A stretch of 64,000 nucleotides of DNA. Source: a bacterium. Lineage in GTDB: Bacteria; Auribacterota; Auribacteria; Auribacterales; Auribacteraceae. Numbering within the stretch: position 1 is the first letter of the stretch; every line of letters starts with the position of its first letter. The notes below the pieces were generated by a model. The model did not search any database and was not told the DNA's origin. It was given only the letters and a program-made list of their open reading frames with translations. A program made the position numbers and the translations under genes. The stretch is from contig JAHDNF010000012.1 of assembly GCA_018435605.1 (NCBI GenBank), forward strand, positions 72,895 through 136,894, given 5' to 3'. Below are positions 1 to 64,000 of this stretch, in pieces.

Positions 1-4
1 AACA

Positions 5-3000
5 GTGTTTAAGATTGACAAAAATTCACGTTCCGTTGTCGGTTATATTGAAAATATGACATTTGTTTCCGAGATACCGCAGGATATATCTAAACTGCCC
101 GCAGAATTTGAGAAACTGATAAGTACCGTAATGGCAAATGCTGAAACACGTAATGTCGGCCTTTTGCATCCGATACTTGACGGCGCGTTACGCAAAGTTC
201 TGCCGCCCGATGAAGTAGACCGCAGTATGATTGAAGTCGGTATCAGTTACGATGAAGTCGATTTGGTGACATTCCGTGTAGAACCTTATGCTGAAGGAAC
301 ACCTGCGAGTATCGTCTCAGCTGATCCTATGAGAATGTCTTATAGCGAATCGCCCGGAGCGTACGGCGATTTGTTTTCTATTGTCAGTACATTTACGGAT
401 CAGGCGCAGATGGATCGCATACGGGAAGATGACAACCGTCTACAGCTTCTTACTCTTTTTCACCGTCATGCGCAGGAACAGATACGGCAAGTGATCGAAC
501 TTCTTTACGATGCTTACGGATTAAGCCAATATCCAGTGGAACTGAATATAAAACTTGCGCCAGGACCGCTTGCCGATTCATTTTTTAGCGAAACGGAAGG
601 CTATAAACTGTACCTGAATGCTCATGCGTTCCGCTCTGCGGGTCTGTTATTTGCCCAATTGGAACATGAAATACGCCATGCTATGGTTAAACAGCAGGCA
701 CAATCTGCGCTTGAGTCGGTTATGCCGTCCGCTGAAATTACTCCGCGGATGGTCGATTTTATCACGGAAATGTACGTTGCTTTAAAAGAAATCCAACGCT
801 ACGACCAGTTCGGTCTCGATGCGGAACTTGGTGTTGCTACTAAAAAAGCCATTGAGGCAGTAGATAATCCTATTGATCCGCAAGGTGAATTTTACCAGAT
901 TACCCGTCTTGCCGGAGAACAACGGCGCGATGCGTTACTGGAATTAGTTGCCCGCAGGTTTTTTGTTGATGCCGATGCGCTACCGACACCTGAAGTTGTC
1001 ACGAATGCGGTAGCTCAGCTTGATATCCGCCTTTCGGCCATCGGTAAATTGGGTGATTTCAGCGTGTTTGTCAATGAAAAGGGACAGATTGTCCGTTTGA
1101 CTGAAGATGACCGTCAAGCTAATCTTGCGCGAGCTCAGAATCTTATAGATAACAAAGCGGCCTATATACCGAATCCGAAAACCGTTCTTATATCGCCGTC
1201 TGCCGTTATCGGGCATCTGGCAGAAATCAATGCCGACTCATCTATTCTCGGCGATAATATTACCATCGGACGCAAAGTTTCCGTCGGCAAGGGCGCTAAG
1301 ATTATATCCGACGGCGGTATCATAAATATTGACGAAGGCGTAGTTATAGACGATGGAGTTGTTATCCGCGCTAAAGTTGGCGAAACCATTGCTATCGGCG
1401 CTGGAACAAGGATACTCAAAGGAGCGTTAATAAGCGGTAATACTTCCATAGGCGAAAAAGCTCTTATTGACCAGTCGACACTTAAAAATGCCGCTGTTGC
1501 TAACAACACTCGAATTGTAGGCAGTGATGTATGGGGGCAGGCGGATAATCCGGTTATTATCGCACAAAACGCTCAGATTCTTTATTCTAGGTTGCGTTCG
1601 CTAGATAGAAGTATGGCGCAAACCGCCGATTTGCTGGAAGGCGGTGTGCCGTCCTCTCTATCTACTATTTTGACAGCGCAAAAGTATGTTGTCGATTCCT
1701 CACAAACCACAATCGGTTCGGGCACTGTTGTAGAAAAAGCGGAAATCATAAATAGTCAGATCGGAAGTAAAGCAACTGTTCGCGAAAATTCGCGTATAGT
1801 CCACAGCGTTATAGGAGATGGGTCTGTTGCGCGCGTTAATGCGGATATTAAGTTAACTTATATGGGGCGTGAAGTTGAGGTCGGTTCTGCTGTGGAAAGA
1901 TGTTATTTCGGGGACGGCGCGAAATCAGAACATCAAGGTTCCCGCCTTGAGCATCTAATCATGCCGAACGAGTATCCTGTAATCGACGCAAACGGAAATC
2001 TTGCACGAATACTTGTTCCTAATACATCTAATATTGGCGCTGGAACTATAGTGCAAAACAATACAGGAGTACCGATTATCGGATACAACCTGTTTACCGG
2101 TATCAATTCTAAGGTTGTTACCTCGGCGGATAATCCAACCGTTATTTATCCGTTTACATTGACCAAAGATACGACCGGCGGCGAATTGTTTCCATTCGCA
2201 TATTCTCAGCAGGTCGGTAAATCGATTGACGCTTGGATGCTGGACACTTATGTTGGAGCAGTTATCAATCACCATAAAAAGACATTGTCGCTTGCTAAGA
2301 AACTTGGATATCCGATGCACGATTTCGATCAGCTTTTCTCAGGTACCATGCGTCTTGCTGTTACAAAAGTGCAGAATAAACTTGATGAGTTGCGTAGTGA
2401 ATACGATACCGCTAATTTGCCGGGCAAACGTAGCGCCGAAACGATACAAAAAGATATCGATGCGTATAGTGTTGCATTTAATACGCTTAGCGCGCATCTC
2501 GAAAGCCGGTCGTGGGAACTGCAAAACGGACAGTTTGTCAACGGTGAGTTCGAATGGCATCCCGGCGACAAATGGTCTACTCCGGCGCTTAACGCTTTTA
2601 TGAAAATGAAGAATCAGGAATTGGAGAATTTCAAAAATATTTATACGGTTTTGCAGGAAAATTTGAATGTTCCGGATCAGTATGTGCCGGAATCATTTAG
2701 CGGAATGGCTGTCATGGAGACGGATGGAATCCGAGGAGTTGCCACCCCTGACAGGCTTATCGACGGTTCTCATGTAACGCCGGTGATGGGGTATAGACTT
2801 GGGTTGGTCGCGGCGTTGTATTCTGCGGCGCAGGGCAAAAATGAGATATATGTCGGCGGCGATACTCGTCCAAGCACTGACTATTTATTAAAACCCGTAA
2901 CGGATGCCGCCCGTAGTCTTGGTCTTACAGTCAAACATGTGCCGACAGCTATAGATCATACGCCCGGTGTGCAATATAAAGTCATGCAGGATGCTCAAGT

Positions 3001-6000
3001 AGGAGGCGGACTGGTGGTTACAGCGTCGCATAATCCGGCTAGGGATAACGGATTCAAGCTGTTGACGGAAACCGGTTCCAAGATTCCCGAACAATGGGAA
3101 AATATTGCCAATCGCATTGTTAACGCTAAAGACCTAGCCCATGAAATGGCGCAGGTCATAGAAGAGCTGGGTGGAACTGAAAAATTTCAGCCGTATCTCG
3201 ATAATCTTACACAAGGCAGAAAAGGTATGTTGCTCGACGCGCAAACTTCTGCTGATGAACAGTACGCTCAAGAAGTTGTCGACGCGCTGAAGATTCTTAT
3301 TCCTGCCGGGGCGCCTGCTACTACATTTACTATAGATACCGCCAGCGGAGCCGGCGTGCGGATATTGCAGACTCTTCAAAATAAATTGAATCAGATACCC
3401 AATTTTTCAATAGACTTAATCAATACCACCGGCGTCATAAATGAAGATCGAGGCGCGGAATATGTACATAAAAAACTCGCGAAAGATATAGCGGCAGGCA
3501 AAAAATTACCCGCTTGGCTTGACTCCGTTCGTGGTCAGGTTATCGGTACGCTGGACGGCGATGCGGACAGAAATCTGTTGTTGCGCCTAAATGACGACAA
3601 TACTCTTGAAGTGATTGACGGCGATAAGTTTGCCGCATTGAAAGCGTTTGTATTGCAAAAATATATGAAAGAAGCTGGCCTCCCTGACAGATTTAAAGTG
3701 GGAGCGGCGCAAACAGTTTTAGCTAACGTGGGTTCTGCAAGTTTCTTCGAACGCATGGGTATCGATGTTCAGGAAACCAAAGTCGGCGACAAATATGTTC
3801 GCGCGGCGGCTGAAGACTGGGCATACGGAAATACTGAAAAAGGGTTGCCGGCACACGGAGTAGCGGTTTACTATGAAGCCGCAGGACACGGATCGATCAT
3901 ATTTTCTCAGGATTTTATTGACGCGGTTAACGTAGCGCAACCCTCACCCGCAAAAGATGTATTGAGCGGAATAATTGCCATACAAAATATGGCAGGCGGG
4001 GACGGTATACGAAACCTATTGCTGTTCATGGCTTTAATGATGCGAGAAAACCTGACGTTCGACCAGTTGAACGATCCGGGCAATCTTTATGCCGAGATAC
4101 CTAAAGTCGAACTGGAAATGAAGGTCAAATATAAAAACAATGTTACATCAGTTGAAAATCTAGGTAAAGAGGTAACAGGCCCTGAAGATCTGGTAGTAGC
4201 GATTGCACAGTGGAAAGAACGGCTTGGCGATGGATATCGAATTATAATACGTCCTTCGGGTACATCGCAGAAAGTGCGCGTTCAGGTTGATGGCCCTGAC
4301 ACACAGTTAATTCAAGAAGCCGCTTACGGGTTGATGCAGTCGATTTATGACAGCCCCAATATTATAGGCGATCCGGCGGAACCCTTACCTAAAGATAAAC
4401 TCGCCGAAATAAAAGCCAATCTGCAGAAAGAACAGCAGACAAAACAGATAGCTCAGTTCCGGCAGGATAATCTTGCGCAAATAGAACAAACGGTTCGTCA
4501 GAATTTTAAAGAGGACGATCGCTATAAACCTATCGAGGTAACCGGACTGGCAGAAGTAGGCACCGATGGTATCCGAGGCAAAGCGGTTGCCGACCCTATT
4601 CTCGACAGCAAGCATATTACTCCGACCGTAGCGTATCGTATGGGTATAACTTCCGCTCTACACGCATGGGCGCAGGGAATGCCGGTAATACATGTAGCCG
4701 GAGATACCCGTCCGAGTACACCATATTTGATGGATGCGTTCATCGCAGGCGCACAGCAAATGGGCGTACAGGTACGTGTAGACGGGGTTAATCGGGTATC
4801 TTCTACACCGCAACTGCAGTTGTTTGCCCGTCAGGATGTTGTTACCGGCGCGGGCGGTATTATTACAGCTTCCCATAATCCAGCGCCTGACAACGGTATA
4901 AAATTGATCGACCATCAGGGCGGAAAAATATCTGCCCAATGGGAACAGATTACCAACGAAGTGGTCAACAGCTCCGACCTGCCGGCTACTATTGCCGGTA
5001 TAATCAGTACGTTCCAGACCAACGGACAGATCGACCGCAATAAAATTAACGTTGCTCTCGATACTCTCGGTAAAACGGGACAGGTTGTAATACGTGAGGA
5101 TGCCGCTGTTGCGCAGATCGGCAATAACCCTGCTTATGTAGAGAGAGTTACACAGACATTGAAAACTCTTTCTAAACTTGTGCAGGAAGAGTATCCGCAA
5201 CGGCGCGGCGAAGTTTTTTTAATCGACTCGGCAAGCGGGGCAGGCACGGCGGCGTTACAGCAAATAGCACAGCGGTTTAACGAAATGTATCAGGCAGGCG
5301 AAACTCATTATCAGATGCAGATCATCAATACCGATGGAGTAATCAACGAAGAAAAAGGAGCGGAATTCGTTCATAAAGAATTGGGCAAAGAAATAGCCGC
5401 CGGCAAACCGCTTCCTCACTGGATTCAGGAGCATGTCGGTGTTGAAATAGGTACTGTTGACGGAGATGCGGATAGAAACCTGTATTTCAAGGTAAACGAA
5501 GCGGGTGAACTGGAAGTTGTCGACGGAGATAAATTCGCGGCTTTAAAGGCAAAAGTACTCGATAAATATCTAAAGGAACTCGGGCTTGATTCTCAATTTC
5601 AGGTCGGCGTAGCCCAGACGGTGCTCGCTAACCTCGGTTCTAAAGGGTTCTTTGACCGCATGGGCATTCAGGTGCAGGAAACTGCAGTGGGTGATAAGTA
5701 TGTCCGTGCGGCGGCGCTTGATTGGGCAGTTGATCACGGTGTTGCCGTATATTATGAAGCGGCAGGGCATGGTTCTATTGTATTTAATGATGATTTTCTT
5801 AATACCCTGCGTCAGTATCAGCCGCAAACTTCTCAACAAGTCAGAGCTAAAGCAATACTCGACAGTATAGTAAATCTGCAAAATGAAGCCGGCGGTGACG
5901 GCATTATGAATCTGTTGCTGTTTAAGGCGTTAATGGAACTTGAAAATCTGAGTTTCGACCAGTTGAACAGCGATCAATTCCTGTACCGCGAATTACCTAA

Positions 6001-9000
6001 GACTGAACTGGAATTGAAAGTCGCTCATAAGGAAAATGTTACCTCTATAGAAAACCTCGGCAAAGATTTGACCGGACCGCGGGATGTGGTTGACTTTGTA
6101 GCTCGTACTAAGGCGGAACTGCGCGCGGAACTGGACGCAAGACTAGCCCGCGGTGAATTGACCGAAGCCGATTTACCGGTAAAAGAATTCAGGGTTATCG
6201 TTCGCTATTCCGGAACATCTCCTAAGGTACGAGTGCAGGTTGACGGGCCTGTTGCGGATTTGGCTCAGAAGTCGGCATATCAGATCATGCAGGCAATTTA
6301 TGACAGTGAAGCGGTAAAAGGCGATCCTGCAGAACGACGTCCTATGGATAAATATGAGGAGATCGTATCCGCACAGAAACAAAAAATGCTCTCCGAATTG
6401 ACCTTGACTATGGAAGACGGTGCGCGGTTTGTACACGGTTGGGACTTTTTAAATGAAAACGAACGGGTTGCAATTTTGCTCGATCTTTCAAGAAATGGAT
6501 TCACAGCTGATAAACTGGAAAAATTGATGGAAGTACATGCAAAAGGCGGCGAAAAAGCTATCGAAGCGCCTGCGCAGAAGGCAACTTTCGAAGCTCCGGA
6601 CATGAAGGATATTTCAGAAGCAAATATAGACGAACGTCAGAGGGCTATAGTGCTTGGCGCGTCCCAAGATAACGTCGATCGATCCGCATTGGTTGTCATT
6701 GCGGGCGGAGACGGCGGGCGATTGCTTAGCAATATGGGATTTACCGAGGAAGAAAAGTCTGCGTGGAGCAAACCGACAATTCCTGTAACGGCGGTAGCGA
6801 AAAAACCGCCGCTACAGCGTATCATAGAAACCATGGCAAAGGTTCGCGCCGACCGTCAAAGCGAAATACCTATTGTCGTGGTGGTAGGCCCGAAAAGCCG
6901 CGGCCCCATAGAAACATTTTTAAAGAACAATGACTATTTTGGGATTGAAAACATTGTTGTCTTAGAGCAGGGGAGATATCCGGTTCTAAGAACTATAGAG
7001 CAGGGTCAACCGCCTAAACTAATTCTAACTCCCGATAAAACCGTCGAGTACAATCCAGACGGTACGGGCGGTATTGTGGATGTCATGGCTACACCTGTTA
7101 CGGTACAGGGTAAACCTTTTACATCGGTCGTCGATTATCTTGATTCGGTCGGCCGGGACAAAGTGATTTTCTGGGGTGGAGACGTGCCCGGTCTGACTTC
7201 AGACTTATTCTATGGTATTCTCGGTGTCAGTAAAGGGGTTAGCGGCACGGAAGACGTCGATGTTGTCGGTTTGGCTTACGCCAGCCAGAACAAAGGCCTT
7301 GGTACCATGGTTATGATGAACGGCCAGACTGTAATGGTCATAGAAAATGTCGACCGTTCAAGCTATCTGGGTCTTGAAGAAGCTGACGACACAACCGACG
7401 GCAAAATGGGATTGCCGCGCAATAGCGGCGGATATATGATGTCCCTTGCGGCTATCAAAGACGTTATACAGAATTTTCCGGTGCACCTACAGGCTGAAAA
7501 AGATATAAACGGTTTTAATCCGGAAACCGGCGAACAGATACTCAAGGCCGATAAAATGGAAAAATTTTTCCCGGATATCTTTCCAATAGTGACTCAAAAT
7601 CCGCAACGATCGGTAATTATCGGTGTTTCCGATGAAAAAGATATGGTTCCCCAAAAATCCATACCGCAAATGCACAAAGCCAGTATTGAATTGATACAGC
7701 AGGATAAACAACGACTGCAACAGCAATATGGAGTAAATATACACGAAACAGCAGTGCTTGATGTGTCACCATTGTTTGAAGGAAACATCGGGAGTAATGT
7801 TTTTCTGGGTGAAAACGCGCAACTCTATGTTGGGCGCAACGTTTCTATCGGAAGTAATGTTTTGATAGGTAAAGACACTACTGTCCGAGGCGAGAATATT
7901 GTTTTGGGCAGAAATGTTGTACTGACAAATGGAAGTTCCGTTATGGTTGAAGGAACCGGTCAGCTGGTAATAGAGGACGGAACTATCGTTGACGGAAACG
8001 TCTCCATATTTGTACGTGACGGAGAACGTGTGGTAATAGGACCAAAATCGCAGATTCTTAACGATACTGTTATTTCGGGAGTAGTTACAATCGGCGAACG
8101 CGCTCAGCTGGATACTGCCAGAATATCTTTTGCCGTATTGCAAAATGGCGTCAGAGTCGAAAATAGTACGCTCGAGGGCGTTTCCGCGGCGTTGCCTGTT
8201 GTTCTGGGTAATGATGTGGTTGTGTCAGGCAGATCATTGTTAACAAATCTCCTTAAAGCGAAAGAATGGAGTTTTCTTGAAGCGGGCGATATACGCGACG
8301 ATTTTACGCCGGTGGACGATTTCGTGTTACGAAGATATAAAGTCGAATCACATCAAACAGTTATAGGTGACGGCACGGTCATTCACGACGCCCGAATAAA
8401 AAATACGAAAATAGGAAGTAACTCAGTTGTAGGACCGGGAGTAGCTATCGAACATAGCGATATCGGCAATGACGTACAGGTGCTAAAAGGCGCGAATATC
8501 ACAGTATCTAAAATTCTAGATAATGCGGTCATAGCGAGCGAAGTCAGCAAGAGTTTTCTTGGTGTCGGTTTCGTTACCGAAGGCACAAGAACATATTTGA
8601 GCACCATTGCCCCCAACGAATTTATCCTTGCAGACGAACAAGGTAATTTGCGGGTTGCGCAATTACCTAACCCTACTGTAATCGGCAATGGGACAGTATT
8701 CGCTAATTACGGAGGTAAACCGTTGCCTGACCTGAGCGGAAGCCAGAAAGGAACTTCGGTGATTTATGCGTCTTCCATCAGGGATAACGTGGTCAATCTG
8801 TATGATCATCCTGATGTTGCGTTGGTTGATCTGGTCAATCAACCGAATGTAACGGTTATTTATCCATTTTCCAAAACGAACAACGAGGTATGGGGTACAG
8901 TTTTGCCGTTCACGATAGCAAGTTCGCTTAGTCCGTTGGCACATCAGATCGGCGCTGTGCTTGATTCTGATCCGGCGATGATTGTGGATATGGTCAGAAG

Positions 9001-11287
9001 AATGCATGATATATTGCCTGATGACCGCAAAGATATGGCCAAACAGGTAGTCGAAGGAAGTTTATGGTTGGGTGTAAAACTGGTTAACCAACAGCTTGAC
9101 GATGTCAATAAACGTCTTGAGAAAAGACCGGAAGATAAAAAATTATTGCAACGTAAAGCACAACTCGAACAAGGGCTTGCCGTTTACCTAAAACATCTTG
9201 ATGGACGATGGGCGGATCCGTTGGCAGTCGATCATTCCGCGATAGCTATGAGCAACTACGATCAATCGCGTCAGACTGTAGATTATGTGCGCGTATTCGG
9301 TAATCCTGATGTTCTGACTTTGGAAGACAAAGCCATAGATGCCATGAGAACCGATCCTGCATTGCTCGATCAAATAAAAGCTATTTTGGGCGATATGGAT
9401 TTGGCGCGATTTCCGGAGCAGAAACAGCGTTTTGATGCGGCATACGGTCCTCAAGGAACACCTCAGCAACAGGTTAAATTATTCTCCGATATCGCTAAAG
9501 AACGTCTAGCCTCGATTAGGGATATACTTAGAGCGAGGTATCGCGGAGTTGACAGCTTGACTTTTGTTATAGCGCTCGGTTCGGAACGACTTGCAGAACG
9601 CAATGTAGGAGGCGACAGACGAATTGTTATCAACGCTCATGCCTTGCGGTCGCCGGCATTGATGTTTTCGCAGGCGGAACATGAATTGTTCCATGAATTG
9701 CTCGAGCACGCTGTTTCAGAAACCATCGAATCGAGCAATACTAAAAATAAAGGGTTGATTACCGCTATATTTCAGCGCGATATAATTGCGGAAGGTGTTG
9801 CTGTAGAAGATGCTGAAGCGGAAGCGAGCAGGCGTGTGGATCATTTTTACGCTAAGTTTAAAGAGTTCATGACTGAAGATTTTATTATCAGCAAAGAGTT
9901 GGATCGTATAAATATGATGGCTCAATCGGTTCGCCAATCCATTATCGCAATATTGCGCGACCCAGCAAATCCCATAGATCAGGGAGCGCGATTCGCAGAT
10001 CTCATTGAACAGTCATATAATGTGAGTCCCGCTAAAAAACGGCAATTGGTACAGGATTATATTCTTCGCAATTATGACGCTATGGGGGTAGTCGGCAGTG
10101 TGTTATATAAAATGCGCCAGTTGCGAACTACAGTTGATGAATCCCGCCAGATAGGGTTGTCTATTACCCCTTCCATGTTGGATTTGCTAAATATTGTCGA
10201 CAACGGTAAAAAACCTGATTCAACCAACTTTGCCGGCGCTGTAGCGGTAGATGGAGAACATTATTTTGAGTCGGCAATACGTCCGTTTATGGTAAATGAC
10301 AGTTTTATAGTGGATGTTGATACTCAGGATAGTCTTACGGCGTATATTACCGAAGTTCCCGCAACGGATATCATACGGAGTGAACTGCACGATATATCCG
10401 CGATTGATTTCGATGTATTCGGCGAATCGAAAATAGCCGATTCCAATAGTCTGTTCTTGTCTGACGCATTGGGAAAATTACGCGAAAACGCCCAAGCAAA
10501 CGGGCGGTCGGCAAAAATATTGATATTCTCTTTGCGCAAAGATGCCGATGAAATCAGGGAATACCTTGATTTCCGCGGTGTCGATCTGGCTACAGTGGTA
10601 ATCGTAGACAGAAACGATATCATAACTATGGCAGGAACCAGCGTTCAGATAGACGATGCTTATATGGAAGTTTACACCGTTCTTGAAGCGGCGGCAAAGG
10701 CTAATGACTATACTGCACTCGATGATATTTATGGAAAAATAGACAATAACAATCCGAGCGCTCTTGCGTTCGGATCCAAATTGATAAATGTTTTGCTTAA
10801 AACATTAAATAAAGCGGCTAACATACCCGGCGTAGATGCTACGGATGTAAAGCTTGCAGTTAGCAAACAGGCACTTGTGAAAGTTGCTGTATCCAATAAT
10901 ATTCGGACAATTTCTTGGGATACTATCGGACAGGATACTCTTAGGGAAGGTGATTTGATTGAGGCCGGCATTGATAATCTGCTACTTCTTCAAGTTCTCG
11001 AACCGGGCAGTGAAGTTCCCGGATCTCTGGTAATTACCGCCGTGGCGCCTGACAAGGTAATCAACGGTATCAAGGTGCACGAGATATTCACCAAAGAACA
11101 AAACAGGCGCAATGAAGCGGGTATAACCGAACCGATAACTATTGAGTTTATGGTTGATGCGCTGGGCATAAACTTTCTTACCAAAGAAGATATAAAAGGT
11201 ATTGCGGTAAAAGCGCCCAAACGCGAAATTGACCGTGAGTTTTCCGAAAAATTGCGTAGACAGCAGTTGTTCGATCAGTCTGCTTAA
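5..11287 (+). CDS. Giant multidomain protein, >=3760 aa, probably 5'-partial: HExxH module, LbH, 2x phosphohexomutase, UDP-sugar pyrophosphorylase (UAP1/UDPGP-like), LbH, HExxH module, C-terminal domain shared with the next gene
   Basis: Uninterrupted 11.3-kb ORF. The frame is open to the window edge (codon 2-4 is ACA) and no RBS is visible. Motifs: HEIRH (665), SNIGAGT (~2027), ETDGIRG/TASHNP/DGDADR/YEAAGHG/RPSGT (2714-4350), the same set again (4559-6310), IAGGDGGRL/PDGTGG/KMEKFFPDIFP (6698-7585), ANYGG (8702), HELFH (9680). Confidence 0.93.
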   Translation: MFKIDKNSRSVVGYIENMTFVSEIPQDISKLPAEFEKLISTVMANAETRNVGLLHPILDGALRKVLPPDEVDRSMIEVGISYDEVDLVTFRVEPYAEGTPASIVSADPMRMSYSESPGAYGDLFSIVSTFTDQAQMDRIREDDNRLQLLTLFHRHAQEQIRQVIELLYDAYGLSQYPVELNIKLAPGPLADSFFSETEGYKLYLNAHAFRSAGLLFAQLEHEIRHAMVKQQAQSALESVMPSAEITPRMVDFITEMYVALKEIQRYDQFGLDAELGVATKKAIEAVDNPIDPQGEFYQITRLAGEQRRDALLELVARRFFVDADALPTPEVVTNAVAQLDIRLSAIGKLGDFSVFVNEKGQIVRLTEDDRQANLARAQNLIDNKAAYIPNPKTVLISPSAVIGHLAEINADSSILGDNITIGRKVSVGKGAKIISDGGIINIDEGVVIDDGVVIRAKVGETIAIGAGTRILKGALISGNTSIGEKALIDQSTLKNAAVANNTRIVGSDVWGQADNPVIIAQNAQILYSRLRSLDRSMAQTADLLEGGVPSSLSTILTAQKYVVDSSQTTIGSGTVVEKAEIINSQIGSKATVRENSRIVHSVIGDGSVARVNADIKLTYMGREVEVGSAVERCYFGDGAKSEHQGSRLEHLIMPNEYPVIDANGNLARILVPNTSNIGAGTIVQNNTGVPIIGYNLFTGINSKVVTSADNPTVIYPFTLTKDTTGGELFPFAYSQQVGKSIDAWMLDTYVGAVINHHKKTLSLAKKLGYPMHDFDQLFSGTMRLAVTKVQNKLDELRSEYDTANLPGKRSAETIQKDIDAYSVAFNTLSAHLESRSWELQNGQFVNGEFEWHPGDKWSTPALNAFMKMKNQELENFKNIYTVLQENLNVPDQYVPESFSGMAVMETDGIRGVATPDRLIDGSHVTPVMGYRLGLVAALYSAAQGKNEIYVGGDTRPSTDYLLKPVTDAARSLGLTVKHVPTAIDHTPGVQYKVMQDAQVGGGLVVTASHNPARDNGFKLLTETGSKIPEQWENIANRIVNAKDLAHEMAQVIEELGGTEKFQPYLDNLTQGRKGMLLDAQTSADEQYAQEVVDALKILIPAGAPATTFTIDTASGAGVRILQTLQNKLNQIPNFSIDLINTTGVINEDRGAEYVHKKLAKDIAAGKKLPAWLDSVRGQVIGTLDGDADRNLLLRLNDDNTLEVIDGDKFAALKAFVLQKYMKEAGLPDRFKVGAAQTVLANVGSASFFERMGIDVQETKVGDKYVRAAAEDWAYGNTEKGLPAHGVAVYYEAAGHGSIIFSQDFIDAVNVAQPSPAKDVLSGIIAIQNMAGGDGIRNLLLFMALMMRENLTFDQLNDPGNLYAEIPKVELEMKVKYKNNVTSVENLGKEVTGPEDLVVAIAQWKERLGDGYRIIIRPSGTSQKVRVQVDGPDTQLIQEAAYGLMQSIYDSPNIIGDPAEPLPKDKLAEIKANLQKEQQTKQIAQFRQDNLAQIEQTVRQNFKEDDRYKPIEVTGLAEVGTDGIRGKAVADPILDSKHITPTVAYRMGITSALHAWAQGMPVIHVAGDTRPSTPYLMDAFIAGAQQMGVQVRVDGVNRVSSTPQLQLFARQDVVTGAGGIITASHNPAPDNGIKLIDHQGGKISAQWEQITNEVVNSSDLPATIAGIISTFQTNGQIDRNKINVALDTLGKTGQVVIREDAAVAQIGNNPAYVERVTQTLKTLSKLVQEEYPQRRGEVFLIDSASGAGTAALQQIAQRFNEMYQAGETHYQMQIINTDGVINEEKGAEFVHKELGKEIAAGKPLPHWIQEHVGVEIGTVDGDADRNLYFKVNEAGELEVVDGDKFAALKAKVLDKYLKELGLDSQFQVGVAQTVLANLGSKGFFDRMGIQVQETAVGDKYVRAAALDWAVDHGVAVYYEAAGHGSIVFNDDFLNTLRQYQPQTSQQVRAKAILDSIVNLQNEAGGDGIMNLLLFKALMELENLSFDQLNSDQFLYRELPKTELELKVAHKENVTSIENLGKDLTGPRDVVDFVARTKAELRAELDARLARGELTEADLPVKEFRVIVRYSGTSPKVRVQVDGPVADLAQKSAYQIMQAIYDSEAVKGDPAERRPMDKYEEIVSAQKQKMLSELTLTMEDGARFVHGWDFLNENERVAILLDLSRNGFTADKLEKLMEVHAKGGEKAIEAPAQKATFEAPDMKDISEANIDERQRAIVLGASQDNVDRSALVVIAGGDGGRLLSNMGFTEEEKSAWSKPTIPVTAVAKKPPLQRIIETMAKVRADRQSEIPIVVVVGPKSRGPIETFLKNNDYFGIENIVVLEQGRYPVLRTIEQGQPPKLILTPDKTVEYNPDGTGGIVDVMATPVTVQGKPFTSVVDYLDSVGRDKVIFWGGDVPGLTSDLFYGILGVSKGVSGTEDVDVVGLAYASQNKGLGTMVMMNGQTVMVIENVDRSSYLGLEEADDTTDGKMGLPRNSGGYMMSLAAIKDVIQNFPVHLQAEKDINGFNPETGEQILKADKMEKFFPDIFPIVTQNPQRSVIIGVSDEKDMVPQKSIPQMHKASIELIQQDKQRLQQQYGVNIHETAVLDVSPLFEGNIGSNVFLGENAQLYVGRNVSIGSNVLIGKDTTVRGENIVLGRNVVLTNGSSVMVEGTGQLVIEDGTIVDGNVSIFVRDGERVVIGPKSQILNDTVISGVVTIGERAQLDTARISFAVLQNGVRVENSTLEGVSAALPVVLGNDVVVSGRSLLTNLLKAKEWSFLEAGDIRDDFTPVDDFVLRRYKVESHQTVIGDGTVIHDARIKNTKIGSNSVVGPGVAIEHSDIGNDVQVLKGANITVSKILDNAVIASEVSKSFLGVGFVTEGTRTYLSTIAPNEFILADEQGNLRVAQLPNPTVIGNGTVFANYGGKPLPDLSGSQKGTSVIYASSIRDNVVNLYDHPDVALVDLVNQPNVTVIYPFSKTNNEVWGTVLPFTIASSLSPLAHQIGAVLDSDPAMIVDMVRRMHDILPDDRKDMAKQVVEGSLWLGVKLVNQQLDDVNKRLEKRPEDKKLLQRKAQLEQGLAVYLKHLDGRWADPLAVDHSAIAMSNYDQSRQTVDYVRVFGNPDVLTLEDKAIDAMRTDPALLDQIKAILGDMDLARFPEQKQRFDAAYGPQGTPQQQVKLFSDIAKERLASIRDILRARYRGVDSLTFVIALGSERLAERNVGGDRRIVINAHALRSPALMFSQAEHELFHELLEHAVSETIESSNTKNKGLITAIFQRDIIAEGVAVEDAEAEASRRVDHFYAKFKEFMTEDFIISKELDRINMMAQSVRQSIIAILRDPANPIDQGARFADLIEQSYNVSPAKKRQLVQDYILRNYDAMGVVGSVLYKMRQLRTTVDESRQIGLSITPSMLDLLNIVDNGKKPDSTNFAGAVAVDGEHYFESAIRPFMVNDSFIVDVDTQDSLTAYITEVPATDIIRSELHDISAIDFDVFGESKIADSNSLFLSDALGKLRENAQANGRSAKILIFSLRKDADEIREYLDFRGVDLATVVIVDRNDIITMAGTSVQIDDAYMEVYTVLEAAAKANDYTALDDIYGKIDNNNPSALAFGSKLINVLLKTLNKAANIPGVDATDVKLAVSKQALVKVAVSNNIRTISWDTIGQDTLREGDLIEAGIDNLLLLQVLEPGSEVPGSLVITAVAPDKVINGIKVHEIFTKEQNRRNEAGITEPITIEFMVDALGINFLTKEDIKGIAVKAPKREIDREFSEKLRRQQLFDQSA

Positions 11288-11319
11288 TACGCGACAGTAT
11301 ATATACCCAGTTATGCTTG

Positions 11320-11359
11320 AACGACAGGATGGACGATTGTTTCCATCCTGTCGTTTTAT
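11320..11359 (+). terminator. Intrinsic terminator after the giant ORF1
   Basis: Perfect 14-bp inverted repeat aacgacaggatgga / tccatcctgtcgtt with an 8-nt loop, running into a short T tract about 30 nt after the stop codon. Confidence 0.8.
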
Positions 11360-11431
11360 GGGACATCGTTCTTCGGGTTTGAAATCAATGGTTTTATCTT
11401 GATTTCGAGCTGGATTAGTCTTGAATTTATG

Positions 11432-11440
11432 TGGTATAAT
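11432..11440 (+). promoter_or_regulatory. Extended -10 sigma70-type promoter for ORF2
   Basis: TGGTATAAT 64 nt upstream of the ATG; strong RBS aaggagg at ~11491-11497. Confidence 0.5.
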
Positions 11441-11503
11441 ATACTTAACATAATATAAAAAATTATCTCTTTAAAAACTATACCACCACAAGGAGGAAAT
11501 ACG

Positions 11504-14500
11504 ATGTTGAAACGTACGGAAAACCGAGGATTGCGAAAGTGTTTGAGCTTTCTACTGATCCATTTGCTACTCATAAGTCAACTGCCGTATCTGTACGCTA
11601 CGGTTCCTTCCAATGTGAGGTATAACGAACGATACGGACGTACGCGAGATTCTTACGACGGCGATAACGGAAAGATGATCATCCATATTCAGGATGCCCA
11701 TTGTATATACGAAGCGCAGAAAAACATTGTCGGTATTGTACGTGATTTATACAATAATCATAATGTGCGTCTTATTACTGTTGAAGGCGCGGACGCATAT
11801 TTCAATGCCGACGAATTGGCCGCGTTTCCAGTACAGTCTATCAAAGATGATGTAGCAGAATTTTTTTTAAAAAACGGTCGAATATCAGGTGCAGAGTATT
11901 TGTTAATACAGAATGACTTGCCTCTGGCATTGCGCGGGGCAGAGAACAGGGACTTATACATCGAAAACTATAACTCATTTTTGAATGCAATGCCCAAACC
12001 CGGCGATAAAGTTATGACGGCTATAGATATGCTGGATTCCGCCTTAGAAACATTGAAAATATTGATGCTCAACGATGATCTGCGTGAACTGGATGTTTTT
12101 CATCATATGCATTCCAATGGGCAGATTGAGTTTATAGACTACGCAAATTATCTGATCGGCAAGGCGGGTTCGGTTGACATATCTTTTGAAAATATGCCGA
12201 ATATACAGATATTGATGCAGTCGCAGGAACTGGAAGAATCAATAGATTTTGCTACCATTCATATCGAAGTCGGGGAATTAATTGATGCTGTCGCTGATAT
12301 AATCGACCGCGAGCAGTTGACAGAACTTCTGAATAAAAATTTGTTCTACAAGATAGGCAGAATTCCTCCTTATGTGTTTTTCAGTTTTTTACAGGAAATT
12401 TGTAACAAAAATAATATAGCTATTTCGGCTTACCCCAATCTAAATACCTACTGTGAGTATCTGGGATTATATGATTCGATCGACGATGTGGCAGTCGTTT
12501 CAGAATTGTATGACCTTGAATCTGATGTCATGGAAATGATGTTTGCCGATCCGATACAGAAAGAGCTTATTAGTGTTTCACAGGATATTTCATTGCTACG
12601 TAAGTTAATGTCACTGAAAGTATCTAAGCTGGAATTGAAACGTTTTCAGGCTGATACCGATAAGTTTACCGAACAACGTTTTCTGGCGTTCCTAAAGAAA
12701 ACCGTGCCTACTTATGATATCCCGTTCAATTTTGATTATGATTTTAGCGCCATAAGTTTGAAATTACCTATGATAGATAATTTTTATAAAGTTGCAGTAA
12801 AACGCAATGAAGCACTTATTGAGAATACCTTAGCTGAAATGGATCTTGAAGATTCGAATATTGCCGTTTTAATTACAGGCGGATTTCATACCCAAGGCAT
12901 AACGGATATTCTTAAAGACGAAGGCATTTCCTACAGAGTTATATCGCCGTCAATTACCGAACAGCCGGAAACAAGTTATTATCTGACACGCCTGACCGGT
13001 ATGCCGACAGACATTGAAGATAGATTGACAGCAAATAAATTGCAGATACCGCTCGTTCTTGCAGATCCTGCCATTATCCCTGATGTGGCGGCGGCAGAGA
13101 ATTTTAAAACGGCGTTCAAAACTCTTATGGAAGCGCATCCCGAAGCCGTTAATCTCGAACAAATTTTGGCAGGCAAGCCTACCGGATATACGCCTACAGT
13201 TACATTCACGGATGCGTTTATGATCGATAACATTCGTTATCTTTCTTTTAACATTGAAGGTCGCAAGATGTTTTTAGCCGTCGGCGCGAAAGATATGAAA
13301 ACAGTTGCAGGAGTACAACCTACAGTTATCGGAGAGTATGCATACGGTTTTATACAGGAAGACACATTTGTCGCGCAGGCGCAAAATCCGAATAGGCGTA
13401 TGATCGAAAAACAAACCGATCTTAGAATTACAATAGAGAATGCGCTGGCCAGAGGTGAGAAAGTCGACTTAACTGAATCGCAATTGGTATGGAATGAACA
13501 AAATAACGCCGATTTTCAAGATATGCTTGCTCGAGGATTTCTTGTAAAACAAGCTGAAGGGTCTTATTTGCCGTCGATCGGCTTTTTGCTGAATTCGAAT
13601 TTGTCTGCGCTGGTAGTTAAACCGCGGGTAGCGCAGATCGATTCTCTCGATGCCGCCAATAGAGAGTTTTTTGCGAGGCGCGGCATAAAACGTATTGAAG
13701 TTTTTTCAAACCAGACCGATTTGACCGCTCAAGATGTGCAGTTGCTACAGCAAGGTCTTTCCGATTTGATGTCCAATAAAAAGATCGAACTGACCAACGG
13801 CAAAGTAGTCCGTGCGGTGGTAGATGCCCAAACCGGATTTATGCAGATTTACAGTATGGCGCCACAGGGGCCGTTGCAGATCAGGCCGCAAATTGTCATC
13901 AATCAGCAGATATTTGATGCGATGCTTCCTCAAGCGGATCGTATACAGGTTACCTCAGCGTTGCAGTCGCAACGTCAAGGTTATATCAGTATAGACGCTA
14001 TGACACGTACAGTAACGCTTTATGAACTAAACCAGGAAGGTTTGCGTTCACCTGTAGGCCCTCCTACGGTTTTACCTCCGAATATTACATCTGCAGATGT
14101 GCTGGCGTCAGTACTTGAAATGAGAAAAAGGGCTGAAGAGGCAGGTATCGGATTGATCGGCTACGGTAACCCCGAAGCAGGCTACAGCATCGCTTTCGAG
14201 AACCTTAATGAACTTTTGGACGCAGTTGAAAACTCTCCGCAGGTAAAGGCATTTCTCAATGTGCACCGTCTATTGTCGGTAGTGCCGTCCTTGCAAGATA
14301 TAGATTTGACCGGTAAACAAGATTTTAATACGCTGATGGATTATCTTTACAGCCTTATGCCCGACCCGAAAACCTATGATGACCGGATCACCTGCGCGGC
14401 CGCGTCTGCCGCGTTACTGCACAATGTTGTCAAAATAGACGGCATCCCGATCAATTTTTTATATTTACAGCGTAAATGGTTGCTGGAAAGAATGTTGCCT

Positions 14501-17221
14501 TTAATTGACCAACGTATGAAAGGCGCTATACCAATTAATTCGGAAACCAAGGAGCCGGAATACAGCTTGTATGCCATTCAACAGGCTTATACGTTGATGG
14601 GACAAACTTCTCAAGCTCTGAAAACCGATCTTGCAGGATTGCGGAATTTACTGAAAAAATTGCCTGTCGGCGAATCGGTGATGGTACACTTACACATTGC
14701 CGAAAGAAAACACTTCATTGGAATTCGTAGTACCGATCAAGGATTTGAGGTGCAGGACCTTACTATGACCAAAGATAAAATTATAAAACCTAGGCGTGAG
14801 TTTGTATTGATGTCGTTGGACGCCATTATAGATCGATACAGCAGGGCGTTCACCGGAAACATATTGGTCAGCGAGAACCTTCCTGATGTTACCGCTCCTG
14901 TGCTGGCTCAGTTTATTTCAGATGGTACATTTAAGATACTTGATGTTGACGAGCAACTGGCGGCTGTTGGGGCTACATCTCATTCTATGGAAATGCTGGT
15001 ATTTCATCAAAAGGATGCTTCTACTCCGTTGATTCTCGCTCAGGAAATGATTCAGTCAATGGCTCCGGAACAGCCTGCGGCAGGTATCGGAGGATATTCT
15101 ATGCGAATGGCATTTCGGCGTCCTACTCATAAATATCTGATGCAACCTCCTGATGATGATGAGCCGATTGAAATGGTAACTGTAGAGATGTTTTTTGATG
15201 TGACTTTTAATCCTGTTACCAAAGAATTACAAGCTAAAGTCAGACAGGTTGTAGACGGCAGGACAACATATCTGACGGTATCTCCTACAGGTGAAATTAT
15301 ACCGACTTTGGCTCCGACACAACAAGAACTTGACGCAATGAATCTTACGCTCGAGCAGTGGGAAGAACGCTTTGTAGTCAGATTTTCTGTCGATCAAATT
15401 ATCGCTATTTTTGGCGAAGATGTAGCTGAAGCGATCGGGATATACCGAAAAAGAATCGCGCGATTGACTCCTGAAAATGTCGATGAACATATTCTTGACA
15501 TTTTCAACATCATAACCGCGAAAATGCTTGAAGATATGATCACTCCGGAACTTGTGTTAACGCGGATTACCGGATATGTCAAAAACGCATCCGATTTTCA
15601 ACCGGAAGTAGTGCGCCGCGTCGATCTCAATAATAGTTATGATAATTTAGCCTTGAATAAGATACGAGAAGCGCTCGGTATGATCAATCTTGAGCGGGAC
15701 GATGTTCTGCTTCTTGTCCGCCAAGGTTCTTTTGAAATGGATGACCAAGGTAAAGTGTCCGTTGTTCCCGAACGTATGCTTGATTTGCTTGCCACAATAC
15801 AGAAAACCGATCTGACGACAATTACTCAAGAAGGTATATATAACGAACTAGTAGGACAGGCTTTAGTCAAATACCGTGACGGCGCGTTAATTGACGCGGT
15901 TGCGCAAGGGTTGCCGGCAGACGCCAGAAATATCGTTGAATCATTATTCGTAGAAAATTATTCCGGCAGTAAAGATCTTCAGAATATTAATGACATTGTC
16001 CGCGAAGTGATAGCCAAAGCATATACCAACCGCTTGATACCGGATGCAACATCGACATTTTTCTCCGGTGAACAGTGGCCGGTTGTAATAAATGCCATAG
16101 AGTTGATTTTAAACGATATAGCGCCGGAGCTATTGACGGTAATTAATCCGACTACAGATACTCCGCAGGCAAATATAACTAGAATTATATCGCAGATGCA
16201 AATGGAACTCGGTCTGCAGGTTACGCCGGATATCCGGAATGCGGTAGCCAATAAAGAAGAAACGCGCTATATATCTTCTGTTATATCGGACAAAACAGCG
16301 TCTGCAATAACGTATCTTAATGACCGAATCGCACGAGTTGGGCTCATCGCCGCTATGACCGAAGGACAAACGCTTAATCAACGTATCAAAGCTGATATGG
16401 ATATTGCCAATCAGCGCGACATGCAGAAAATGGAACTGATTCCGAACATAACGGCTATAAATGCTGATTTCTTCGATACAAAAGATGATATAAATGATTC
16501 TCGAACAATCGGCGTGACACAGAAAATACGTCAGGCGGCGGCTGATCCGAAAAAACTGTTTGTCATATACTCGCTCTCTGATGATGATGCTATGATTAAA
16601 GCCAAATTGGCACCAAAGGGCATCACCGAGGATATGGTTACTATTGTTAGCGCCGTCATGTTCGAAAAAGCGGCCGCTGAAGACCCTGCTATAAAATATA
16701 TGCCCGGTCATGCTACGAATATTCTTATGCTACCGCGAATAGTAAAGCAAGCCCGAGGTATCGCTGATAACGTCGATCTGAGAATGATGGATTTTTCTAT
16801 TCTCGATAATAATCCGGATGTGGTGCAGGTAGCGCTTGATAATCTGGCTTCTGTTTTTGAAGTACCTGCCGGACTGGACGATTCGCAACTTACTGAAGGA
16901 CAGCTAATCGAGACAGGAATCAGCGCTCTTGAACTGGTTGAAATGCTTGAACAGATGGGTGAACCGAACGCTACGTTACCGGAAGATTTACTTATCACTT
17001 ATGTTTCCGAGAAAAACAGGTATTTGCATGATGCGTTCGTAAACTTGAAAGAAATACATAATACCGATGAAATCAGTATTAAGCTTCTGCTCGGATACCT
17101 AAAAATGACCAGTTTAAGCAAGGAAGATTTACGTGGTGTGCGTGTCAAACGTAAAGTTACTGTAAATAAGGGATTTATAGAGAAACTGCAAGCGCAGAGA
17201 GCGCTCGACATATCAGCGTAA
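11504..17221 (+). CDS. Giant exported protein, 1905 aa: signal peptide, TIKI/ChaN/EreA-like N-domain, C39-like cysteine peptidase, C-terminal domain shared with ORF1
   Basis: RBS aaggagg. Basic-then-hydrophobic N-terminus ending YLYA. Motifs HIQDAH, VEGA, RN, TGGFH (aa 61-462); TCAAASAALL (C964), KHFIGI (H1070), VQDL (D1085); tail EKLQAQRALDISA. Confidence 0.92.
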   Translation: MLKRTENRGLRKCLSFLLIHLLLISQLPYLYATVPSNVRYNERYGRTRDSYDGDNGKMIIHIQDAHCIYEAQKNIVGIVRDLYNNHNVRLITVEGADAYFNADELAAFPVQSIKDDVAEFFLKNGRISGAEYLLIQNDLPLALRGAENRDLYIENYNSFLNAMPKPGDKVMTAIDMLDSALETLKILMLNDDLRELDVFHHMHSNGQIEFIDYANYLIGKAGSVDISFENMPNIQILMQSQELEESIDFATIHIEVGELIDAVADIIDREQLTELLNKNLFYKIGRIPPYVFFSFLQEICNKNNIAISAYPNLNTYCEYLGLYDSIDDVAVVSELYDLESDVMEMMFADPIQKELISVSQDISLLRKLMSLKVSKLELKRFQADTDKFTEQRFLAFLKKTVPTYDIPFNFDYDFSAISLKLPMIDNFYKVAVKRNEALIENTLAEMDLEDSNIAVLITGGFHTQGITDILKDEGISYRVISPSITEQPETSYYLTRLTGMPTDIEDRLTANKLQIPLVLADPAIIPDVAAAENFKTAFKTLMEAHPEAVNLEQILAGKPTGYTPTVTFTDAFMIDNIRYLSFNIEGRKMFLAVGAKDMKTVAGVQPTVIGEYAYGFIQEDTFVAQAQNPNRRMIEKQTDLRITIENALARGEKVDLTESQLVWNEQNNADFQDMLARGFLVKQAEGSYLPSIGFLLNSNLSALVVKPRVAQIDSLDAANREFFARRGIKRIEVFSNQTDLTAQDVQLLQQGLSDLMSNKKIELTNGKVVRAVVDAQTGFMQIYSMAPQGPLQIRPQIVINQQIFDAMLPQADRIQVTSALQSQRQGYISIDAMTRTVTLYELNQEGLRSPVGPPTVLPPNITSADVLASVLEMRKRAEEAGIGLIGYGNPEAGYSIAFENLNELLDAVENSPQVKAFLNVHRLLSVVPSLQDIDLTGKQDFNTLMDYLYSLMPDPKTYDDRITCAAASAALLHNVVKIDGIPINFLYLQRKWLLERMLPLIDQRMKGAIPINSETKEPEYSLYAIQQAYTLMGQTSQALKTDLAGLRNLLKKLPVGESVMVHLHIAERKHFIGIRSTDQGFEVQDLTMTKDKIIKPRREFVLMSLDAIIDRYSRAFTGNILVSENLPDVTAPVLAQFISDGTFKILDVDEQLAAVGATSHSMEMLVFHQKDASTPLILAQEMIQSMAPEQPAAGIGGYSMRMAFRRPTHKYLMQPPDDDEPIEMVTVEMFFDVTFNPVTKELQAKVRQVVDGRTTYLTVSPTGEIIPTLAPTQQELDAMNLTLEQWEERFVVRFSVDQIIAIFGEDVAEAIGIYRKRIARLTPENVDEHILDIFNIITAKMLEDMITPELVLTRITGYVKNASDFQPEVVRRVDLNNSYDNLALNKIREALGMINLERDDVLLLVRQGSFEMDDQGKVSVVPERMLDLLATIQKTDLTTITQEGIYNELVGQALVKYRDGALIDAVAQGLPADARNIVESLFVENYSGSKDLQNINDIVREVIAKAYTNRLIPDATSTFFSGEQWPVVINAIELILNDIAPELLTVINPTTDTPQANITRIISQMQMELGLQVTPDIRNAVANKEETRYISSVISDKTASAITYLNDRIARVGLIAAMTEGQTLNQRIKADMDIANQRDMQKMELIPNITAINADFFDTKDDINDSRTIGVTQKIRQAAADPKKLFVIYSLSDDDAMIKAKLAPKGITEDMVTIVSAVMFEKAAAEDPAIKYMPGHATNILMLPRIVKQARGIADNVDLRMMDFSILDNNPDVVQVALDNLASVFEVPAGLDDSQLTEGQLIETGISALELVEMLEQMGEPNATLPEDLLITYVSEKNRYLHDAFVNLKEIHNTDEISIKLLLGYLKMTSLSKEDLRGVRVKRKVTVNKGFIEKLQAQRALDISA

Positions 17222-17306
17222 TCAGTATAATATGTTGATATACGGGAAGGCGTTTCGACAAAGAAACGCTTGATGTATAGAAGAATAACTAAATTTATGT
17301 ATTTTT

Positions 17307-17335
17307 TTGACAAATAACTATATATATGATATTAT
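17307..17335 (+). promoter_or_regulatory. Sigma70-type promoter for the PEP-CTERM gene
   Basis: TTGACA (17307), 17-bp spacer, TATTAT (17330), with an extended -10 TG. Confidence 0.65.
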
Positions 17336-17380
17336 TATTTATAAGACTGAAAACATTCATCTTTAGAGGGGGTATAAATA

Positions 17381-18322
17381 ATGATATCTAAAAAATTGTT
17401 TTTTTCTATAGGGATTATTTTGTTGTGCGCTGTTAATGTCAATGCGATATCGTATCTGTATATATGTGGGATAAATGACGGGAAATTAATTAAAATGGAC
17501 CCTGAATCTGGAGTTATTATAGATACTATAAACGATGGTGGATTGAATAATGCACAGGGTATCTGTTTGGGGCCTGATAATTATTTATATGTAAGCAGTT
17601 ATAACTCAAATCAGATTCTTCGTTACGATAGAGAAGGTAACTTTATCGATGTTTTTTCGCAAGGAACATCAATGATGTATCCTATGGGTATGGATTTCGG
17701 GCCGGATGGTTATTTGTATGTAGCTAGTAATAACGGGACAACACATTTCCAGATTTTGAAAGTTAATCCGAGTAATGGAAACGTATCGGTCTTTGCTAAT
17801 GGCAACCCGCTTTATAAACCTCATGGAATAGAATTTGGTCCGGATGGATTATTGTATGTTTGTAACCAAACCGGACATAATATTATAGCATATGATGTTT
17901 TATCAAATACGTATGAAGGTGTTTTTATCGATGGGTATAGTGCGCCTATTGACATTACATTTAGCTCTAATTTTGATGTCTATGTTGCTGATTATCTGGC
18001 TAATAGGGTATATATTCTTGATCAGAACGGCAATCAGATCGACACTCTTATTACAGGACAATCCGGTTATGTTTATGGACTTGCACTCGATGAAGCATCC
18101 AATATATTGTATGTCAATAATTATGGGACAAGTAATGTACATAAGTTTGATCTTTCAACAAAATTATTGTTAGATACTTTCTATACAGGCGCTAACAATA
18201 ATTATCCAACATTCATTGAGTTTGTATCTTTTTCTACAGATGTAATTCCAGAGCCCACAACAATAATATTGTTTTTATCAGGTGTTATCGCATTATTACG
18301 CAAGAAGAATACTGTACTATAG
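17381..18322 (+). CDS. PEP-CTERM-sorted beta-propeller (NHL/Vgb-like repeat) protein
   Basis: Signal peptide; repeated G(I/M)xFGPDGxLYV blades; C-terminal VIPEPTTIILFLSGVIALLRKK (PEP motif, TM helix, basic tail). Confidence 0.88.
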   Translation: MISKKLFFSIGIILLCAVNVNAISYLYICGINDGKLIKMDPESGVIIDTINDGGLNNAQGICLGPDNYLYVSSYNSNQILRYDREGNFIDVFSQGTSMMYPMGMDFGPDGYLYVASNNGTTHFQILKVNPSNGNVSVFANGNPLYKPHGIEFGPDGLLYVCNQTGHNIIAYDVLSNTYEGVFIDGYSAPIDITFSSNFDVYVADYLANRVYILDQNGNQIDTLITGQSGYVYGLALDEASNILYVNNYGTSNVHKFDLSTKLLLDTFYTGANNNYPTFIEFVSFSTDVIPEPTTIILFLSGVIALLRKKNTVL

Positions 18323-18510
18323 ATTTAAATTATAGGTTATGCCCCAATTAGATATCTTCCACAGTTTTCGTTACAAAATATTGAAGCGCCTTCTTTGATT
18401 TTATGGTTGCAAATATAATTAAGTTCGAATATTATTACAGTTGTAATTAGCGCAAAGAGTGATATCGGTTTCCTTCAGCCGGCGGTGTATCTGCCGGCTT
18501 TATATAGAAT

Positions 18511-18560
18511 AGACAACAGGCCGGAAAAATATTTTTAATGTATCTTCCGGCCTGTTGTCT
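18511..18560. terminator. Inverted repeat between convergent genes, probable terminator
   Basis: Perfect 16-bp stem agacaacaggccggaa / ttccggcctgttgtct with an 18-nt loop; a second smaller agccggc/gccggct hairpin lies just upstream. Confidence 0.55.
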
Positions 18561-18697
18561 TTGACGTATCTTGTGATTTGTCTTCCTTAAAATATCTAAA
18601 GTAGCCTTCACATCACCATAGCTATAGATTTGAAAATAATATGTTTATACAGCTCAGTCGGCTTGGTTTAATATTGGTAACACGAATGGATATCCGA

Positions 18698-20488
18698 TTA
18701 TTTTTTTGAAATCAAATTCAAACACTCTAACGCATTTTGATACGCTGGGTCGATAGAAAGCGCTTTTTTGAAAAATGATACTGCCTCGTCAAATTTATTT
18801 TGCTCCATATATATAACACCGATGTTTTGTAACGCCTGAACGCTTAAAGGATTGATGGCAAGAGCATTCTTGAATGATTCCAGCGCTTTTTCGATATCGG
18901 CGTTATTCTTTTGTAAAAATCCCATGTAAATATAGGCTTTCTCAGAAGGAAACATCTCAATCGCACGTTTGCATTCATCAAGCGCGATATCGAGCTCACG
19001 GGTGCGAAAAGGCTTGGATGTTGTGGCAGGTACCACTATTTGATATTCGTGTTGGGCGATCAAATCGGCGTTTTTTGCTGTATTCCTAAGATAAATAATG
19101 GAATTATCATCCCAGTATACAATTCTCCAGTCGGGTCGGTAGGCTATGGGCTGTATAGGATCGCTTGACGACCGGCGAAATGCGGAGTAATCAGCCACCA
19201 CAATGTCTATATCCAATAACTTGAGGGTATCTTCAAAGCCGGAGCGCGCTTGAGCTATAGTCTCGTAGGAGCGTGTAATCTCTCCAGCCGATTCTGTAAT
19301 TCGTCCATCTATAAATATCTGATATTTCGGGTATAGGTGATACGCTAAAAAACCGCCCCATTCACGGTAATTTAGCAGTTTGCCTTCAGGATTATATTTA
19401 TCTAAAAACTTAACCGCCCCATAAGGATATGCGGTTCGGTCGATTTCCGGGCGGAATAGTAGTCCGCGTCTTTGCAGTCCATGCACCGTATATCCCAGTA
19501 CAGCGATAAGCGCAATGTAGACGCCGTAATGTACGGTTGATCTTAGCGAGGAAGGTATTTTGGCGCGTACAGGGGCAATTCTTTGCATAAAATGTGGAAA
19601 TACTGAACATAGAAGATATCCGGCGGATACTACGGAATAAAATATAAAGTGACTCTTTAGTAGCGCCATGCAGGTAAACAATACAAAGGGAAACAATATG
19701 GAAAATCGTATATACCGTATAGCTATTATTGCTATAAACCCGACTACGGATATATATATTAGATACAATCCCGATTGCCCGATAACAATCGGCAACCATT
19801 CGGGACACCGAATTATGTATTCCGTTGGATACGCAAAATTAAACATATATGTATATACATGATATGTGTAAGGAGTTAAAAATGATGCGATAACGCATAA
19901 TGCCGTGGATACCGCCACTCTGCGGATAGAACCTTTTATGCGCCATGTTTTATTTTGTACATAAACATCTATCGCTTTACCGATGGAAAATGAGCATACA
20001 AGCAGTATCCCTGTAATAAAACCGCCGTGAAGATTCGCCCAGATTACCATGATCAAAGGTAGAATATAAAGATACGGTTTTCTGCGTGTGTCGTAATATC
20101 CTTCGAGTAAGAGGTAAAATAAAGGAAAGAGCAGGTAAGAGAAAAAGATCGGCTTGCATATATTTATACTTTGAGATGTGATAATAAAAATTATTGCGCA
20201 GGTTATAACGCTTAATACTGTATTGCACGTAAATTTTCTGCACATGAGAAAAATAAGGACAAAACCCATAAAAACGCATATTGCTTTCAGGATGATAATC
20301 GCTTTAAGTCCGGCCCTTACGTTAATCAACTCGAAAAGTACTGTCGATAACCATGAATGAATAATCCATGGAATTGAAGTGGGTGTATTTAGAAAAATAT
20401 CATGACTGGGGATAGACAAATTGGCAAGGATGTATTCTCCGGTTTTCAAATGTAACCAGAAATCGTCATTGCGTAGCGGCGAAAGCAT
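18698..20488 (-). CDS. Polytopic membrane protein (GT-C/PMT-like N-terminus) with C-terminal TPR repeats
   Basis: N-terminal DDFWLHLKTGEYI motif, ~10 hydrophobic helices, WANLHGGF, IFIDGR, then TPRs (ALESFKNALAINP..., AVSFFKKALSIDP...). Confidence 0.75.
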   Translation of the reverse strand: MLSPLRNDDFWLHLKTGEYILANLSIPSHDIFLNTPTSIPWIIHSWLSTVLFELINVRAGLKAIIILKAICVFMGFVLIFLMCRKFTCNTVLSVITCAIIFIITSQSINICKPIFFSYLLFPLFYLLLEGYYDTRRKPYLYILPLIMVIWANLHGGFITGILLVCSFSIGKAIDVYVQNKTWRIKGSIRRVAVSTALCVIASFLTPYTYHVYTYMFNFAYPTEYIIRCPEWLPIVIGQSGLYLIYISVVGFIAIIAIRYIRFSILFPFVLFTCMALLKSHFIFYSVVSAGYLLCSVFPHFMQRIAPVRAKIPSSLRSTVHYGVYIALIAVLGYTVHGLQRRGLLFRPEIDRTAYPYGAVKFLDKYNPEGKLLNYREWGGFLAYHLYPKYQIFIDGRITESAGEITRSYETIAQARSGFEDTLKLLDIDIVVADYSAFRRSSSDPIQPIAYRPDWRIVYWDDNSIIYLRNTAKNADLIAQHEYQIVVPATTSKPFRTRELDIALDECKRAIEMFPSEKAYIYMGFLQKNNADIEKALESFKNALAINPLSVQALQNIGVIYMEQNKFDEAVSFFKKALSIDPAYQNALECLNLISKK

Positions 20489-20855
20489 CCATCCCAGAAT
20501 AATAACGCTAACCAGTATAAGAGTTATCGCCTTAAATATTTTATATAGAAAATTATGTTTCGTAATGTTTTATTAAACCCCTTGATAATATTAAGGCGAT
20601 ATAGTAAACGATCTTTTAAAACGTAACAATGTTTTTATTTATCCGGAGAGTTTGTGTATAGAAAGATCTTTTATTTAGCGTAATCTGTTTTTCTGCCGGA
20701 CAAGAATAAAATGGAATGAACTTTGCTCATAACTTTTTTTCTAAACTTATAACATTCGTTGTTGTATTTTTATGCGTTGTTATTATCTTTGAATTCAGAT
20801 ACTATCATTATTCGAAATCCGGCAATCTAAAAAAATATTCGATAAGGGAGATTAT

Positions 20856-23675
20856 ATGAACATCGCAACAGCAAAATCCGTGAGAGATTTTCGTATTTTG
20901 ACATCAGTGTTTATTATATGCATGACGGCGGTATTTTTTTTAGCGGATTATACATTGGCGCAACAGAATACAGAACAATCACAGACAGAACAGCTGGCTA
21001 TACCTTATCTTGATCTTGAACCCCAATATAGTAATGAAATATATCGAATTTTGCCGTCATATAGCGGTGAATATTTTGTCGTGCTCAACAGCGGATTGAG
21101 TATATTGGTAAAAGAACTTCCTTATACGCCTGTGGTATCTTGCAGGGCATCTATACGCGCAGGATCTATCTATGAAGAAGAATACCTCGGACATGGTATT
21201 TCCCATTATTGTGAGCATATTGTGTCGCGCGGCACAACATCGCAACGTGCAGAGGCGGAAAATATTAAAATGATAGATCAGATGGGCGGAGCGTCCAATG
21301 CGTCCACCTCTCTCGATCAAACCACATATTTTATCAACACCACCCCCGAACACTGGAAAACTGCTGTATCGTTGTGGACGTCGTTTATGGAGTCGTGCGT
21401 ATTTGATCCGAAAGAAGTCGCCCGTGAAAGAGAAGTTATTTTGCAAGAGTTCAAACTCGGACAAAACGACCCGCGCAGACAGTTATGGTATCTGTTTATG
21501 GATACCGCGTATCAGACGAACAACGCCAAGTATCCTACTATAGGTTATGAAGAATTGTTCAAGCGAATAACCAGAGAAGATTTGCTCAAATATTATCGCA
21601 AGCGTTATCAGCCTCAAAATACTGTTTTTTCTGTTGCCGGCAATATAGACGGAATTGATGTTCTTAAGGAAATCATCGATTTAACCAGATCGTTTCAACG
21701 GAAAAGCGAAAGCCAACTGCCGTTACCGAAAGAAGAAGACCAAATTATGCCCAGATGGGCGGAAAAGGTTCATCCCAGCGCACGTTTGACCAGCGTCCAG
21801 CTTGCTGTTCCGACAGTATCGTTATTTCATAACGATTTGTATGCGCTAGACGTTATGGGAATGATACTCGGTTCGGGAATGACATCTCGGTTTTATAAAT
21901 CACTCAAGGACGACAAACAACTGGTGCTGTCCGTTTCCGCAGTAAACTGGACTCCGTCTTTTGCGCGAGGTGTGTTTATGGTTAATATGAACCTCCAATA
22001 CGACAATGTCAAACCGGCCATAGATGCTATGTGGGAGGTCATAGATCAGGTAAAACTCAACGGAATAACCATTGAGGAACTTGACAGGGCAAAGCAAAAA
22101 ATAGTTACGGATCAGATATACGGCAATTTGAAGGCCGAGTCCGTTACGTCGAATCTCGCCTATGCTTTTCTTACTACAGGAGACCCTCATTTTGACGACC
22201 GTTATGTTCAGGAAATCCGTAAGGTTACTCTTGACGATATAAAACGTGTGTCTAACGCTTATCTCGATCGCAACAAACAGACGGTTGCTATTGTTAAACC
22301 ACCTTTAGCAGGTCAACAAGAACAATCCGCATTGGCGAAGGAAAGAAGTGTTACATCTGTTAAAAAAATTAAGTTATCTAACGGAATGCGTGTGTTGTTT
22401 AAATCTGTGAAAAATTATCCTCTTGTACATTTCACTATGTTTTTAAACGGCGGGCTGATATATGAAGATTCCGGTTCTAACGGTATCAGCGATTTTGTAT
22501 CCAAGATGCTTACACGCGGCACTACTACTCGTTCGAAAGACGATATCGCCAGAATTATAGAAAATATCGGAGGCCAGCTTTCATCTTCGTCCGGGAATAA
22601 TACCTGTGACGTGCGTTGCACTGTCATGACTCAAGACGTATATACTGGAGTCGAGCTGTTAGCCGACGTTGTGCTGTATCCATCATTCCCGCAGGCGGAA
22701 ATAGATAAGCTGAAAAACGATACACTGCTTGCAATTGAAAAACTTGACGAATCGTGGAGTACCGAGGTTACAAGGTTTTTTAAACAAAATTATTTCAAGG
22801 ATCATCCTTACAAATATGACAATATAGGCACTGTAGAATCTATAAACGCCCTTACACGAAACGATATAGAATCTTTTTATAAAAAAATATATGTGCCTTC
22901 AAATATGGTGCTTGCCGTTTATGGTAATTTCGATGAAACGGCAATACTCAACGAGATAAAAGCTATCTTCGAACCATTGCCTGCCGGCACGTTGCCGCCG
23001 GTTGCCATTCCTGACGAAAAAGGAGACCAGCTTAAAGAAAGCGTTAGTCTGGAAAAAATAAGCGATAAGTATTCAGCTACGATTATGGTTGGTTATCCCG
23101 GAATATCTATTGACAGCAATGACAAGTTTGCCTTTGATGTTATCGACGCCGCTATATCCGGTATCGGATATCCCAGCGGATGGTTGCAAGACAGGTTGCG
23201 GGGAGGCAATTCCAATTTGGTATACCTTGTGCATGCGTTTCCACAGTTCGGTATTTCCGCCGGATTTTTTGCGGTTTTAACGCAGACTACAGTTAATAAT
23301 TACCATAAAGTTATGGAAATAATTACAAGTAGCATTGAGGAACTCAAAGAAAAAGGTTTGAGTGATGACGAATTGAAATTGGCGAAAAATACTTGTATCA
23401 CAATGAACGATTTGTCCAGAGAAACCATTGCGTCTCAGTCATATAATGATGCGCTGTATGAAATTCTCGGGTTGGGTTATGAATATGATTTCAGGTATTC
23501 AGAACTCATAAACTCGGTAACCGCTGAGGATATATTGCGAGTCGCTAACCGGTATTTTACCAAAAATTTGACCGTTACCGTCTTTCCGGCAGGATACGAA
23601 GAACAGTTGGCCGAAAAAGATAACGAGCCTACATATATACCGTCGCAAATAAAGGACGATATACATACGCACTAA
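20856..23675 (+). CDS. M16 family (pitrilysin/PqqL-like) zinc peptidase, exported
   Basis: Signal peptide; inverted zincin motif HYCEH; NASTSLDQTTY; second M16 half lacks the zinc motif. Confidence 0.9.
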   Translation: MNIATAKSVRDFRILTSVFIICMTAVFFLADYTLAQQNTEQSQTEQLAIPYLDLEPQYSNEIYRILPSYSGEYFVVLNSGLSILVKELPYTPVVSCRASIRAGSIYEEEYLGHGISHYCEHIVSRGTTSQRAEAENIKMIDQMGGASNASTSLDQTTYFINTTPEHWKTAVSLWTSFMESCVFDPKEVAREREVILQEFKLGQNDPRRQLWYLFMDTAYQTNNAKYPTIGYEELFKRITREDLLKYYRKRYQPQNTVFSVAGNIDGIDVLKEIIDLTRSFQRKSESQLPLPKEEDQIMPRWAEKVHPSARLTSVQLAVPTVSLFHNDLYALDVMGMILGSGMTSRFYKSLKDDKQLVLSVSAVNWTPSFARGVFMVNMNLQYDNVKPAIDAMWEVIDQVKLNGITIEELDRAKQKIVTDQIYGNLKAESVTSNLAYAFLTTGDPHFDDRYVQEIRKVTLDDIKRVSNAYLDRNKQTVAIVKPPLAGQQEQSALAKERSVTSVKKIKLSNGMRVLFKSVKNYPLVHFTMFLNGGLIYEDSGSNGISDFVSKMLTRGTTTRSKDDIARIIENIGGQLSSSSGNNTCDVRCTVMTQDVYTGVELLADVVLYPSFPQAEIDKLKNDTLLAIEKLDESWSTEVTRFFKQNYFKDHPYKYDNIGTVESINALTRNDIESFYKKIYVPSNMVLAVYGNFDETAILNEIKAIFEPLPAGTLPPVAIPDEKGDQLKESVSLEKISDKYSATIMVGYPGISIDSNDKFAFDVIDAAISGIGYPSGWLQDRLRGGNSNLVYLVHAFPQFGISAGFFAVLTQTTVNNYHKVMEIITSSIEELKEKGLSDDELKLAKNTCITMNDLSRETIASQSYNDALYEILGLGYEYDFRYSELINSVTAEDILRVANRYFTKNLTVTVFPAGYEEQLAEKDNEPTYIPSQIKDDIHTH

Positions 23676-23690
23676 TAATCGGAAGCATAT

Positions 23691-24560
23691 ATGGATTACA
23701 CATCAAAGATCATTATTCTATTTATAAGCATAACAATAGGTTGCTTAAGCGGTGAACTTTTGGCGTTCGATAATAATGAAATAGGCTCAATGTCTGAGCA
23801 AACTTTTTTGATATTGGAAAAATCGCTGAAAGATTATCTTGATAATCAATCATCCGATCAGGATACGGGAAACCACAGGTCGGCTGTTGAAGCTCTTATA
23901 AGCGCATATAAAATGTATATAGATAAAAATCCCGAAAACATTTATGCGCGCAGACAGCTAATAGATATGTATATCCTTATACATCAATACGATGAAGCTC
24001 TCGAAGAATGGAGCGAAATCATCAGCCGTGAACCGGATAACGATTCATTGCTTAATGATTGCGGTATTTTTTATTCCGATCATGTGTACAGGCCGCTGGA
24101 GGCGGCGATGTTTTTTAAAAAAGCCATTTCGATTAATCCGCATGTCGCCGATTATCATGCTAATCTGGGTTTGATCTACTTTGTAGGAAGACATGTTATA
24201 GCCGAGCAATCCGGATGGACATTACCGGAAACCTTTTCACAGATTTTAAAAGAATATGATACGGCAAGACGTCTTGATCCGAAAAACTATCTGCATGCGC
24301 GGGATTATGCGCAGAACTTTGTTATGGCAGATACCTTCGGTGTCAGTTTCGACCCCAAGCAGGCTATACAGGCATGGAAAGATTGTCTATCGTGCGATAT
24401 GACGCCCCGTCAGTTTGTGTATGTGTATATCCAAATTGCCCGCCTGTCTATGCTGATAGAAGACAAAGATCAGGCTAAAATCTGTTTGCAAAAAGCTCTC
24501 GAATATGATACCAATAACGAAACGGCCAGGCAACTTCTCAATCAGTTATATTCTAATTGA
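23691..24560 (+). CDS. Exported TPR-repeat protein
   Basis: Signal peptide; TPR-like repeats (FKKAISINPHVADYHANLG; LQKALEYDTNN). Confidence 0.75.
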   Translation: MDYTSKIIILFISITIGCLSGELLAFDNNEIGSMSEQTFLILEKSLKDYLDNQSSDQDTGNHRSAVEALISAYKMYIDKNPENIYARRQLIDMYILIHQYDEALEEWSEIISREPDNDSLLNDCGIFYSDHVYRPLEAAMFFKKAISINPHVADYHANLGLIYFVGRHVIAEQSGWTLPETFSQILKEYDTARRLDPKNYLHARDYAQNFVMADTFGVSFDPKQAIQAWKDCLSCDMTPRQFVYVYIQIARLSMLIEDKDQAKICLQKALEYDTNNETARQLLNQLYSN

Positions 24561-24618
24561 TTGATGCGAAGCGCATTATATCGGTTTTAATTACTGCATT
24601 AAGCGAAATGAAAAAATC

Positions 24619-25029
24619 ATGACTTTATCTTATATAGTTGATTTACAAAATATTTTCGATTATTTCAACCCCATATTTTTCAATAACGCGCTCCATTGTT
24701 CCATAAGATGGGGAAAGCGGTATAACAAACTTCGCAGGCGCATTATACGGTTAGGCAGTTTCAATACGAAAACAAATACCATACGGATTAATCCTGCGCT
24801 GAATTCGGATGAGATTCCTTCGTATGTAATCCGCTATGTTGTATACCACGAGATGGCGCATGCGTGGTGTCTGAATATTGATCCCGATATGCGGTTTCAT
24901 AACGGTGAATTCAAACAAAAAGAACGCTTATTTCCTGAATTTGATCAGGCTCGAAAATGGCTAGACGAGAACAAAACTGTTTTTTTTGCTAAGCAGTCGG
25001 GATGCCGAGTATGGCCGTTGTTTCGGTAA
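24619..25029 (+). CDS. SprT-like / YgjP(M48)-like metallopeptidase domain protein
   Basis: IRWG...RLGSF...IRINPAL...YVVYHEMAH...FH..EF motif series. Confidence 0.75.
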   Translation: MTLSYIVDLQNIFDYFNPIFFNNALHCSIRWGKRYNKLRRRIIRLGSFNTKTNTIRINPALNSDEIPSYVIRYVVYHEMAHAWCLNIDPDMRFHNGEFKQKERLFPEFDQARKWLDENKTVFFAKQSGCRVWPLFR

Positions 25030-25808
25030 GCCGCCGATGTGACGTACCGGCTTATCAGGCAGATCAGTTTATGCAAAATATCCGCAGTGGAGGTGTGTAC
25101 GTCGAACATCCTTATAGCCGGCAGGTAAATTATGTGTCTCTGCATCCGGATGATGTAACCGCACTGGTATTCTGGTCAAAAAATTATGCGCCTCTCGAAC
25201 GCCATTTTGAGGAACTGCGGCGCTCATATCATTGTATCTTTCATTATACTATAACAGGGTTGCCCCGTAGTGTCGAACCTGATATTCCGCCTTACCAAGA
25301 TTCGATAGATAGATTTATATCGATAGCGAAGTCGTTTTCTCCTGATCATTCGATATGGCGGTATGATCCCGTTATTTTTTGCGATGAATTCGATGAGGAG
25401 TATCATATACAGATATTTGAGCGGATTGCCCGGCAACTGGCCGGATACACCTTTCGGTGTTATACCAGCTTTGTGCAAAGATATAGCAAAAACGACAAGC
25501 GAATGATGCCAATATATGACAGATGTATATCCGATCCTCAACGGCAAATACGGCTTGCTCAAATGTTGGCCGATATTGCCGCGTCATACGCTATAGGTAT
25601 TTATGCCTGCTGTTGTCCGGTTATGTTGTCAGCAGGAATACCGCAAGCGCATTGCATAGACAAGAAACAGATTGAAACAGTAACTGGCTACGATGTATCA
25701 TATCTTAAACCGAAACCGAGCCGAAAAGGATGCGGATGCTATGCCAGCATAGATATAGGTACATACGGCGTTTGTAAAGGCGGCTGTTTGTATTGTTATG
25801 CCCGCTGA
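25011..25808 (+). CDS. DUF1848 family protein (Fe-S, spore photoproduct lyase-like fold)
   Basis: N-terminal VSVSRRCDVPAY, VFWSKN, WRYDP, C-terminal CGCYASIDIGTYGVCKGGCLYCYA. Start placed at the second ATG (25011; ORF track gives 25002). Confidence 0.8.
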   Translation: MAVVSVSRRCDVPAYQADQFMQNIRSGGVYVEHPYSRQVNYVSLHPDDVTALVFWSKNYAPLERHFEELRRSYHCIFHYTITGLPRSVEPDIPPYQDSIDRFISIAKSFSPDHSIWRYDPVIFCDEFDEEYHIQIFERIARQLAGYTFRCYTSFVQRYSKNDKRMMPIYDRCISDPQRQIRLAQMLADIAASYAIGIYACCCPVMLSAGIPQAHCIDKKQIETVTGYDVSYLKPKPSRKGCGCYASIDIGTYGVCKGGCLYCYAR

Positions 25809-25829
25809 TTTCTTGATACAGGATACCTG

Positions 25830-26909
25830 ATGGCACAAAAAACTTATGTAATACCTATTTTTATACCTCACAGCGGATGCCCGTTTCAATGTATCTTCTG
25901 CGATCAGAAACAGATATCCGGAACTAGCCGGATGCCGGATATTGATGAGGTTAAGTGTACTGCAGACGAATACTTAACCACTATTCCGTCAACAGCCCGA
26001 AATGTAATGCTGGCATTCTACGGCGGAAATTTTACAGGGTTGCCTGAAAAAATACAATATGACTTATTGCAATCTGTAAACCCTTATATGGAATCCAAAC
26101 GGATATCAGCGATTCGTGTTTCTACCCGTCCCGATTGTATAGACTGCAATAATTTGTTGCTTTTGAGGAAATGGGGAGTTACGGAAATAGAACTAGGAAT
26201 TCAATCTTTTGATGATACAGTACTTACTGAATCCCGACGCGGATACTGCTCGCAGACCGCTATCAAAGCATCTATAATGATACGGAATTACGGGTTTACG
26301 CTTGGGCATCAGTTTATGATCGGGCTACCGGGCGACGATTGGGGGGCGCTTGTTAAAACTGCGCAGATATCTGCACGGCTTAAACCGGATATGATACGTA
26401 TATACCCGACGTTGGTCATCCGCGATACCGCTCTTGCGGATTTGAAGAATTTTCAACCGCTTGATTTTAAAGAGGCATGCAGGCGGTCGGCATTTTTAAT
26501 CGATTTTTTCGAGCTGATTTGCGTGCGTATCCTTCGGGTTGGGCTACATCCTCCGCAGGATGAATCGAGTATTGTCGCAGGCCCATTTCATCCGGCGTTC
26601 AGGTATATGGTGTATTCTTATATATGGCGTGATTTTTTTATGTCGAATTTTTCTAAAGATTTTTTATACGATATTATAGATGTAACTACATCATGCGAAG
26701 ATTTTTCTTACGTTGTCGGCTATAAAGCGCAAAACAAACAGCTTTTCAATCAGTCATGTAAGATACGCCCCGCATCATGGCTTGTTGCCGGGCATATTAT
26801 ATTAAGAACATCTTCAGGAACGTCGTTGACGACGAATAGATATATATATCGCGCAGACAAATGCAGGCAGTTGACAGCCCGATATACTTCTTCGGGAGAC
26901 GTTGACTGA
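25830..26909 (+). CDS. Radical SAM protein (Elp3/HemN-like clade)
   Basis: IFIPHSGCPFQCIFCDQ (CxxxCxxC), FYGGNF, STRPD, ELGIQS, QFMIGLPG, RIYPTLV. Confidence 0.88.
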   Translation: MAQKTYVIPIFIPHSGCPFQCIFCDQKQISGTSRMPDIDEVKCTADEYLTTIPSTARNVMLAFYGGNFTGLPEKIQYDLLQSVNPYMESKRISAIRVSTRPDCIDCNNLLLLRKWGVTEIELGIQSFDDTVLTESRRGYCSQTAIKASIMIRNYGFTLGHQFMIGLPGDDWGALVKTAQISARLKPDMIRIYPTLVIRDTALADLKNFQPLDFKEACRRSAFLIDFFELICVRILRVGLHPPQDESSIVAGPFHPAFRYMVYSYIWRDFFMSNFSKDFLYDIIDVTTSCEDFSYVVGYKAQNKQLFNQSCKIRPASWLVAGHIILRTSSGTSLTTNRYIYRADKCRQLTARYTSSGDVD

Positions 26910-27628
26910 TGAGGCGGGGCATCGTGATTGTCAATCCAGACCTGCCTCAAAACATTCGCTCGCATCTGACTGCGATCGGTTGGGATACGGTTGCCGTAAT
27001 GCATTGCCGGTCTGTGCTTGAGCCGATTGCCGGTCATCCTGATTTACAAATATGTTGCATGGATGAAGATGTAGTGGTGCATCCCCATGTACAGGATTCA
27101 CTGTTACAAGTTATAGAAGATAACGGGTATCGGGTAATTACCGGAGATTCGCATCTCAGTCCGGAATATCCGGCTGATGTGCCGTATAACGCTGTTCTTA
27201 TAAAGAATCATTTTTTTCATAATATTGCCCATACCGATCCTATGCTACGCAGGCGGGCGCAAAATCTTGGCGCAACTTTTGTTCATGTCAATCAGGGATA
27301 TACGAGATGCTCGGTATTGCAGGTTTCCGACGATGCATTGATTACCGCTGATAAAGGCATAGCGCGACAGGCGGAAAAACACGGGTTGCAGGCGCTGTGC
27401 ATCAGACAGGGGCATGTGATATTGCCTTCAATGAATACCGGATTCTTTGGCGGTACCGGCGGCTGGGACGGTGCGGATTCGGTTTTTTTATGCGGTATGA
27501 TAGATAATCATCCGGACGCATCCGATATAACAAAATTTATCAGCGATTGTCATAAACAGCTTATATGTCTGGGACAAGACCAACTTACCGATTATGGTTC
27601 TTTGCTGTTTCTTCCGCTTCGCAGATAG
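26909..27628 (+). CDS. DUF6873 family protein (GME/amidinotransferase-like fold)
   Basis: GHPDLQ, YPADVPYN, VNQGYTRCS, ITADKGI, GFFGGTGG, DYGSLL. TGATG overlap with the upstream gene. Confidence 0.65.
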   Translation: MRRGIVIVNPDLPQNIRSHLTAIGWDTVAVMHCRSVLEPIAGHPDLQICCMDEDVVVHPHVQDSLLQVIEDNGYRVITGDSHLSPEYPADVPYNAVLIKNHFFHNIAHTDPMLRRRAQNLGATFVHVNQGYTRCSVLQVSDDALITADKGIARQAEKHGLQALCIRQGHVILPSMNTGFFGGTGGWDGADSVFLCGMIDNHPDASDITKFISDCHKQLICLGQDQLTDYGSLLFLPLRR

Positions 27629-27630
27629 GG

Positions 27631-29679
27631 TTACAGAATACGGTATATCCTGAAACGCGCATTGTTATAAACCAGTTTAAACTTGGTAAGTTGTTGCGGA
27701 TTGAAACTGAATTTGGTGCGCATTATGTTTGCCCCGTTTGGTGTAGGTTGTTCGGAACGGGTGCGTCTGTCGTACATATAATACAGACCGTAAGGGTATT
27801 CAGCGTAGAGAGCGTATAATTGGGTGCGCGAGGCATCCGCATCGACTACAAAATATTCCATACCATATTTTTTGCAGAAATCATAAAAAACAGTTTCGTC
27901 ATCTTGTAGCAGTAAACGGCTCATCTCTACAAGGCGTTCATGAACCAGAGGGCTTTCCAGTAATCCGTCAAGATATGTAGGGCAATGCGCGTACCGCTGT
28001 ATGGCGTATCCGTAACTCCAGTAACATAGGGTAGGCAGGCGGTCGGAGTTGATTTTCTCGAATTCAAGTAATGTTTCCTGTAGGTACGGACGCATTGCGA
28101 CTCTTACTACAGTAACGTATGTGCCACCCTGCCATGCTGAACCTATAATAATCACCGAGGTTAATATAAGGCAGGCCGATATTCCTAGTTTGTGCCACGA
28201 AAACCGGTTGATAAAATTTATTGTCCGGTTGACTGAAATTGCTCCGGCTATGGCAACAAAAATAGATAGCAATACTTTGTTTCGGTAAAATAGGAGTGTC
28301 AGTATGAATATCGTAAAGAAAAAAACGCCCAGTATTATCTCGCCGGTCGGCATTTTTTCCCGTTTTGCACGGAAAAAGATCAGGGAAATAGGATAGAGAA
28401 AAATAAAAATAGCTCCCCATGAACACATATCCCATTTAAACATATCCCAAAATTTTGTTGAGGATAATTCCGCCGTGTTGAGAAATAAAATGTTTTCTAT
28501 GCCGGTAACAGCGAATTTCTTAAATATAAACGCTATCTTGAACATTAAAATTTTTACGAACGACTCATAACCGGACGACAGTTGAAACAATGGTATAATA
28601 AGGATCATAGCAAGAGGAATCAGTAATGTCGCAGGGTCGACTTTTACGGTATGCGTGTCGGTCTTTTTCCACCATTTTGTCAATGCGGCTACGATGCCTA
28701 ATCCTATTACAAGCAGGGAGTTGTGCGCAAAAATATAATTCTGTGAAAAAAGAAATCTAAAAAGCAGAGCGCACAAGGTGACGCCGATAGCCTGAATCAT
28801 AAATGCGCCGAGAAATTTCCAGTCTGTTCGTTTAAGGAATAACAACAGGAAAAAAGCGAAGCAGTACAGCGTCGGAAACAATAAAGATACTCGCCAAGTA
28901 CCTACAGACAGAAACATAAAAAACGCGGAGCTTATGCTGTATATATAAAAGTGTTTTTTAGATCGCGTCTGAAGCGCTTTGATGAACAAGGTAAGATTTA
29001 TCAGCAAAAACAGCACTCCCGGCCCTTCGTATCGGTATCGCGTGCAGAATGTGCGCACTAAATGGCCGGGCATGACCGCGGCCAGCGCCGCGCCGATAAA
29101 TGCGATATAATCTTTTTTCTCCACGACTTTAACAAGGAAATATACCGCTACCATGGTTAGCGAACACAAGATGGCGTAAAAAAGAACGATCGAATCCTGT
29201 ACCGATCCTGACGAAAAATGTTTATATATCAGAAAAAAACCTGCGCCGAGATAGTATAGAATAATAGGAAGCAGATCAAGCACCGGTTTTCCATCTGGAT
29301 ACCACGCCAGATTGTCTACCGGTGCGATACGTCCGTTTTGCAGAATTTCTTCGGTCATTCTCAGATGAAAACCGTAGTCATAATCGAGCAGGTAAAAATC
29401 CTGTTTGAAAGACGGATACATTCGAAAATAGAACCCGTAGATGAATAACGCTATCATACCTAAGGAAATAAGCGAATATTTCAACCATCTTGGAAACGCT
29501 ATAGCTTTTATTGAGGCTGGATGAGTCGTTGGTTTTGCATGATGTTTATCGGCGTCTATGACCGATTGAACATCTGTTTGCGAAATATTAAGGTGTTTGG
29601 CAAGTTCCTGAACTGTTTTTTCGGTGTAATTGTCTATAATGTATTTTTGCTGGCGATGGCTGACTTTTCGGGATGTCAT
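27631..29679 (-). CDS. STT3/AglB/PglB-like GT-C membrane glycosyltransferase (oligosaccharyltransferase-like)
   Basis: LLDYDYGFHLR, D.LAWYPDG, R-T-x(5)-Y-E loop, ~13 TM helices, AELS, soluble C-domain with CYWSYGYAI at the WWDYG position. Short HTH-like N-terminus. Confidence 0.68.
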   Translation of the reverse strand: MTSRKVSHRQQKYIIDNYTEKTVQELAKHLNISQTDVQSVIDADKHHAKPTTHPASIKAIAFPRWLKYSLISLGMIALFIYGFYFRMYPSFKQDFYLLDYDYGFHLRMTEEILQNGRIAPVDNLAWYPDGKPVLDLLPIILYYLGAGFFLIYKHFSSGSVQDSIVLFYAILCSLTMVAVYFLVKVVEKKDYIAFIGAALAAVMPGHLVRTFCTRYRYEGPGVLFLLINLTLFIKALQTRSKKHFYIYSISSAFFMFLSVGTWRVSLLFPTLYCFAFFLLLFLKRTDWKFLGAFMIQAIGVTLCALLFRFLFSQNYIFAHNSLLVIGLGIVAALTKWWKKTDTHTVKVDPATLLIPLAMILIIPLFQLSSGYESFVKILMFKIAFIFKKFAVTGIENILFLNTAELSSTKFWDMFKWDMCSWGAIFIFLYPISLIFFRAKREKMPTGEIILGVFFFTIFILTLLFYRNKVLLSIFVAIAGAISVNRTINFINRFSWHKLGISACLILTSVIIIGSAWQGGTYVTVVRVAMRPYLQETLLEFEKINSDRLPTLCYWSYGYAIQRYAHCPTYLDGLLESPLVHERLVEMSRLLLQDDETVFYDFCKKYGMEYFVVDADASRTQLYALYAEYPYGLYYMYDRRTRSEQPTPNGANIMRTKFSFNPQQLTKFKLVYNNARFRIYRIL

Positions 29680-29844
29680 TAGAAAACCTTTTCGTAGATA
29701 TTTTACGGCTTTTCGATATCTGCGTTATTATTGTATGATATACACAGGGCGGCTATATTTTCAAGTGCGATTATGAATTTTTTTGAAATATAAGCGGGAA
29801 AAACGTATAATGTATTGATCTTTCAAGTATAAGGAGCTGTACAA

Positions 29845-30945
29845 ATGCCTTTTACGGCGAGAAAAATGTTTATCTATTTTATCATCATCATCGTATATGG
29901 ATTCCTCCCGCTCAATCATGGGACGGCGCAGAATCAGAAAAAGTTTGCCGGTGCGCCACAGTCGTTGGAAATCGATAATACTTTGCAAGGCAAACCGGTT
30001 ATATTTATAAAAGAGCGGAATTGGGATTTCGGAACGATCACCGAAGGCGATATTGTCGAACATTCCTTTACGCTGGAAAATAACGGCACTGCAGATCTTA
30101 TTATAAGCCAGATACGCACATCATGCGGGTGCGCGGCGGCATTGTTATCTAAAGAAATACTAGCTCCTTCAGAAAATACTACTCTGACTATTTCTTTTGA
30201 TTCTAAAGGCAGGTCGGGTCTGCAACGTAAAGAGATATTCATTAAAAGCAACGATCCGGATAATGTTTTCACAACCATTGTGATACTAGCTAATGTTTTA
30301 TTGCACCCGTCGCCGCGAATATTTTATGGGTCTGATATTCTTGATATTGGTGCGGTTCAGATAGGATCGGCGCCTGAATTGTTCTTAGAGTTGAAAAATA
30401 TCGGTTCGCAGGCGTTATCCGTATATAATATTCAACATGGGTCGCTGTGCAACGCTAAACTTTTGTCGGATAATGCAATCCAACCCAAAGGATCGTCATT
30501 GCTTGAAATAAAGTTTAGCCCTATTCACAACGGTGGCCTTATAGAACAGTTTGTCAGTTTTTCGACCAACGACCCGTCCGCACAGATAGTAAATATCTCT
30601 ATTGTCGGTTATGTTTACGGCTATAACTCTCCGGCTATGACCGTGGTTCCTTCCTCATGGGATTTCGGGGTTTTCGATACTTCGAAACAAGATATGCTAA
30701 GCCGGACATTCCGCATTTTCAATACCGGTACCGATCAATTGGAAATAACCGGAGTTGCTCTGCCGTGTGATTTAACTACATCGGTATCACTGCCGGTAAC
30801 AATAGATCCGGATGAATCGCTGGAAATAACGGTTTGGTTCGAGTCGTTCTCCCAAAAAGGCACTGCAAAGGATAACATTATTATATATTCCAATGATCCT
30901 GCGCGCCCGACTCGAAAAATAACAGTCTGCGGTTATCTAAAATGA
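29845..30945 (+). CDS. Exported protein with three DUF1573-like Ig domains
   Basis: Three repeats of (W)DFG...F.I.N.G...L.I...; TSCGCA motif in the first repeat; signal peptide. Confidence 0.8.
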   Translation: MPFTARKMFIYFIIIIVYGFLPLNHGTAQNQKKFAGAPQSLEIDNTLQGKPVIFIKERNWDFGTITEGDIVEHSFTLENNGTADLIISQIRTSCGCAAALLSKEILAPSENTTLTISFDSKGRSGLQRKEIFIKSNDPDNVFTTIVILANVLLHPSPRIFYGSDILDIGAVQIGSAPELFLELKNIGSQALSVYNIQHGSLCNAKLLSDNAIQPKGSSLLEIKFSPIHNGGLIEQFVSFSTNDPSAQIVNISIVGYVYGYNSPAMTVVPSSWDFGVFDTSKQDMLSRTFRIFNTGTDQLEITGVALPCDLTTSVSLPVTIDPDESLEITVWFESFSQKGTAKDNIIIYSNDPARPTRKITVCGYLK

Positions 30946-31167
30946 TCTTTAGGCCGATTCTTGCCTTTTTTGCTTTTCAATATCGTTTGTTTGTAGTAAC
31001 GTAATTCTGGCAGAGAAGGAATCTCTGATACATTAAAAATTGTTATTGCGAAGTGGCGATAAATATTGATTCATCGTTTATAGATGAACTTTATTTCGTT
31101 AGCTCGCATGGCAAAGAAGTTAAAATTATTTCTCATAGTATTCGTAATTTTATTCGAGGGTTATACT

Positions 31168-32670
31168 GTGTTTCACCCGTTGAACTTGATTGCCATTGCA
31201 GGATATTTGTTTATTATAGCTGTGATTGGTCTTGTCGCAGGCAGAAATGAAAAAAATACGGACGATTATTTTCTCGGCGGAAGAAAAATACCGTGGCTTG
31301 CCGTATGTTTGTCTATTCTGGCTACCGAATGCAGTGCGGTAACTTTTATAGGGGCTCCGGCAATATCTTTTGCCGCGGGCGGCAATTATACCTATATCCA
31401 GCTTGCCATCGGATCGTTAATAGGGCGTATTCTTATTGCCTATCTTCTGCTCATACCGTTTTATAAATACAAAGTTACAACAGTATACGAATTTCTCAGA
31501 ATCAGGTTTTCTCGCGGGTCGCAAATAACCGGCGCGATATTTTTCTTTATAACACGATTACTCGCAAGCGGAGTTAGATTGTTTGTCGCGTCGCTGGCTA
31601 TCCATGTGGTATTCGGGGTGCCGTTGTTTGCGGCTATTGTTTTATCGGCCGGGATAGCCTCTGCATATACTCTTTGGGGAGGTATCAAGGCGGTTATATG
31701 GACAGACGTAGTGCAGATTATCATTTTCATGGGCGGAGCCACGTTTACAGTATATCTGTTATATGTTTATAGCGGAGGATTTGAAACGATACGCCAAGTT
31801 GCAGGGTCTGCCGGAAAGTTTTCTGTATTCGATATGTCATTTGACATAACACAACCGTTTACTCTTTTGACAGGGATCATAGGCGGATGTTTTCTGACTT
31901 TTGCGTCACTAGGCACAGACCAGGATCTCACTCAGCGTATGCTGACATGCCGCGATACGAAATTAGCTCAAAAAGCCTTAATCTGGACAGGTATAATTGA
32001 TTTTCCCGTTGTTTTTGTTTTCCTTACGATAGGTGTATTGCTGTATGTGTTTTATACTGTATATCCGGATCCGTCATTACCGGCGAATAAAGATCATCTT
32101 TTTCCATATTTTATATTGACCCAATTACCGCCGGGATTGTCGGGGTTACTTATTGTGGGTGTTTTTGCCGCGGCGATGTCCAGTCTTGATTCAGCCTTAA
32201 ACGCCCTTGCGTCCAGCGCTATATGCGATATTTACAAACCGTATATTTCTACTGGCCGCGAAGAGTCCCATTATCTTATGGTTTCGCGGGTTATGGTGGT
32301 TTTTTTTGCGGTTGCGCTGGTCGGTATAGCTTATATGTGTAAAAATCTCGGTATGGTACTTGTTCTTGCTTTTAAGATTACCTCATTTACCTACGGGGCG
32401 CTTATGGGGGTATTTCTTATAGGTGTTTTGACAAAACGCGGCAGTACTTTCGGAAATTTAATTGCCATGTGCTCCAGCATCCCTGTGGTTTTTATGGTTA
32501 CCCTAACTTCAATCGCATGGCCGTATTATATTGTGGCAGGAACACTCTGGACATTTGCCGTTGGCACTATGTTTTCTCCATCCATGACATTAAGACGGTT
32601 TTCTACTGCGATGAAAAATTTTAATTTTTTGCAAGATACCTCAGACGATCTTATCCACTCCGATAAATAA
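31168..32670 (+). CDS. Sodium:solute symporter (SSS) family transporter
   Basis: DYFLGGRKIPW, SILATECSAVTFIGAP, GGIKAVIWTD, DQDLTQR, FAAAMSSLDS. Start placed at the GTG after gaggg (ORF track gives 31084). Confidence 0.9.
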   Translation: MFHPLNLIAIAGYLFIIAVIGLVAGRNEKNTDDYFLGGRKIPWLAVCLSILATECSAVTFIGAPAISFAAGGNYTYIQLAIGSLIGRILIAYLLLIPFYKYKVTTVYEFLRIRFSRGSQITGAIFFFITRLLASGVRLFVASLAIHVVFGVPLFAAIVLSAGIASAYTLWGGIKAVIWTDVVQIIIFMGGATFTVYLLYVYSGGFETIRQVAGSAGKFSVFDMSFDITQPFTLLTGIIGGCFLTFASLGTDQDLTQRMLTCRDTKLAQKALIWTGIIDFPVVFVFLTIGVLLYVFYTVYPDPSLPANKDHLFPYFILTQLPPGLSGLLIVGVFAAAMSSLDSALNALASSAICDIYKPYISTGREESHYLMVSRVMVVFFAVALVGIAYMCKNLGMVLVLAFKITSFTYGALMGVFLIGVLTKRGSTFGNLIAMCSSIPVVFMVTLTSIAWPYYIVAGTLWTFAVGTMFSPSMTLRRFSTAMKNFNFLQDTSDDLIHSDK

Positions 32671-32723
32671 CCCTTTTTGAGCAAGTTTCTTGTAACAAAT
32701 TTGCAGTAATGTGAAAAAAATGA

Positions 32724-32752
32724 TTGACGGGCTGGCAAGAGTATGGTAGTCT
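32724..32752 (+). promoter_or_regulatory. Sigma70-type promoter for the HTH-EIIA gene
   Basis: TTGACG, 17-bp spacer, TAGTCT, with an extended -10 TG. Confidence 0.55.
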
Positions 32753-32833
32753 TTTGTAAATTTGCGTAATATAACGGTAAACAAGTTAAAGCGATGTCTA
32801 TTTAATGCTGTATGTAATTTTGTGGAGGATGTT

Positions 32834-33556
32834 ATGGAACAAATTCTAACTTTAAAAGAAGTAGCTCAATATATAAAATTGAATGAGCGAACCATTCTTA
32901 AAATGGCTCATAATAATGAAATACCTGCAAAAAAGATCGGCAATCAGTGGCGGTTTATATTGTCAAAAGTTGATGAATGGCTTTCGCAGAGCGTGGAAAA
33001 TGTCAATCCGTCCGATCTTGACGAACTGATCCATACTTCGCCACATGTTATTCCCATATCACGTCTGTTTGCTCCGGAAATGATGGAAATGAATATGTCG
33101 GCTCGTAATAAGGCCGAGGCTCTCGAAGAATTATCGTTAATACCTAAAAAAAACGGGGTTATCGCCGATAGCTCGTTGTTTTTGGACGCTATGCAGGCAC
33201 GGGAAGAATTGATGAGCACCGCTTTAAGTAACGGAATCGCTATTCCGCATCCGCGATATCCGATACAAGGGTTATTTGAGGAGCCACGTGTTTTGTTTGG
33301 GCGTTCGATTAATGGAATCGAGTTCGGTGAAATAGACGGCAAAAAAACCCATTTGTTTTTTGTAAGTTGTGTTCCCAATGAAGTTACCCATTTGCGAGTT
33401 CTGGCAAAACTTGGGCTTCTGCTTCGTGTCCCGAATATAGTGAAAAGATTCATTGAAGCGCAATCACAGGATGACTTAATGCGCCTGTTCCTTGAACTTG
33501 ACAAGACCGATCTTGATTTTTCAAAACCGCGTTCGGACGGTTCTAATTATCGGTAA
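32834..33556 (+). CDS. Excisionase-type HTH fused to a PTS EIIA (PtsN/Fru-type) domain
   Basis: RBS ggagg before ATG 32834; LTLKEVAQY...IPAKKIGNQWRF; REELMSTAL.NGIAIPHPR with the phospho-His; HLRVLAKL. Confidence 0.88.
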   Translation: MEQILTLKEVAQYIKLNERTILKMAHNNEIPAKKIGNQWRFILSKVDEWLSQSVENVNPSDLDELIHTSPHVIPISRLFAPEMMEMNMSARNKAEALEELSLIPKKNGVIADSSLFLDAMQAREELMSTALSNGIAIPHPRYPIQGLFEEPRVLFGRSINGIEFGEIDGKKTHLFFVSCVPNEVTHLRVLAKLGLLLRVPNIVKRFIEAQSQDDLMRLFLELDKTDLDFSKPRSDGSNYR

Positions 33557-33789
33557 TTTTCAGATTACTATGGACTTGTGCTGTCGGATTTTTTTGAGGC
33601 TCACAGCGACGCTATCTGTCAAGCTGTCGATCTAAGTATTAGTCTTTTAAGATGGCTAACCAAACCTTCTGTGTTTACAGTGACAAATATACTTTGTCGT
33701 TTTTAGTGACAGAATAATGCTTTTATTTTTTGTTTAGCTCTTGTTATAATCCCTAAAAAGGTTATGCGATAAACTGAAAGGAGGCAGTT

Positions 33790-34134
33790 GTGACCGATTG
33801 TCTGTTTTGCAAAATTGTCAATGGAACAATCCCGTCTAAAAAAATCTATGAAGATGAATATGTATACGCATTTCACGATATAGACCCCAAAGCGCCGGTT
33901 CATATTCTTATAATACCCAAAAAACATATATCCGGCGTACCTGACCTGCGTAATGATGATGATGTTGTGATCGGCCGCATCATGCGGGTGGCGCATCATC
34001 TTGCGCAAGAAAATGGTATTGCTACGTCAGGATATCGTGTTGTTGTAAATTCCGGTAAAGATGCCGGTCAGGCGGTATTTCACATTCATTACCACTTGCT
34101 TGGCGGTAGACACCTTGCATGGCCACCGGGCTGA
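33790..34134 (+). CDS. hinT: Histidine triad (HIT) nucleotide-binding protein
   Basis: DCLFCKI, DIDPKAPVHILIIPKKH, QAVFHIHYHLLGG; RBS aaggagg before a GTG start. Confidence 0.92.
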   Translation: MTDCLFCKIVNGTIPSKKIYEDEYVYAFHDIDPKAPVHILIIPKKHISGVPDLRNDDDVVIGRIMRVAHHLAQENGIATSGYRVVVNSGKDAGQAVFHIHYHLLGGRHLAWPPG

Positions 34135-34198
34135 TTAAGAATCGGCGTGATTATGCCGATATAACTACAAAAAAGCCATCTTTACCAACTCAGGGCGA

Positions 34199-35557
34199 AT
34201 GAAAAAAAAACAGGTCATATCATTATCTCTGTTTATTGCGGTTATTTTGATCGGATTTTTAGTTTATTCGGTTTACTCTATAAATAAACTTGAACGCAGT
34301 GTTCGGGATATCAAATCGAAGAATGAAGCCCTCCGCAAGACGATTGAAAGACTGCGTGCTGAGAATAAACGGCTAAAATTGATTAGCGACTGCAATAAAA
34401 TAGAAAAAAAAGTCGAGAAGATACGAGGCCTGCATGCCAAAAAATCTATCGATTATGAAATGATCGAAAAAAAGTCCCTTCGAAAAATGCTTGACCAAAA
34501 ATTCAATGAAGCATACCCCGGAACCACCTTTGAGTACATGGAATCCGCTTTTAAAATACTTGGTATTCTCCAACCGGATATTGATATGAAAAATCTTGTA
34601 ATGCGCCTTTACGACGAACAGGTAGCGGCGTTTTATGATTACGTAAACAAAAAATTGTATATGGTAGACAGCAGTCTCTATACGCCGTCTATACGCGATA
34701 TGTTTCTTGCTCATGAACTTACACACATGCTTCAAGACCAGCATTATGATCTGATAGGTATGGGGATTGACGATAATTCTAATGACGACCGATCAATGGC
34801 TTTATCTTCGCTACTTGAAGGTGACGCCACACGCTGTATGACAATATATTATACGAAAAATGCCGGTCTGAGCGTGTTTTTGGATGTTGCTTTGGGCGTA
34901 TATATGGAACTCAAGCAAAGCGAAATCGACAAAGCGCCGGCATTTCTTAAAGAAACCATGTTGTTCCCGTACATGAAAGGGCTTGTTTTCGTGATGGCGC
35001 TTTACGAAACGCAAGATCAAGATACCATACATAATGTGTTTCTTGATCCTCCGGTCAGCACTGAACAAATAATCCATCCTGAAAAATATTTTGCAGACCG
35101 CGATGATCCGGTAATACCTCAACTGCCCTGCATGAAAGAATTTTACGAATCAAACGGATTGGTCGAACTCTATGAGAATACGATGGGCGAATTTGTGATG
35201 GATATTTGGCTCAAATCCTATATTTCAGCCGGTCAGGCTCGCACCGCTTCAGAGGGATGGGGGGGAGACAGATATAAAGTTTTTCATCATCCGTCTAATA
35301 CCGACCTGAAAGGTTATGTACTGCAAACTAACTGGGATACCCCGCAGGATGCCCAAGAGTTTGCAGGCGCATACCGGTCGTTTCTTGAAAAAAAGTATGA
35401 TATTATTCTCGATCAATCTTCCGATTCTGTCACATCGCAATACGTTTTGCCAAATGACTGCCATGTGCATATTAAACACGCAGATATCACGGTTACAGTA
35501 GTTTATGCTTCACGTAGTTTGTTTTTAGACGTGTTAGGCCTTTTCGAATCCGACTAA
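34199..35557 (+). CDS. Membrane-anchored putative zinc metalloprotease with a coiled-coil stalk (DUF6782-like)
   Basis: N-terminal TM helix and coiled coil; AAFYD...LY, LAHELTHMLQDQH, LLEGDA, FPYMKG, STEQIIHP, GWGGD. Confidence 0.75.
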   Translation: MKKKQVISLSLFIAVILIGFLVYSVYSINKLERSVRDIKSKNEALRKTIERLRAENKRLKLISDCNKIEKKVEKIRGLHAKKSIDYEMIEKKSLRKMLDQKFNEAYPGTTFEYMESAFKILGILQPDIDMKNLVMRLYDEQVAAFYDYVNKKLYMVDSSLYTPSIRDMFLAHELTHMLQDQHYDLIGMGIDDNSNDDRSMALSSLLEGDATRCMTIYYTKNAGLSVFLDVALGVYMELKQSEIDKAPAFLKETMLFPYMKGLVFVMALYETQDQDTIHNVFLDPPVSTEQIIHPEKYFADRDDPVIPQLPCMKEFYESNGLVELYENTMGEFVMDIWLKSYISAGQARTASEGWGGDRYKVFHHPSNTDLKGYVLQTNWDTPQDAQEFAGAYRSFLEKKYDIILDQSSDSVTSQYVLPNDCHVHIKHADITVTVVYASRSLFLDVLGLFESD

Positions 35558-35664
35558 ATTTTTTCAAATTATCTTTTTATTGGATTAATTTTTTGAAGGA
35601 TGTTAATATATATCTTCTTTCTGTATTTATAATTAAACAAAGATATTTATTCGGAGGATAAAAG

Positions 35665-36708
35665 ATGATTATCAAGATGAAAAAAAACGCGGCTCAGGAA
35701 GATATCCAAAAAGTACTCAATCGTATATCGGAAGCAGGGTTGTCTGCTAATGTGTCAACCGGAGAAAGCTTGACGATTATAGGTGTAATCGGCGATGTAA
35801 CTCTTCTGCGTCCTGATCTTATAGAAGAAATAAGCGGCGTGGACGCGGTGATGCGCGTTTCCCGTCCTTACAAATTGGTCAGCCGGGAATTCAATCCTGT
35901 AGACCGCCAGATAAAGATCGGTTCAATAACTATCGGAACCGGTAATTTTGTGATGATTTCAGGGCCTTGCGCTGTGGAAAGCCGAGAACAGATGTTGTCA
36001 AGCGCGCGGATAGTAAAACGAGTTGGTGCAGACCTGCTACGCGGCGGGGCATTCAAACCCCGAACAAGCCCTTATGACTTCCAAGGGCTTGGCGAAGAAG
36101 GACTCAAATACCTAAAGGAAGCATCAGAAGAAACCGGACTGCCGATAGTTACCGAAGTTACCGGTGAAGATAAAATCGATATAGTCTTAAAATATGCCGA
36201 TGTATTGCAAATAGGTACACGCAATATGCGCTCCTATGACCTGCTTAAGAAAATCGGTGAACGCACTAAAGACTCAAAAATACCGGTATTGCTTAAACGC
36301 GGTGATAATGCGACGATTACCGAATTTCTAAATGCCGCAGAGTATATTGCCAAAGAAGGCAATGAGAATATTATGCTTTGTTTGAGGGGGATACGTACTT
36401 TCGAGTGCGGTAAGTTCGTTCGCAATACCGCCGACATGGGCATAATACCGGTCTTAAAACGGGAAACCGGATTGCCGGTAATATTCGACCCGAGCCATTC
36501 CTCGGGTGACAGAGATCTCGTATTGTCATACAGCGCCGCGGCAGTTGCCGCCGGTGCGGACGGCCTTATCATAGAAACACATTGCGATCCTGAAACGGCA
36601 AGTTGTGACGGCAAACAAAGCCTTGCCGAAAATCAGCTCGTCCAAACATTCAAACTGTGCCGGCGAATCCGCGAATGCCTTGTGCAGGAAAAAGCATATT
36701 CGTGGTAA
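35665..36708 (+). CDS. aroF: 3-deoxy-7-phosphoheptulonate (DAHP) synthase, class I-beta with N-terminal regulatory domain
   Basis: GPCAVES, RGGAFKPRTSPYDFQGLG, QIGTRNM, LLKRG, DPSHS, IETH. Confidence 0.95.
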   Translation: MIIKMKKNAAQEDIQKVLNRISEAGLSANVSTGESLTIIGVIGDVTLLRPDLIEEISGVDAVMRVSRPYKLVSREFNPVDRQIKIGSITIGTGNFVMISGPCAVESREQMLSSARIVKRVGADLLRGGAFKPRTSPYDFQGLGEEGLKYLKEASEETGLPIVTEVTGEDKIDIVLKYADVLQIGTRNMRSYDLLKKIGERTKDSKIPVLLKRGDNATITEFLNAAEYIAKEGNENIMLCLRGIRTFECGKFVRNTADMGIIPVLKRETGLPVIFDPSHSSGDRDLVLSYSAAAVAAGADGLIIETHCDPETASCDGKQSLAENQLVQTFKLCRRIRECLVQEKAYSW

Positions 36709-36723
36709 TATTATAAAGTAATA

Positions 36724-38616
36724 TTATTTTTTGCGGATTTTATAGTACCGCCTGTCATTATCCAATAGCGGAGGCGTACGGATAGACCCTGCGTCCGGTT
36801 GATCTACAAAAGGATAACCCTGATCGATGTAATCCGGTCCCTGAGCTCCTGCACCCATTATCTGGCCAGGCGCGAATTCTTCCATCAGTACAAATGGCCC
36901 GAAAGGTGTAGAACTGTAGAGAATTTCATATGACATGTAAGACTCGTATGCCCATGTGATTTTTACAGCGCTTTCATACGGTGGAGTTTTCACGGAAGCA
37001 ATGTTTTTGATATAAAAAACGGATAACGGATTAAATGGGTCGGTATCCATTAAAAATTCCACTAAATTTGACGCCCCGTCGTTATCTGGATCTGCATGAG
37101 CATCATTTACGAGAGGATTTAGATTATTTAATACTTCCCATCCGTCATGCATACCATCTGCGTCAGTATCGGAATTATTTGGGTGGGTTCCGTGTAGCCA
37201 TTCATCCATATTTGACAGTCCGTCGTTATCAGAATCCATTGTTGTATCGTTCAGGTTGGTAGGGTCGAGACCGTGCGCTACTTCCCACCAATCAGGTATC
37301 CCGTCTCCGGCCGGTATGCCTGTAGTTCGGTTAATTGAGCGTTCTTGTCCGTCGCCGTCACTGCTTCGGTATATATTTAATGTATAAGCAGAGCTGTAAG
37401 TAGCGTCTTTACCGATTACCTTGAGATAATAATTTCCTGCCTGCATCAATGTATGCGCGTATATGGTCTGGTAATTATACCCGTTATAATTTGATGTTAT
37501 ACGTGATTGTGCGCCCGGGTAAACGCTAAATGATTGAGTAATCGTTCCTAAAGTGTGGTCGTAGTAGTAAAGATACATGTCTAGATCGTTGGGAGTACTA
37601 GGTTCCAGTAGCACTATTTTAATTGTGTCATACTGATCTATAAATATAACGTACCAGTCTATGTCTCCTTGTGGAATGGACAGTCCCGTATATGATCCGG
37701 GATATACCGGATCTGCGGCTTGCCAGACATCGTTTCCGTCTGATAAATCGGGGTATAAAAATGTAGCGCAATTGATGTCGTACTGAGCAAGCGTACGCAT
37801 GTTCAGATTATCTACAAAAGCCGGTTGCAACAACCCGAACATCGTAGGACAAGTTTCTATCGGAATTTCACTTGCCGGAGGGCGTGATGATCCTGAGAAT
37901 GGATGAGCAATACCAAGCGCGTGACCGAATTCGTGTGTTACTACACTCTGTATGTCGATTATCTTCAATGAGTAATTCATTTCCGTAGTGCTCCATGTAT
38001 ATTGACCTCCAGCATCGAATACCGAAGCATTGAGAATTATGTCGCAGTCGAGCAGGTCTGTATACACCCCATTCGGATTTTGGGTATCAAAACTGTCCCA
38101 TGTAAGCAGTGTTTTACCGATAACTTCCTCTTCGGTAAATCCTGCTACAGAACCGTCGAAACAAAAACTGACGGTGTTTTTGCCGTCAACTGCCGTAGGG
38201 TCGGTGTTCATTACGCCTTTTAATTCTACGATTATATTTGCAGTAGGGATATCCTGCCACGTTTGTATCGATGCCTGAATAGTGTTGTGATAAGCGAGGA
38301 TATCTATGTTTGCCGGTATAGCGTAATGGTAGTATACTTCGACTACGGAAAAATCCCCCTGATTTTTTGACCAGTGAAAAAAGTTTTCTCTATTTGCGTT
38401 ATCCGAGTATCCGTCGTTTTCGGGATCAAGTACCACTTGTGCGTCAACGGAAACTCGTGGATCCCATGACGACGGAGGATTGTTATAAGGTTTGAGCAGG
38501 CGTATCCAATTGAAGGTAACAAGGGACTCCGCCGGCGGGCATATTATTATGCTATAAATTAATATGCAACAGAATATACGCCATGCTTTATTTCGTTTCA
38601 TTTTGTTTTGCCTCAT
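36724..38616 (-). CDS. Exported matrixin (M10-type metzincin) with PPC-like domain and Ca-binding DxDxDG repeats
   Basis: THEFGHALGIAH plus Met-turn (PTM); GDIDWY; repeats GDGIPDWWE / DSDNDGLSN / DTDADGMHD / DPDNDGASN. Confidence 0.82.
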   Translation of the reverse strand: MRQNKMKRNKAWRIFCCILIYSIIICPPAESLVTFNWIRLLKPYNNPPSSWDPRVSVDAQVVLDPENDGYSDNANRENFFHWSKNQGDFSVVEVYYHYAIPANIDILAYHNTIQASIQTWQDIPTANIIVELKGVMNTDPTAVDGKNTVSFCFDGSVAGFTEEEVIGKTLLTWDSFDTQNPNGVYTDLLDCDIILNASVFDAGGQYTWSTTEMNYSLKIIDIQSVVTHEFGHALGIAHPFSGSSRPPASEIPIETCPTMFGLLQPAFVDNLNMRTLAQYDINCATFLYPDLSDGNDVWQAADPVYPGSYTGLSIPQGDIDWYVIFIDQYDTIKIVLLEPSTPNDLDMYLYYYDHTLGTITQSFSVYPGAQSRITSNYNGYNYQTIYAHTLMQAGNYYLKVIGKDATYSSAYTLNIYRSSDGDGQERSINRTTGIPAGDGIPDWWEVAHGLDPTNLNDTTMDSDNDGLSNMDEWLHGTHPNNSDTDADGMHDGWEVLNNLNPLVNDAHADPDNDGASNLVEFLMDTDPFNPLSVFYIKNIASVKTPPYESAVKITWAYESYMSYEILYSSTPFGPFVLMEEFAPGQIMGAGAQGPDYIDQGYPFVDQPDAGSIRTPPLLDNDRRYYKIRKK

Positions 38617-39316
38617 GCGCCGTCATTTCGTAATATTTATCAGCCATATCGTTTGCAAAATCGATGATAAGTTTTTGTATATATCTTATCCAGTCGAACT
38701 CATGGTTAGAGGAGTCGTCCGGACTGTTAATATTCATGGAAGTTCCTGAATGTTGCTCTACAGCGAGTTGTATTTCTTCTATAAACTCATCGAGCGGTTT
38801 TTTTATAACCCGCGACGCAAACGGATCTTTTACCGGCTGTACGAAATGCAGTTCCGTTTGGTCGCTTACAGCGAACTTTTCGCCGGTTGACGGGTCTTCA
38901 ATTACGGAATATTTGCCCATACTCAAACCTATGACTCGTTTGAGCGACTTCTGGTATTTGTTGTCCTCAAGGAATAAAATAACTTCTTCGTTTACTGCGT
39001 AGGATGCGGCTCCGTATACCCCCCGTGTATATTTGTCGGTTTTACCTCCTAATTGAATGACCTGAAAGGATGTTTCGTTAGGATCACCTTTGAAAATAAG
39101 GTTACATTCGATGTTGGTAACGGTGTATACCTGATCGTTATCGGTTATATAACTTATGTCGGTTACTATACCCATAGCGATACAATCCGCGCGGCTTGTT
39201 ATCTCCTGTGTTGAAAACTGTTTAGTGAGAATCGTAGCTAGGCACACACCGGATAGGAATATACCGGTTGACAAAATCCAACCTATAAAGACTAGAAATC
39301 GGCAAAAATTTTTCAT
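38588..39316 (-). CDS. Exported hypothetical protein, probably co-transcribed with the matrixin
   Basis: Signal peptide; ATILTKQFSTQEITSRAD.I..G.V; QLGG; overlaps the start of the matrixin gene. Confidence 0.7.
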   Translation of the reverse strand: MKNFCRFLVFIGWILSTGIFLSGVCLATILTKQFSTQEITSRADCIAMGIVTDISYITDNDQVYTVTNIECNLIFKGDPNETSFQVIQLGGKTDKYTRGVYGAASYAVNEEVILFLEDNKYQKSLKRVIGLSMGKYSVIEDPSTGEKFAVSDQTELHFVQPVKDPFASRVIKKPLDEFIEEIQLAVEQHSGTSMNINSPDDSSNHEFDWIRYIQKLIIDFANDMADKYYEMTAHEAKQNETK

Positions 39317-39373
39317 AATCGGTCGTCCACACCCAATTATATTTTACCATGCGCATGCACAGGATACCAAATA

Positions 39374-40207
39374 TTAAATTCCATCTTTCTCACTATTTAG
39401 AACGTCAAAATATAAGAAAAGATTACAACTATTGTCTAGGTAAGGTATTTCTACAGGCGGTTCATAAAAAATTTTTCGTAGCGTAAGTCCGTGTGCCGGA
39501 GCAACCGGAGCAGGAACAATCCGGTCGGTTGACGTAAGAGCGCGGGTAATGATATCGGAATTATTTTTATTTCTGCCGATTTCTATAAGAGTACCTACCA
39601 TTAACCGAACCATTTTATATAAAAAACTTTTGCCTAAAACATGGAAAAATACGAACGGGGGAGTGTGCTCTATTCGAAAATCATATATAGTTCGTTGGAA
39701 AACTTCGTTTTCACGGCCTGAATTGGCACAAAAATTTGAAAAATTATGTGTGCCTATAAATAAACGCGCGGCTGACTGCATCAATCCTATATCAACCTTA
39801 TGCCTGACATGAAGTGAAAAATGCCGTGTCCAGAGCGATGGAATATCGCTCATATGCACCGCGTACAGATAATATTTTCCGATTGCGCTGAAACGGGCGT
39901 GAAATGAAGGGTCGCATTCTTGGACTTGTATAACTACTATGTCGTCAGGCAAAAGCGCGTTCAATCCTTTGTACAGCGCCGCGCAGTCAAGGCGTGTAAC
40001 TACGCTGAAGTTCGCTATCTGTTCAAGAGCATGTACGCCGGCGTCGGTTCTTCCTGCGCCGAAAATTCGTACCTGCCTGCCGGTCAGTCGTTCGAGTACG
40101 GTTTCGATTTCCTGTTGAACGGTTGGCGTTTGAGGTTGAATTTGCCAGCCCAGAAATCGAGTCCCCTGATATTTTATAGTAATTGCAAAATATTTCTTTT
40201 CGATCAT
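39374..40207 (-). CDS. truA: tRNA pseudouridine(38-40) synthase
   Basis: YQGTRFLGWQ, GAGRTDAGVHA with the catalytic Asp, FHARFSA, FLYKMVR, APAHGL. Confidence 0.96.
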   Translation of the reverse strand: MIEKKYFAITIKYQGTRFLGWQIQPQTPTVQQEIETVLERLTGRQVRIFGAGRTDAGVHALEQIANFSVVTRLDCAALYKGLNALLPDDIVVIQVQECDPSFHARFSAIGKYYLYAVHMSDIPSLWTRHFSLHVRHKVDIGLMQSAARLFIGTHNFSNFCANSGRENEVFQRTIYDFRIEHTPPFVFFHVLGKSFLYKMVRLMVGTLIEIGRNKNNSDIITRALTSTDRIVPAPVAPAHGLTLRKIFYEPPVEIPYLDNSCNLFLYFDVLNSEKDGI

Positions 40208-40316
40208 TTTAAAAAAGTCTTGTTTGTATATTCGGGTTACTGTAGACTAAAGACAACTTTAAAAACATATTATATAATGTTAATGCCACAAATACAATAC
40301 TTCAGCGGGAAGTGAA

Positions 40317-40505
40317 ATGCTAAATCACAATTTTTTCAAATGCATGCGTATATCGGTAATTGCGGTTATGTTATGCGGGTTTGCGGTCATTCATTGTTCA
40401 TGTATGAGCGCGGCTAAACAAAAGCATGAGCTTATCAGAGCTAAAGATGAAATCAAGGACGATGCCAATACAGTACTGGGGGTTCATCCGTATTCCCTGT
40501 TTTAG
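40317..40505 (+). CDS. Small putative lipoprotein
   Basis: 62 aa; hydrophobic segment followed by Cys (HCSC); lies at the head of the TPR operon. Confidence 0.45.
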   Translation: MLNHNFFKCMRISVIAVMLCGFAVIHCSCMSAAKQKHELIRAKDEIKDDANTVLGVHPYSLF

Positions 40506-40552
40506 ATTTTTATACTCGTTGTTTCGATATCGAATGTGTACAGTGTTGAGTC

Positions 40553-43039
40553 ATGATTAGACGACTGTTTTTTATCTTTATAATGACGGCCGCTTTCGTT
40601 CCTTCCTTATGCGCTCAAGAACAAAAAGATGCGCAAACTTTACTGTATCTTGCCAAAAACGCTTATCAAGATGGATTATATGATGTTGCCGAACAGCAGT
40701 TTACACGTTTGGTAGATCAGTATCCGTCTTCTGTTTTTTATTCGGAAGCGCGGTTTTATCTGGGAAAAATACGCTATGACCAGAAGGATTACCCAAAAGC
40801 CCGCTCCGATTTTGAATCGTTGATTATTACAGACAATCTCAATGTTATAGAAGACGCGCTTTTTTATATCATCGACATTGATTTTAAAACACGAGAATTT
40901 TCCGCATGTGTCGAATCTGTGGAACAATTCAAAACACGATTTCCATCCAGTCGTCATACGCCTTATGCGCTGTACTACGGCGCAATGAGCCATTATTATC
41001 TACACCAATATGAGCAGGCCGCGGATTTTTTTAATATACTGCTGGAACAATATCCTGACAGCAATTTGCGTGAAGTGGCATCTTATTTATACGCAAAAAG
41101 TTTTTATGAAAGGGAGATATTTGAATCAGCCATAAACGGATTGCGTTCTTTTATAGATTCTTTTCCGGCGTCAGACCTGCTTGCGGATGCATATTTCTGG
41201 GTAGCGGAATGTTTTTATCGCCTGAAACACTACGGAGATGCCTTGGAATATTATACTAACGCTCTTGACAATGCCGGTTTACGGAAATGGGTGGACAACG
41301 CCTTATATAAAAAGGGAGATTGCCTGTTCGAAACAGGCAATCTCATTTCTGCTCAATCGATATTTAAGTCGTTTATCGAAAAATATCCGGAATCTTATTT
41401 TTCTATGTATGCGCTAACAGGCCTTGCTGAAATTGCCTATAGGCAGGAAGATTACAATACATGTATATCATACGCCAAACAGTTGCTTGAGTTGTCCATG
41501 GCGGATAGTATGAAGATAAAGGTTTGGTATATGTATGCGCAATCTCTCTACAAACTAAATTCGTTTTCGGACGCCAAAGAAGCGTTTGAACAGATTTTGC
41601 GTTTCGAGCCTTCACCATCCATGAAGGCAAAAGCCTATTTTGGCACAGGAAAATCGTTATTTGCTTTGGATGAATACGACAAGGCTATCATGTATTTTCA
41701 ACAAGGACTGCACTTGGCGACAGACCCAGTTTTGAGGGCTACGTGTCTTGTTTCCATCGGTGACGCTCATTTTGCCGCAAAAGCCTTTTCCAGCGCCTTG
41801 GAAACATATCAAACCGTGCTGGAAGATTATCCCGATACCTCTTTGTATCCTCGGACACTTTATCAGATCGGACGCTGTCAAATTATGATTTTTGAGTATC
41901 AATCGGCAATAGAGGCGTTTGGCAAAATCGTCGGCAGTTATCCTCAAAGCGATTACGTGCCTTCAGCACAATACTACAGGGCGTGGATATTTTTTATACA
42001 AGAAGATTTTTTACGCGCACAGCAAGAATTTAAAGCGTTTGCCGAAAGTTATCCTGATCATCAAAAAATCGATTTCGCTTTTTTTTATCAGGGTTTATCT
42101 TTATACAATCTAAAACGCTATGAAGAGGCGATTCTATCGTATACCCACGTTACTGAAAAATTTTCTCAGTCGGCTATCGCCGACCGGTGCGATTATGAAA
42201 AGGGCTGGTGTTATTTTCAAATGGGCGATAGCGATAAAGCCCTTGATCAATTTGAAAATCTCTTGCGAAAATATCCAGAATCGCCATTGGCTTCGGATGT
42301 TTTGTTTTGGATAGGTGAGTTTTATTATAATAACGGAAGATATGAACATGCGTACCCAGCGTTTGAGCGTATCGTAGAACGATATCCCACAGCAAGCATT
42401 CAGACAAAAGCGTTGTTCTGGGCAGGGAAAAGCGCCTTTCTTGCCGGAGAATTAGATGCGGCAAAGCGGCTTCTTGAAATGTTTATCTCGAATTATCAGG
42501 ACGACGATTTTGTAGTAGACGCATACCTGATTCTGGCAGAATTGAATGTAGAAAAACAGATGTATGAAGATGCGATATCCGTTGTTGATTCGGTAATAAA
42601 AAATTATCCTGATACATATCTTATGGAAGAAATTTTTCTAATCAAAGGAACCGCATTGTTTGCACTGAAGCGATATCCCGAAGCTATTGAAGCATATACA
42701 CAGGTTACCAAGTCGTATGACGATTCTATCGCCGCTCAGGCGTGGTACTTCATCGGCAAATCTTATATGGAACAGGGCAAGGGCAGTAGCGGAGTAGAAG
42801 CTCTGCTACGTGTGGTATATCAATATCCCCAACAGAGAAAATTCTTTTATCAAGCCTGTTTTGATGTGGCGGTGTATTACGATAATCGCAAAAAATGGAG
42901 TCAGGCTAGGAATTTGTATACAAAAATGCTCAACGCATATCCTGACCGAAATGTATTGCCGGAATTGCTTGAAGATGCGCAGGCACGGTTGAAAAAAATT
43001 AGAGATAAACAATTTACATTATTTGAAGCAGGAGATTGA
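40553..43039 (+). CDS. Large periplasmic TPR protein made of CpoB/BamD-like tandem repeats
   Basis: Signal peptide; many repeats of the form A...F..(L/F)..YP.S.....A.(Y/F)..G. Confidence 0.88.
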   Translation: MIRRLFFIFIMTAAFVPSLCAQEQKDAQTLLYLAKNAYQDGLYDVAEQQFTRLVDQYPSSVFYSEARFYLGKIRYDQKDYPKARSDFESLIITDNLNVIEDALFYIIDIDFKTREFSACVESVEQFKTRFPSSRHTPYALYYGAMSHYYLHQYEQAADFFNILLEQYPDSNLREVASYLYAKSFYEREIFESAINGLRSFIDSFPASDLLADAYFWVAECFYRLKHYGDALEYYTNALDNAGLRKWVDNALYKKGDCLFETGNLISAQSIFKSFIEKYPESYFSMYALTGLAEIAYRQEDYNTCISYAKQLLELSMADSMKIKVWYMYAQSLYKLNSFSDAKEAFEQILRFEPSPSMKAKAYFGTGKSLFALDEYDKAIMYFQQGLHLATDPVLRATCLVSIGDAHFAAKAFSSALETYQTVLEDYPDTSLYPRTLYQIGRCQIMIFEYQSAIEAFGKIVGSYPQSDYVPSAQYYRAWIFFIQEDFLRAQQEFKAFAESYPDHQKIDFAFFYQGLSLYNLKRYEEAILSYTHVTEKFSQSAIADRCDYEKGWCYFQMGDSDKALDQFENLLRKYPESPLASDVLFWIGEFYYNNGRYEHAYPAFERIVERYPTASIQTKALFWAGKSAFLAGELDAAKRLLEMFISNYQDDDFVVDAYLILAELNVEKQMYEDAISVVDSVIKNYPDTYLMEEIFLIKGTALFALKRYPEAIEAYTQVTKSYDDSIAAQAWYFIGKSYMEQGKGSSGVEALLRVVYQYPQQRKFFYQACFDVAVYYDNRKKWSQARNLYTKMLNAYPDRNVLPELLEDAQARLKKIRDKQFTLFEAGD

Positions 43040-43668
43040 AAAAGATGATTGATATTTTTATTAAGGGCGGCCCTATGATGTACCTGATACTGCTATGCTC
43101 TATTATCGCGGTGTCTATTTTTCTCGAAAGGTTCATCCATTATCATAGAGCTTCCATTGATTCGGAGAAATTTATAAGCGGGTTGCGCAATATTCTTCGC
43201 AATAAAAATTATACCGAGGCGATAGCTATTTGCGACGAAATGCCCGGTCCTATCGCGTATACCATGAAAATGGGAATTATGTGTCACGATAAATCGCGTG
43301 AGGAGATAAAAGAATCTATGCAGGACGCCAGCCTTTACGAAGTGCCGCGTCTGGAACGTAAACTTGTGGCTTTGGCTACAATAGCGCACATTACACCGTT
43401 GATAGGATTGTTGGGTACGGTTTCCGGAATGATCACAGCGTTCAAATCTATCGTGAATAACCCTGGTCCGGTGAATCCCACATTGCTCGCGCAAGGAATC
43501 TGGGAAGCATTGATAACCACTGCCGCTGGGCTGGTTGTGGCAATACCGACTTATGTAGCTTATAACTACCTTGTCAGCAGGGTAAACAGTATTGTTGTCG
43601 AAATGGAAAAAGGCGCGACCGAGATATCGAACCTATTAAGCGAAAATAGGGACGATTATGCGTTTTAA
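43036..43668 (+). CDS. MotA/TolQ/ExbB proton channel family protein
   Basis: PLIGLLGTVSGMITAF, GIWEALITTAAGLVVAIP. Confidence 0.93.
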   Translation: MKKMIDIFIKGGPMMYLILLCSIIAVSIFLERFIHYHRASIDSEKFISGLRNILRNKNYTEAIAICDEMPGPIAYTMKMGIMCHDKSREEIKESMQDASLYEVPRLERKLVALATIAHITPLIGLLGTVSGMITAFKSIVNNPGPVNPTLLAQGIWEALITTAAGLVVAIPTYVAYNYLVSRVNSIVVEMEKGATEISNLLSENRDDYAF

Positions 43669-44059
43669 AAGATCGATTCAGATAGAAAAAGGACGCCTTG
43701 ACCTCACTCCGCTGGTTGATGTAATTTTTTTGCTTCTCATTTTTTTTATGCTGTCTTCCACTTTTATTCTTCAGCCGGGGATTAAAGTCGATCTGCCCCC
43801 TGCTAAACAAGTTCCACCTCACAAAGAAGAAAATATGGTTGTTACTATTACCCGCGAAGATCAAGTGTTTTTCAATAATGAGCGAACTACTTTGGAAGGT
43901 TTGAAGCGCCGTATACGGATGATGAACAAGAAAAATCCGAACTCAACATTGATTATCAAAGCCGATACCAATACTCGCCATGGAAACGTCGTACAAATAA
44001 TGAACATGGCACGGCAAGCAGGCATCGAAAAAATGGCTATCGCTACAAGACCGGAGTAA
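43658..44059 (+). CDS. exbD: ExbD/TolR family protein
   Basis: LTPLVDVIFLLLIFFML with the essential Asp; IKADT...HG.VV..M..A..AG. Confidence 0.92.
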   Translation: MRFKRSIQIEKGRLDLTPLVDVIFLLLIFFMLSSTFILQPGIKVDLPPAKQVPPHKEENMVVTITREDQVFFNNERTTLEGLKRRIRMMNKKNPNSTLIIKADTNTRHGNVVQIMNMARQAGIEKMAIATRPE

Positions 44060-44062
44060 GAA

Positions 44063-44815
44063 ATGAACAGGATTTTTTTGTTGTCCTTAGCGGTGTCACT
44101 AGGATGGCACTTATCTACGGTTATAATGTTCAAAATCGCCGAGCCCGGTAGTGTCGATAAAAAAACTCAGGTGTTTGACGTGCGTTTTATGCCGTCAGGT
44201 GATATTGATGCCAAAACTCTCTATCAACAGCAGTTTTCCTATAACAACGATTATTTTTCAAATGCGCGTTTTGCTTTGCCCGTCGACGACTCTCATTCCA
44301 TGCAGTTACCGCAAATCGGTGTCGAGTTTGAAAAGAAATTGATTCCTTTAGATGCCGTTGCCCCTGAAAAAATGAGTTTGGCGCGATATCGAAACGATCA
44401 AAAAGATTATCCTGATAATCTTAAACGCGCTTCGGATGCTCAGCTTGAAAATTTGGCGCAGATAGATTATGAACCGCAAATCCAATCTGACACACTATCC
44501 GCTGATACAGATAAAAAGCGGGTGCTCGGGTTTACGATAAAAGGGGCGCTTCAACCGGTTGACAACAATCAATTTGATGATGTTCGCGGGATGATTGTTT
44601 CTCAACCGTGTATAATCAGGTTTTCTGTAGATCTTTTCGGAACAGTGCGCCACGGCATAGTAGAGCAGTCTTCCGGTAATACTGCCATTGACAGCAAGTT
44701 ATTGACGATATTACGCCAGTGCAGATTTGCACTGCAGGGCGATAATCAGCCTGTAATGCAGGATTCTATCCCTCATTACACAAGCTGGGGAAAAATTATC
44801 TTCTATAATCAGTAA
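44063..44815 (+). CDS. TonB-like energy transducer (N-terminal anchor plus TonB C-terminal-like domain)
   Basis: SLAVSLGWH anchor (S..H motif); C-terminal IRFSVD..G.V....VEQSSGN..ID; follows exbB/exbD. Confidence 0.6.
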   Translation: MNRIFLLSLAVSLGWHLSTVIMFKIAEPGSVDKKTQVFDVRFMPSGDIDAKTLYQQQFSYNNDYFSNARFALPVDDSHSMQLPQIGVEFEKKLIPLDAVAPEKMSLARYRNDQKDYPDNLKRASDAQLENLAQIDYEPQIQSDTLSADTDKKRVLGFTIKGALQPVDNNQFDDVRGMIVSQPCIIRFSVDLFGTVRHGIVEQSSGNTAIDSKLLTILRQCRFALQGDNQPVMQDSIPHYTSWGKIIFYNQ

Positions 44816-45099
44816 CTGGATTACTGTCGTTTACTGTTAACTTTGGATACATTTACTGTTAATGTATTCCTATTAACTGTATACATCGGATGTGATTGAC
44901 AATACCGTTTTTTGAGCTTGATTTAGCGATATCATGTGTTTTACTGATGATGTTTGAATATATATACTGTCACTGAAATAAATTGAGGAAATTCTAAAGA
45001 ATTATCTATAGCGCTTTGTCATTGTGACACACTTGCGATGACTTTTTATTCTTTAGCGGTTTTCGAGTTGTATAAAAGTCATTTTTTTAGGTTTTTTAT

Positions 45100-45333
45100 A
45101 TGATTAGAGTTGATTTATCATTCTTCTTTTTTATATACTTGATACTATCTTTGGGTGGTATTATAGTATTATGGTTCTGGTTTGAGATGACCCATCCTTC
45201 GGGACGTCTGACGCCGTACTCCAAAAATGTCTATAAATGTTCAATTTGCGGTTATCATTATATTGATGATGTAGATAAACAAATAACACAATGTCCCCGA
45301 TGCATGAGTTATAACGATTCTAAATCGGGTTGA
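45100..45333 (+). CDS. Small membrane-anchored zinc-ribbon protein
   Basis: One TM helix, then CSICG-x(13)-CPRC. Confidence 0.7.
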   Translation: MIRVDLSFFFFIYLILSLGGIIVLWFWFEMTHPSGRLTPYSKNVYKCSICGYHYIDDVDKQITQCPRCMSYNDSKSG

Positions 45334-45385
45334 AGATCACTGTATGGTTCCGATTATCCGCTCGCAGGATAACATGGGGGGATCG

Positions 45386-45856
45386 ATGAAAGAAGAGTAT
45401 GTTTGGTTTTTTGCCTATGGTTCAGCTATGAATTCGACTAGATTGGCAGGCCGTGGCGTCAAATTTTACAGTATTGAACCGGCGTATATTGAAAAATATC
45501 AGCTGAAATTTAACAAACGTTCGGTCGACGGCACCGCAAAAGCTAATATTGTGCCGGCTACCGATTCAAAAGTATACGGTTTGCTTTATAAATTACCTAA
45601 ATCAGAGCTCCATAAACTCGACAATATTGAAGGGTTGACATCGGGGCACTATTACCGGACTACCTTACAGGTAACTACACCGTCCGGAGAAGTTTTTATG
45701 GCGGAAGTTTATATGGCAAACGCAAAATACCTTGTCGACGACGAAAAGGCGTTTCCTTCCGAGCAACATATCTCTACTGTTTTCAACGCCGCTGTTAAAC
45801 ATAAACTTGACCCTGATTACATCAACTATTTAAGATCGTTTCAGGAACTGGCGTAA
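45386..45856 (+). CDS. Gamma-glutamylcyclotransferase family protein
   Basis: FFAYGSAM, ANIVP...VYGLLY, LDNIEG...Y, PSEQH. Start placed at the ATG after gggggat (ORF track gives 45344). Confidence 0.85.
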   Translation: MKEEYVWFFAYGSAMNSTRLAGRGVKFYSIEPAYIEKYQLKFNKRSVDGTAKANIVPATDSKVYGLLYKLPKSELHKLDNIEGLTSGHYYRTTLQVTTPSGEVFMAEVYMANAKYLVDDEKAFPSEQHISTVFNAAVKHKLDPDYINYLRSFQELA

Positions 45857-45865
45857 AATAAAAAA

Positions 45866-45908
45866 CGGGGGCTGTTTTGATTTCGATTAAGTAGCGACCG
45901 GCTTTTTT
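45866..45908 (+). terminator. Possible imperfect intrinsic terminator
   Basis: Irregular stem closed by a TTCG loop and followed by T6, just after the GGCT stop codon. Confidence 0.35.
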
Positions 45909-46081
45909 GTTATTTCAACAAAAATAAACAAAATTAAATTGCTTTTATCGGTTTTCAGACTCAACGCCAATTCTATATTTGAATAGCCTATCGAATAAAG
46001 ACTTAACTGGTATCAATGACTGAAATTTGTTTGTCGGCGAACATCAGTGCAATTTATAGCAATATCAAATCGAACCCTGTA

Positions 46082-46255
46082 TTAACCTATTTTGCTGAAT
46101 ATAATCAATCCGCCAATCAGAAAAAATCCTAGAAGTAGTGCCAATGAGATACCATATAGACTGAATCTCGCAAAAAACGAGATAATGGGTGCAAGTTCTT
46201 TTATCAATCCTTTAAGACTGTTTTTTCCCTTTTGAGTAAGTTGAACTGTTTCCAT
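46082..46255 (-). CDS. Small membrane protein (57 aa), not in the ORF track
   Basis: GGAGG-N4-ATG; translates to METVQLTQKGKNSLKGLIKELAPIISFFARFSLYGISLALLLGFFLIGGLIIFSKIG*, with a hydrophobic C-terminal helix. Confidence 0.6.
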   Translation of the reverse strand: METVQLTQKGKNSLKGLIKELAPIISFFARFSLYGISLALLLGFFLIGGLIIFSKIG

Positions 46256-46496
46256 AAAGCCTCCGCTCGCGCATTGAGTTATTGTTTTATATAAAAATAT
46301 TTATCTTTCAGATTAGTTTATAAGCAAAATTAATGCCAAATAGCAAGATGCTGTACGTCTAATTCCTAATCGCATGATCATCATGACATTGGCTTGTTGT
46401 TCCATTAATATCATGCATATAAAAAAATTTCTTATTGTTACATTTTTATTAGATATGGGAAAAAATTGCTTTATATCCCATATCAACTGTTTCTTT

Positions 46497-47129
46497 TCAT
46501 TTATTTTGATCAGCAAAATGGCGATTGAGTTGATTCCGCACCGAATTCGCTATCTCAATGAGATGTTCCATATTTTGATTTTTCCCGCCGTTGATCTTTA
46601 TTAAAATGTTGGATATTCTAGCGTAAAGATAGACAGGATATTTGCGCTCAGATTGGAATGTTATAGCGATACTTTCATCGCCGATGGTATTGGTCTCAAA
46701 AGATTGGATATTTACCGAATCGCGTTTTGCCTGGTTTTCCAGAATAGAAAAATTGATTTCGGTTTCCTCTTTTGCCGATGAAATATCGGGAAACTGAATG
46801 ATCATCATCGTAATTCTGTCAGATTCATCCTGCTTGTCTTGAGGATAAAAATCTTGTAAGAGTATATCCGTATCAAGCCGCGGTTTTTTCAGGTACGGGA
46901 TGGAATCTCTGTCACTAAAATATTGTGTTGAAATGAGATAGTTTTTTTTCAATGTTTCGTTGGAAACAGCGAGTTGAGTAAGCGAATCCTGATATAAGAC
47001 GGTTACCCTTGAGTCCTTTTTAGCGGTTGATTCTGTAGAGCCGTTTTCAGGAGGCTGGGAAGAAGGCGAACACGCTGTCAATATAATGCAGTATGTAAGT
47101 AATAATATAAATATGGCACTGTTCCTCAT
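46497..47129 (-). CDS. Hypothetical lipoprotein
   Basis: From ATG 47129: MRNSAIFILLLTYCIILTAC, with an LTAC lipobox followed by an S/P linker (ORF track start 47240). Confidence 0.72.
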   Translation of the reverse strand: MRNSAIFILLLTYCIILTACSPSSQPPENGSTESTAKKDSRVTVLYQDSLTQLAVSNETLKKNYLISTQYFSDRDSIPYLKKPRLDTDILLQDFYPQDKQDESDRITMMIIQFPDISSAKEETEINFSILENQAKRDSVNIQSFETNTIGDESIAITFQSERKYPVYLYARISNILIKINGGKNQNMEHLIEIANSVRNQLNRHFADQNK

Positions 47130-47291
47130 TAGGAAGGAGCGCCTCCTTATCCGTGATGAAAAAAGTTTGTGAAGGCCGTTCGTATATATCCTGCTGTAAA
47201 TCATATAAAGTGATACTAAATTAAAATGTAGAAAAGTCAAGAAATTTTAACGATATTTAAAATAATTTTCAAGACGTAACACCACAGGTGA

Positions 47292-48518
47292 TTATTGCCT
47301 TATAAGGCGCACAAACCGTCGTTTTCCCACCTTAATTATCATATCGTGTTCAGGTTCGATTGAAGCCTGTGCATCTTCTATTTTATTACCGTTGCACTGC
47401 ACTGCTCCCTGTTGTATCATACGCCGCGCTTCGGATGAACTTTGGGTCAGTCCTGCTTGTTGAAGCAGATGGCATACCCATATTTTTCCGTCCTCTAATG
47501 TAAGGGCGTTTATAGCGATTTCCGGTATATCCGACGGTATATCTTTTTTTGAAAAAATCTTAGTGAATTCCTGTTGTGCCGTTTGAGCCGCCTCCTCACT
47601 GTGGAATCGGGTTATGATCTTACGCGCAAGCTGTTTTTTCAAATCCATCGGATGCAGAGATCCTTCTTTGCAGTTTCGCTCCATCTCATCCGCTTCCATC
47701 GCAGATATTTCGGTTAATAAACGGTAATACCTGAACATCAGGTCGTCCGATATAGACATTATTTTGCCGAAAATATCTTGAGCAGGTTCGTTGATACCTA
47801 TATAGTTGTTAAGGCTCTTGCTCATCTTCTGCACACCATCCGTGCCTTCGAGAATGGGCATGGTTATGACTATTTGTTGCTGTTGTTTGTATTCACGTTG
47901 CAAATCGCGTCCTACTAGCAGGTTGAATGTCTGATCAGTTCCGCCCATCTCTACATCCGATTCCAGCATTACCGAATCATAACCCTGCATAAGCGGGTAG
48001 AGGAACTCTACTATGCTGATACTTTTGCCGCTGGCGTACCGTTTAGAAAAATCATCCCGTTCAAGCATGCGGGCGACTGAGTATTTAGCTGTCAGTTCTA
48101 TTATATCTTTGAAACACATTGGGGCAAACCAACTACTATTGAACACAATATTAGTTTTATCTCTGTCGAGAATTTTAAAAATTTGGTCTTGATATGTCTG
48201 GGCATGTGCCATAACCTGGCTATGGGTAAGAGGTTTGCGTGTTTCCGATTTTCCGGAAGGGTCACCGATCATGGCGGTAAAATCGCCGATAATAAAGTCC
48301 ACTGTATGCCCGAGATCCTGAAATTGACGCAGTTTGTTAAGAATAACAGTATGTCCAAGATGAATATCAGGCGCGGTCGGGTCTGCACCGAACTTTACAT
48401 GCAGAGGACGATTGTTAGTCAACGATGTCTTGAGTTTCTCACGGAATTCTTCTTCTGAGTAGAAACTAACGGTATTTTCCTTAATGATGTTTAGTTGGCG
48501 TTCAATTTCTTTTTCCAC
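47292..48518 (-). CDS. tyrS: Tyrosyl-tRNA synthetase
   Basis: [35 protein letters not shown]-terminal S4 domain. Confidence 0.97.
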
Positions 48519-48535
48519 TATGATTCCCTCCGAAC

Positions 48536-48568
48536 AAAAAGGCCTTAAGTATCGATCTTAAGGCCTTT
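48536..48568 (-). terminator. Intrinsic terminator after rpsA
   Basis: 12-bp stem aaaggccttaag / cttaaggccttt with a 7-nt loop, running into TTTTT on the minus strand. Confidence 0.8.
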
Positions 48569-48599
48569 CCGGTACTGATGTAAATATGAGTATGAATTA

Positions 48600-50606
48600 T
48601 TATTCCTTTTCCGCCTCAGAGTCGTCTGATTCCTCAACGGTTTCTTCTTCGGTCTTAACATCGGTTTTTACAGATGTTTTTGTATCTTTATCAAGCAGAG
48701 CTGTTTTTTCAACAGACTTCTTCTCAGCTTTGACGTCTTTTCCATCAACCTGCTCTTCAGTTGGTTCAACCGTAGTTTTGGCAACTTTTTCGGATTTTTC
48801 AACCGGTTTGACAGGTTCTGCCGTAGCTTTCTTCGCCGGCTCACCTTTCTTAAGCAGTTCGTCCAGCTGTTCAGAAATAATGCTTGTGCTTTCAAAAGTG
48901 TTTTCCCGTTTTTTACGAGAATCGAATTCTTTAACAGCACGTTTTTCTTTTTCTACCTTTTCGGTCTCTTCCGCCTGTTTCTGAGCATTGATCATTTCTT
49001 TAATGCTCAAAGCTATTTTGCGGTCGATAGGATCGATTTTAAGAATCATTGCCGTTATTTCCGAATCGACAGCTACAACGTCTTCCAGTTTTGAAGGAAC
49101 TTTATCGGCAATCTGAGAAGCATGGATTAAACCTTCCAGTTCGTCTTCAAGTGTAACAAAAATACCGAATCCGGTTATTTTGCTTACCTTTCCCGTAACT
49201 ATCTGCCCGACTTCGTATTTCTCTTCTATGTTTTCCCATGGATCAATATTCAACTGCTTGATACCCAAAGCTATCTTTTTATTGCTCTGATCTACTGATA
49301 AGACGACTGCTTCAACCTTGTCGCCTTTTTTGAGTACTTCAGCAGGATTATTTATCTTCTTAGTCCATGATATGTCGGATATATGTATCAATCCGTCAAT
49401 GCCTTCTTCGAGTTCGACAAAAGCGCCGTAAGAAGTTATATTGCGTATAGTTCCGGTAATACGTTTTCCTGCCGGATATTTATCTTCTACAACGCTCCAT
49501 GGGTTGAATTCGGTCTGTTTAATACCGAGAGAAATTTTTTCTTTTTCTTTCTCGATACTTAAAACCATGGCTTCAACTTCTTCGCCGACAGACAAAAGCT
49601 CGGAAGGATGATTGATACGTCTTGTCCATGAAAATTCAGATATATGTATCAATCCTTCAATGCCTTCCTCAAGTTCAACAAACGCCCCGTAAGGCATAAT
49701 ATTGACAACTTTGCCGACCACCTTGGAACCGATAGGATATTTTGACTCTACAGCTTCCCACGGATTCTGCGATTTCTGCTTGAGCCCCAACGATATTCGA
49801 GCGTTATCCTTATCGAACTTAAGTACCATTACCTCGATTTTTTCACCAACCGAAACCATTTCGCTCGGATGGCTTATACGTCCCCAGCTCATATCTGTGA
49901 TATGCAGAAGACCATCGAGTCCGTTTAGATCGATAAAAGCGCCGAAATCGGTAATATTTTTCACAGTACCGTTAATAAGGTCGCCTTCATTAATTTCGGT
50001 GAGGAGTCTTTCGCGCTCTTTATCGCGCTGTTCTTCAAGCAGTTCCCTGCGCGATATGACCACATTTTTCCGCTCTTCGCTGATTTTTATTATTTTGAAG
50101 TCGTATGTTTTGCCCAGATATACATCCATGTTGGGCACCGGTTTTATGTCGAGCTGAGAAGCAGGCAAAAACGCCTCCACTCCGATATCGACCATAAAGC
50201 CGCCTTTGACTTTCTTGAATATTTTTCCGTCAACAACAGATCCTTCGTTGCACTTCTGGATTGTCCGTTCCCAACGCCGGCTTTTATCGACTTTGAGTTT
50301 CGACAGCAACGTCAAACCGTCTTCATTTTCCATTGTGTCGAGAAACACTTCTATCTCATCCCCGATATCGTAATCTTCATAATCGGGAAATTCTTCTATA
50401 GGAATGATCCCTTCGGATTTGTAATTGATATCTACCAGTACTTCGTTAGGGTTGATCTTGACTATTTTGCCTGTGATGATACTCCCTTCTTCGAGATTGC
50501 TTAAGGTTTGTTCGTACAACTCGCGAAAATCATCTATGGTCTCCTCCACAGAAGACACATCTTGATTTCCAAGAGCCATGTTTGTTTTTTTTGGTTCGTT
50601 TACCAT
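48600..50606 (-). CDS. rpsA: 30S ribosomal protein S1 with a long acidic/Lys-rich C-terminal tail
   Basis: Six S1 repeats (e.g. GTVKNITDFGAFIDL.GLDGLLHITDMSW); RBS aaggagg. Confidence 0.97.
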   Translation of the reverse strand: MVNEPKKTNMALGNQDVSSVEETIDDFRELYEQTLSNLEEGSIITGKIVKINPNEVLVDINYKSEGIIPIEEFPDYEDYDIGDEIEVFLDTMENEDGLTLLSKLKVDKSRRWERTIQKCNEGSVVDGKIFKKVKGGFMVDIGVEAFLPASQLDIKPVPNMDVYLGKTYDFKIIKISEERKNVVISRRELLEEQRDKERERLLTEINEGDLINGTVKNITDFGAFIDLNGLDGLLHITDMSWGRISHPSEMVSVGEKIEVMVLKFDKDNARISLGLKQKSQNPWEAVESKYPIGSKVVGKVVNIMPYGAFVELEEGIEGLIHISEFSWTRRINHPSELLSVGEEVEAMVLSIEKEKEKISLGIKQTEFNPWSVVEDKYPAGKRITGTIRNITSYGAFVELEEGIDGLIHISDISWTKKINNPAEVLKKGDKVEAVVLSVDQSNKKIALGIKQLNIDPWENIEEKYEVGQIVTGKVSKITGFGIFVTLEDELEGLIHASQIADKVPSKLEDVVAVDSEITAMILKIDPIDRKIALSIKEMINAQKQAEETEKVEKEKRAVKEFDSRKKRENTFESTSIISEQLDELLKKGEPAKKATAEPVKPVEKSEKVAKTTVEPTEEQVDGKDVKAEKKSVEKTALLDKDTKTSVKTDVKTEEETVEESDDSEAEKE

Positions 50607-50670
50607 GATTGATTGTTACCTCCTTAATAACACAGTATTTCCTTGCGGATTATTGCAAAATATAAAAAAA

Positions 50671-52008
50671 TCACTTTATTGTCAACAGCATTCTTCGTTT
50701 ATTTTCAAATGTATCCTTCAATTCTTCAATACGGTTTATCATAAGTGCGCTGACTTCTTTATAGATATCTTTCTTCGGAATGCCGCCAAGCGAGCTGTAA
50801 TCCGGGGTGAACGGTTTGCCCACAACAACCGTTACCTTAGCGGGTTTGATCCATTTTGCTCCGCGAGGCATGGCGTTGAACGTACCGTCTATATATACCG
50901 GTAAAATCGATGCCTGTGATTTGTGAGCCAGCAGTCCCGCTCCGGTTTTTCCGGATTGAATGGTTCCGTCAGGCGAGCGTGTTCCTTCAGGGAAGATCAA
51001 TACTGTTTTTCCTTCTTTCAAGGTGCTGAGGATATTTTTTATACTTTTGGGCGATGGATTTTCTCGGTCAATAGCTATCAAATTGGCATGATTATAGAAA
51101 AGTTTGTTCAATATTGGAAATTTGCTTTTCACCAGTTCCTCTTTGGCCATGAAATATATGTGGTATGGAATCGCGTTGCCCACAATCGGAGGGTCTATAT
51201 TACTGCAGTGATTAGATGCGACAATGCCGCTGAATAATTTTACGGAATCGTAATCCTCATAATAAAATTGCACCCGGAACAACATTTTTGCCAGTAGCCT
51301 GAACAATTTTTTGTAAAAAAGGTAAATTCGATTTCTTCTGCTTTCCATTATATTATTAATATAATGTGCGACGATGTTCAGTTTTTCTTCGGCAGTCATC
51401 TTTGAGGAGTCTATCACAAGAGCGTCATCAGCTTTTTTCAACGGGCTGTTCTTTCGTTTTGAATCGTTCTCATCGCGATCAATCAGGTTTCGTTTTACAG
51501 CATCAAGAGATATGGATATCCCTTTGGCGCGCAGTTCCTGTAACCGGCGTTCAGCCCGTGCGTCTATACTCGCGGTAATGAAAAATTTAAAATCAGCATC
51601 AGGAAGCACTACCGTACCGATATCTCTTCCTTCCAGAATGGCATTCTTATTTTTTGCATTATCGCGCTGTATGGTTATAAGATGTTGGCGCACGACCGGC
51701 TGTGCCGATACGTGGGATACAAAATTTGACACGCGCGGTTCTCTGATAGCATCGGTTACATCTTTGCCGTCTAAGAAGATACGGTTGCCTTCAGCTCCTT
51801 GCTTAATATCCACGGACGTCGATGACAACAGTTTTTTTAACGATGTATCGTCAAATGATGTCCCAAGCGTATCCAGTACCTTTAGGGTAACCGCTCTGTA
51901 CAAAGCCCCTGTATCGATATATATAAACCCGAGTTTTGTCGCAAGTTGTTTTGCCAGAGTGCTTTTTCCTGAACCTGAATGCCCGTCTATGGCTATGGTT
52001 ATCGTCAT
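50671..52008 (-). CDS. cmk: Cytidylate kinase fused to a 1-acyl-sn-glycerol-3-phosphate acyltransferase (PlsC-like)
   Basis: IAIDGHSGSGKST, YIDTGALYR, EGRDIGTVV; then SNHCSNIDP, FMAKEEL, FPEGTRS. Confidence 0.93.
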   Translation of the reverse strand: MTITIAIDGHSGSGKSTLAKQLATKLGFIYIDTGALYRAVTLKVLDTLGTSFDDTSLKKLLSSTSVDIKQGAEGNRIFLDGKDVTDAIREPRVSNFVSHVSAQPVVRQHLITIQRDNAKNKNAILEGRDIGTVVLPDADFKFFITASIDARAERRLQELRAKGISISLDAVKRNLIDRDENDSKRKNSPLKKADDALVIDSSKMTAEEKLNIVAHYINNIMESRRNRIYLFYKKLFRLLAKMLFRVQFYYEDYDSVKLFSGIVASNHCSNIDPPIVGNAIPYHIYFMAKEELVKSKFPILNKLFYNHANLIAIDRENPSPKSIKNILSTLKEGKTVLIFPEGTRSPDGTIQSGKTGAGLLAHKSQASILPVYIDGTFNAMPRGAKWIKPAKVTVVVGKPFTPDYSSLGGIPKKDIYKEVSALMINRIEELKDTFENKRRMLLTIK

Positions 52009-52952
52009 GGCAGTTTGGTTTCCTTTCGTATCTGTTTGTCATATAATAAATTTTCTTTTACAGAATTAGGCGTAAAGTTAAGTTCGCGGCGGGCGAGTTC
52101 GCACGAAAGCGCGCAGTCTGCTCCGCGTGGTTGCGCAGTCGGATTTGCGGACATAATTGAAGGTATAATCAAGTTGTGACTTTTTTCATGGACAGATGCT
52201 ACCATATAGCCGAACTCATATCTAGACATACGCTCTGCGCCGCAAATATGATACAAACGAGATTTTTTTTCGGAACAACCATTTATGACTGCAAGAATCA
52301 GATTAACGACAGCCCTGCAAAAATCTCCGGAAAACAGCGGGGTACGGTATTGGTCTGTATAAAGCCGTTGTTTATCGTTACGGTCAAATGCGCTTAGTAG
52401 CAAATCAAGATATCCTCCGTGTGCCCCGTGCATAAATATACCGTATGACAACGCTATTCGAAATACCGTGTTAGCATTGATGCCTTTAAGCACAATATCT
52501 TCAGCCGCAAGTTTTGTTTCTCCATAAAGGTTTACCGGGTTAGGAGTATCGGATTCCGTGTATAGACTGCCTTTCGATCCATCGAAAACCAGATCTGTAG
52601 ACAAAAAAAGAACCGGAGCATCAACGGCATTTGCATATTCGACAATATATTCCGTTGCGTCAGTGTTGATCTGGCGTGCCTTAACCGGTTCTTTGGCGCA
52701 TAAATCCGGAGAGGTCATTGCCGCGCAATGAACAACAAATGTAGGGGTATGCTCGGCTATTAGCCTTTTAACACCCTGTGGGTTAGTTAAGTCGCATTTA
52801 ACGCAAATACATTCCGGTATCTGTGGAGCATATCGATTGCCCTGTGCTATAACCGTTGATGTTGGCAGTAAGTAGCGAGCTAGGTTTCCACCAAGAAACC
52901 CCGAAGCGCCGGTGATAAGTATTCTATAGTTATATAATTTAACTTTTTGCAT
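52005..52952 (-). CDS. RmlD-like (dTDP-4-dehydrorhamnose reductase family) extended SDR
   Basis: ITGASGFLG, HCAA, STDLVFDG, YGETK, DQYRTP. Confidence 0.85.
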   Translation of the reverse strand: MQKVKLYNYRILITGASGFLGGNLARYLLPTSTVIAQGNRYAPQIPECICVKCDLTNPQGVKRLIAEHTPTFVVHCAAMTSPDLCAKEPVKARQINTDATEYIVEYANAVDAPVLFLSTDLVFDGSKGSLYTESDTPNPVNLYGETKLAAEDIVLKGINANTVFRIALSYGIFMHGAHGGYLDLLLSAFDRNDKQRLYTDQYRTPLFSGDFCRAVVNLILAVINGCSEKKSRLYHICGAERMSRYEFGYMVASVHEKSHNLIIPSIMSANPTAQPRGADCALSCELARRELNFTPNSVKENLLYDKQIRKETKLP

Positions 52953-53212
52953 ATTTTAGATACCTACTTCAAAGATAAAGCAAGATGTATAATAGTTGAA
53001 TTATTTAACCTTGTATGACCTATGTAATTTCATGCGATCGTAGAATATCGCGATGTATCGATTTGCGATGCGTATGGGTATAAACGTCATTATATATACA
53101 TTAATATATATAAGCTCTAAAAATAAAGATTGTACTACTACAAGTCGTTCAGTGCAAAAATATCGATAGAAAAATGATCTCTTAAAATATGTGTAATCGA
53201 AAATAAACGAAA

Positions 53213-53506
53213 TCAGCCTTTTTTTATAATCAATCCGCCGCATGCCGCAATGAATAGAAAGAATCCGCATCCGACATATAATATAAACACCGGATACCAG
53301 TAATGGTTAACAATCAACGTGTACCACGGAAACACAACAAGTATCGCAGGAGATATCAAGATGGCGAAAATACCCCATAATATCCCCCATGACAATATGA
53401 TCAATCGGATGCTCAAGGCTAAAGCAAGTATTAAACATATCGCAAAGGCAAGTAATCCGCCAATAAGTACTGCCTTTCCTATTTTTTTACGTATATTGGC
53501 TGGCAT
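53213..53506 (-). CDS. Small membrane protein
   Basis: 97 aa, almost entirely hydrophobic (about three helices); ATG start. Confidence 0.55.
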   Translation of the reverse strand: MPANIRKKIGKAVLIGGLLAFAICLILALALSIRLIILSWGILWGIFAILISPAILVVFPWYTLIVNHYWYPVFILYVGCGFFLFIAACGGLIIKKG

Positions 53507-53799
53507 TGTATTGCACCTTTTATGTGGTGAAAAAGCATATCATAGCAAAATATGAATAGTATAGCTAAAATGAATAGCGCTGATCAAAGATTTTGTTGAT
53601 ATACTTGTATAAGTATATGATATATAGTTGTTAAATGTAATAAATTAATGTATTTATATAAGTATAACTAATAAACAACATTAACTTAAAAATTAAAGTA
53701 TAACATTAATAATAATTCAATTAAATTATAAATAATATTATGTAATATATTGATATAAAATGTTTAAAGCGATAATTACAAAAATATTAAGAAAGCGAA

Positions 53800-54085
53800 A
53801 GAAAAAGGTTGCATGTGAAAAATAAAGCTGTATAATACGCGCTACTGTTTCAAAGTGATCCTTTTTATAGTTTTTTGATCTGATATAATGAGTGTAAAAA
53901 AAACGAAAAAAAGGGTTGCATATAAAAAATAAAGCCGTATAATACGCGCTACTGTTTCAAAGTGATCCTTTTTATAGTTTCTTGATTTGATGTATTGAGT
54001 GTAAAAAAAACGAAAAAAAGGGTTGCATATAAAAAATAAAGCTGTATAATACGCCCTATTGTTTTAATTTGATCTTTTTTATGGA
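53800..54085 (+). repeat. Tandem 107-bp repeat (about 2.7 copies), each copy carrying an rrn P1-like promoter
   Basis: TTGCAT at 53809/53916/54023 and TATAAT at 53831/53938/54045: exact 107-bp period, 16-bp spacer, GC-rich ACGC(G/C)C discriminator, upstream A-tracts. Confidence 0.9.
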
Positions 54086-54263
54086 TTGTTAAGTTGCATT
54101 AAGTTGATAGGTAAGTTGTTGTAAATAAAAAATGAAAAAGCAACAAAAAACTTGCTTAAAAGATTTAGGCCGTTGATGTGGTATGTGATAATCGGATGAA
54201 CAAATGATTTTTTTATCTGTAGAGATGCATAAAGAAAAAAATAAATTTGCCGTTAAAAAAGTA

Positions 54264-54292
54264 TTGACATCGGATATGGCTTCAAGTATTAT
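54264..54292 (+). promoter_or_regulatory. Downstream rrn (P2-like) promoter
   Basis: TTGACA, 17-bp spacer, TATTAT. Confidence 0.7.
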
Positions 54293-54428
54293 AGCAACAC
54301 TTTTCTGAGAAATTCAAAAAATTAATAATAGATAGAAATCAGTTAGAATTTTGTTGACTGAGCGAGAGTTTTTTTGGTAGATTTAGTATGGCATTTTATG
54401 TCATAAAGATAGCGGTGGCGGTGGAAAA

Positions 54429-54440
54429 GATCTTTGATAG
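54429..54440 (+). promoter_or_regulatory. boxA-like antitermination element in the rrn leader
   Basis: gatctttgatag; a matching gatctttgacag lies at 56450-56461, just before the 23S gene. Confidence 0.6.
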
Positions 54441-54521
54441 TTTATTTGAGACGCGATACATTATGCTTATATTAAAGCCAATGCAAGTCAATTCATCTCG
54501 GACTATAAATATATGATTATA

Positions 54522-56100
<1,579 letters not shown>

Positions 56101-56253
56101 AGTACGCGGGTTCGAATCGGATCACATTATTTTATTGGCGATAATGGTTCTCCGATTCCTTCTATATGAAGTTTGCCCGAGTACGGTCGATAGCCTCTGA
56201 TGTATCGCCTCAAATAAATTTTAAATTTTGTATAATCTGAGCAAGATTTGCAG

Positions 56254-56330
<77 letters not shown>

Positions 56331-56336
56331 TATACT

Positions 56337-56412
56337 GGGGATATAGCTCAACTGGGAGAGCGCTGCCCTTGCAAGGCAGAGGTTACCGGTTCGATCCCGG
56401 TTATCTCCACCA
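56337..56412 (+). tRNA. tRNA-Ala(TGC)
   Basis: Cloverleaf with G3:U70; anticodon loop ctTGCaa; encoded CCA. Confidence 0.98.
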
Positions 56413-56495
56413 ACTTAAATTTATGTTTTTATTTTTATTAGATATATATGATCTTTGACAGTAATATAGGGTATTAAATAAATTTCGTCGAAAAT

Positions 56496-59499
<3,004 letters not shown>

Positions 59500-59581
59500 T
59501 ATTACGATATATATCCGGAACAACTTGCAAAAGTTGTTCCGGATACCCTATAATACTGTTAAAATTTTATATGTTTATAAT

Positions 59582-59698
59582 TCTCGGTGATATTAGCAGA
59601 GGGGAAATACCCGTTCCCATTCCGAACACGGCAGTCAAGCCCTCTTGCGCCGATGGTACTGCGACGATAGGTCGTGGGAGAGTAGGTCATTGCCGAGT
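59582..59698 (+). rRNA. rrf: 5S ribosomal RNA
   Basis: ctcggtga...cccgttcccattccgaacac...gagagtaggtcattgccgag; terminal helix ctcgg/ccgag. Confidence 0.96.
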
Positions 59699-59706
59699 TA
59701 TAATAT

Positions 59707-59737
59707 AAAACCCGTAAGGTTTTCCTTACGGGTTTTT
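59707..59737 (+). terminator. rrn operon intrinsic terminator
   Basis: aaaacccgtaagg-ttt-ccttacgggtttttt. Confidence 0.9.
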
Positions 59738-59977
59738 TGCGTTTTTTATAACATATTTTCCTACAGACACTTTGCCATTATATTTTACTGAATCTTGCGA
59801 AAAATCTTATTTTATTGATAAATTAGCCGTTAATTGATAATATCTTTATTACATATAAATGACCGAATAGTAATGATTTTTAGAGCATACATATTGCCTT
59901 ATATAATATCTTTAGTAGAAAAATACTTTATATAATTTACAAATAATTAGCAGTTTATCTCACGATCAAGGTTTTTT

Positions 59978-61135
59978 ATGAAACGACTTATTTTTTCTGA
60001 AATATTCCCTCCCAGAAAAGGTGGTAGTGGAAGATGGTTTTATGAAGTTTATTCGCGGCTTTCGAAAGAAAATCATATCGTATGCACAGGATACTGTGAG
60101 GGAGACAATGCGTTTGATTCTACCTGCGGTATGAACATTATCCGCTTGAACTTATCAATGCCGGAATGGGGATTAAAATCTTTCCGAGGGTTAAAAGATT
60201 ATATACGCATATTTTTTCATGTCCGAAAAATAATAAAGAAGGAAATGATATCCTCTATACATTGCGGACGATCTATGCCTGAAGGTCTGGTGTGTTATCT
60301 GATATCGAAGTTATCAAAAGTTCCTTATTTATGTTATGTTCACGGTGAGGAAATTGCAACCTATGAACACAGCAGAGAATTGGTCTTTCTTTCAAAGCTT
60401 ATTTTCCGCGAATCAAAGGCAATAATAGTAAATAGCAATAATTCGAAAGAAATCATGTTGAATTATGTTCCGGATTGCAAAGAGAAAATACATGTACTTA
60501 ATCCGGGAGTTGACAGTTCCTATTTTTCGCCTGCTCCATTTGATCCAATGATACGAAAAAAACATGGATGGTATGGGCGTAAAGTCGTTCTGACAGTCGG
60601 CCGTCTTCAGAAGAGAAAAGGTCATGATTATACCATAACTGCTATCAGTAAAATAAAAAAAGAATTTCCTGACATTTTATATTCAATAATTGGGGATGGT
60701 GAAGAATTGCCATATTTGAAAGATTTAACCAAACAGCTTAACATGGAAAAGTATGTTCAGTTTATAGGTGAAACTGACGACAAAACTTTACTTGAATGCT
60801 ATCAACAATGCGATCTTTTTATTCTTGCGAACAGGAATGTAAATGGGGATATAGAAGGATTCGGTATGGTGTTGGTAGAAGCCCAGTGCTGTGGCAAAGC
60901 GGTTATAGCCGGTGATTCCGGAGGGACAAAAGAGACAATGATTCCATGTAAAACAGGCATGATCGTTGATAGCGAACAACCGGATGTCATAGCTGAATCT
61001 ATATTGACTCTGTTGAAAGACGATCAAAAACTGGTGTCGATGGGCGAAAACGGATATAAATGGGTCAGAGAAAACCTTGATTGGAATAGCCTTGTCAAAA
61101 AAACAATCGATTTATTTGCCGACCTGAAGCTATAA
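59978..61135 (+). CDS. Glycosyltransferase family 4 (GT-B)
   Basis: FPPRKGGSGR, VHGEE, NPGVD, TVGRLQKRKG, EGFGMVLVEAQ..G. Confidence 0.92.
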   Translation: MKRLIFSEIFPPRKGGSGRWFYEVYSRLSKENHIVCTGYCEGDNAFDSTCGMNIIRLNLSMPEWGLKSFRGLKDYIRIFFHVRKIIKKEMISSIHCGRSMPEGLVCYLISKLSKVPYLCYVHGEEIATYEHSRELVFLSKLIFRESKAIIVNSNNSKEIMLNYVPDCKEKIHVLNPGVDSSYFSPAPFDPMIRKKHGWYGRKVVLTVGRLQKRKGHDYTITAISKIKKEFPDILYSIIGDGEELPYLKDLTKQLNMEKYVQFIGETDDKTLLECYQQCDLFILANRNVNGDIEGFGMVLVEAQCCGKAVIAGDSGGTKETMIPCKTGMIVDSEQPDVIAESILTLLKDDQKLVSMGENGYKWVRENLDWNSLVKKTIDLFADLKL

Positions 61136-61239
61136 TTTCAGACAGGTTATGATAAATTTTAAAAACAGTTGAAAAATCTTTTTCTCAAAAATTGGAAGAC
61201 GATTAGTGCCTTTAAAAAAGTAATGGAGGCAAATAAGAT

Positions 61240-62202
61240 ATGGTATATCCTTTTGTAAGTGTTATAGTACCAGCTTATAATGCGGAAAAAACAATGTCTT
61301 TATGCATTGAGAGCCTTATATCTCAGGATTACCCTAAAGATAAATATGAGATAATAATTGTCGATAATAACTCTACCGATGAGACAGCGGAAATCATAAA
61401 GAGTTATTCGGTAACATATTTACTCGAAGATAAAATTCAGACATCCTACGCCGCTAGAAATACCGGTATTCGCCATGCTAAAGGAGAGATACTTGCTTTC
61501 ACTGATGCTGATTGTATCGCGGACAAGAATTGGTTAAAAGAAGGAGTTAAGGCATTCGCTGATTCAACTATCGCCGCAATTAGTGGAAATATGCTTCCTT
61601 ATAAACCTGAAACATGGATTGAACTTTTTCAGTCTAAGCAAAATGTACTTAACCATGCTATATTATTCTCGGAAAGCCGATTGAGAACCAAAGCGGCATC
61701 TATAGCAACTGGGAATGCTTTTTTCAGAAAAATGATTTTTGATAAAGTCGGTTTTTTTTATGATCAATGGATTGGAGGCGCTGACACGGATATGAGCTAC
61801 AAAATTCAAAGAGAAACCGATTTTAAATTAGCCTATTTTCCCGATGCGATTGTTTATCACAAACACAGGACGTCATTAAAAGAATTATGGAAACAATATG
61901 TCCGATATGGACAAAGTGACATTATGATTAGATATAAATACCATTGGGAAAAAGCAGAAAAATTAAAGGCTGATTCCGGGCAATTTAAGCCTTTTTACTG
62001 GAGGATTCGCGCTACAATCATTCAAGCAAGTCTTGAGCTTGTAAAAATATTTCTTCTTTTTCTTATTACAGGGGGGAAATATAAAACGGAGTTATCGGAA
62101 GCTTTTTTAAATCTTTATATAAAAACGGCTCATTTCTATGGTTCATGCAAAGTAGCTATAAAAAACAAGATACCTTTGCATTTTTTTTTACCGCAGGAAT
62201 AA
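61240..62202 (+). CDS. Glycosyltransferase family 2 (GT-A)
   Basis: VSVIVPAYNA, VDNNSTD, ARNTG, FTDADC; ADTD where homologues usually have (E)D.D. Confidence 0.92.
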   Translation: MVYPFVSVIVPAYNAEKTMSLCIESLISQDYPKDKYEIIIVDNNSTDETAEIIKSYSVTYLLEDKIQTSYAARNTGIRHAKGEILAFTDADCIADKNWLKEGVKAFADSTIAAISGNMLPYKPETWIELFQSKQNVLNHAILFSESRLRTKAASIATGNAFFRKMIFDKVGFFYDQWIGGADTDMSYKIQRETDFKLAYFPDAIVYHKHRTSLKELWKQYVRYGQSDIMIRYKYHWEKAEKLKADSGQFKPFYWRIRATIIQASLELVKIFLLFLITGGKYKTELSEAFLNLYIKTAHFYGSCKVAIKNKIPLHFFLPQE

Positions 62203-62284
62203 ATTTAAAGAAATAACGATATTCCCCCGAAAACTGTGTCAGTTGAAATTAATGTAAAATGAGAATATATCGAGTAATAAAGGG

Positions 62285-63334
62285 TTATAATGAATCAATA
62301 AAACGAGACCATTTTTCATAAATTACTTCTTCCGAGTAATTTTTTTGCCAGTAAGCGATTATTTTTTCACTCAAGGTGTTTTTTTCTTTAAGCAGATGAT
62401 TCAGACAACTAACTGTATCATCATCCGATTTGTGATCCACAATTTTTATTCCGGGACAATCTTCGAATTCCCTGAATGCAGGAATATCGGATAGAATACA
62501 TGGTATACCGGCAGACATCGCCTCTGTTACAACCATACCGAAAGTTTCTTTTTTTGATAGTGATATAAGAATATCAAAAGAATTATAAATTTTTGATTTG
62601 TTATCACACCAATTGTGAAAAATAACTTTTATTGAGGTTGCTTTGCAATCATTTTTAACATTTGGAGAACCCCAGACATGAATTTCATTCGCATCTGATT
62701 TGCCAGCCAGTTCAATAGCCTCTTTTATGTTTTTAAGGGGGTTATTTATGTTACCAATGATACCGATATTGGAAGTGAGAGCGGTTTTATTAATTTTCGG
62801 ATTTGTGTTAGGTATAATCATGAAATGTTCGACAGGCAATTTAAATGAATCCTGTTGAATTTGTCCAACAAAATGAACTTTAGTAGCGAGTAAAAGAGCT
62901 TCCATGACCCTGTTTGATGTCAAACCGTGGGAAGTGTCTAATAATCCATGGCATGTTATAATCAGTTTTCCTGTTTTGCTCAGATCACGCAGTAAATTGA
63001 TATCAGTTGATACATCGCATAAGAATATATCAGCTTTTAAATCGATTTTTTTTACAGTAGTCACTCTTTTATTTAGCAGGGGATTATAATTGCTTGTTGG
63101 AGAAGTTACGAATTTAACCGTATATTTGCGGGAAAGTAGATTTATGATATTGGCTATAGCGTATGTACCTCCTGTTTTCCCTTGAAAACCGCAGTGGACA
63201 GATATAATGTTATCAAAAGAGCTTTTGTTTGTAAAATATCTGTAAATAAAATTTAATATTCGAAACTTGTGATAAAAAAAAATATTATACATTGTATCGA
63301 TAAGATTCAGAATTTTCCACGGAAGCCAGATCAT
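62285..63334 (-). CDS. Glycosyltransferase family 4-like (GT-B)
   Basis: GGTYA, TCHG, IPN, ETFGMVVTEAMSAGIPCILSDI. Confidence 0.85.
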   Translation of the reverse strand: MIWLPWKILNLIDTMYNIFFYHKFRILNFIYRYFTNKSSFDNIISVHCGFQGKTGGTYAIANIINLLSRKYTVKFVTSPTSNYNPLLNKRVTTVKKIDLKADIFLCDVSTDINLLRDLSKTGKLIITCHGLLDTSHGLTSNRVMEALLLATKVHFVGQIQQDSFKLPVEHFMIIPNTNPKINKTALTSNIGIIGNINNPLKNIKEAIELAGKSDANEIHVWGSPNVKNDCKATSIKVIFHNWCDNKSKIYNSFDILISLSKKETFGMVVTEAMSAGIPCILSDIPAFREFEDCPGIKIVDHKSDDDTVSCLNHLLKEKNTLSEKIIAYWQKNYSEEVIYEKWSRFIDSL

Positions 63335-63581
63335 TTAATACTGTTCCTTAAGGTTATTTTTTGAAACAAAAAATTAAAAACAAAAAAGTAGCTTTGCTAA
63401 CTCAAAATAGAGCATAGCAATTTGCTGTTGCAAACAGGAAGTTCGGTATGGTAACGTATATTCGCCTCATATATTAAATCAAAGATAATCTCGCAAGTGA
63501 TAATTATAAAAGATATATCAAAAAATTCGTGTAAGTAACATAAAAATCGTTATGCGGATTTTAAAGTTTAGGAGACCCTGA

Positions 63582-64000
63582 ATGAAATCACTGGATAAAC
63601 ATTCGGAATTGAAAAATTATTATAGCACTGAAAAAGTCAGCAAGGACTATCTGGGGCAACGATTTACGAGCGCTATAGGACGGGTACTGCACGAAAAACA
63701 GGTGGCAATCGTAAATAAGATAATTTCAGAAACCGGTGCAAAGAGTATTCTGGAACTTGCCTGCGGCCCAGCAAGGCTTACGTGTGACATCATCTGTGCG
63801 GATACGAATTGCGCTGTTGACGGAAGCCCCGCAATGCTCAAAATTGCTCAACAGCGATTGAAAGAAGCAGGCAAAGGTAGCATTTGGAAACTACAGGAAG
63901 CGGATATTTTTGAACTTAATATGGAAAGAAAGTTCGATTTGATATATACATTTAGGTTTATCCGCCATTTCAAATTGGACGATCGGAAAAAAATATACGG
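63582..64000 (+). CDS. Class I SAM-dependent methyltransferase (3'-partial; not in the ORF track)
   Basis: RBS aggag; open frame MKSLDKHSEL...ILELACGPAR...AVDGSPAML...EADIFEL...FDLIYTFRFIRH running to the window edge. Confidence 0.85.
   Translation, partial: MKSLDKHSELKNYYSTEKVSKDYLGQRFTSAIGRVLHEKQVAIVNKIISETGAKSILELACGPARLTCDIICADTNCAVDGSPAMLKIAQQRLKEAGKGSIWKLQEADIFELNMERKFDLIYTFRFIRHFKLDDRKKIY

Follow-up and report, generated by a model that had tools for sequence, protein, structure and literature searches.

A giant Auribacterota protein with a putative signal peptide and almost no cysteine carries AGM1- and UAP1-like enzyme domains on one chain

We describe a 4,672-amino-acid (aa) protein of Auribacterota in which two tandem phosphohexomutases of the AGM1 type and a UAP1/AGX1-like nucleotidyltransferase are fused in one nearly cysteine-free chain, headed by a predicted Sec-type signal peptide. 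In the reading that we prefer, the protein is a polyenzyme that is exported, purged of cysteine, and perhaps self-processed, and its GlcNAc-P/UDP-GlcNAc module is active; we regard the case for this reading as evenly balanced. The gene lies at the left end of the window, by which we mean the whole 64,000-nucleotide stretch of DNA analyzed here, and all features given below are on its plus strand.

A single open frame encodes the C-terminal part of the giant protein

The open reading frame spans positions 2 to 11287, a run of 3,761 codons that contains no stop over 11.3 kb and continues past the left edge of the window. Since the G+C content of the window is 42 to 47%, a chance origin is ruled out for a frame of this length. 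Its product is 100% identical to residues 912 to 4672, that is, the C-terminal 80%, of a 4,672-aa Auribacterota protein already on record (P0002). According to this record, the true start of the gene lies 911 codons upstream of the window; the GTG at position 5, which the original prediction gave as its first coordinate while noting the open left edge, is not the real one. The missing 911 residues comprise the putative signal peptide, a conserved N-terminal cap (N-cap) of about 500 aa unrelated to the pathway, and an unannotated region. They contain none of the further pathway steps (GlmS, a sugar kinase, or a GNAT) that had been suggested as possible upstream.

The sequence comes from a metagenome-type assembly, which could favor an assembly artefact or a chimeric or pseudogenized frame. 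However, eight full-length orthologues of 4,671 to 4,698 aa, from independent assemblies and one of them on a 517-kb contig, are collinear with the protein from end to end. Identity to the orthologues is 46 to 76%, and collinearity holds in at least six independent Auribacterota MAGs. The neighborhood of the locus is syntenic among relatives. In the closest Auribacterota MAG, whose 16S sequence is 97% identical to that of the window, the distance from the 16S gene to the giant gene is also kept. Given the identity to P0002, the eight collinear orthologues, and the kept spacing, misassembly or a hidden frameshift is very unlikely, and the stop-free frame and the synteny further argue against an artefact, to which we assign a negligible probability. 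The prediction of a single long polypeptide is thus borne out.

A near-symmetric cassette contains three predicted hexosamine-pathway enzyme domains

From the N terminus, the full chain consists of the putative signal peptide, the N-cap, an unannotated region, an enzyme cassette, a second unannotated region, and a C-terminal cap (C-cap) of about 130 aa. The cassette is nearly symmetric: an HExxH domain, a left-handed beta-helix (LbH) unit, two tandem AGM1-type mutases, a putative UAP1/AGX1-like uridylyltransferase, a second LbH unit, and a second HExxH domain. Searches of Pfam, NCBIfam, and PDB sequences agree with the order, and in essence with the positions, originally predicted from the first LbH to the second. 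The enzyme segments are the best-conserved parts of the protein, with 66 to 69% mean identity among orthologues. The end of the first unannotated region (2 to 523; P0002 residues 912 to 1085) shows 47% mean pairwise identity, and no relatives of it were found in Pfam or the PDB. Likewise, profile searches of PDB sequences with protein region 561 to 1310 and with the C-terminal 700 residues found nothing. The C-cap (10889 to 11287), which ends in LFDQSA followed by the stop codon, is the best-conserved nonenzyme segment, at 69% mean identity. Directly 3′ of the gene, a 13-bp hairpin followed by TTTAT (11321 to 11359) is terminator-like as read from the sequence; the T-run rule of a consensus scan made no call there.

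Mutase 1 (2669 to 4393) and its tandem paralogue, mutase 2 (4529 to 6358), are 38 to 55% identical to each other. Both match PF02878, PF21404 (AMG1_III; E value of 1.3e-46), PF02880, and PF00408, each family being hit twice, with PF02879 matching weakly. They therefore have the four-domain architecture of AGM1 (PGM_PMM domains I to IV, with domain III of the AGM1 type), and within the PDB they come closest to the fungal AGM1 structures 4bju and 2dka (E value of 2e-30). Four loops define the catalytic site of such mutases: the phosphoserine loop (T-A-S-H-N-P), the metal loop (D-G-D-A-D-R), the sugar loop (E-x-x-G-H), and the phosphate loop (R-x-S-G-T). In mutase 1 they read TASHNP, DGDADR, EAAGHG, and RPSGTS, and in mutase 2 TASHNP, DGDADR, EAAGHG, and RYSGTS; in both they are invariant or nearly so across 10 orthologues.

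The nucleotidyltransferase (6659 to 7768) is more divergent. No Pfam family, PF01704 included, matches it at E values up to 10. A phmmer search of the PDB with this domain returned only UDP-GlcNAc pyrophosphorylases (UAP1/AGX1), with E values of 4.6e-5 to 6e-4 over about 230 residues. In these alignments AGGDGGRL, NPDGTGG, and KADKMEKFFPDIFP, all invariant in the orthologues, align to UAP1 motifs; SKPTIPV and KADKMEKF are invariant as well. The domain therefore has the pyrophosphorylase signature G-G-x-G-x-R-L, together with the loop P-D-G-x-G-G and, within K-x-E-K-F, the catalytic lysine. The helical region in front of the domain (6359 to 6658) aligns with the N-terminal helices of AGX1/UAP1: the phmmer alignments open at query residues 30 to 43 against AGX1 residues 8 to 33, and AF2 gives these helices a pLDDT of 70 to 85. 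The AF2 model of the nucleotidyltransferase with the second LbH unit was poor (overall pLDDT of 51, with the nucleotidyltransferase mostly below 50, from only six sequences) and was kept out of the fold search.

For all three core enzyme domains, the nearest relatives of solved structure are thus the eukaryotic AGM1 and UAP1/AGX1. The giant shares the AGM1-specific domain III (PF21404) and the E-A-x-G-H-G sugar loop with the former, and the GGxGxRL signature and the K-x-E-K-F lysine with the latter. It differs from both in being bacterial and nearly cysteine free, in carrying a putative signal peptide in front, in fusing the enzymes in one chain with a duplicated mutase, and in its LbH and HExxH flanks. 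In bacteria, these steps fall to GlmM and the bifunctional GlmU. Mutase domain I is similar to GlmM, and the LbH repeats weakly match the C terminus of GlmU. Yet the giant falls far below the NCBIfam equivalog cutoffs for both: the mutases score 226 bits, summed over five stretches, against 447.55 for GlmM (TIGR01455), and the LbH units about 40 bits against 367 for GlmU. Its nucleotidyltransferase is also of the UAP1 type rather than the GlmU type.

We infer the mutase and uridylyltransferase functions of the core from its invariant catalytic loops. The core would interconvert GlcNAc-6-P (or GlcN-6-P), the matching 1-phosphate, and UDP-GlcNAc, corresponding to the eukaryote-type late hexosamine route. 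In this respect the original prediction of consecutive hexosamine-pathway enzymes stands, as the payload is coherent and its catalytic motifs are conserved.

LbH units resemble scaffolds rather than acetyltransferases

LbH-A (1139 to 2398) and LbH-B (7769 to 9118) are 25 to 31% identical. LbH-A, a left-handed beta-helix of hexapeptide repeats with a conserved C-terminal extension, matches Hexapep, LbH_EIF2B, and Hexapep_GlmU in Pfam, and only generic LbH proteins in a PDB profile search. LbH-B matches Hexapep (8e-17), LbH_EIF2B, and LbH_GLGC, and AF2 builds part of it as a beta-helix (pLDDT of 70 to 90). Together, the Pfam families and the AF2 strands identify the units as hexapeptide-repeat left-handed beta-helices. 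An acetyltransferase step had been assigned to them; their low GlmU score lends it no support, the best LbH models are of the noncatalytic eIF2B/GMPPB/GlgC type, and the candidate His of LbH-A (SEHQG) has no counterpart in LbH-B. The units are more likely to be trimerization or scaffold elements than acetyltransferases. A search with the LbH-B unit alone returned only one orthologue fragment and no stand-alone relatives; other giants that combine a signal peptide with SIS domains (P0012 and P0013) contain the same kind of unit, 34% identical to LbH-B.

These matches raise the question of whether the enzyme-like domains as a whole are noncatalytic. In that case they would bind ligands, such as sugar phosphates or nucleotide sugars, or play a structural part in a giant surface or adhesion protein. 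In eIF2B and GMPPA-type proteins, noncatalytic scaffolds are built from LbH and nucleotidyltransferase folds, and the best LbH Pfam matches of the giant (LbH_EIF2B and GMPPB_C) belong to this class. The divergence of the nucleotidyltransferase beyond the reach of any Pfam model, and a GlmS-like module of relatives that lacks the catalytic Cys (see below), point in the same direction. In contrast, all mutase loops and the pyrophosphorylase signature are invariant across 88 to 97% 16S identity, in those segments of the protein that are conserved best, and catalytic cysteines are selectively kept in other members of the superfamily. We therefore find a noncatalytic role improbable and favor an active core.

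The two HExxH domains that flank the cassette are homologous to each other and zincin-like: domain A (524 to 1138), of about 200 aa, carries the motif LEHEIRH, and domain B (9536 to 10138) carries AEHELFHE. None of the 12 copies, drawn from six species, departs from E-H-E-x-x-H, E114, E121, R124, and N-P-x-D, and H4138, E4139, H4142, and E4143 of domain B are invariant in 10 orthologues. A profile of the domain found no significant relative in Pfam or the PDB; one member gave a faint match to DUF5700 (E value of 0.013). These domains, the hydrolase-like N-cap, or both may cut the precursor and thereby release the enzyme core.

Relatives encode GlmS and a GlmU-like protein elsewhere

Stand-alone glmM and glmU genes, for which the original prediction had suggested a search, gave a divided picture in the genomes of relatives. 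A divergent 497-aa GlmU-like protein is encoded elsewhere in these genomes, as are MurA and a canonical GlmS (830 to 850 bits), whereas a canonical GlmM turned up in none of the five genomes, despite the presence of MurA and GlmS. Candidates for this step in one of them (G001) are two proteins, one of 611 aa that is PgcA/PGM2-like and a divergent one of 638 aa, with similar open reading frames of about 600 codons in the other four; another (G003) also encodes a PMM/PGM-type protein of 434 aa whose score lies just under the archaeal GlmM cutoff. Since canonical GlmS and the GlmU-like protein are encoded separately, the core of the giant would represent a second, divergent copy of the route, and for GlmS and GlmU, though not for GlmM, we dismissed the idea that the cell relies on the giant as its sole hexosamine pathway. 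Because no canonical GlmM was found, the giant could be the cell's own hexosamine mutase, which would need a cytoplasmic location.

A putative signal peptide and cysteine depletion suggest a location outside the cytoplasm

Two features bear on location. First, the N termini of all orthologues combine an n-region rich in K/R with a short h-region and A-x-A-like ends, and in the giant this is the only hydrophobic segment; by eye and with a hydropathy script, we judge it to be a Sec-type signal peptide. The script finds a like arrangement before the N-cap in 89 of 96 family members. Second, the 3,761 residues encoded in the window include a single cysteine, compared with a mean of 1.48% in the 28 other open reading frames of the window. 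Depletion extends to the whole capped family, where the median is 0.17% and several proteins of more than 7,000 aa have no cysteine at all. P0099 (3,732 aa) has only four cysteines, two of them in the GAPDH motif SCTTNC, and P0108 keeps the Trx motif WCGPC. Thus, elsewhere in the superfamily, catalytic cysteines are retained while all others are purged. The polypeptide may be exported via Sec and act beyond the cytoplasm of the producing cell, be it in the periplasm, on the surface, or inside another cell or compartment; we propose that nonessential cysteines were purged because it acts there.

The main rival to this proposal is a covalent metabolon, as suggested in the original prediction, that stays in the cytoplasm with its N-terminal segment serving merely as an inner-membrane anchor. 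Through the mutases, the uridylyltransferase, and the LbH acetyltransferases, hexosamine phosphates would be channeled to UDP-GlcNAc to supply the synthesis of peptidoglycan, LPS, or exopolysaccharide. This model accounts for the coherent enzymes with their invariant motifs, for the GlmS-like module in the partner gene of some relatives, and for the lack of a canonical GlmM in the five genomes, where the giant may fill the mutase step. It also places the enzymes with their substrates: UTP, sugar phosphates, and acetyl-CoA are, to our knowledge, not known outside the cytoplasm, so that an exported UDP-sugar pathway would have no obvious substrates. Nor was any conserved secretion, delivery, or processing machinery found beside the gene pair; as the partner gene is the only conserved neighbor, the locus offers no link to a secretion apparatus. 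However, the n-region is rich in K/R and a second transmembrane segment is missing, so that by the positive-inside rule the bulk of the protein lies outside, and the h-region has the short length seen in signal peptides that are cleaved. The near absence of cysteine would be left unexplained for a cytoplasmic enzyme, and the amidotransferase part of the GlmS-like module is devoid of Cys. Moreover, the same cap heads SecA, Lon, kinase, glycolytic, and many other payloads, which are hard to fit into the channeling of envelope sugars. Given the signal peptide, the scarcity of cysteine, and some 40 similarly capped giants per genome, the giant is probably not a simple cytoplasmic metabolon, and we consider the tethered version rather unlikely. 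Of the metabolon idea, the coherent enzyme set remains; its cytoplasmic location is challenged by the signal peptide, the cysteine scarcity, and the separate GlmS and GlmU-like proteins.

The N-cap weakly resembles the Tiki/ChaN/erythromycin esterase superfamily

AF2 models the N-cap (pLDDT of 84.6) as an alpha/beta core with a helical insertion of about 300 aa and with invariant D, H, E, R, and H residues; the invariant His/Asp, Glu, Arg, and Gly-Gly-x-His lie at strand ends of the core. The top Foldseek matches, the erythromycin esterase EreC and BcR135/136, are weak (E value of 0.05, probability of 0.72, and TM score of about 0.2). PF04187 (ChaN/Tiki) matches 8 of 30 members weakly, with a best E value of 0.0018; PF05139 is also weak, and a profile of the N-cap found nothing among PDB sequences. 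The N-cap thus weakly resembles the superfamily of Tiki, ChaN, GumN, TraB-PrgY, and erythromycin esterase in its core and in the placement of invariant residues at strand ends. It differs in that all scores are below significance, in its long helical insertion, and in always heading a giant protein, immediately behind a signal peptide. Several members of the Tiki/ChaN/erythromycin esterase superfamily are extracytoplasmic. Similarity of the helical insertion to components of alpha-pore-forming toxins was considered and dismissed as not significant (Foldseek E values of 0.3 to 2 and probability below 0.1).

A capped partner gene lies directly downstream

The next gene (11504 to 17221) encodes a 1,905-aa partner with its own signal peptide, N-cap, and C-cap around an unannotated middle. 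By BLASTP, its N-cap is 34% identical to that of the giant over 513 aa (E value of 9e-83), and the C-caps match with an E value of 2e-10. The partner gene is directly 3′ of the giant gene in four of five related loci; in the remaining one (L001), an open reading frame for a Mutator-family transposase lies between them. The giant and its capped partner form a conserved two-gene unit. The C-cap is common to these two proteins only and was not found in other capped giants, even with profile iteration.

In two deeper-branching relatives (L003 and L004), the partner carries an extra insert of about 1,000 aa that resembles GlmS (E value of 6e-26). Because its amidotransferase part has no Cys, this module would lack the nucleophile for glutamine use. 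A GlmS had been suggested as a possible attached step; a GlmS-like module does belong to the system in these relatives, but in the downstream partner gene rather than upstream, and it is absent from the partner in the window.

The giant belongs to a very large superfamily of capped proteins

The giant is no isolated fusion: N-capped multienzyme giants make up a very large superfamily, to which it belongs. The N-cap marks more than 7,000 protein clusters (10,246 clusters in the superfamily count), and each Auribacterota genome has 27 to 42 N-capped open reading frames. A survey of 103 capped giants revealed very diverse enzyme payloads, including SecA, Lon, kinase, and glycolytic enzymes.

Giant multienzyme metabolic cluster proteins are known from Omnitrophota; they have at least 10 kaa, mostly carry a signal peptide or transmembrane segments, and have no known function (West-Roberts et al. 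2023, bioRxiv 10.1101/2023.11.21.568195; bioRxiv 10.64898/2026.06.07.730766). Like them, the giant is a very long protein of the PVC-related radiation tiled with cytoplasmic-type enzymes, phosphoglucomutase included. It shares the trait of class 1 of the latter study, many enzyme Pfams on one polypeptide with a signal peptide or transmembrane segment, and falls outside the length (at least 10,000 aa) and Omnitrophota origin of that class. It is shorter, at 4.7 kaa, comes from Auribacterota, and carries one coherent pathway as its payload. The terms searched for a cap at the N terminus, for depletion of cysteine, and for Tiki/ChaN occur in the text of neither paper; neither seems to describe the common cap, the purging of cysteine, the flanking HExxH domains, or the unit of two capped genes. 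A second parallel is with self-processing polyproteins, both viral ones and large modular exported bacterial proteins, which also combine a long exported chain, flanking protease-like domains, a conserved head, and a variable payload. No homology to self-processing multieffector polyproteins was found, processing of the giant is only proposed, and the payloads are housekeeping metabolic enzymes instead of toxins.

A broader scenario would extend our preferred reading to the whole superfamily. A superphylum-wide N-cap system, spanning Auribacterota, Omnitrophota, Elusimicrobiota, Chlamydiota, and Verrucomicrobiota and making up about 8% of one Auribacterota genome, might export active, cysteine-purged central-metabolism polyproteins to a prey or host cell, or to a membrane-bounded compartment of the producer, where built-in proteases would cut them; the giant would be its hexosamine/UDP-GlcNAc module. 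We offer this scenario as speculation and think it rather unlikely.

Giant genes of this radiation have been reported several times, and the literature searched offers no mechanism for them. If its core is active, the protein described here would be a bacterial single-chain version of the eukaryote-type route from GlcNAc-6-P to UDP-GlcNAc, and in some relatives the complete pathway would be spread across two adjacent capped genes. It also provides a tractable entry into a very large family without a Pfam model, whose members bear signal peptides, have almost no cysteine, carry housekeeping-type enzymes, and take up a sizeable share of the genome in several poorly known phyla. Whether these proteins are exported, active, and cleaved by their HExxH domains bears on the lifestyle of these uncultured bacteria, be it predation, parasitism, or compartmentation.

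A giant protein conserved across Auribacterota genomes

The giant gene runs from window position 2 to 11287 on the forward strand as one uninterrupted frame of 3,761 codons, open at the left edge. A recorded protein of 4,672 residues (P0002) is identical to it across all 3,761 window residues; therefore, the first 911 codons are missing from the window. The single long polypeptide of the original prediction thus stands, but its proposed start at a GTG at position 5 was wrong, the real one lying 911 codons upstream of the window. Eight full-length orthologues from independent assemblies (4,671 to 4,698 aa; 52 to 76% identity) are collinear with P0002 end to end, and the orthologous locus of one further genome has 46% identity to the giant. 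The titled orthologue records come from Candidatus Auribacterota MAGs, one of them Candidatus Auribacter fodinae SURF_26. The window carries a complete bacterial rRNA operon (16S, tRNA-Ile(GAT), tRNA-Ala(TGC), 23S, and 5S; 54522 to 59698), whose 16S gene (54522 to 56094) is 97% identical to that of the closest Auribacterota MAG and 88 to 91% identical to those of other MAGs. In the closest MAG, the giant gene and the 16S gene lie on one contig, spaced much as in the window. Since the orthologues are collinear in independent assemblies and this distance is similar, misassembly is very unlikely.

A hexosamine cassette in the enzyme core

Domain coordinates are given as P0002 residues (minus 911 for window residue numbers). 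Self-comparison revealed three internal duplications: 1113 to 1150 with 4118 to 4155, 1314 to 1708 with 3527 to 3946 (25 to 31% identity), and 1765 to 2400 with 2374 to 3050 (38 to 55% identity). Pfam and NCBIfam identified two complete phosphohexomutases, with the domain III specific to phosphoacetylglucosamine mutase (AGM1) (PF21404, 1.3e-46), and two hexapeptide, or left-handed beta-helix (LbH), regions. Among solved structures, fungal AGM1 is nearest to the first mutase (4bju and 2dka; E 2e-30), whose domain I also resembles bacterial GlmM. The nucleotidyltransferase segment has no Pfam match; the only PDB entries related to it belong to UDP-GlcNAc pyrophosphorylases (UAP1/AGX1; E 5e-5 to 6e-4), with which the GGxGxRL signature, the PDGxGG loop, and the K-MEKF-x-D-x-F region align. 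In a 10-sequence alignment, these motifs are invariant or nearly so, as are the mutase loops TASHNP, DGDADR, EAAGHG, and R-x-SGTS in both copies. Conservation peaks in the enzyme segments and the C-terminal ~130 residues (66 to 69% mean pairwise identity versus 47 to 59% elsewhere).

The domains and coordinates originally read from the DNA are thus confirmed. Judged by its sequence, the core comprises a eukaryote-type GlcNAc-phosphate mutase, present twice, and a UDP-GlcNAc pyrophosphorylase-like module, which would interconvert hexosamine 6-phosphate, 1-phosphate, and UDP-sugar. That these domains have a purely structural or pseudoenzyme role is improbable given their invariant catalytic residues. 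LbH and HExxH domains flank the core, and the LbH units may be scaffolds rather than acetyltransferases. Two other giants, P0012 and P0013 (4,077 and 4,868 aa), have only an LbH unit of ~400 aa in common with P0002 (34% identity); both contain SIS domains and, in place of the N-cap described below, have a twin-arginine-like motif (IRRFFAxLT) at the start.

Signal peptide, N-cap, and cysteine purge

P0002 begins MKLVKTRMGTVLLSSIMMMLAASSLLA, and in all orthologues the N terminus combines a K/R-rich n-region with a short hydrophobic core and an A-x-A-like end. This hydrophobic stretch is the only one in the 4,672 residues. It is followed by a conserved module, the N-cap (residues ~30 to 560; IHIQDAHC ... 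VEGA ... RD ... GGFHTxG), which has no match by Pfam or PDB sequence search. A confident AF2 model from a 30-sequence alignment (pLDDT 84.6) has an alpha/beta core interrupted by ~300 residues of helices; its best Foldseek matches, erythromycin esterase EreC and BcR135/136 proteins, are weak (E 0.05). Eight of the 30 members weakly match PF04187 (ChaN/Tiki), and D, H, E, R, and H residues are invariant. We regard membership of the N-cap in the Tiki/ChaN/erythromycin-esterase superfamily as probable but unproven.

One homologous HExxH domain of ~200 aa lies on each side of the enzyme core. Each has an invariant E-H-E-x-x-H, two downstream Glu, an Arg, and N-P-x-D; they look zincin-like and have no significant relative in Pfam or PDB. 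These domains, the N-cap, or both might process the giant chain, an idea we hold only tentatively. The HExxH domain also occurs between cap and enzyme (755 to 829) in P0019, a capped giant of 2,772 aa with a glutamine synthetase payload.

The 3,761 window residues include one cysteine (0.03%), versus ~56 expected from the mean of 1.48% in the window's 28 other ORFs. In sharp contrast, three consecutive ORFs at 25002 to 27628 contain 3.3 to 5.2% cysteine, the second opening with the CxxxCxxC-like pattern characteristic of radical-SAM enzymes. The giant is a real, conserved, signal-peptide-bearing, and cysteine-purged protein.

A large superfamily of capped giants

The giant belongs to a huge superfamily. 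An N-cap search gathered 103 proteins of 2,600 to 8,000 aa, spread over Auribacterota, Omnitrophota, Elusimicrobiota, Chlamydiota, and Verrucomicrobiota. Among the payloads they carry are glutamine synthetase, PEP-utilising enzymes, glycogen phosphorylase, isocitrate lyase, malate synthase, TIM, PGK, GAPDH, NAD-synthesis enzymes, SecA, Lon, kinases, and methyltransferases. The N-cap is always N-terminal, and a signal-peptide-like segment comes before it in 89 of 96 capped proteins. Searching 1.84 billion representatives with an N-cap profile gave 10,246 clusters (7,206 with E up to 1e-30), and in the best 150 of these the N-cap starts at residue ~3 to 104, mostly ~35 to 80. Five relatives' genomes from Auribacterota each encode 27 to 42 N-cap ORFs, with frames of up to 14,329 aa; the 33 ORFs listed for the closest (G001) together encode ~108,000 residues and take up roughly 8% of its 4.2 Mb.

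Median cysteine content in the family is 0.17%, and several proteins of >7,000 aa have none. Catalytic cysteines are kept: the GAPDH motif SCTTNC holds two of only four cysteines in P0099 (3,732 aa), and P0108 retains the thioredoxin motif WCGPC. In other purged capped giants (P0064 and P0083), the few cysteines form closely spaced pairs. This pattern argues for active enzymes selected against every dispensable cysteine.

A capped partner gene

The next gene downstream (11504 to 17221; 1,905 aa) encodes its own signal peptide, an N-cap with 34% identity to that of the giant (513 residues, E 9e-83), and the same C-terminal ~120 residues (C-cap); its middle part of 1,200 aa has no Pfam match. 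This partner lies 3' of the giant gene in every related locus that extends far enough, directly so in four; in the closest (L001), a Mutator-family transposase (24283 to 25488; PF00872, 3e-52), absent from the window, separates them. The two genes form a capped unit, with no conserved neighbours beyond the partner across the related loci compared. A 13-bp hairpin followed by TTTAT lies directly 3' of the giant gene (11321 to 11359), an extended -10 element (TGgTATAAT, 11432 to 11440) and a strong ribosome-binding site (AAGGAGG, 11490 to 11496) precede the partner, and the genes may be transcribed separately. Further downstream are a signal-peptide-bearing, 313-aa NHL-repeat beta-propeller protein with a faint PEP-CTERM match (17381 to 18322) and an M16 (insulinase-type) peptidase of 939 aa with a hydrophobic segment at its N terminus (20856 to 23675). 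In L001, too, M16 and TPR genes adjoin the pair; the NHL gene does not.

Two related loci (L003, 24411 to 32999; L004, 20194 to 29049) and the genome of a third relative encode a partner extended by ~1,000 residues. This insert is homologous to GlmS, having both an amidotransferase and an isomerase (SIS) part (E 6e-26 to GFAT1 and Escherichia coli GlmS). It keeps RWATHG; its amidotransferase part has no cysteine and hence lacks the usual N-terminal Cys nucleophile, and it may use ammonia or act as a deaminase. The suggestion that GlmS might lie upstream therefore holds in part: a GlmS-like module does belong to the system, but downstream, on a separate polypeptide in relatives, and not in the window.

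Export or cytoplasmic metabolism

Canonical GlmS (830 to 850 bits) and MurA occur in four of the five relatives' genomes. G001 encodes a divergent GlmU-like protein of 497 aa, and the other four have ORFs of 500 to 518 aa with similar GlmU-model matches. The check for stand-alone genes thus found GlmU-like sequences but no GlmM at the family cut-off in any of the five. For the latter, the candidates in G001 are a PgcA/PGM2-like protein of 611 aa and a divergent one of 638 aa; the other four genomes have similar ORFs of ~600 aa, and a 434-aa PMM/PGM occurs in G003 only. Given the stand-alone counterparts, the giant-borne pathway would duplicate the GlmS and GlmU steps; the giant could be the cell's own hexosamine mutase.

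The main rival, that the giant is a cytoplasmic, membrane-tethered metabolon close to the covalent one first proposed, would account for substrate availability and for the missing GlmM, yet it fits poorly with the giant's topology, the cysteine purge, and the payload diversity of the capped family; we consider it possible but doubtful. We lean slightly towards export as such. The best overall explanation, an exported, cysteine-purged polyenzyme with an active hexosamine/UDP-sugar core, has in our estimate an even chance of being right in all its parts.

Giant proteins have been noted for PVC-related lineages in general (PMC12057145); a study of Ace Lake Auribacterota makes no mention of giant multi-enzyme proteins (PMC9324843). 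For Omnitrophota, published accounts describe giant genes, their function unresolved, whose products combine numerous enzyme domains, phosphoglucomutase among them, with signal peptides or TM helices (10.1101/2023.11.21.568195; 10.64898/2026.06.07.730766). P0002 resembles them in its many enzyme domains and its signal peptide. The giant-protein and Auribacterota literature searched contains no description of the N-cap, the cysteine purge, a hexosamine cassette flanked by HExxH domains, or the pairing of capped genes. The main interest of the giant is that it is small, coherent, and testable among an enigmatic class of giant proteins.

Follow-up and report, generated by a model that had tools for sequence, protein, structure and literature searches.

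A duplicated HExxH domain, probably zincin-like, on both sides of the enzyme block of a giant Auribacterota protein

What is the HExxH module that stands on both sides of the biosynthetic enzymes of ORF1, and could it be a protease built into the chain? The window, that is, the whole 64,000-nucleotide stretch of DNA analyzed here, comes from a bacterium of the Auribacteraceae and opens inside ORF1 (frame 2, + strand), which encodes most of the giant protein P0002. P0002 begins with a signal-peptide-like segment, the sole hydrophobic segment in the protein, and is kept across Auribacterota-type MAGs, with 10 orthologues showing overall identities of 48–76%.

ORF1 contains two paralogous HExxH modules

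P0002 consists, in order, of an N-terminal domain, module A, an LbH domain, two phosphoacetylglucosamine mutases, a UAP-like region, a second LbH domain, module B and a C-terminal domain (Table 1). The earlier note on this DNA had placed the modules on both sides of an enzyme cargo, and this arrangement was borne out, the cargo from the first LbH domain to the second occupying aa 403–3035 between A and B. Module B starts about 100 aa past LbH-2, ahead of the C-terminal domain. As to the reach of the chain beyond the bracketed part, P0002 extends 911 aa N-terminally beyond the window (P0002 residue numbers being those of the window plus 911), and about 410 aa come after module B.

Table 1. Positions of ORF1, its two modules and the enzyme block in the window; residues are numbered as in the window.
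Feature	Nucleotides	Residues (aa)	Strand	Basis or remark
ORF1	2..11287		+	start cut by the window's 5' end; C-terminal 3761 aa of the 4672-aa P0002
Module A, HExxH domain copy 1	404..1051	135-350	+	HMM coordinates; directly N-terminal to LbH-1
Module A Asn206-Ala207	617..622		+	end of the beta-strand ahead of the HExxH helix; unchanged in all 18 focal copies
Module A EHExxH motif, E221-H222-E223-I-R-H226	662..679		+	sequence, alignment
Module A Glu-helix segment, E256 ... E263 ... R266	767..799		+	all three invariant in the focal copies
Module A NPxD loop, N289-P-I-D292	866..877		+	sequence, alignment
Enzyme block between the modules	1208..9106		+	Pfam, internal repeats, PDB sequence matches
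LbH-1 plus helical extension		403-830	+	within enzyme block
Phosphoacetylglucosamine mutase 1		~854-1489	+	within enzyme block
Phosphoacetylglucosamine mutase 2		~1463-2139	+	within enzyme block
UDP-GlcNAc pyrophosphorylase-like region		~2141-2600	+	PDB sequence match UAP1/AGX1, E 1.6e-5
LbH-2 plus extension		2616-3035	+	within enzyme block
Module B, HExxH domain copy 2	9416..10054	3139-3351	+	HMM coordinates
Module B EHExxH motif, E3226-H3227-E3228-L-F-H3231	9677..9694		+	sequence, alignment
Module B Glu-helix segment, E3292 ... E3299 ... R3302	9875..9907		+	alignment
Module B NPxD loop, N3323-P-I-D3326	9968..9979		+	sequence, alignment
C-terminal ~410 aa downstream of module B	10055..11284		+	end of ORF1

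The strings from which a repeated module had been proposed were all found in ORF1: LYLNAHAFRSAGLLFAQLEHEIRH (aa 203–226, nt 608–679) and IVINAHALRSPALMFSQAEHELFH (aa 3208–3231, nt 9623–9694), FITEMYVALKEIQR (aa 253–266) and FMTEDFIISKELDR (aa 3289–3302), and DNPID (aa 288–292) and ANPID (aa 3322–3326). The two modules go back to a genuine domain duplication. Comparison of the A alignment with the B alignment by hhalign gave a probability of 99.5% (E 2.7e-22, 157 columns), an HMM built from A orthologues alone retrieved B (i-E 3.4e-18, 161 profile positions), and a 38-aa core was matched by BLASTP (E 1e-7); from the extent of these matches, the repeat unit measures about 190–215 residues. A and B are true paralogues over about 160–190 residues, beyond shared short motifs. 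Their identity is only 22–24%, yet 20 columns were observed to be invariant over 8 A and 10 B copies, including N72, A73, E87, H88, E89, H92, E122, E129, R132, N155, P156 and D158. A chance recurrence of short motifs is refuted by the hhalign and cross-HMM values and by the matching helix/strand order of the two AlphaFold models, and its probability is practically nil.

The HExxH motif occurs twice in the 4672 residues of P0002, in A and B only, against 0.06 occurrences expected from composition. The distance from HExxH to the downstream Glu is 30 residues in A and 61 in B, and a second Glu follows 7 residues later in each. Module B differs from module A in a helical insertion of about 30 residues that separates the HExxH helix from the Glu helix.

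Predicted fold and relation to known families

AlphaFold models of module A (m198df341a980; pLDDT 86.1, pTM 0.81) and module B (mdf1f8e4b436d; pLDDT 87.2, pTM 0.78) were built on shallow alignments of 18–21 sequences. Both show the same order of elements: a backing helix, a small beta-sheet, the HExxH helix and the Glu helix. HExxH sits on helix 79–104 of model A and helix 80–106 of model B, directly past the small sheet, and the next long helix bears two invariant candidate third ligands (E256/E263 in A, E3292/E3299 in B). This predicted order would fit a minimal gluzincin of the MEROPS clan MA type. The Foldseek comparison of each module that the earlier note had suggested gave no significant match, either for A or B against the PDB or against BFVD (no match at E<=1e-3). 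The top 26 sub-threshold BFVD matches include SprT/SprT-like, XE-like, IrrE-N-like and peptidase M48 models, with probabilities of 0.51–0.99; the zincin-type matches except M48 have rmsd values of 2.6–4.9 Å over 73–119 columns. For model B, the minigluzincin selecase (4qhg) ranks second in the PDB, with an E-value of 3.1 and a probability of 0.18.

At the sequence level, the modules gave nothing above cut-off to any peptidase family in Pfam, NCBIfam or PDB sequences, and a profile search of the PDB yielded chance matches only (an HTH regulator and FADD). The zinc-peptidase-like character claimed for the module in the earlier note thus stands in part: the invariance of HExxH and Glu and the order of elements speak for it, whereas neither a peptidase family match nor a significant Foldseek match was obtained.

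Several assignments to existing families were considered and rejected. DUF5700 (PF18958), a putative zinc-dependent peptidase family, is the sole database family touched. Module B scored 13.8 bits (E 0.039) in an alignment beginning at HExxH, below the 25-bit gathering threshold; module A gave no match, and one member of the broad module alignment, A2, reached E 0.012. In hhalign comparison with two real DUF5700 proteins the probability was below 1%, indicative of a motif-driven chance match. Membership in M78 (ImmA/IrrE, PF06114) was rejected at hhalign values of 1.7–9%, and membership in the SprT-like family (PF10263) at about 1%, with no conserved His after HExxH in A or B; a positive control built alike, M78 against SprT, gave 89.8%. 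A diiron reading, in which ExxH would occur twice, was dropped, as the second helix contains no His.

The closest likenesses are to small zincins. In minigluzincins (selecase 4QHG; M48/M56 cores), as in the modules, the HExxH helix comes after a small sheet within a compact domain of about 100–200 residues, and a candidate Glu ligand lies on the following helix; however, there is no profile similarity between them, and the selecase match is non-significant. To our knowledge, the Glu that stands ahead of the first His in the modules has no counterpart in the selecase, M48 or M56 families, and neither do the second Glu, the Arg or the NPxD loop. SprT/Spartan/Wss1 zincins are the best sub-threshold BFVD neighbours (probability 0.93–0.99, rmsd 2.6–4.9 Å), and SprT-like proteins likewise have an Asn at the end of a strand some 15 residues ahead of HExxH, but their E-values are all >0.01 and the SprT-type third-ligand His is absent or unconserved in the module. 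ImmA/IrrE proteins share an 'I-x-I-N' strand ahead of the active-site helix, and their hhalign alignment with the module is colinear. In IrrE, HExxH is followed by a Glu about 27–30 residues downstream, and the module likewise has HExxH plus a downstream Glu. A and B represent a hitherto undescribed domain family of about 200 residues, which, judging from the models, is probably zincin-like. A literature search returned no description of the module, and the preprint on giant genes, which reports Omnitrophota giants with C39-like and metabolic-enzyme domains, contains no HExxH module (10.1101/2023.11.21.568195).

Occurrence of the module and fate of its site

The earlier note had also suggested an HMM search for the motif in other giant proteins, and the module was indeed found there. 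It is rare: when 1.84 billion representatives were searched exhaustively with the profile, only 13 proteins or clusters proved to carry it, nearly all of them giant exported proteins with GlmS/SIS, glutamine synthetase or LbH domains. These carriers are signal-peptide-bearing giants of uncultured PVC-type bacteria that string together enzymes of the amino-sugar pathway. Small stand-alone relatives were found neither among 8000 scored candidates nor in the exhaustive search, and the module is absent from the rest of the window, including ORF2, and from the LbH-sharing giants P0012 and P0013. It is placed before the glutamine synthetase arrays in P0018, P0019, P0020 and P0023 and after the GlmS/SIS part in P0015, P0016, P0022 and P0024. 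In these relatives, the module stands where shared end regions give way to enzyme blocks. It can serve as a clean, searchable hallmark of this tiny and unusual group of proteins.

Within the focal set (n = 18; 8 A and 10 B orthologues), every copy has N-A, EHExxH, the two Glu, the Arg and NPxD. Taking the whole module family together, only L81 and E122 come close to universal conservation, and the His residues do not; E256 of module A is nearly universal family-wide, and in several lineages E263 disappears along with HExxH. Loss of HExxH affects roughly one in two of the paralogous modules in other giants, namely those of the glutamine synthetase-array giants in all four genomes (where EHGFLF is found), P0017, P0025 and L037, together with two of the four GlmS-type copies. 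Non-focal modules with an intact HExxH retain E129, N155 and D158 in all cases (8/8), whereas in those without HExxH E129 was kept in 2/9 and D158 in 1/9, a tally that includes closely related modules and amounts to about four independent losses. The correlated loss of HExxH, E129 and NPxD points to a single functional site. As roughly every second paralogous module has lost HExxH, the fold has a role that does not always depend on catalysis, and in the sister giants the domain clearly also works without the motif.

Possible roles of the modules

Since the site is complete in both copies of the ORF1 protein and in every orthologue, A and B most probably act as metal (zinc)-dependent hydrolases and, by analogy, as peptidases. 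The core is predicted to comprise the backing helix, the small beta-sheet ending in Asn-Ala, the EHExxH helix, the helix with two Glu and an Arg, and the NPxD loop. A and B lie within end regions that are conserved in a small class of signal-peptide giants with amino-sugar enzymes in the middle, copy A coming after a shared N-terminal domain and copy B ahead of a shared C-terminal domain. Their most probable task is limited proteolysis that matures this giant protein or sister giants of the same genome, with possible cuts at the borders of the end regions with the enzyme block. Tentatively, and with slightly less than even confidence, we read the modules as a new catalytic zincin-like domain performing limited proteolysis in giant-protein maturation; metal binding, peptidase activity and the processing role are what we infer from the site and its setting, and the cutting of the polyprotein is the most conjectural step.

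A need for cleavage in this class is suggested by P0012 and P0013, which have an internal GCCGI motif. In Ntn amidotransferases, the Cys must be exposed as residue 1, and at least some cleavage would therefore be required among these giants. Release of the cargo, which the earlier note had envisaged, is weakened by one relative with six glutamine synthetases in a single chain, as such cargo may act while still fused. Embedded processing proteases are found elsewhere, namely the MARTX cysteine protease domain and the zincin-like 'releasing' peptidase domains of polymorphic toxin systems. The likeness to these is one of concept only, a protease-type domain in a long exported chain adjoining releasable modules; there is no homology, the cargo of ORF1 consists of biosynthetic enzymes rather than toxins, and its cleavage is putative.

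Could the module be mainly structural? It may be an adaptor, a scaffold of the pseudo-peptidase type that docks the end regions to the enzyme and LbH blocks, its HExxH being an ancestral or structural metal site without proteolytic function in ORF1. Modules without HExxH are still maintained in long open frames, the near-universal L81 and E122 are not site His residues, and no significant similarity to peptidases was detected, all consistent with such a scaffold. However, about 12 site residues are all kept in both copies of the 10 orthologues, at overall identities of 48–76%, and the joint, non-random loss of the site elsewhere is typical of an abandoned active site, not of a structural motif. 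We regard this role as unlikely, though a serious contender.

An elaboration of the maturation-protease reading would combine both roles. The modules would form a new zincin-type family of maturation proteases whose intact copies cut their own protein and its sisters, while degenerate copies (EHGFLF etc.) would act as dead docking partners. Giant polyproteins that between them cover the steps leading from ammonia and fructose-6-phosphate to UDP-GlcNAc would in this way become working extracytoplasmic enzyme assemblies. As a whole, this elaboration is distinctly improbable. Proteolytic activity of the module would account for the maturation of such polyproteins and enlarge the zincins by one family. 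An inactive module would nonetheless be a new domain; its metal-type site is conserved, and the way in which paralogues have repeatedly lost or retained that site offers a handle on its function. Either way, two well-bounded pieces of about 215 aa are available for expression, compared with a protein of 4672 aa.

Active metallopeptidases might instead be directed at an external target, such as envelope peptides of the own cell or of a partner or prey cell. The N-terminal signal-peptide-like segment and the lack of any further hydrophobic segment would agree with this, as would the giants of related uncultured phyla, which have peptidase-like and metabolic-enzyme domains and for which action on the surfaces of other cells has been proposed (10.1101/2023.11.21.568195). 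However, the sequence gives no hint of a substrate, and the module is bound to giants with cytoplasm-type biosynthetic enzymes and did not turn up once as a separate secreted peptidase. An external target is more doubtful than the elaboration above.

The HExxH and Glu helices could also bind a metal that serves some reaction other than peptide cleavage, either that of another hydrolase or that of a regulatory metal sensor tied to the amino-sugar enzymes. The lack of a detectable relation to peptidase families fits this idea, as do the conserved acidic E87 directly before the first His and the two Glu and the Arg on the next helix. On the other hand, the elements follow one another as in zincins and the structural neighbours, though sub-threshold, are of that type too, and the UDP-GlcNAc route of the cargo appears, going by the established pathway, to have no missing step for such a reaction to fill. 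This possibility ranks slightly lower again.

The C-terminal domain of about 410 aa that follows module B gave no match in Pfam and PDB sequence searches. It accompanies B-type modules in P0015 and P0017, and ORF2 has about 110 aa in common with its extreme C-terminus in ORF1.

Two copies of an HExxH module in one giant protein

ORF1 is the C-terminal 3761 residues of P0002, a protein of 4672 residues retrieved by database search with 100% identity across the window part. Nine relatives with 48–76% identity were found, for one of which the source gives the name Candidatus Auribacter fodinae. The 911 N-terminal residues outside the window start with a signal-peptide-like segment, the sole strongly hydrophobic stretch of P0002. 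Module A is followed by a left-handed beta-helix (LbH) region, two enzymes of the phosphoacetylglucosamine mutase (PAGM) type, a region resembling UDP-GlcNAc pyrophosphorylase (UAP), a second LbH region, module B and a tail of about 410 residues without a database match. The modules therefore do bracket an enzyme cargo, as the earlier note had proposed, and the strings that it quoted are all present in ORF1 where it placed them. Besides flanking the enzyme block, A and B each form part of larger conserved end regions.

Features of ORF1 and of the surrounding window (residue numbers are those of the ORF1 part in the window unless P0002 is named)
Feature	Residues	Nucleotides in window	Remark
ORF1		first bases to 11287, +	
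Module A	135-350	404-1051, +	HExxH at 222-226
LbH region 1 and helical extension	403-830	1208-2491	
PAGM-type enzyme 1	~854-1489		complete
PAGM-type enzyme 2	~1463-2139		complete
UAP-matching region			PDB sequence matches, E 1.6e-5
LbH region 2 and extension	2616-3035	7847-9106	31% identical to region 1, E 3e-34
Module B	3139-3351	9416-10054, +	HExxH at 3227-3231
Shared ~500-aa domain, P0002	P0002 1-600	upstream of window	HIQDAHC motif
Shared ~500-aa domain, ORF2 N-terminus		11504-13300	HIQDAHC motif
NHL/beta-propeller protein gene, next after ORF2		17381-18322	weak C-terminal PEP-CTERM motif
rRNA operon (16S, two tRNAs, 23S, 5S)		54522-59698	complete

HExxH occurs only twice in complete P0002, against 0.06 occurrences expected from composition. 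The likeness of A and B exceeds short motifs, since BLASTP aligned a 38-residue core (E 1e-7), an HMM of orthologous A modules alone retrieved B (i-E 3.4e-18), and profile-profile alignment gave a probability of 99.5% (E 2.7e-22, 157 columns), all of which bears out the repeat proposed in the earlier note. The repeat unit measures about 190–215 residues, and B is lengthened by a helical stretch of about 30 residues inserted after the HExxH helix, ahead of the next conserved one.

The N-terminal domain of P0002, unrecognised by Pfam, is also present in the neighbouring gene ORF2 (34% identity, E 8.6e-82) and in the related giants P0015, P0016, P0017, P0020 and P0023; several giants align with P0002 or ORF2 at 27–34% identity over about 500 residues (E down to 1e-87). 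The last 110 or so residues of ORF2 can be aligned with the end of P0002, and P0015 and P0017 have module B and the C-terminal region in common with it. The ORF1/ORF2-type gene pair is neighbouring in both genomes; at L001, the locus of the closest relative, it is interrupted by a Transposase_mut/MULE gene (24283-25488), which separates the 4673-aa gene from the ORF2-like gene of 1899 aa. The G+C content of ORF1 (45–47%) is above that of the rest of the window, and that of the rRNA operon is about 47%, versus about 40% in flanking genes.

Predicted fold and relation to known families

AlphaFold2 models were built from family alignments, which are shallow, and are confident for both copies (A: pLDDT 86.1, pTM 0.81; B: pLDDT 87.2, pTM 0.78). 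Both models run from a long helix through two to three short strands and a one-turn helix to the long HExxH helix, and on to a long helix with the two conserved glutamates and the arginine, an NPxD loop and more helices. Zincins are ordered as a backing helix, a sheet with an edge strand, an active-site helix and a glutamate helix, and the order predicted for A and B is the same. Foldseek returned nothing significant from the PDB (best E 0.65 for A and 2.8 for B), the minigluzincin selecase (4qhg) being the second-ranked match of model B (E 3.1). No match as good as E 1e-3 was obtained in a viral model library; SprT, SprT-like, XE-like, IrrE-N-like and M48 proteins recurred, short of this significance level, in the top 26, all except M48 with probability 0.87–0.99 and rmsd 2.6–4.9 Å over 73–119 columns. 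Models and searches are consistent with a zincin-like core, short of proof. Of the gluzincin character claimed earlier, the predicted element order fits, whereas the fold match is not significant.

Pfam gave no match for A, and for B only DUF5700 at 13.8 bits, under the 25-bit cut-off (hhalign <1%). Scanning 17 diverse members singly against Pfam added nothing consistent, and NCBIfam and PDB sequence and profile searches of the module were empty or at chance level. Real M78, SprT-like and DUF5700 proteins gathered from related genomes were aligned by hhalign, yielding at most 9% for M78 and about 1% for SprT-like proteins, versus 89.8% for M78 against SprT under the same handling. Because of this difference, the module, as judged by profile comparison, lies outside these three families and farther from them than they are from one another. 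It is undescribed in the database families, solved structures and literature found, and was assigned to a new family of zincin-like design.

Distribution of the module and decay of its site

A profile from eight A and ten B modules, run on the full set of 1.84 billion cluster representatives, detected only 13 module-bearing proteins at E ≤ 0.001; leaving aside two fragments, these have 1203–4679 residues and a signal-peptide-like start. Small free-standing relatives were found neither there nor in a second candidate search, and the module is absent from ORF2 and from the LbH-sharing giants P0012 and P0013. The cargo is related in theme: SIS/GlmS-type domains (P0015, P0016, P0022, P0024), glutamine synthetase (P0018, P0019; three copies in P0020, six in P0023) and LbH/DUF4954 regions. 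Glutamine-synthetase arrays come after A-type modules, which themselves stand behind the N-terminal domain; B-type modules are placed after GlmS-type parts, with the C-terminal region or an LbH region next in line. The segment after module A in ORF1 is at the far C-terminus in P0020 and P0023, which suggests a common chassis with differing points of cargo insertion. The glutamine synthetases are complete, and P0020 (2757 aa) and P0023 (4424 aa) are single chains; six of these enzymes would make up one ring of the dodecamer.

Each of four species-representative genomes, one labelled Candidatus Auribacterota, has four modules, of which two are found in the ~4700-aa orthologue, a third in a glutamine-synthetase giant of ~2780 aa and the fourth in a further open frame, a GlmS-type giant of 3542–3807 aa in two of the four. 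Each seems to carry the whole UDP-GlcNAc route (glutamine synthetase, GlmS/SIS, PAGM/UAP/LbH) on signal-peptide-bearing giants. One B-type copy with intact HExxH (G001:C8:1073-1576) has a frame broken by TGA and TAA close to the end of a contig, and could belong to a third giant gene that is decaying or was misassembled.

In the 18 focal copies, twenty alignment columns are invariant despite an A/B identity of just 22–24%: F19, A23, Y38, A57, N72, A73, S78, L81, E87, H88, E89, H92, F119, E122, E129, R132, N155, P156, D158 and F163 (numbered as in alignment A1; adding 134 gives the window residue in module A). All eight non-focal modules with HExxH retain E129, N155 and D158. Among nine modules that have lost HExxH, namely every member of the glutamine-synthetase-array group (EHGFLF or EQGFLF), P0017 (RETSR), P0025 and L037, E129 is retained in two and D158 in one; E122 and L81 are retained almost everywhere. 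Only about four independent lineages underlie these losses, and the statistics are weak. Such joint decay would nevertheless be expected for residues of one functional site, and it also indicates a second, non-catalytic use of the fold.

Possible roles in the giant proteins

The best-supported reading, still tentative, is that the modules constitute a new zincin-like family, that the ORF1 copies are candidate metal-dependent hydrolases, and that their role is limited proteolysis in maturation of the giants. Both ORF1 copies would be catalytically competent and would cut giant exported enzyme carriers. This role is the most economical because the modules are at the seams of shared end regions and enzyme blocks, because they are confined to giant exported enzyme carriers, and because at least some giants of the class must be cut: Ntn-amidotransferase chemistry requires a free N-terminal Cys, and the GCCGI of the GlmS-type part of P0012 and P0013 is internal. 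Three observations count against this role: sister giants have degenerate copies of the module, enzyme arrays such as the chain with six glutamine synthetases may work without being separated, and no cut site is recognisable. The main rival casts the module as a structural or adaptor domain whose metal site is a relic, and is considered less likely. Action on external substrates, by modules found only within carriers of enzymes, is improbable. The candidate hydrolases are predicted to be most probably peptidases, and non-peptidase metal chemistry is improbable.

The LbH region with its extension is the only part common to ORF1 and the high-GC giants P0012 and P0013 (34–36% identity). In the high-GC P0012, P0013, P0019, P0022, P0024 and P0025, a conserved N-terminal motif, ...TQ..PAWALRPG (A[WY]ALRP), directly follows the hydrophobic segment and resembles an AxA signal-peptidase site with the conserved start of the mature protein behind it.
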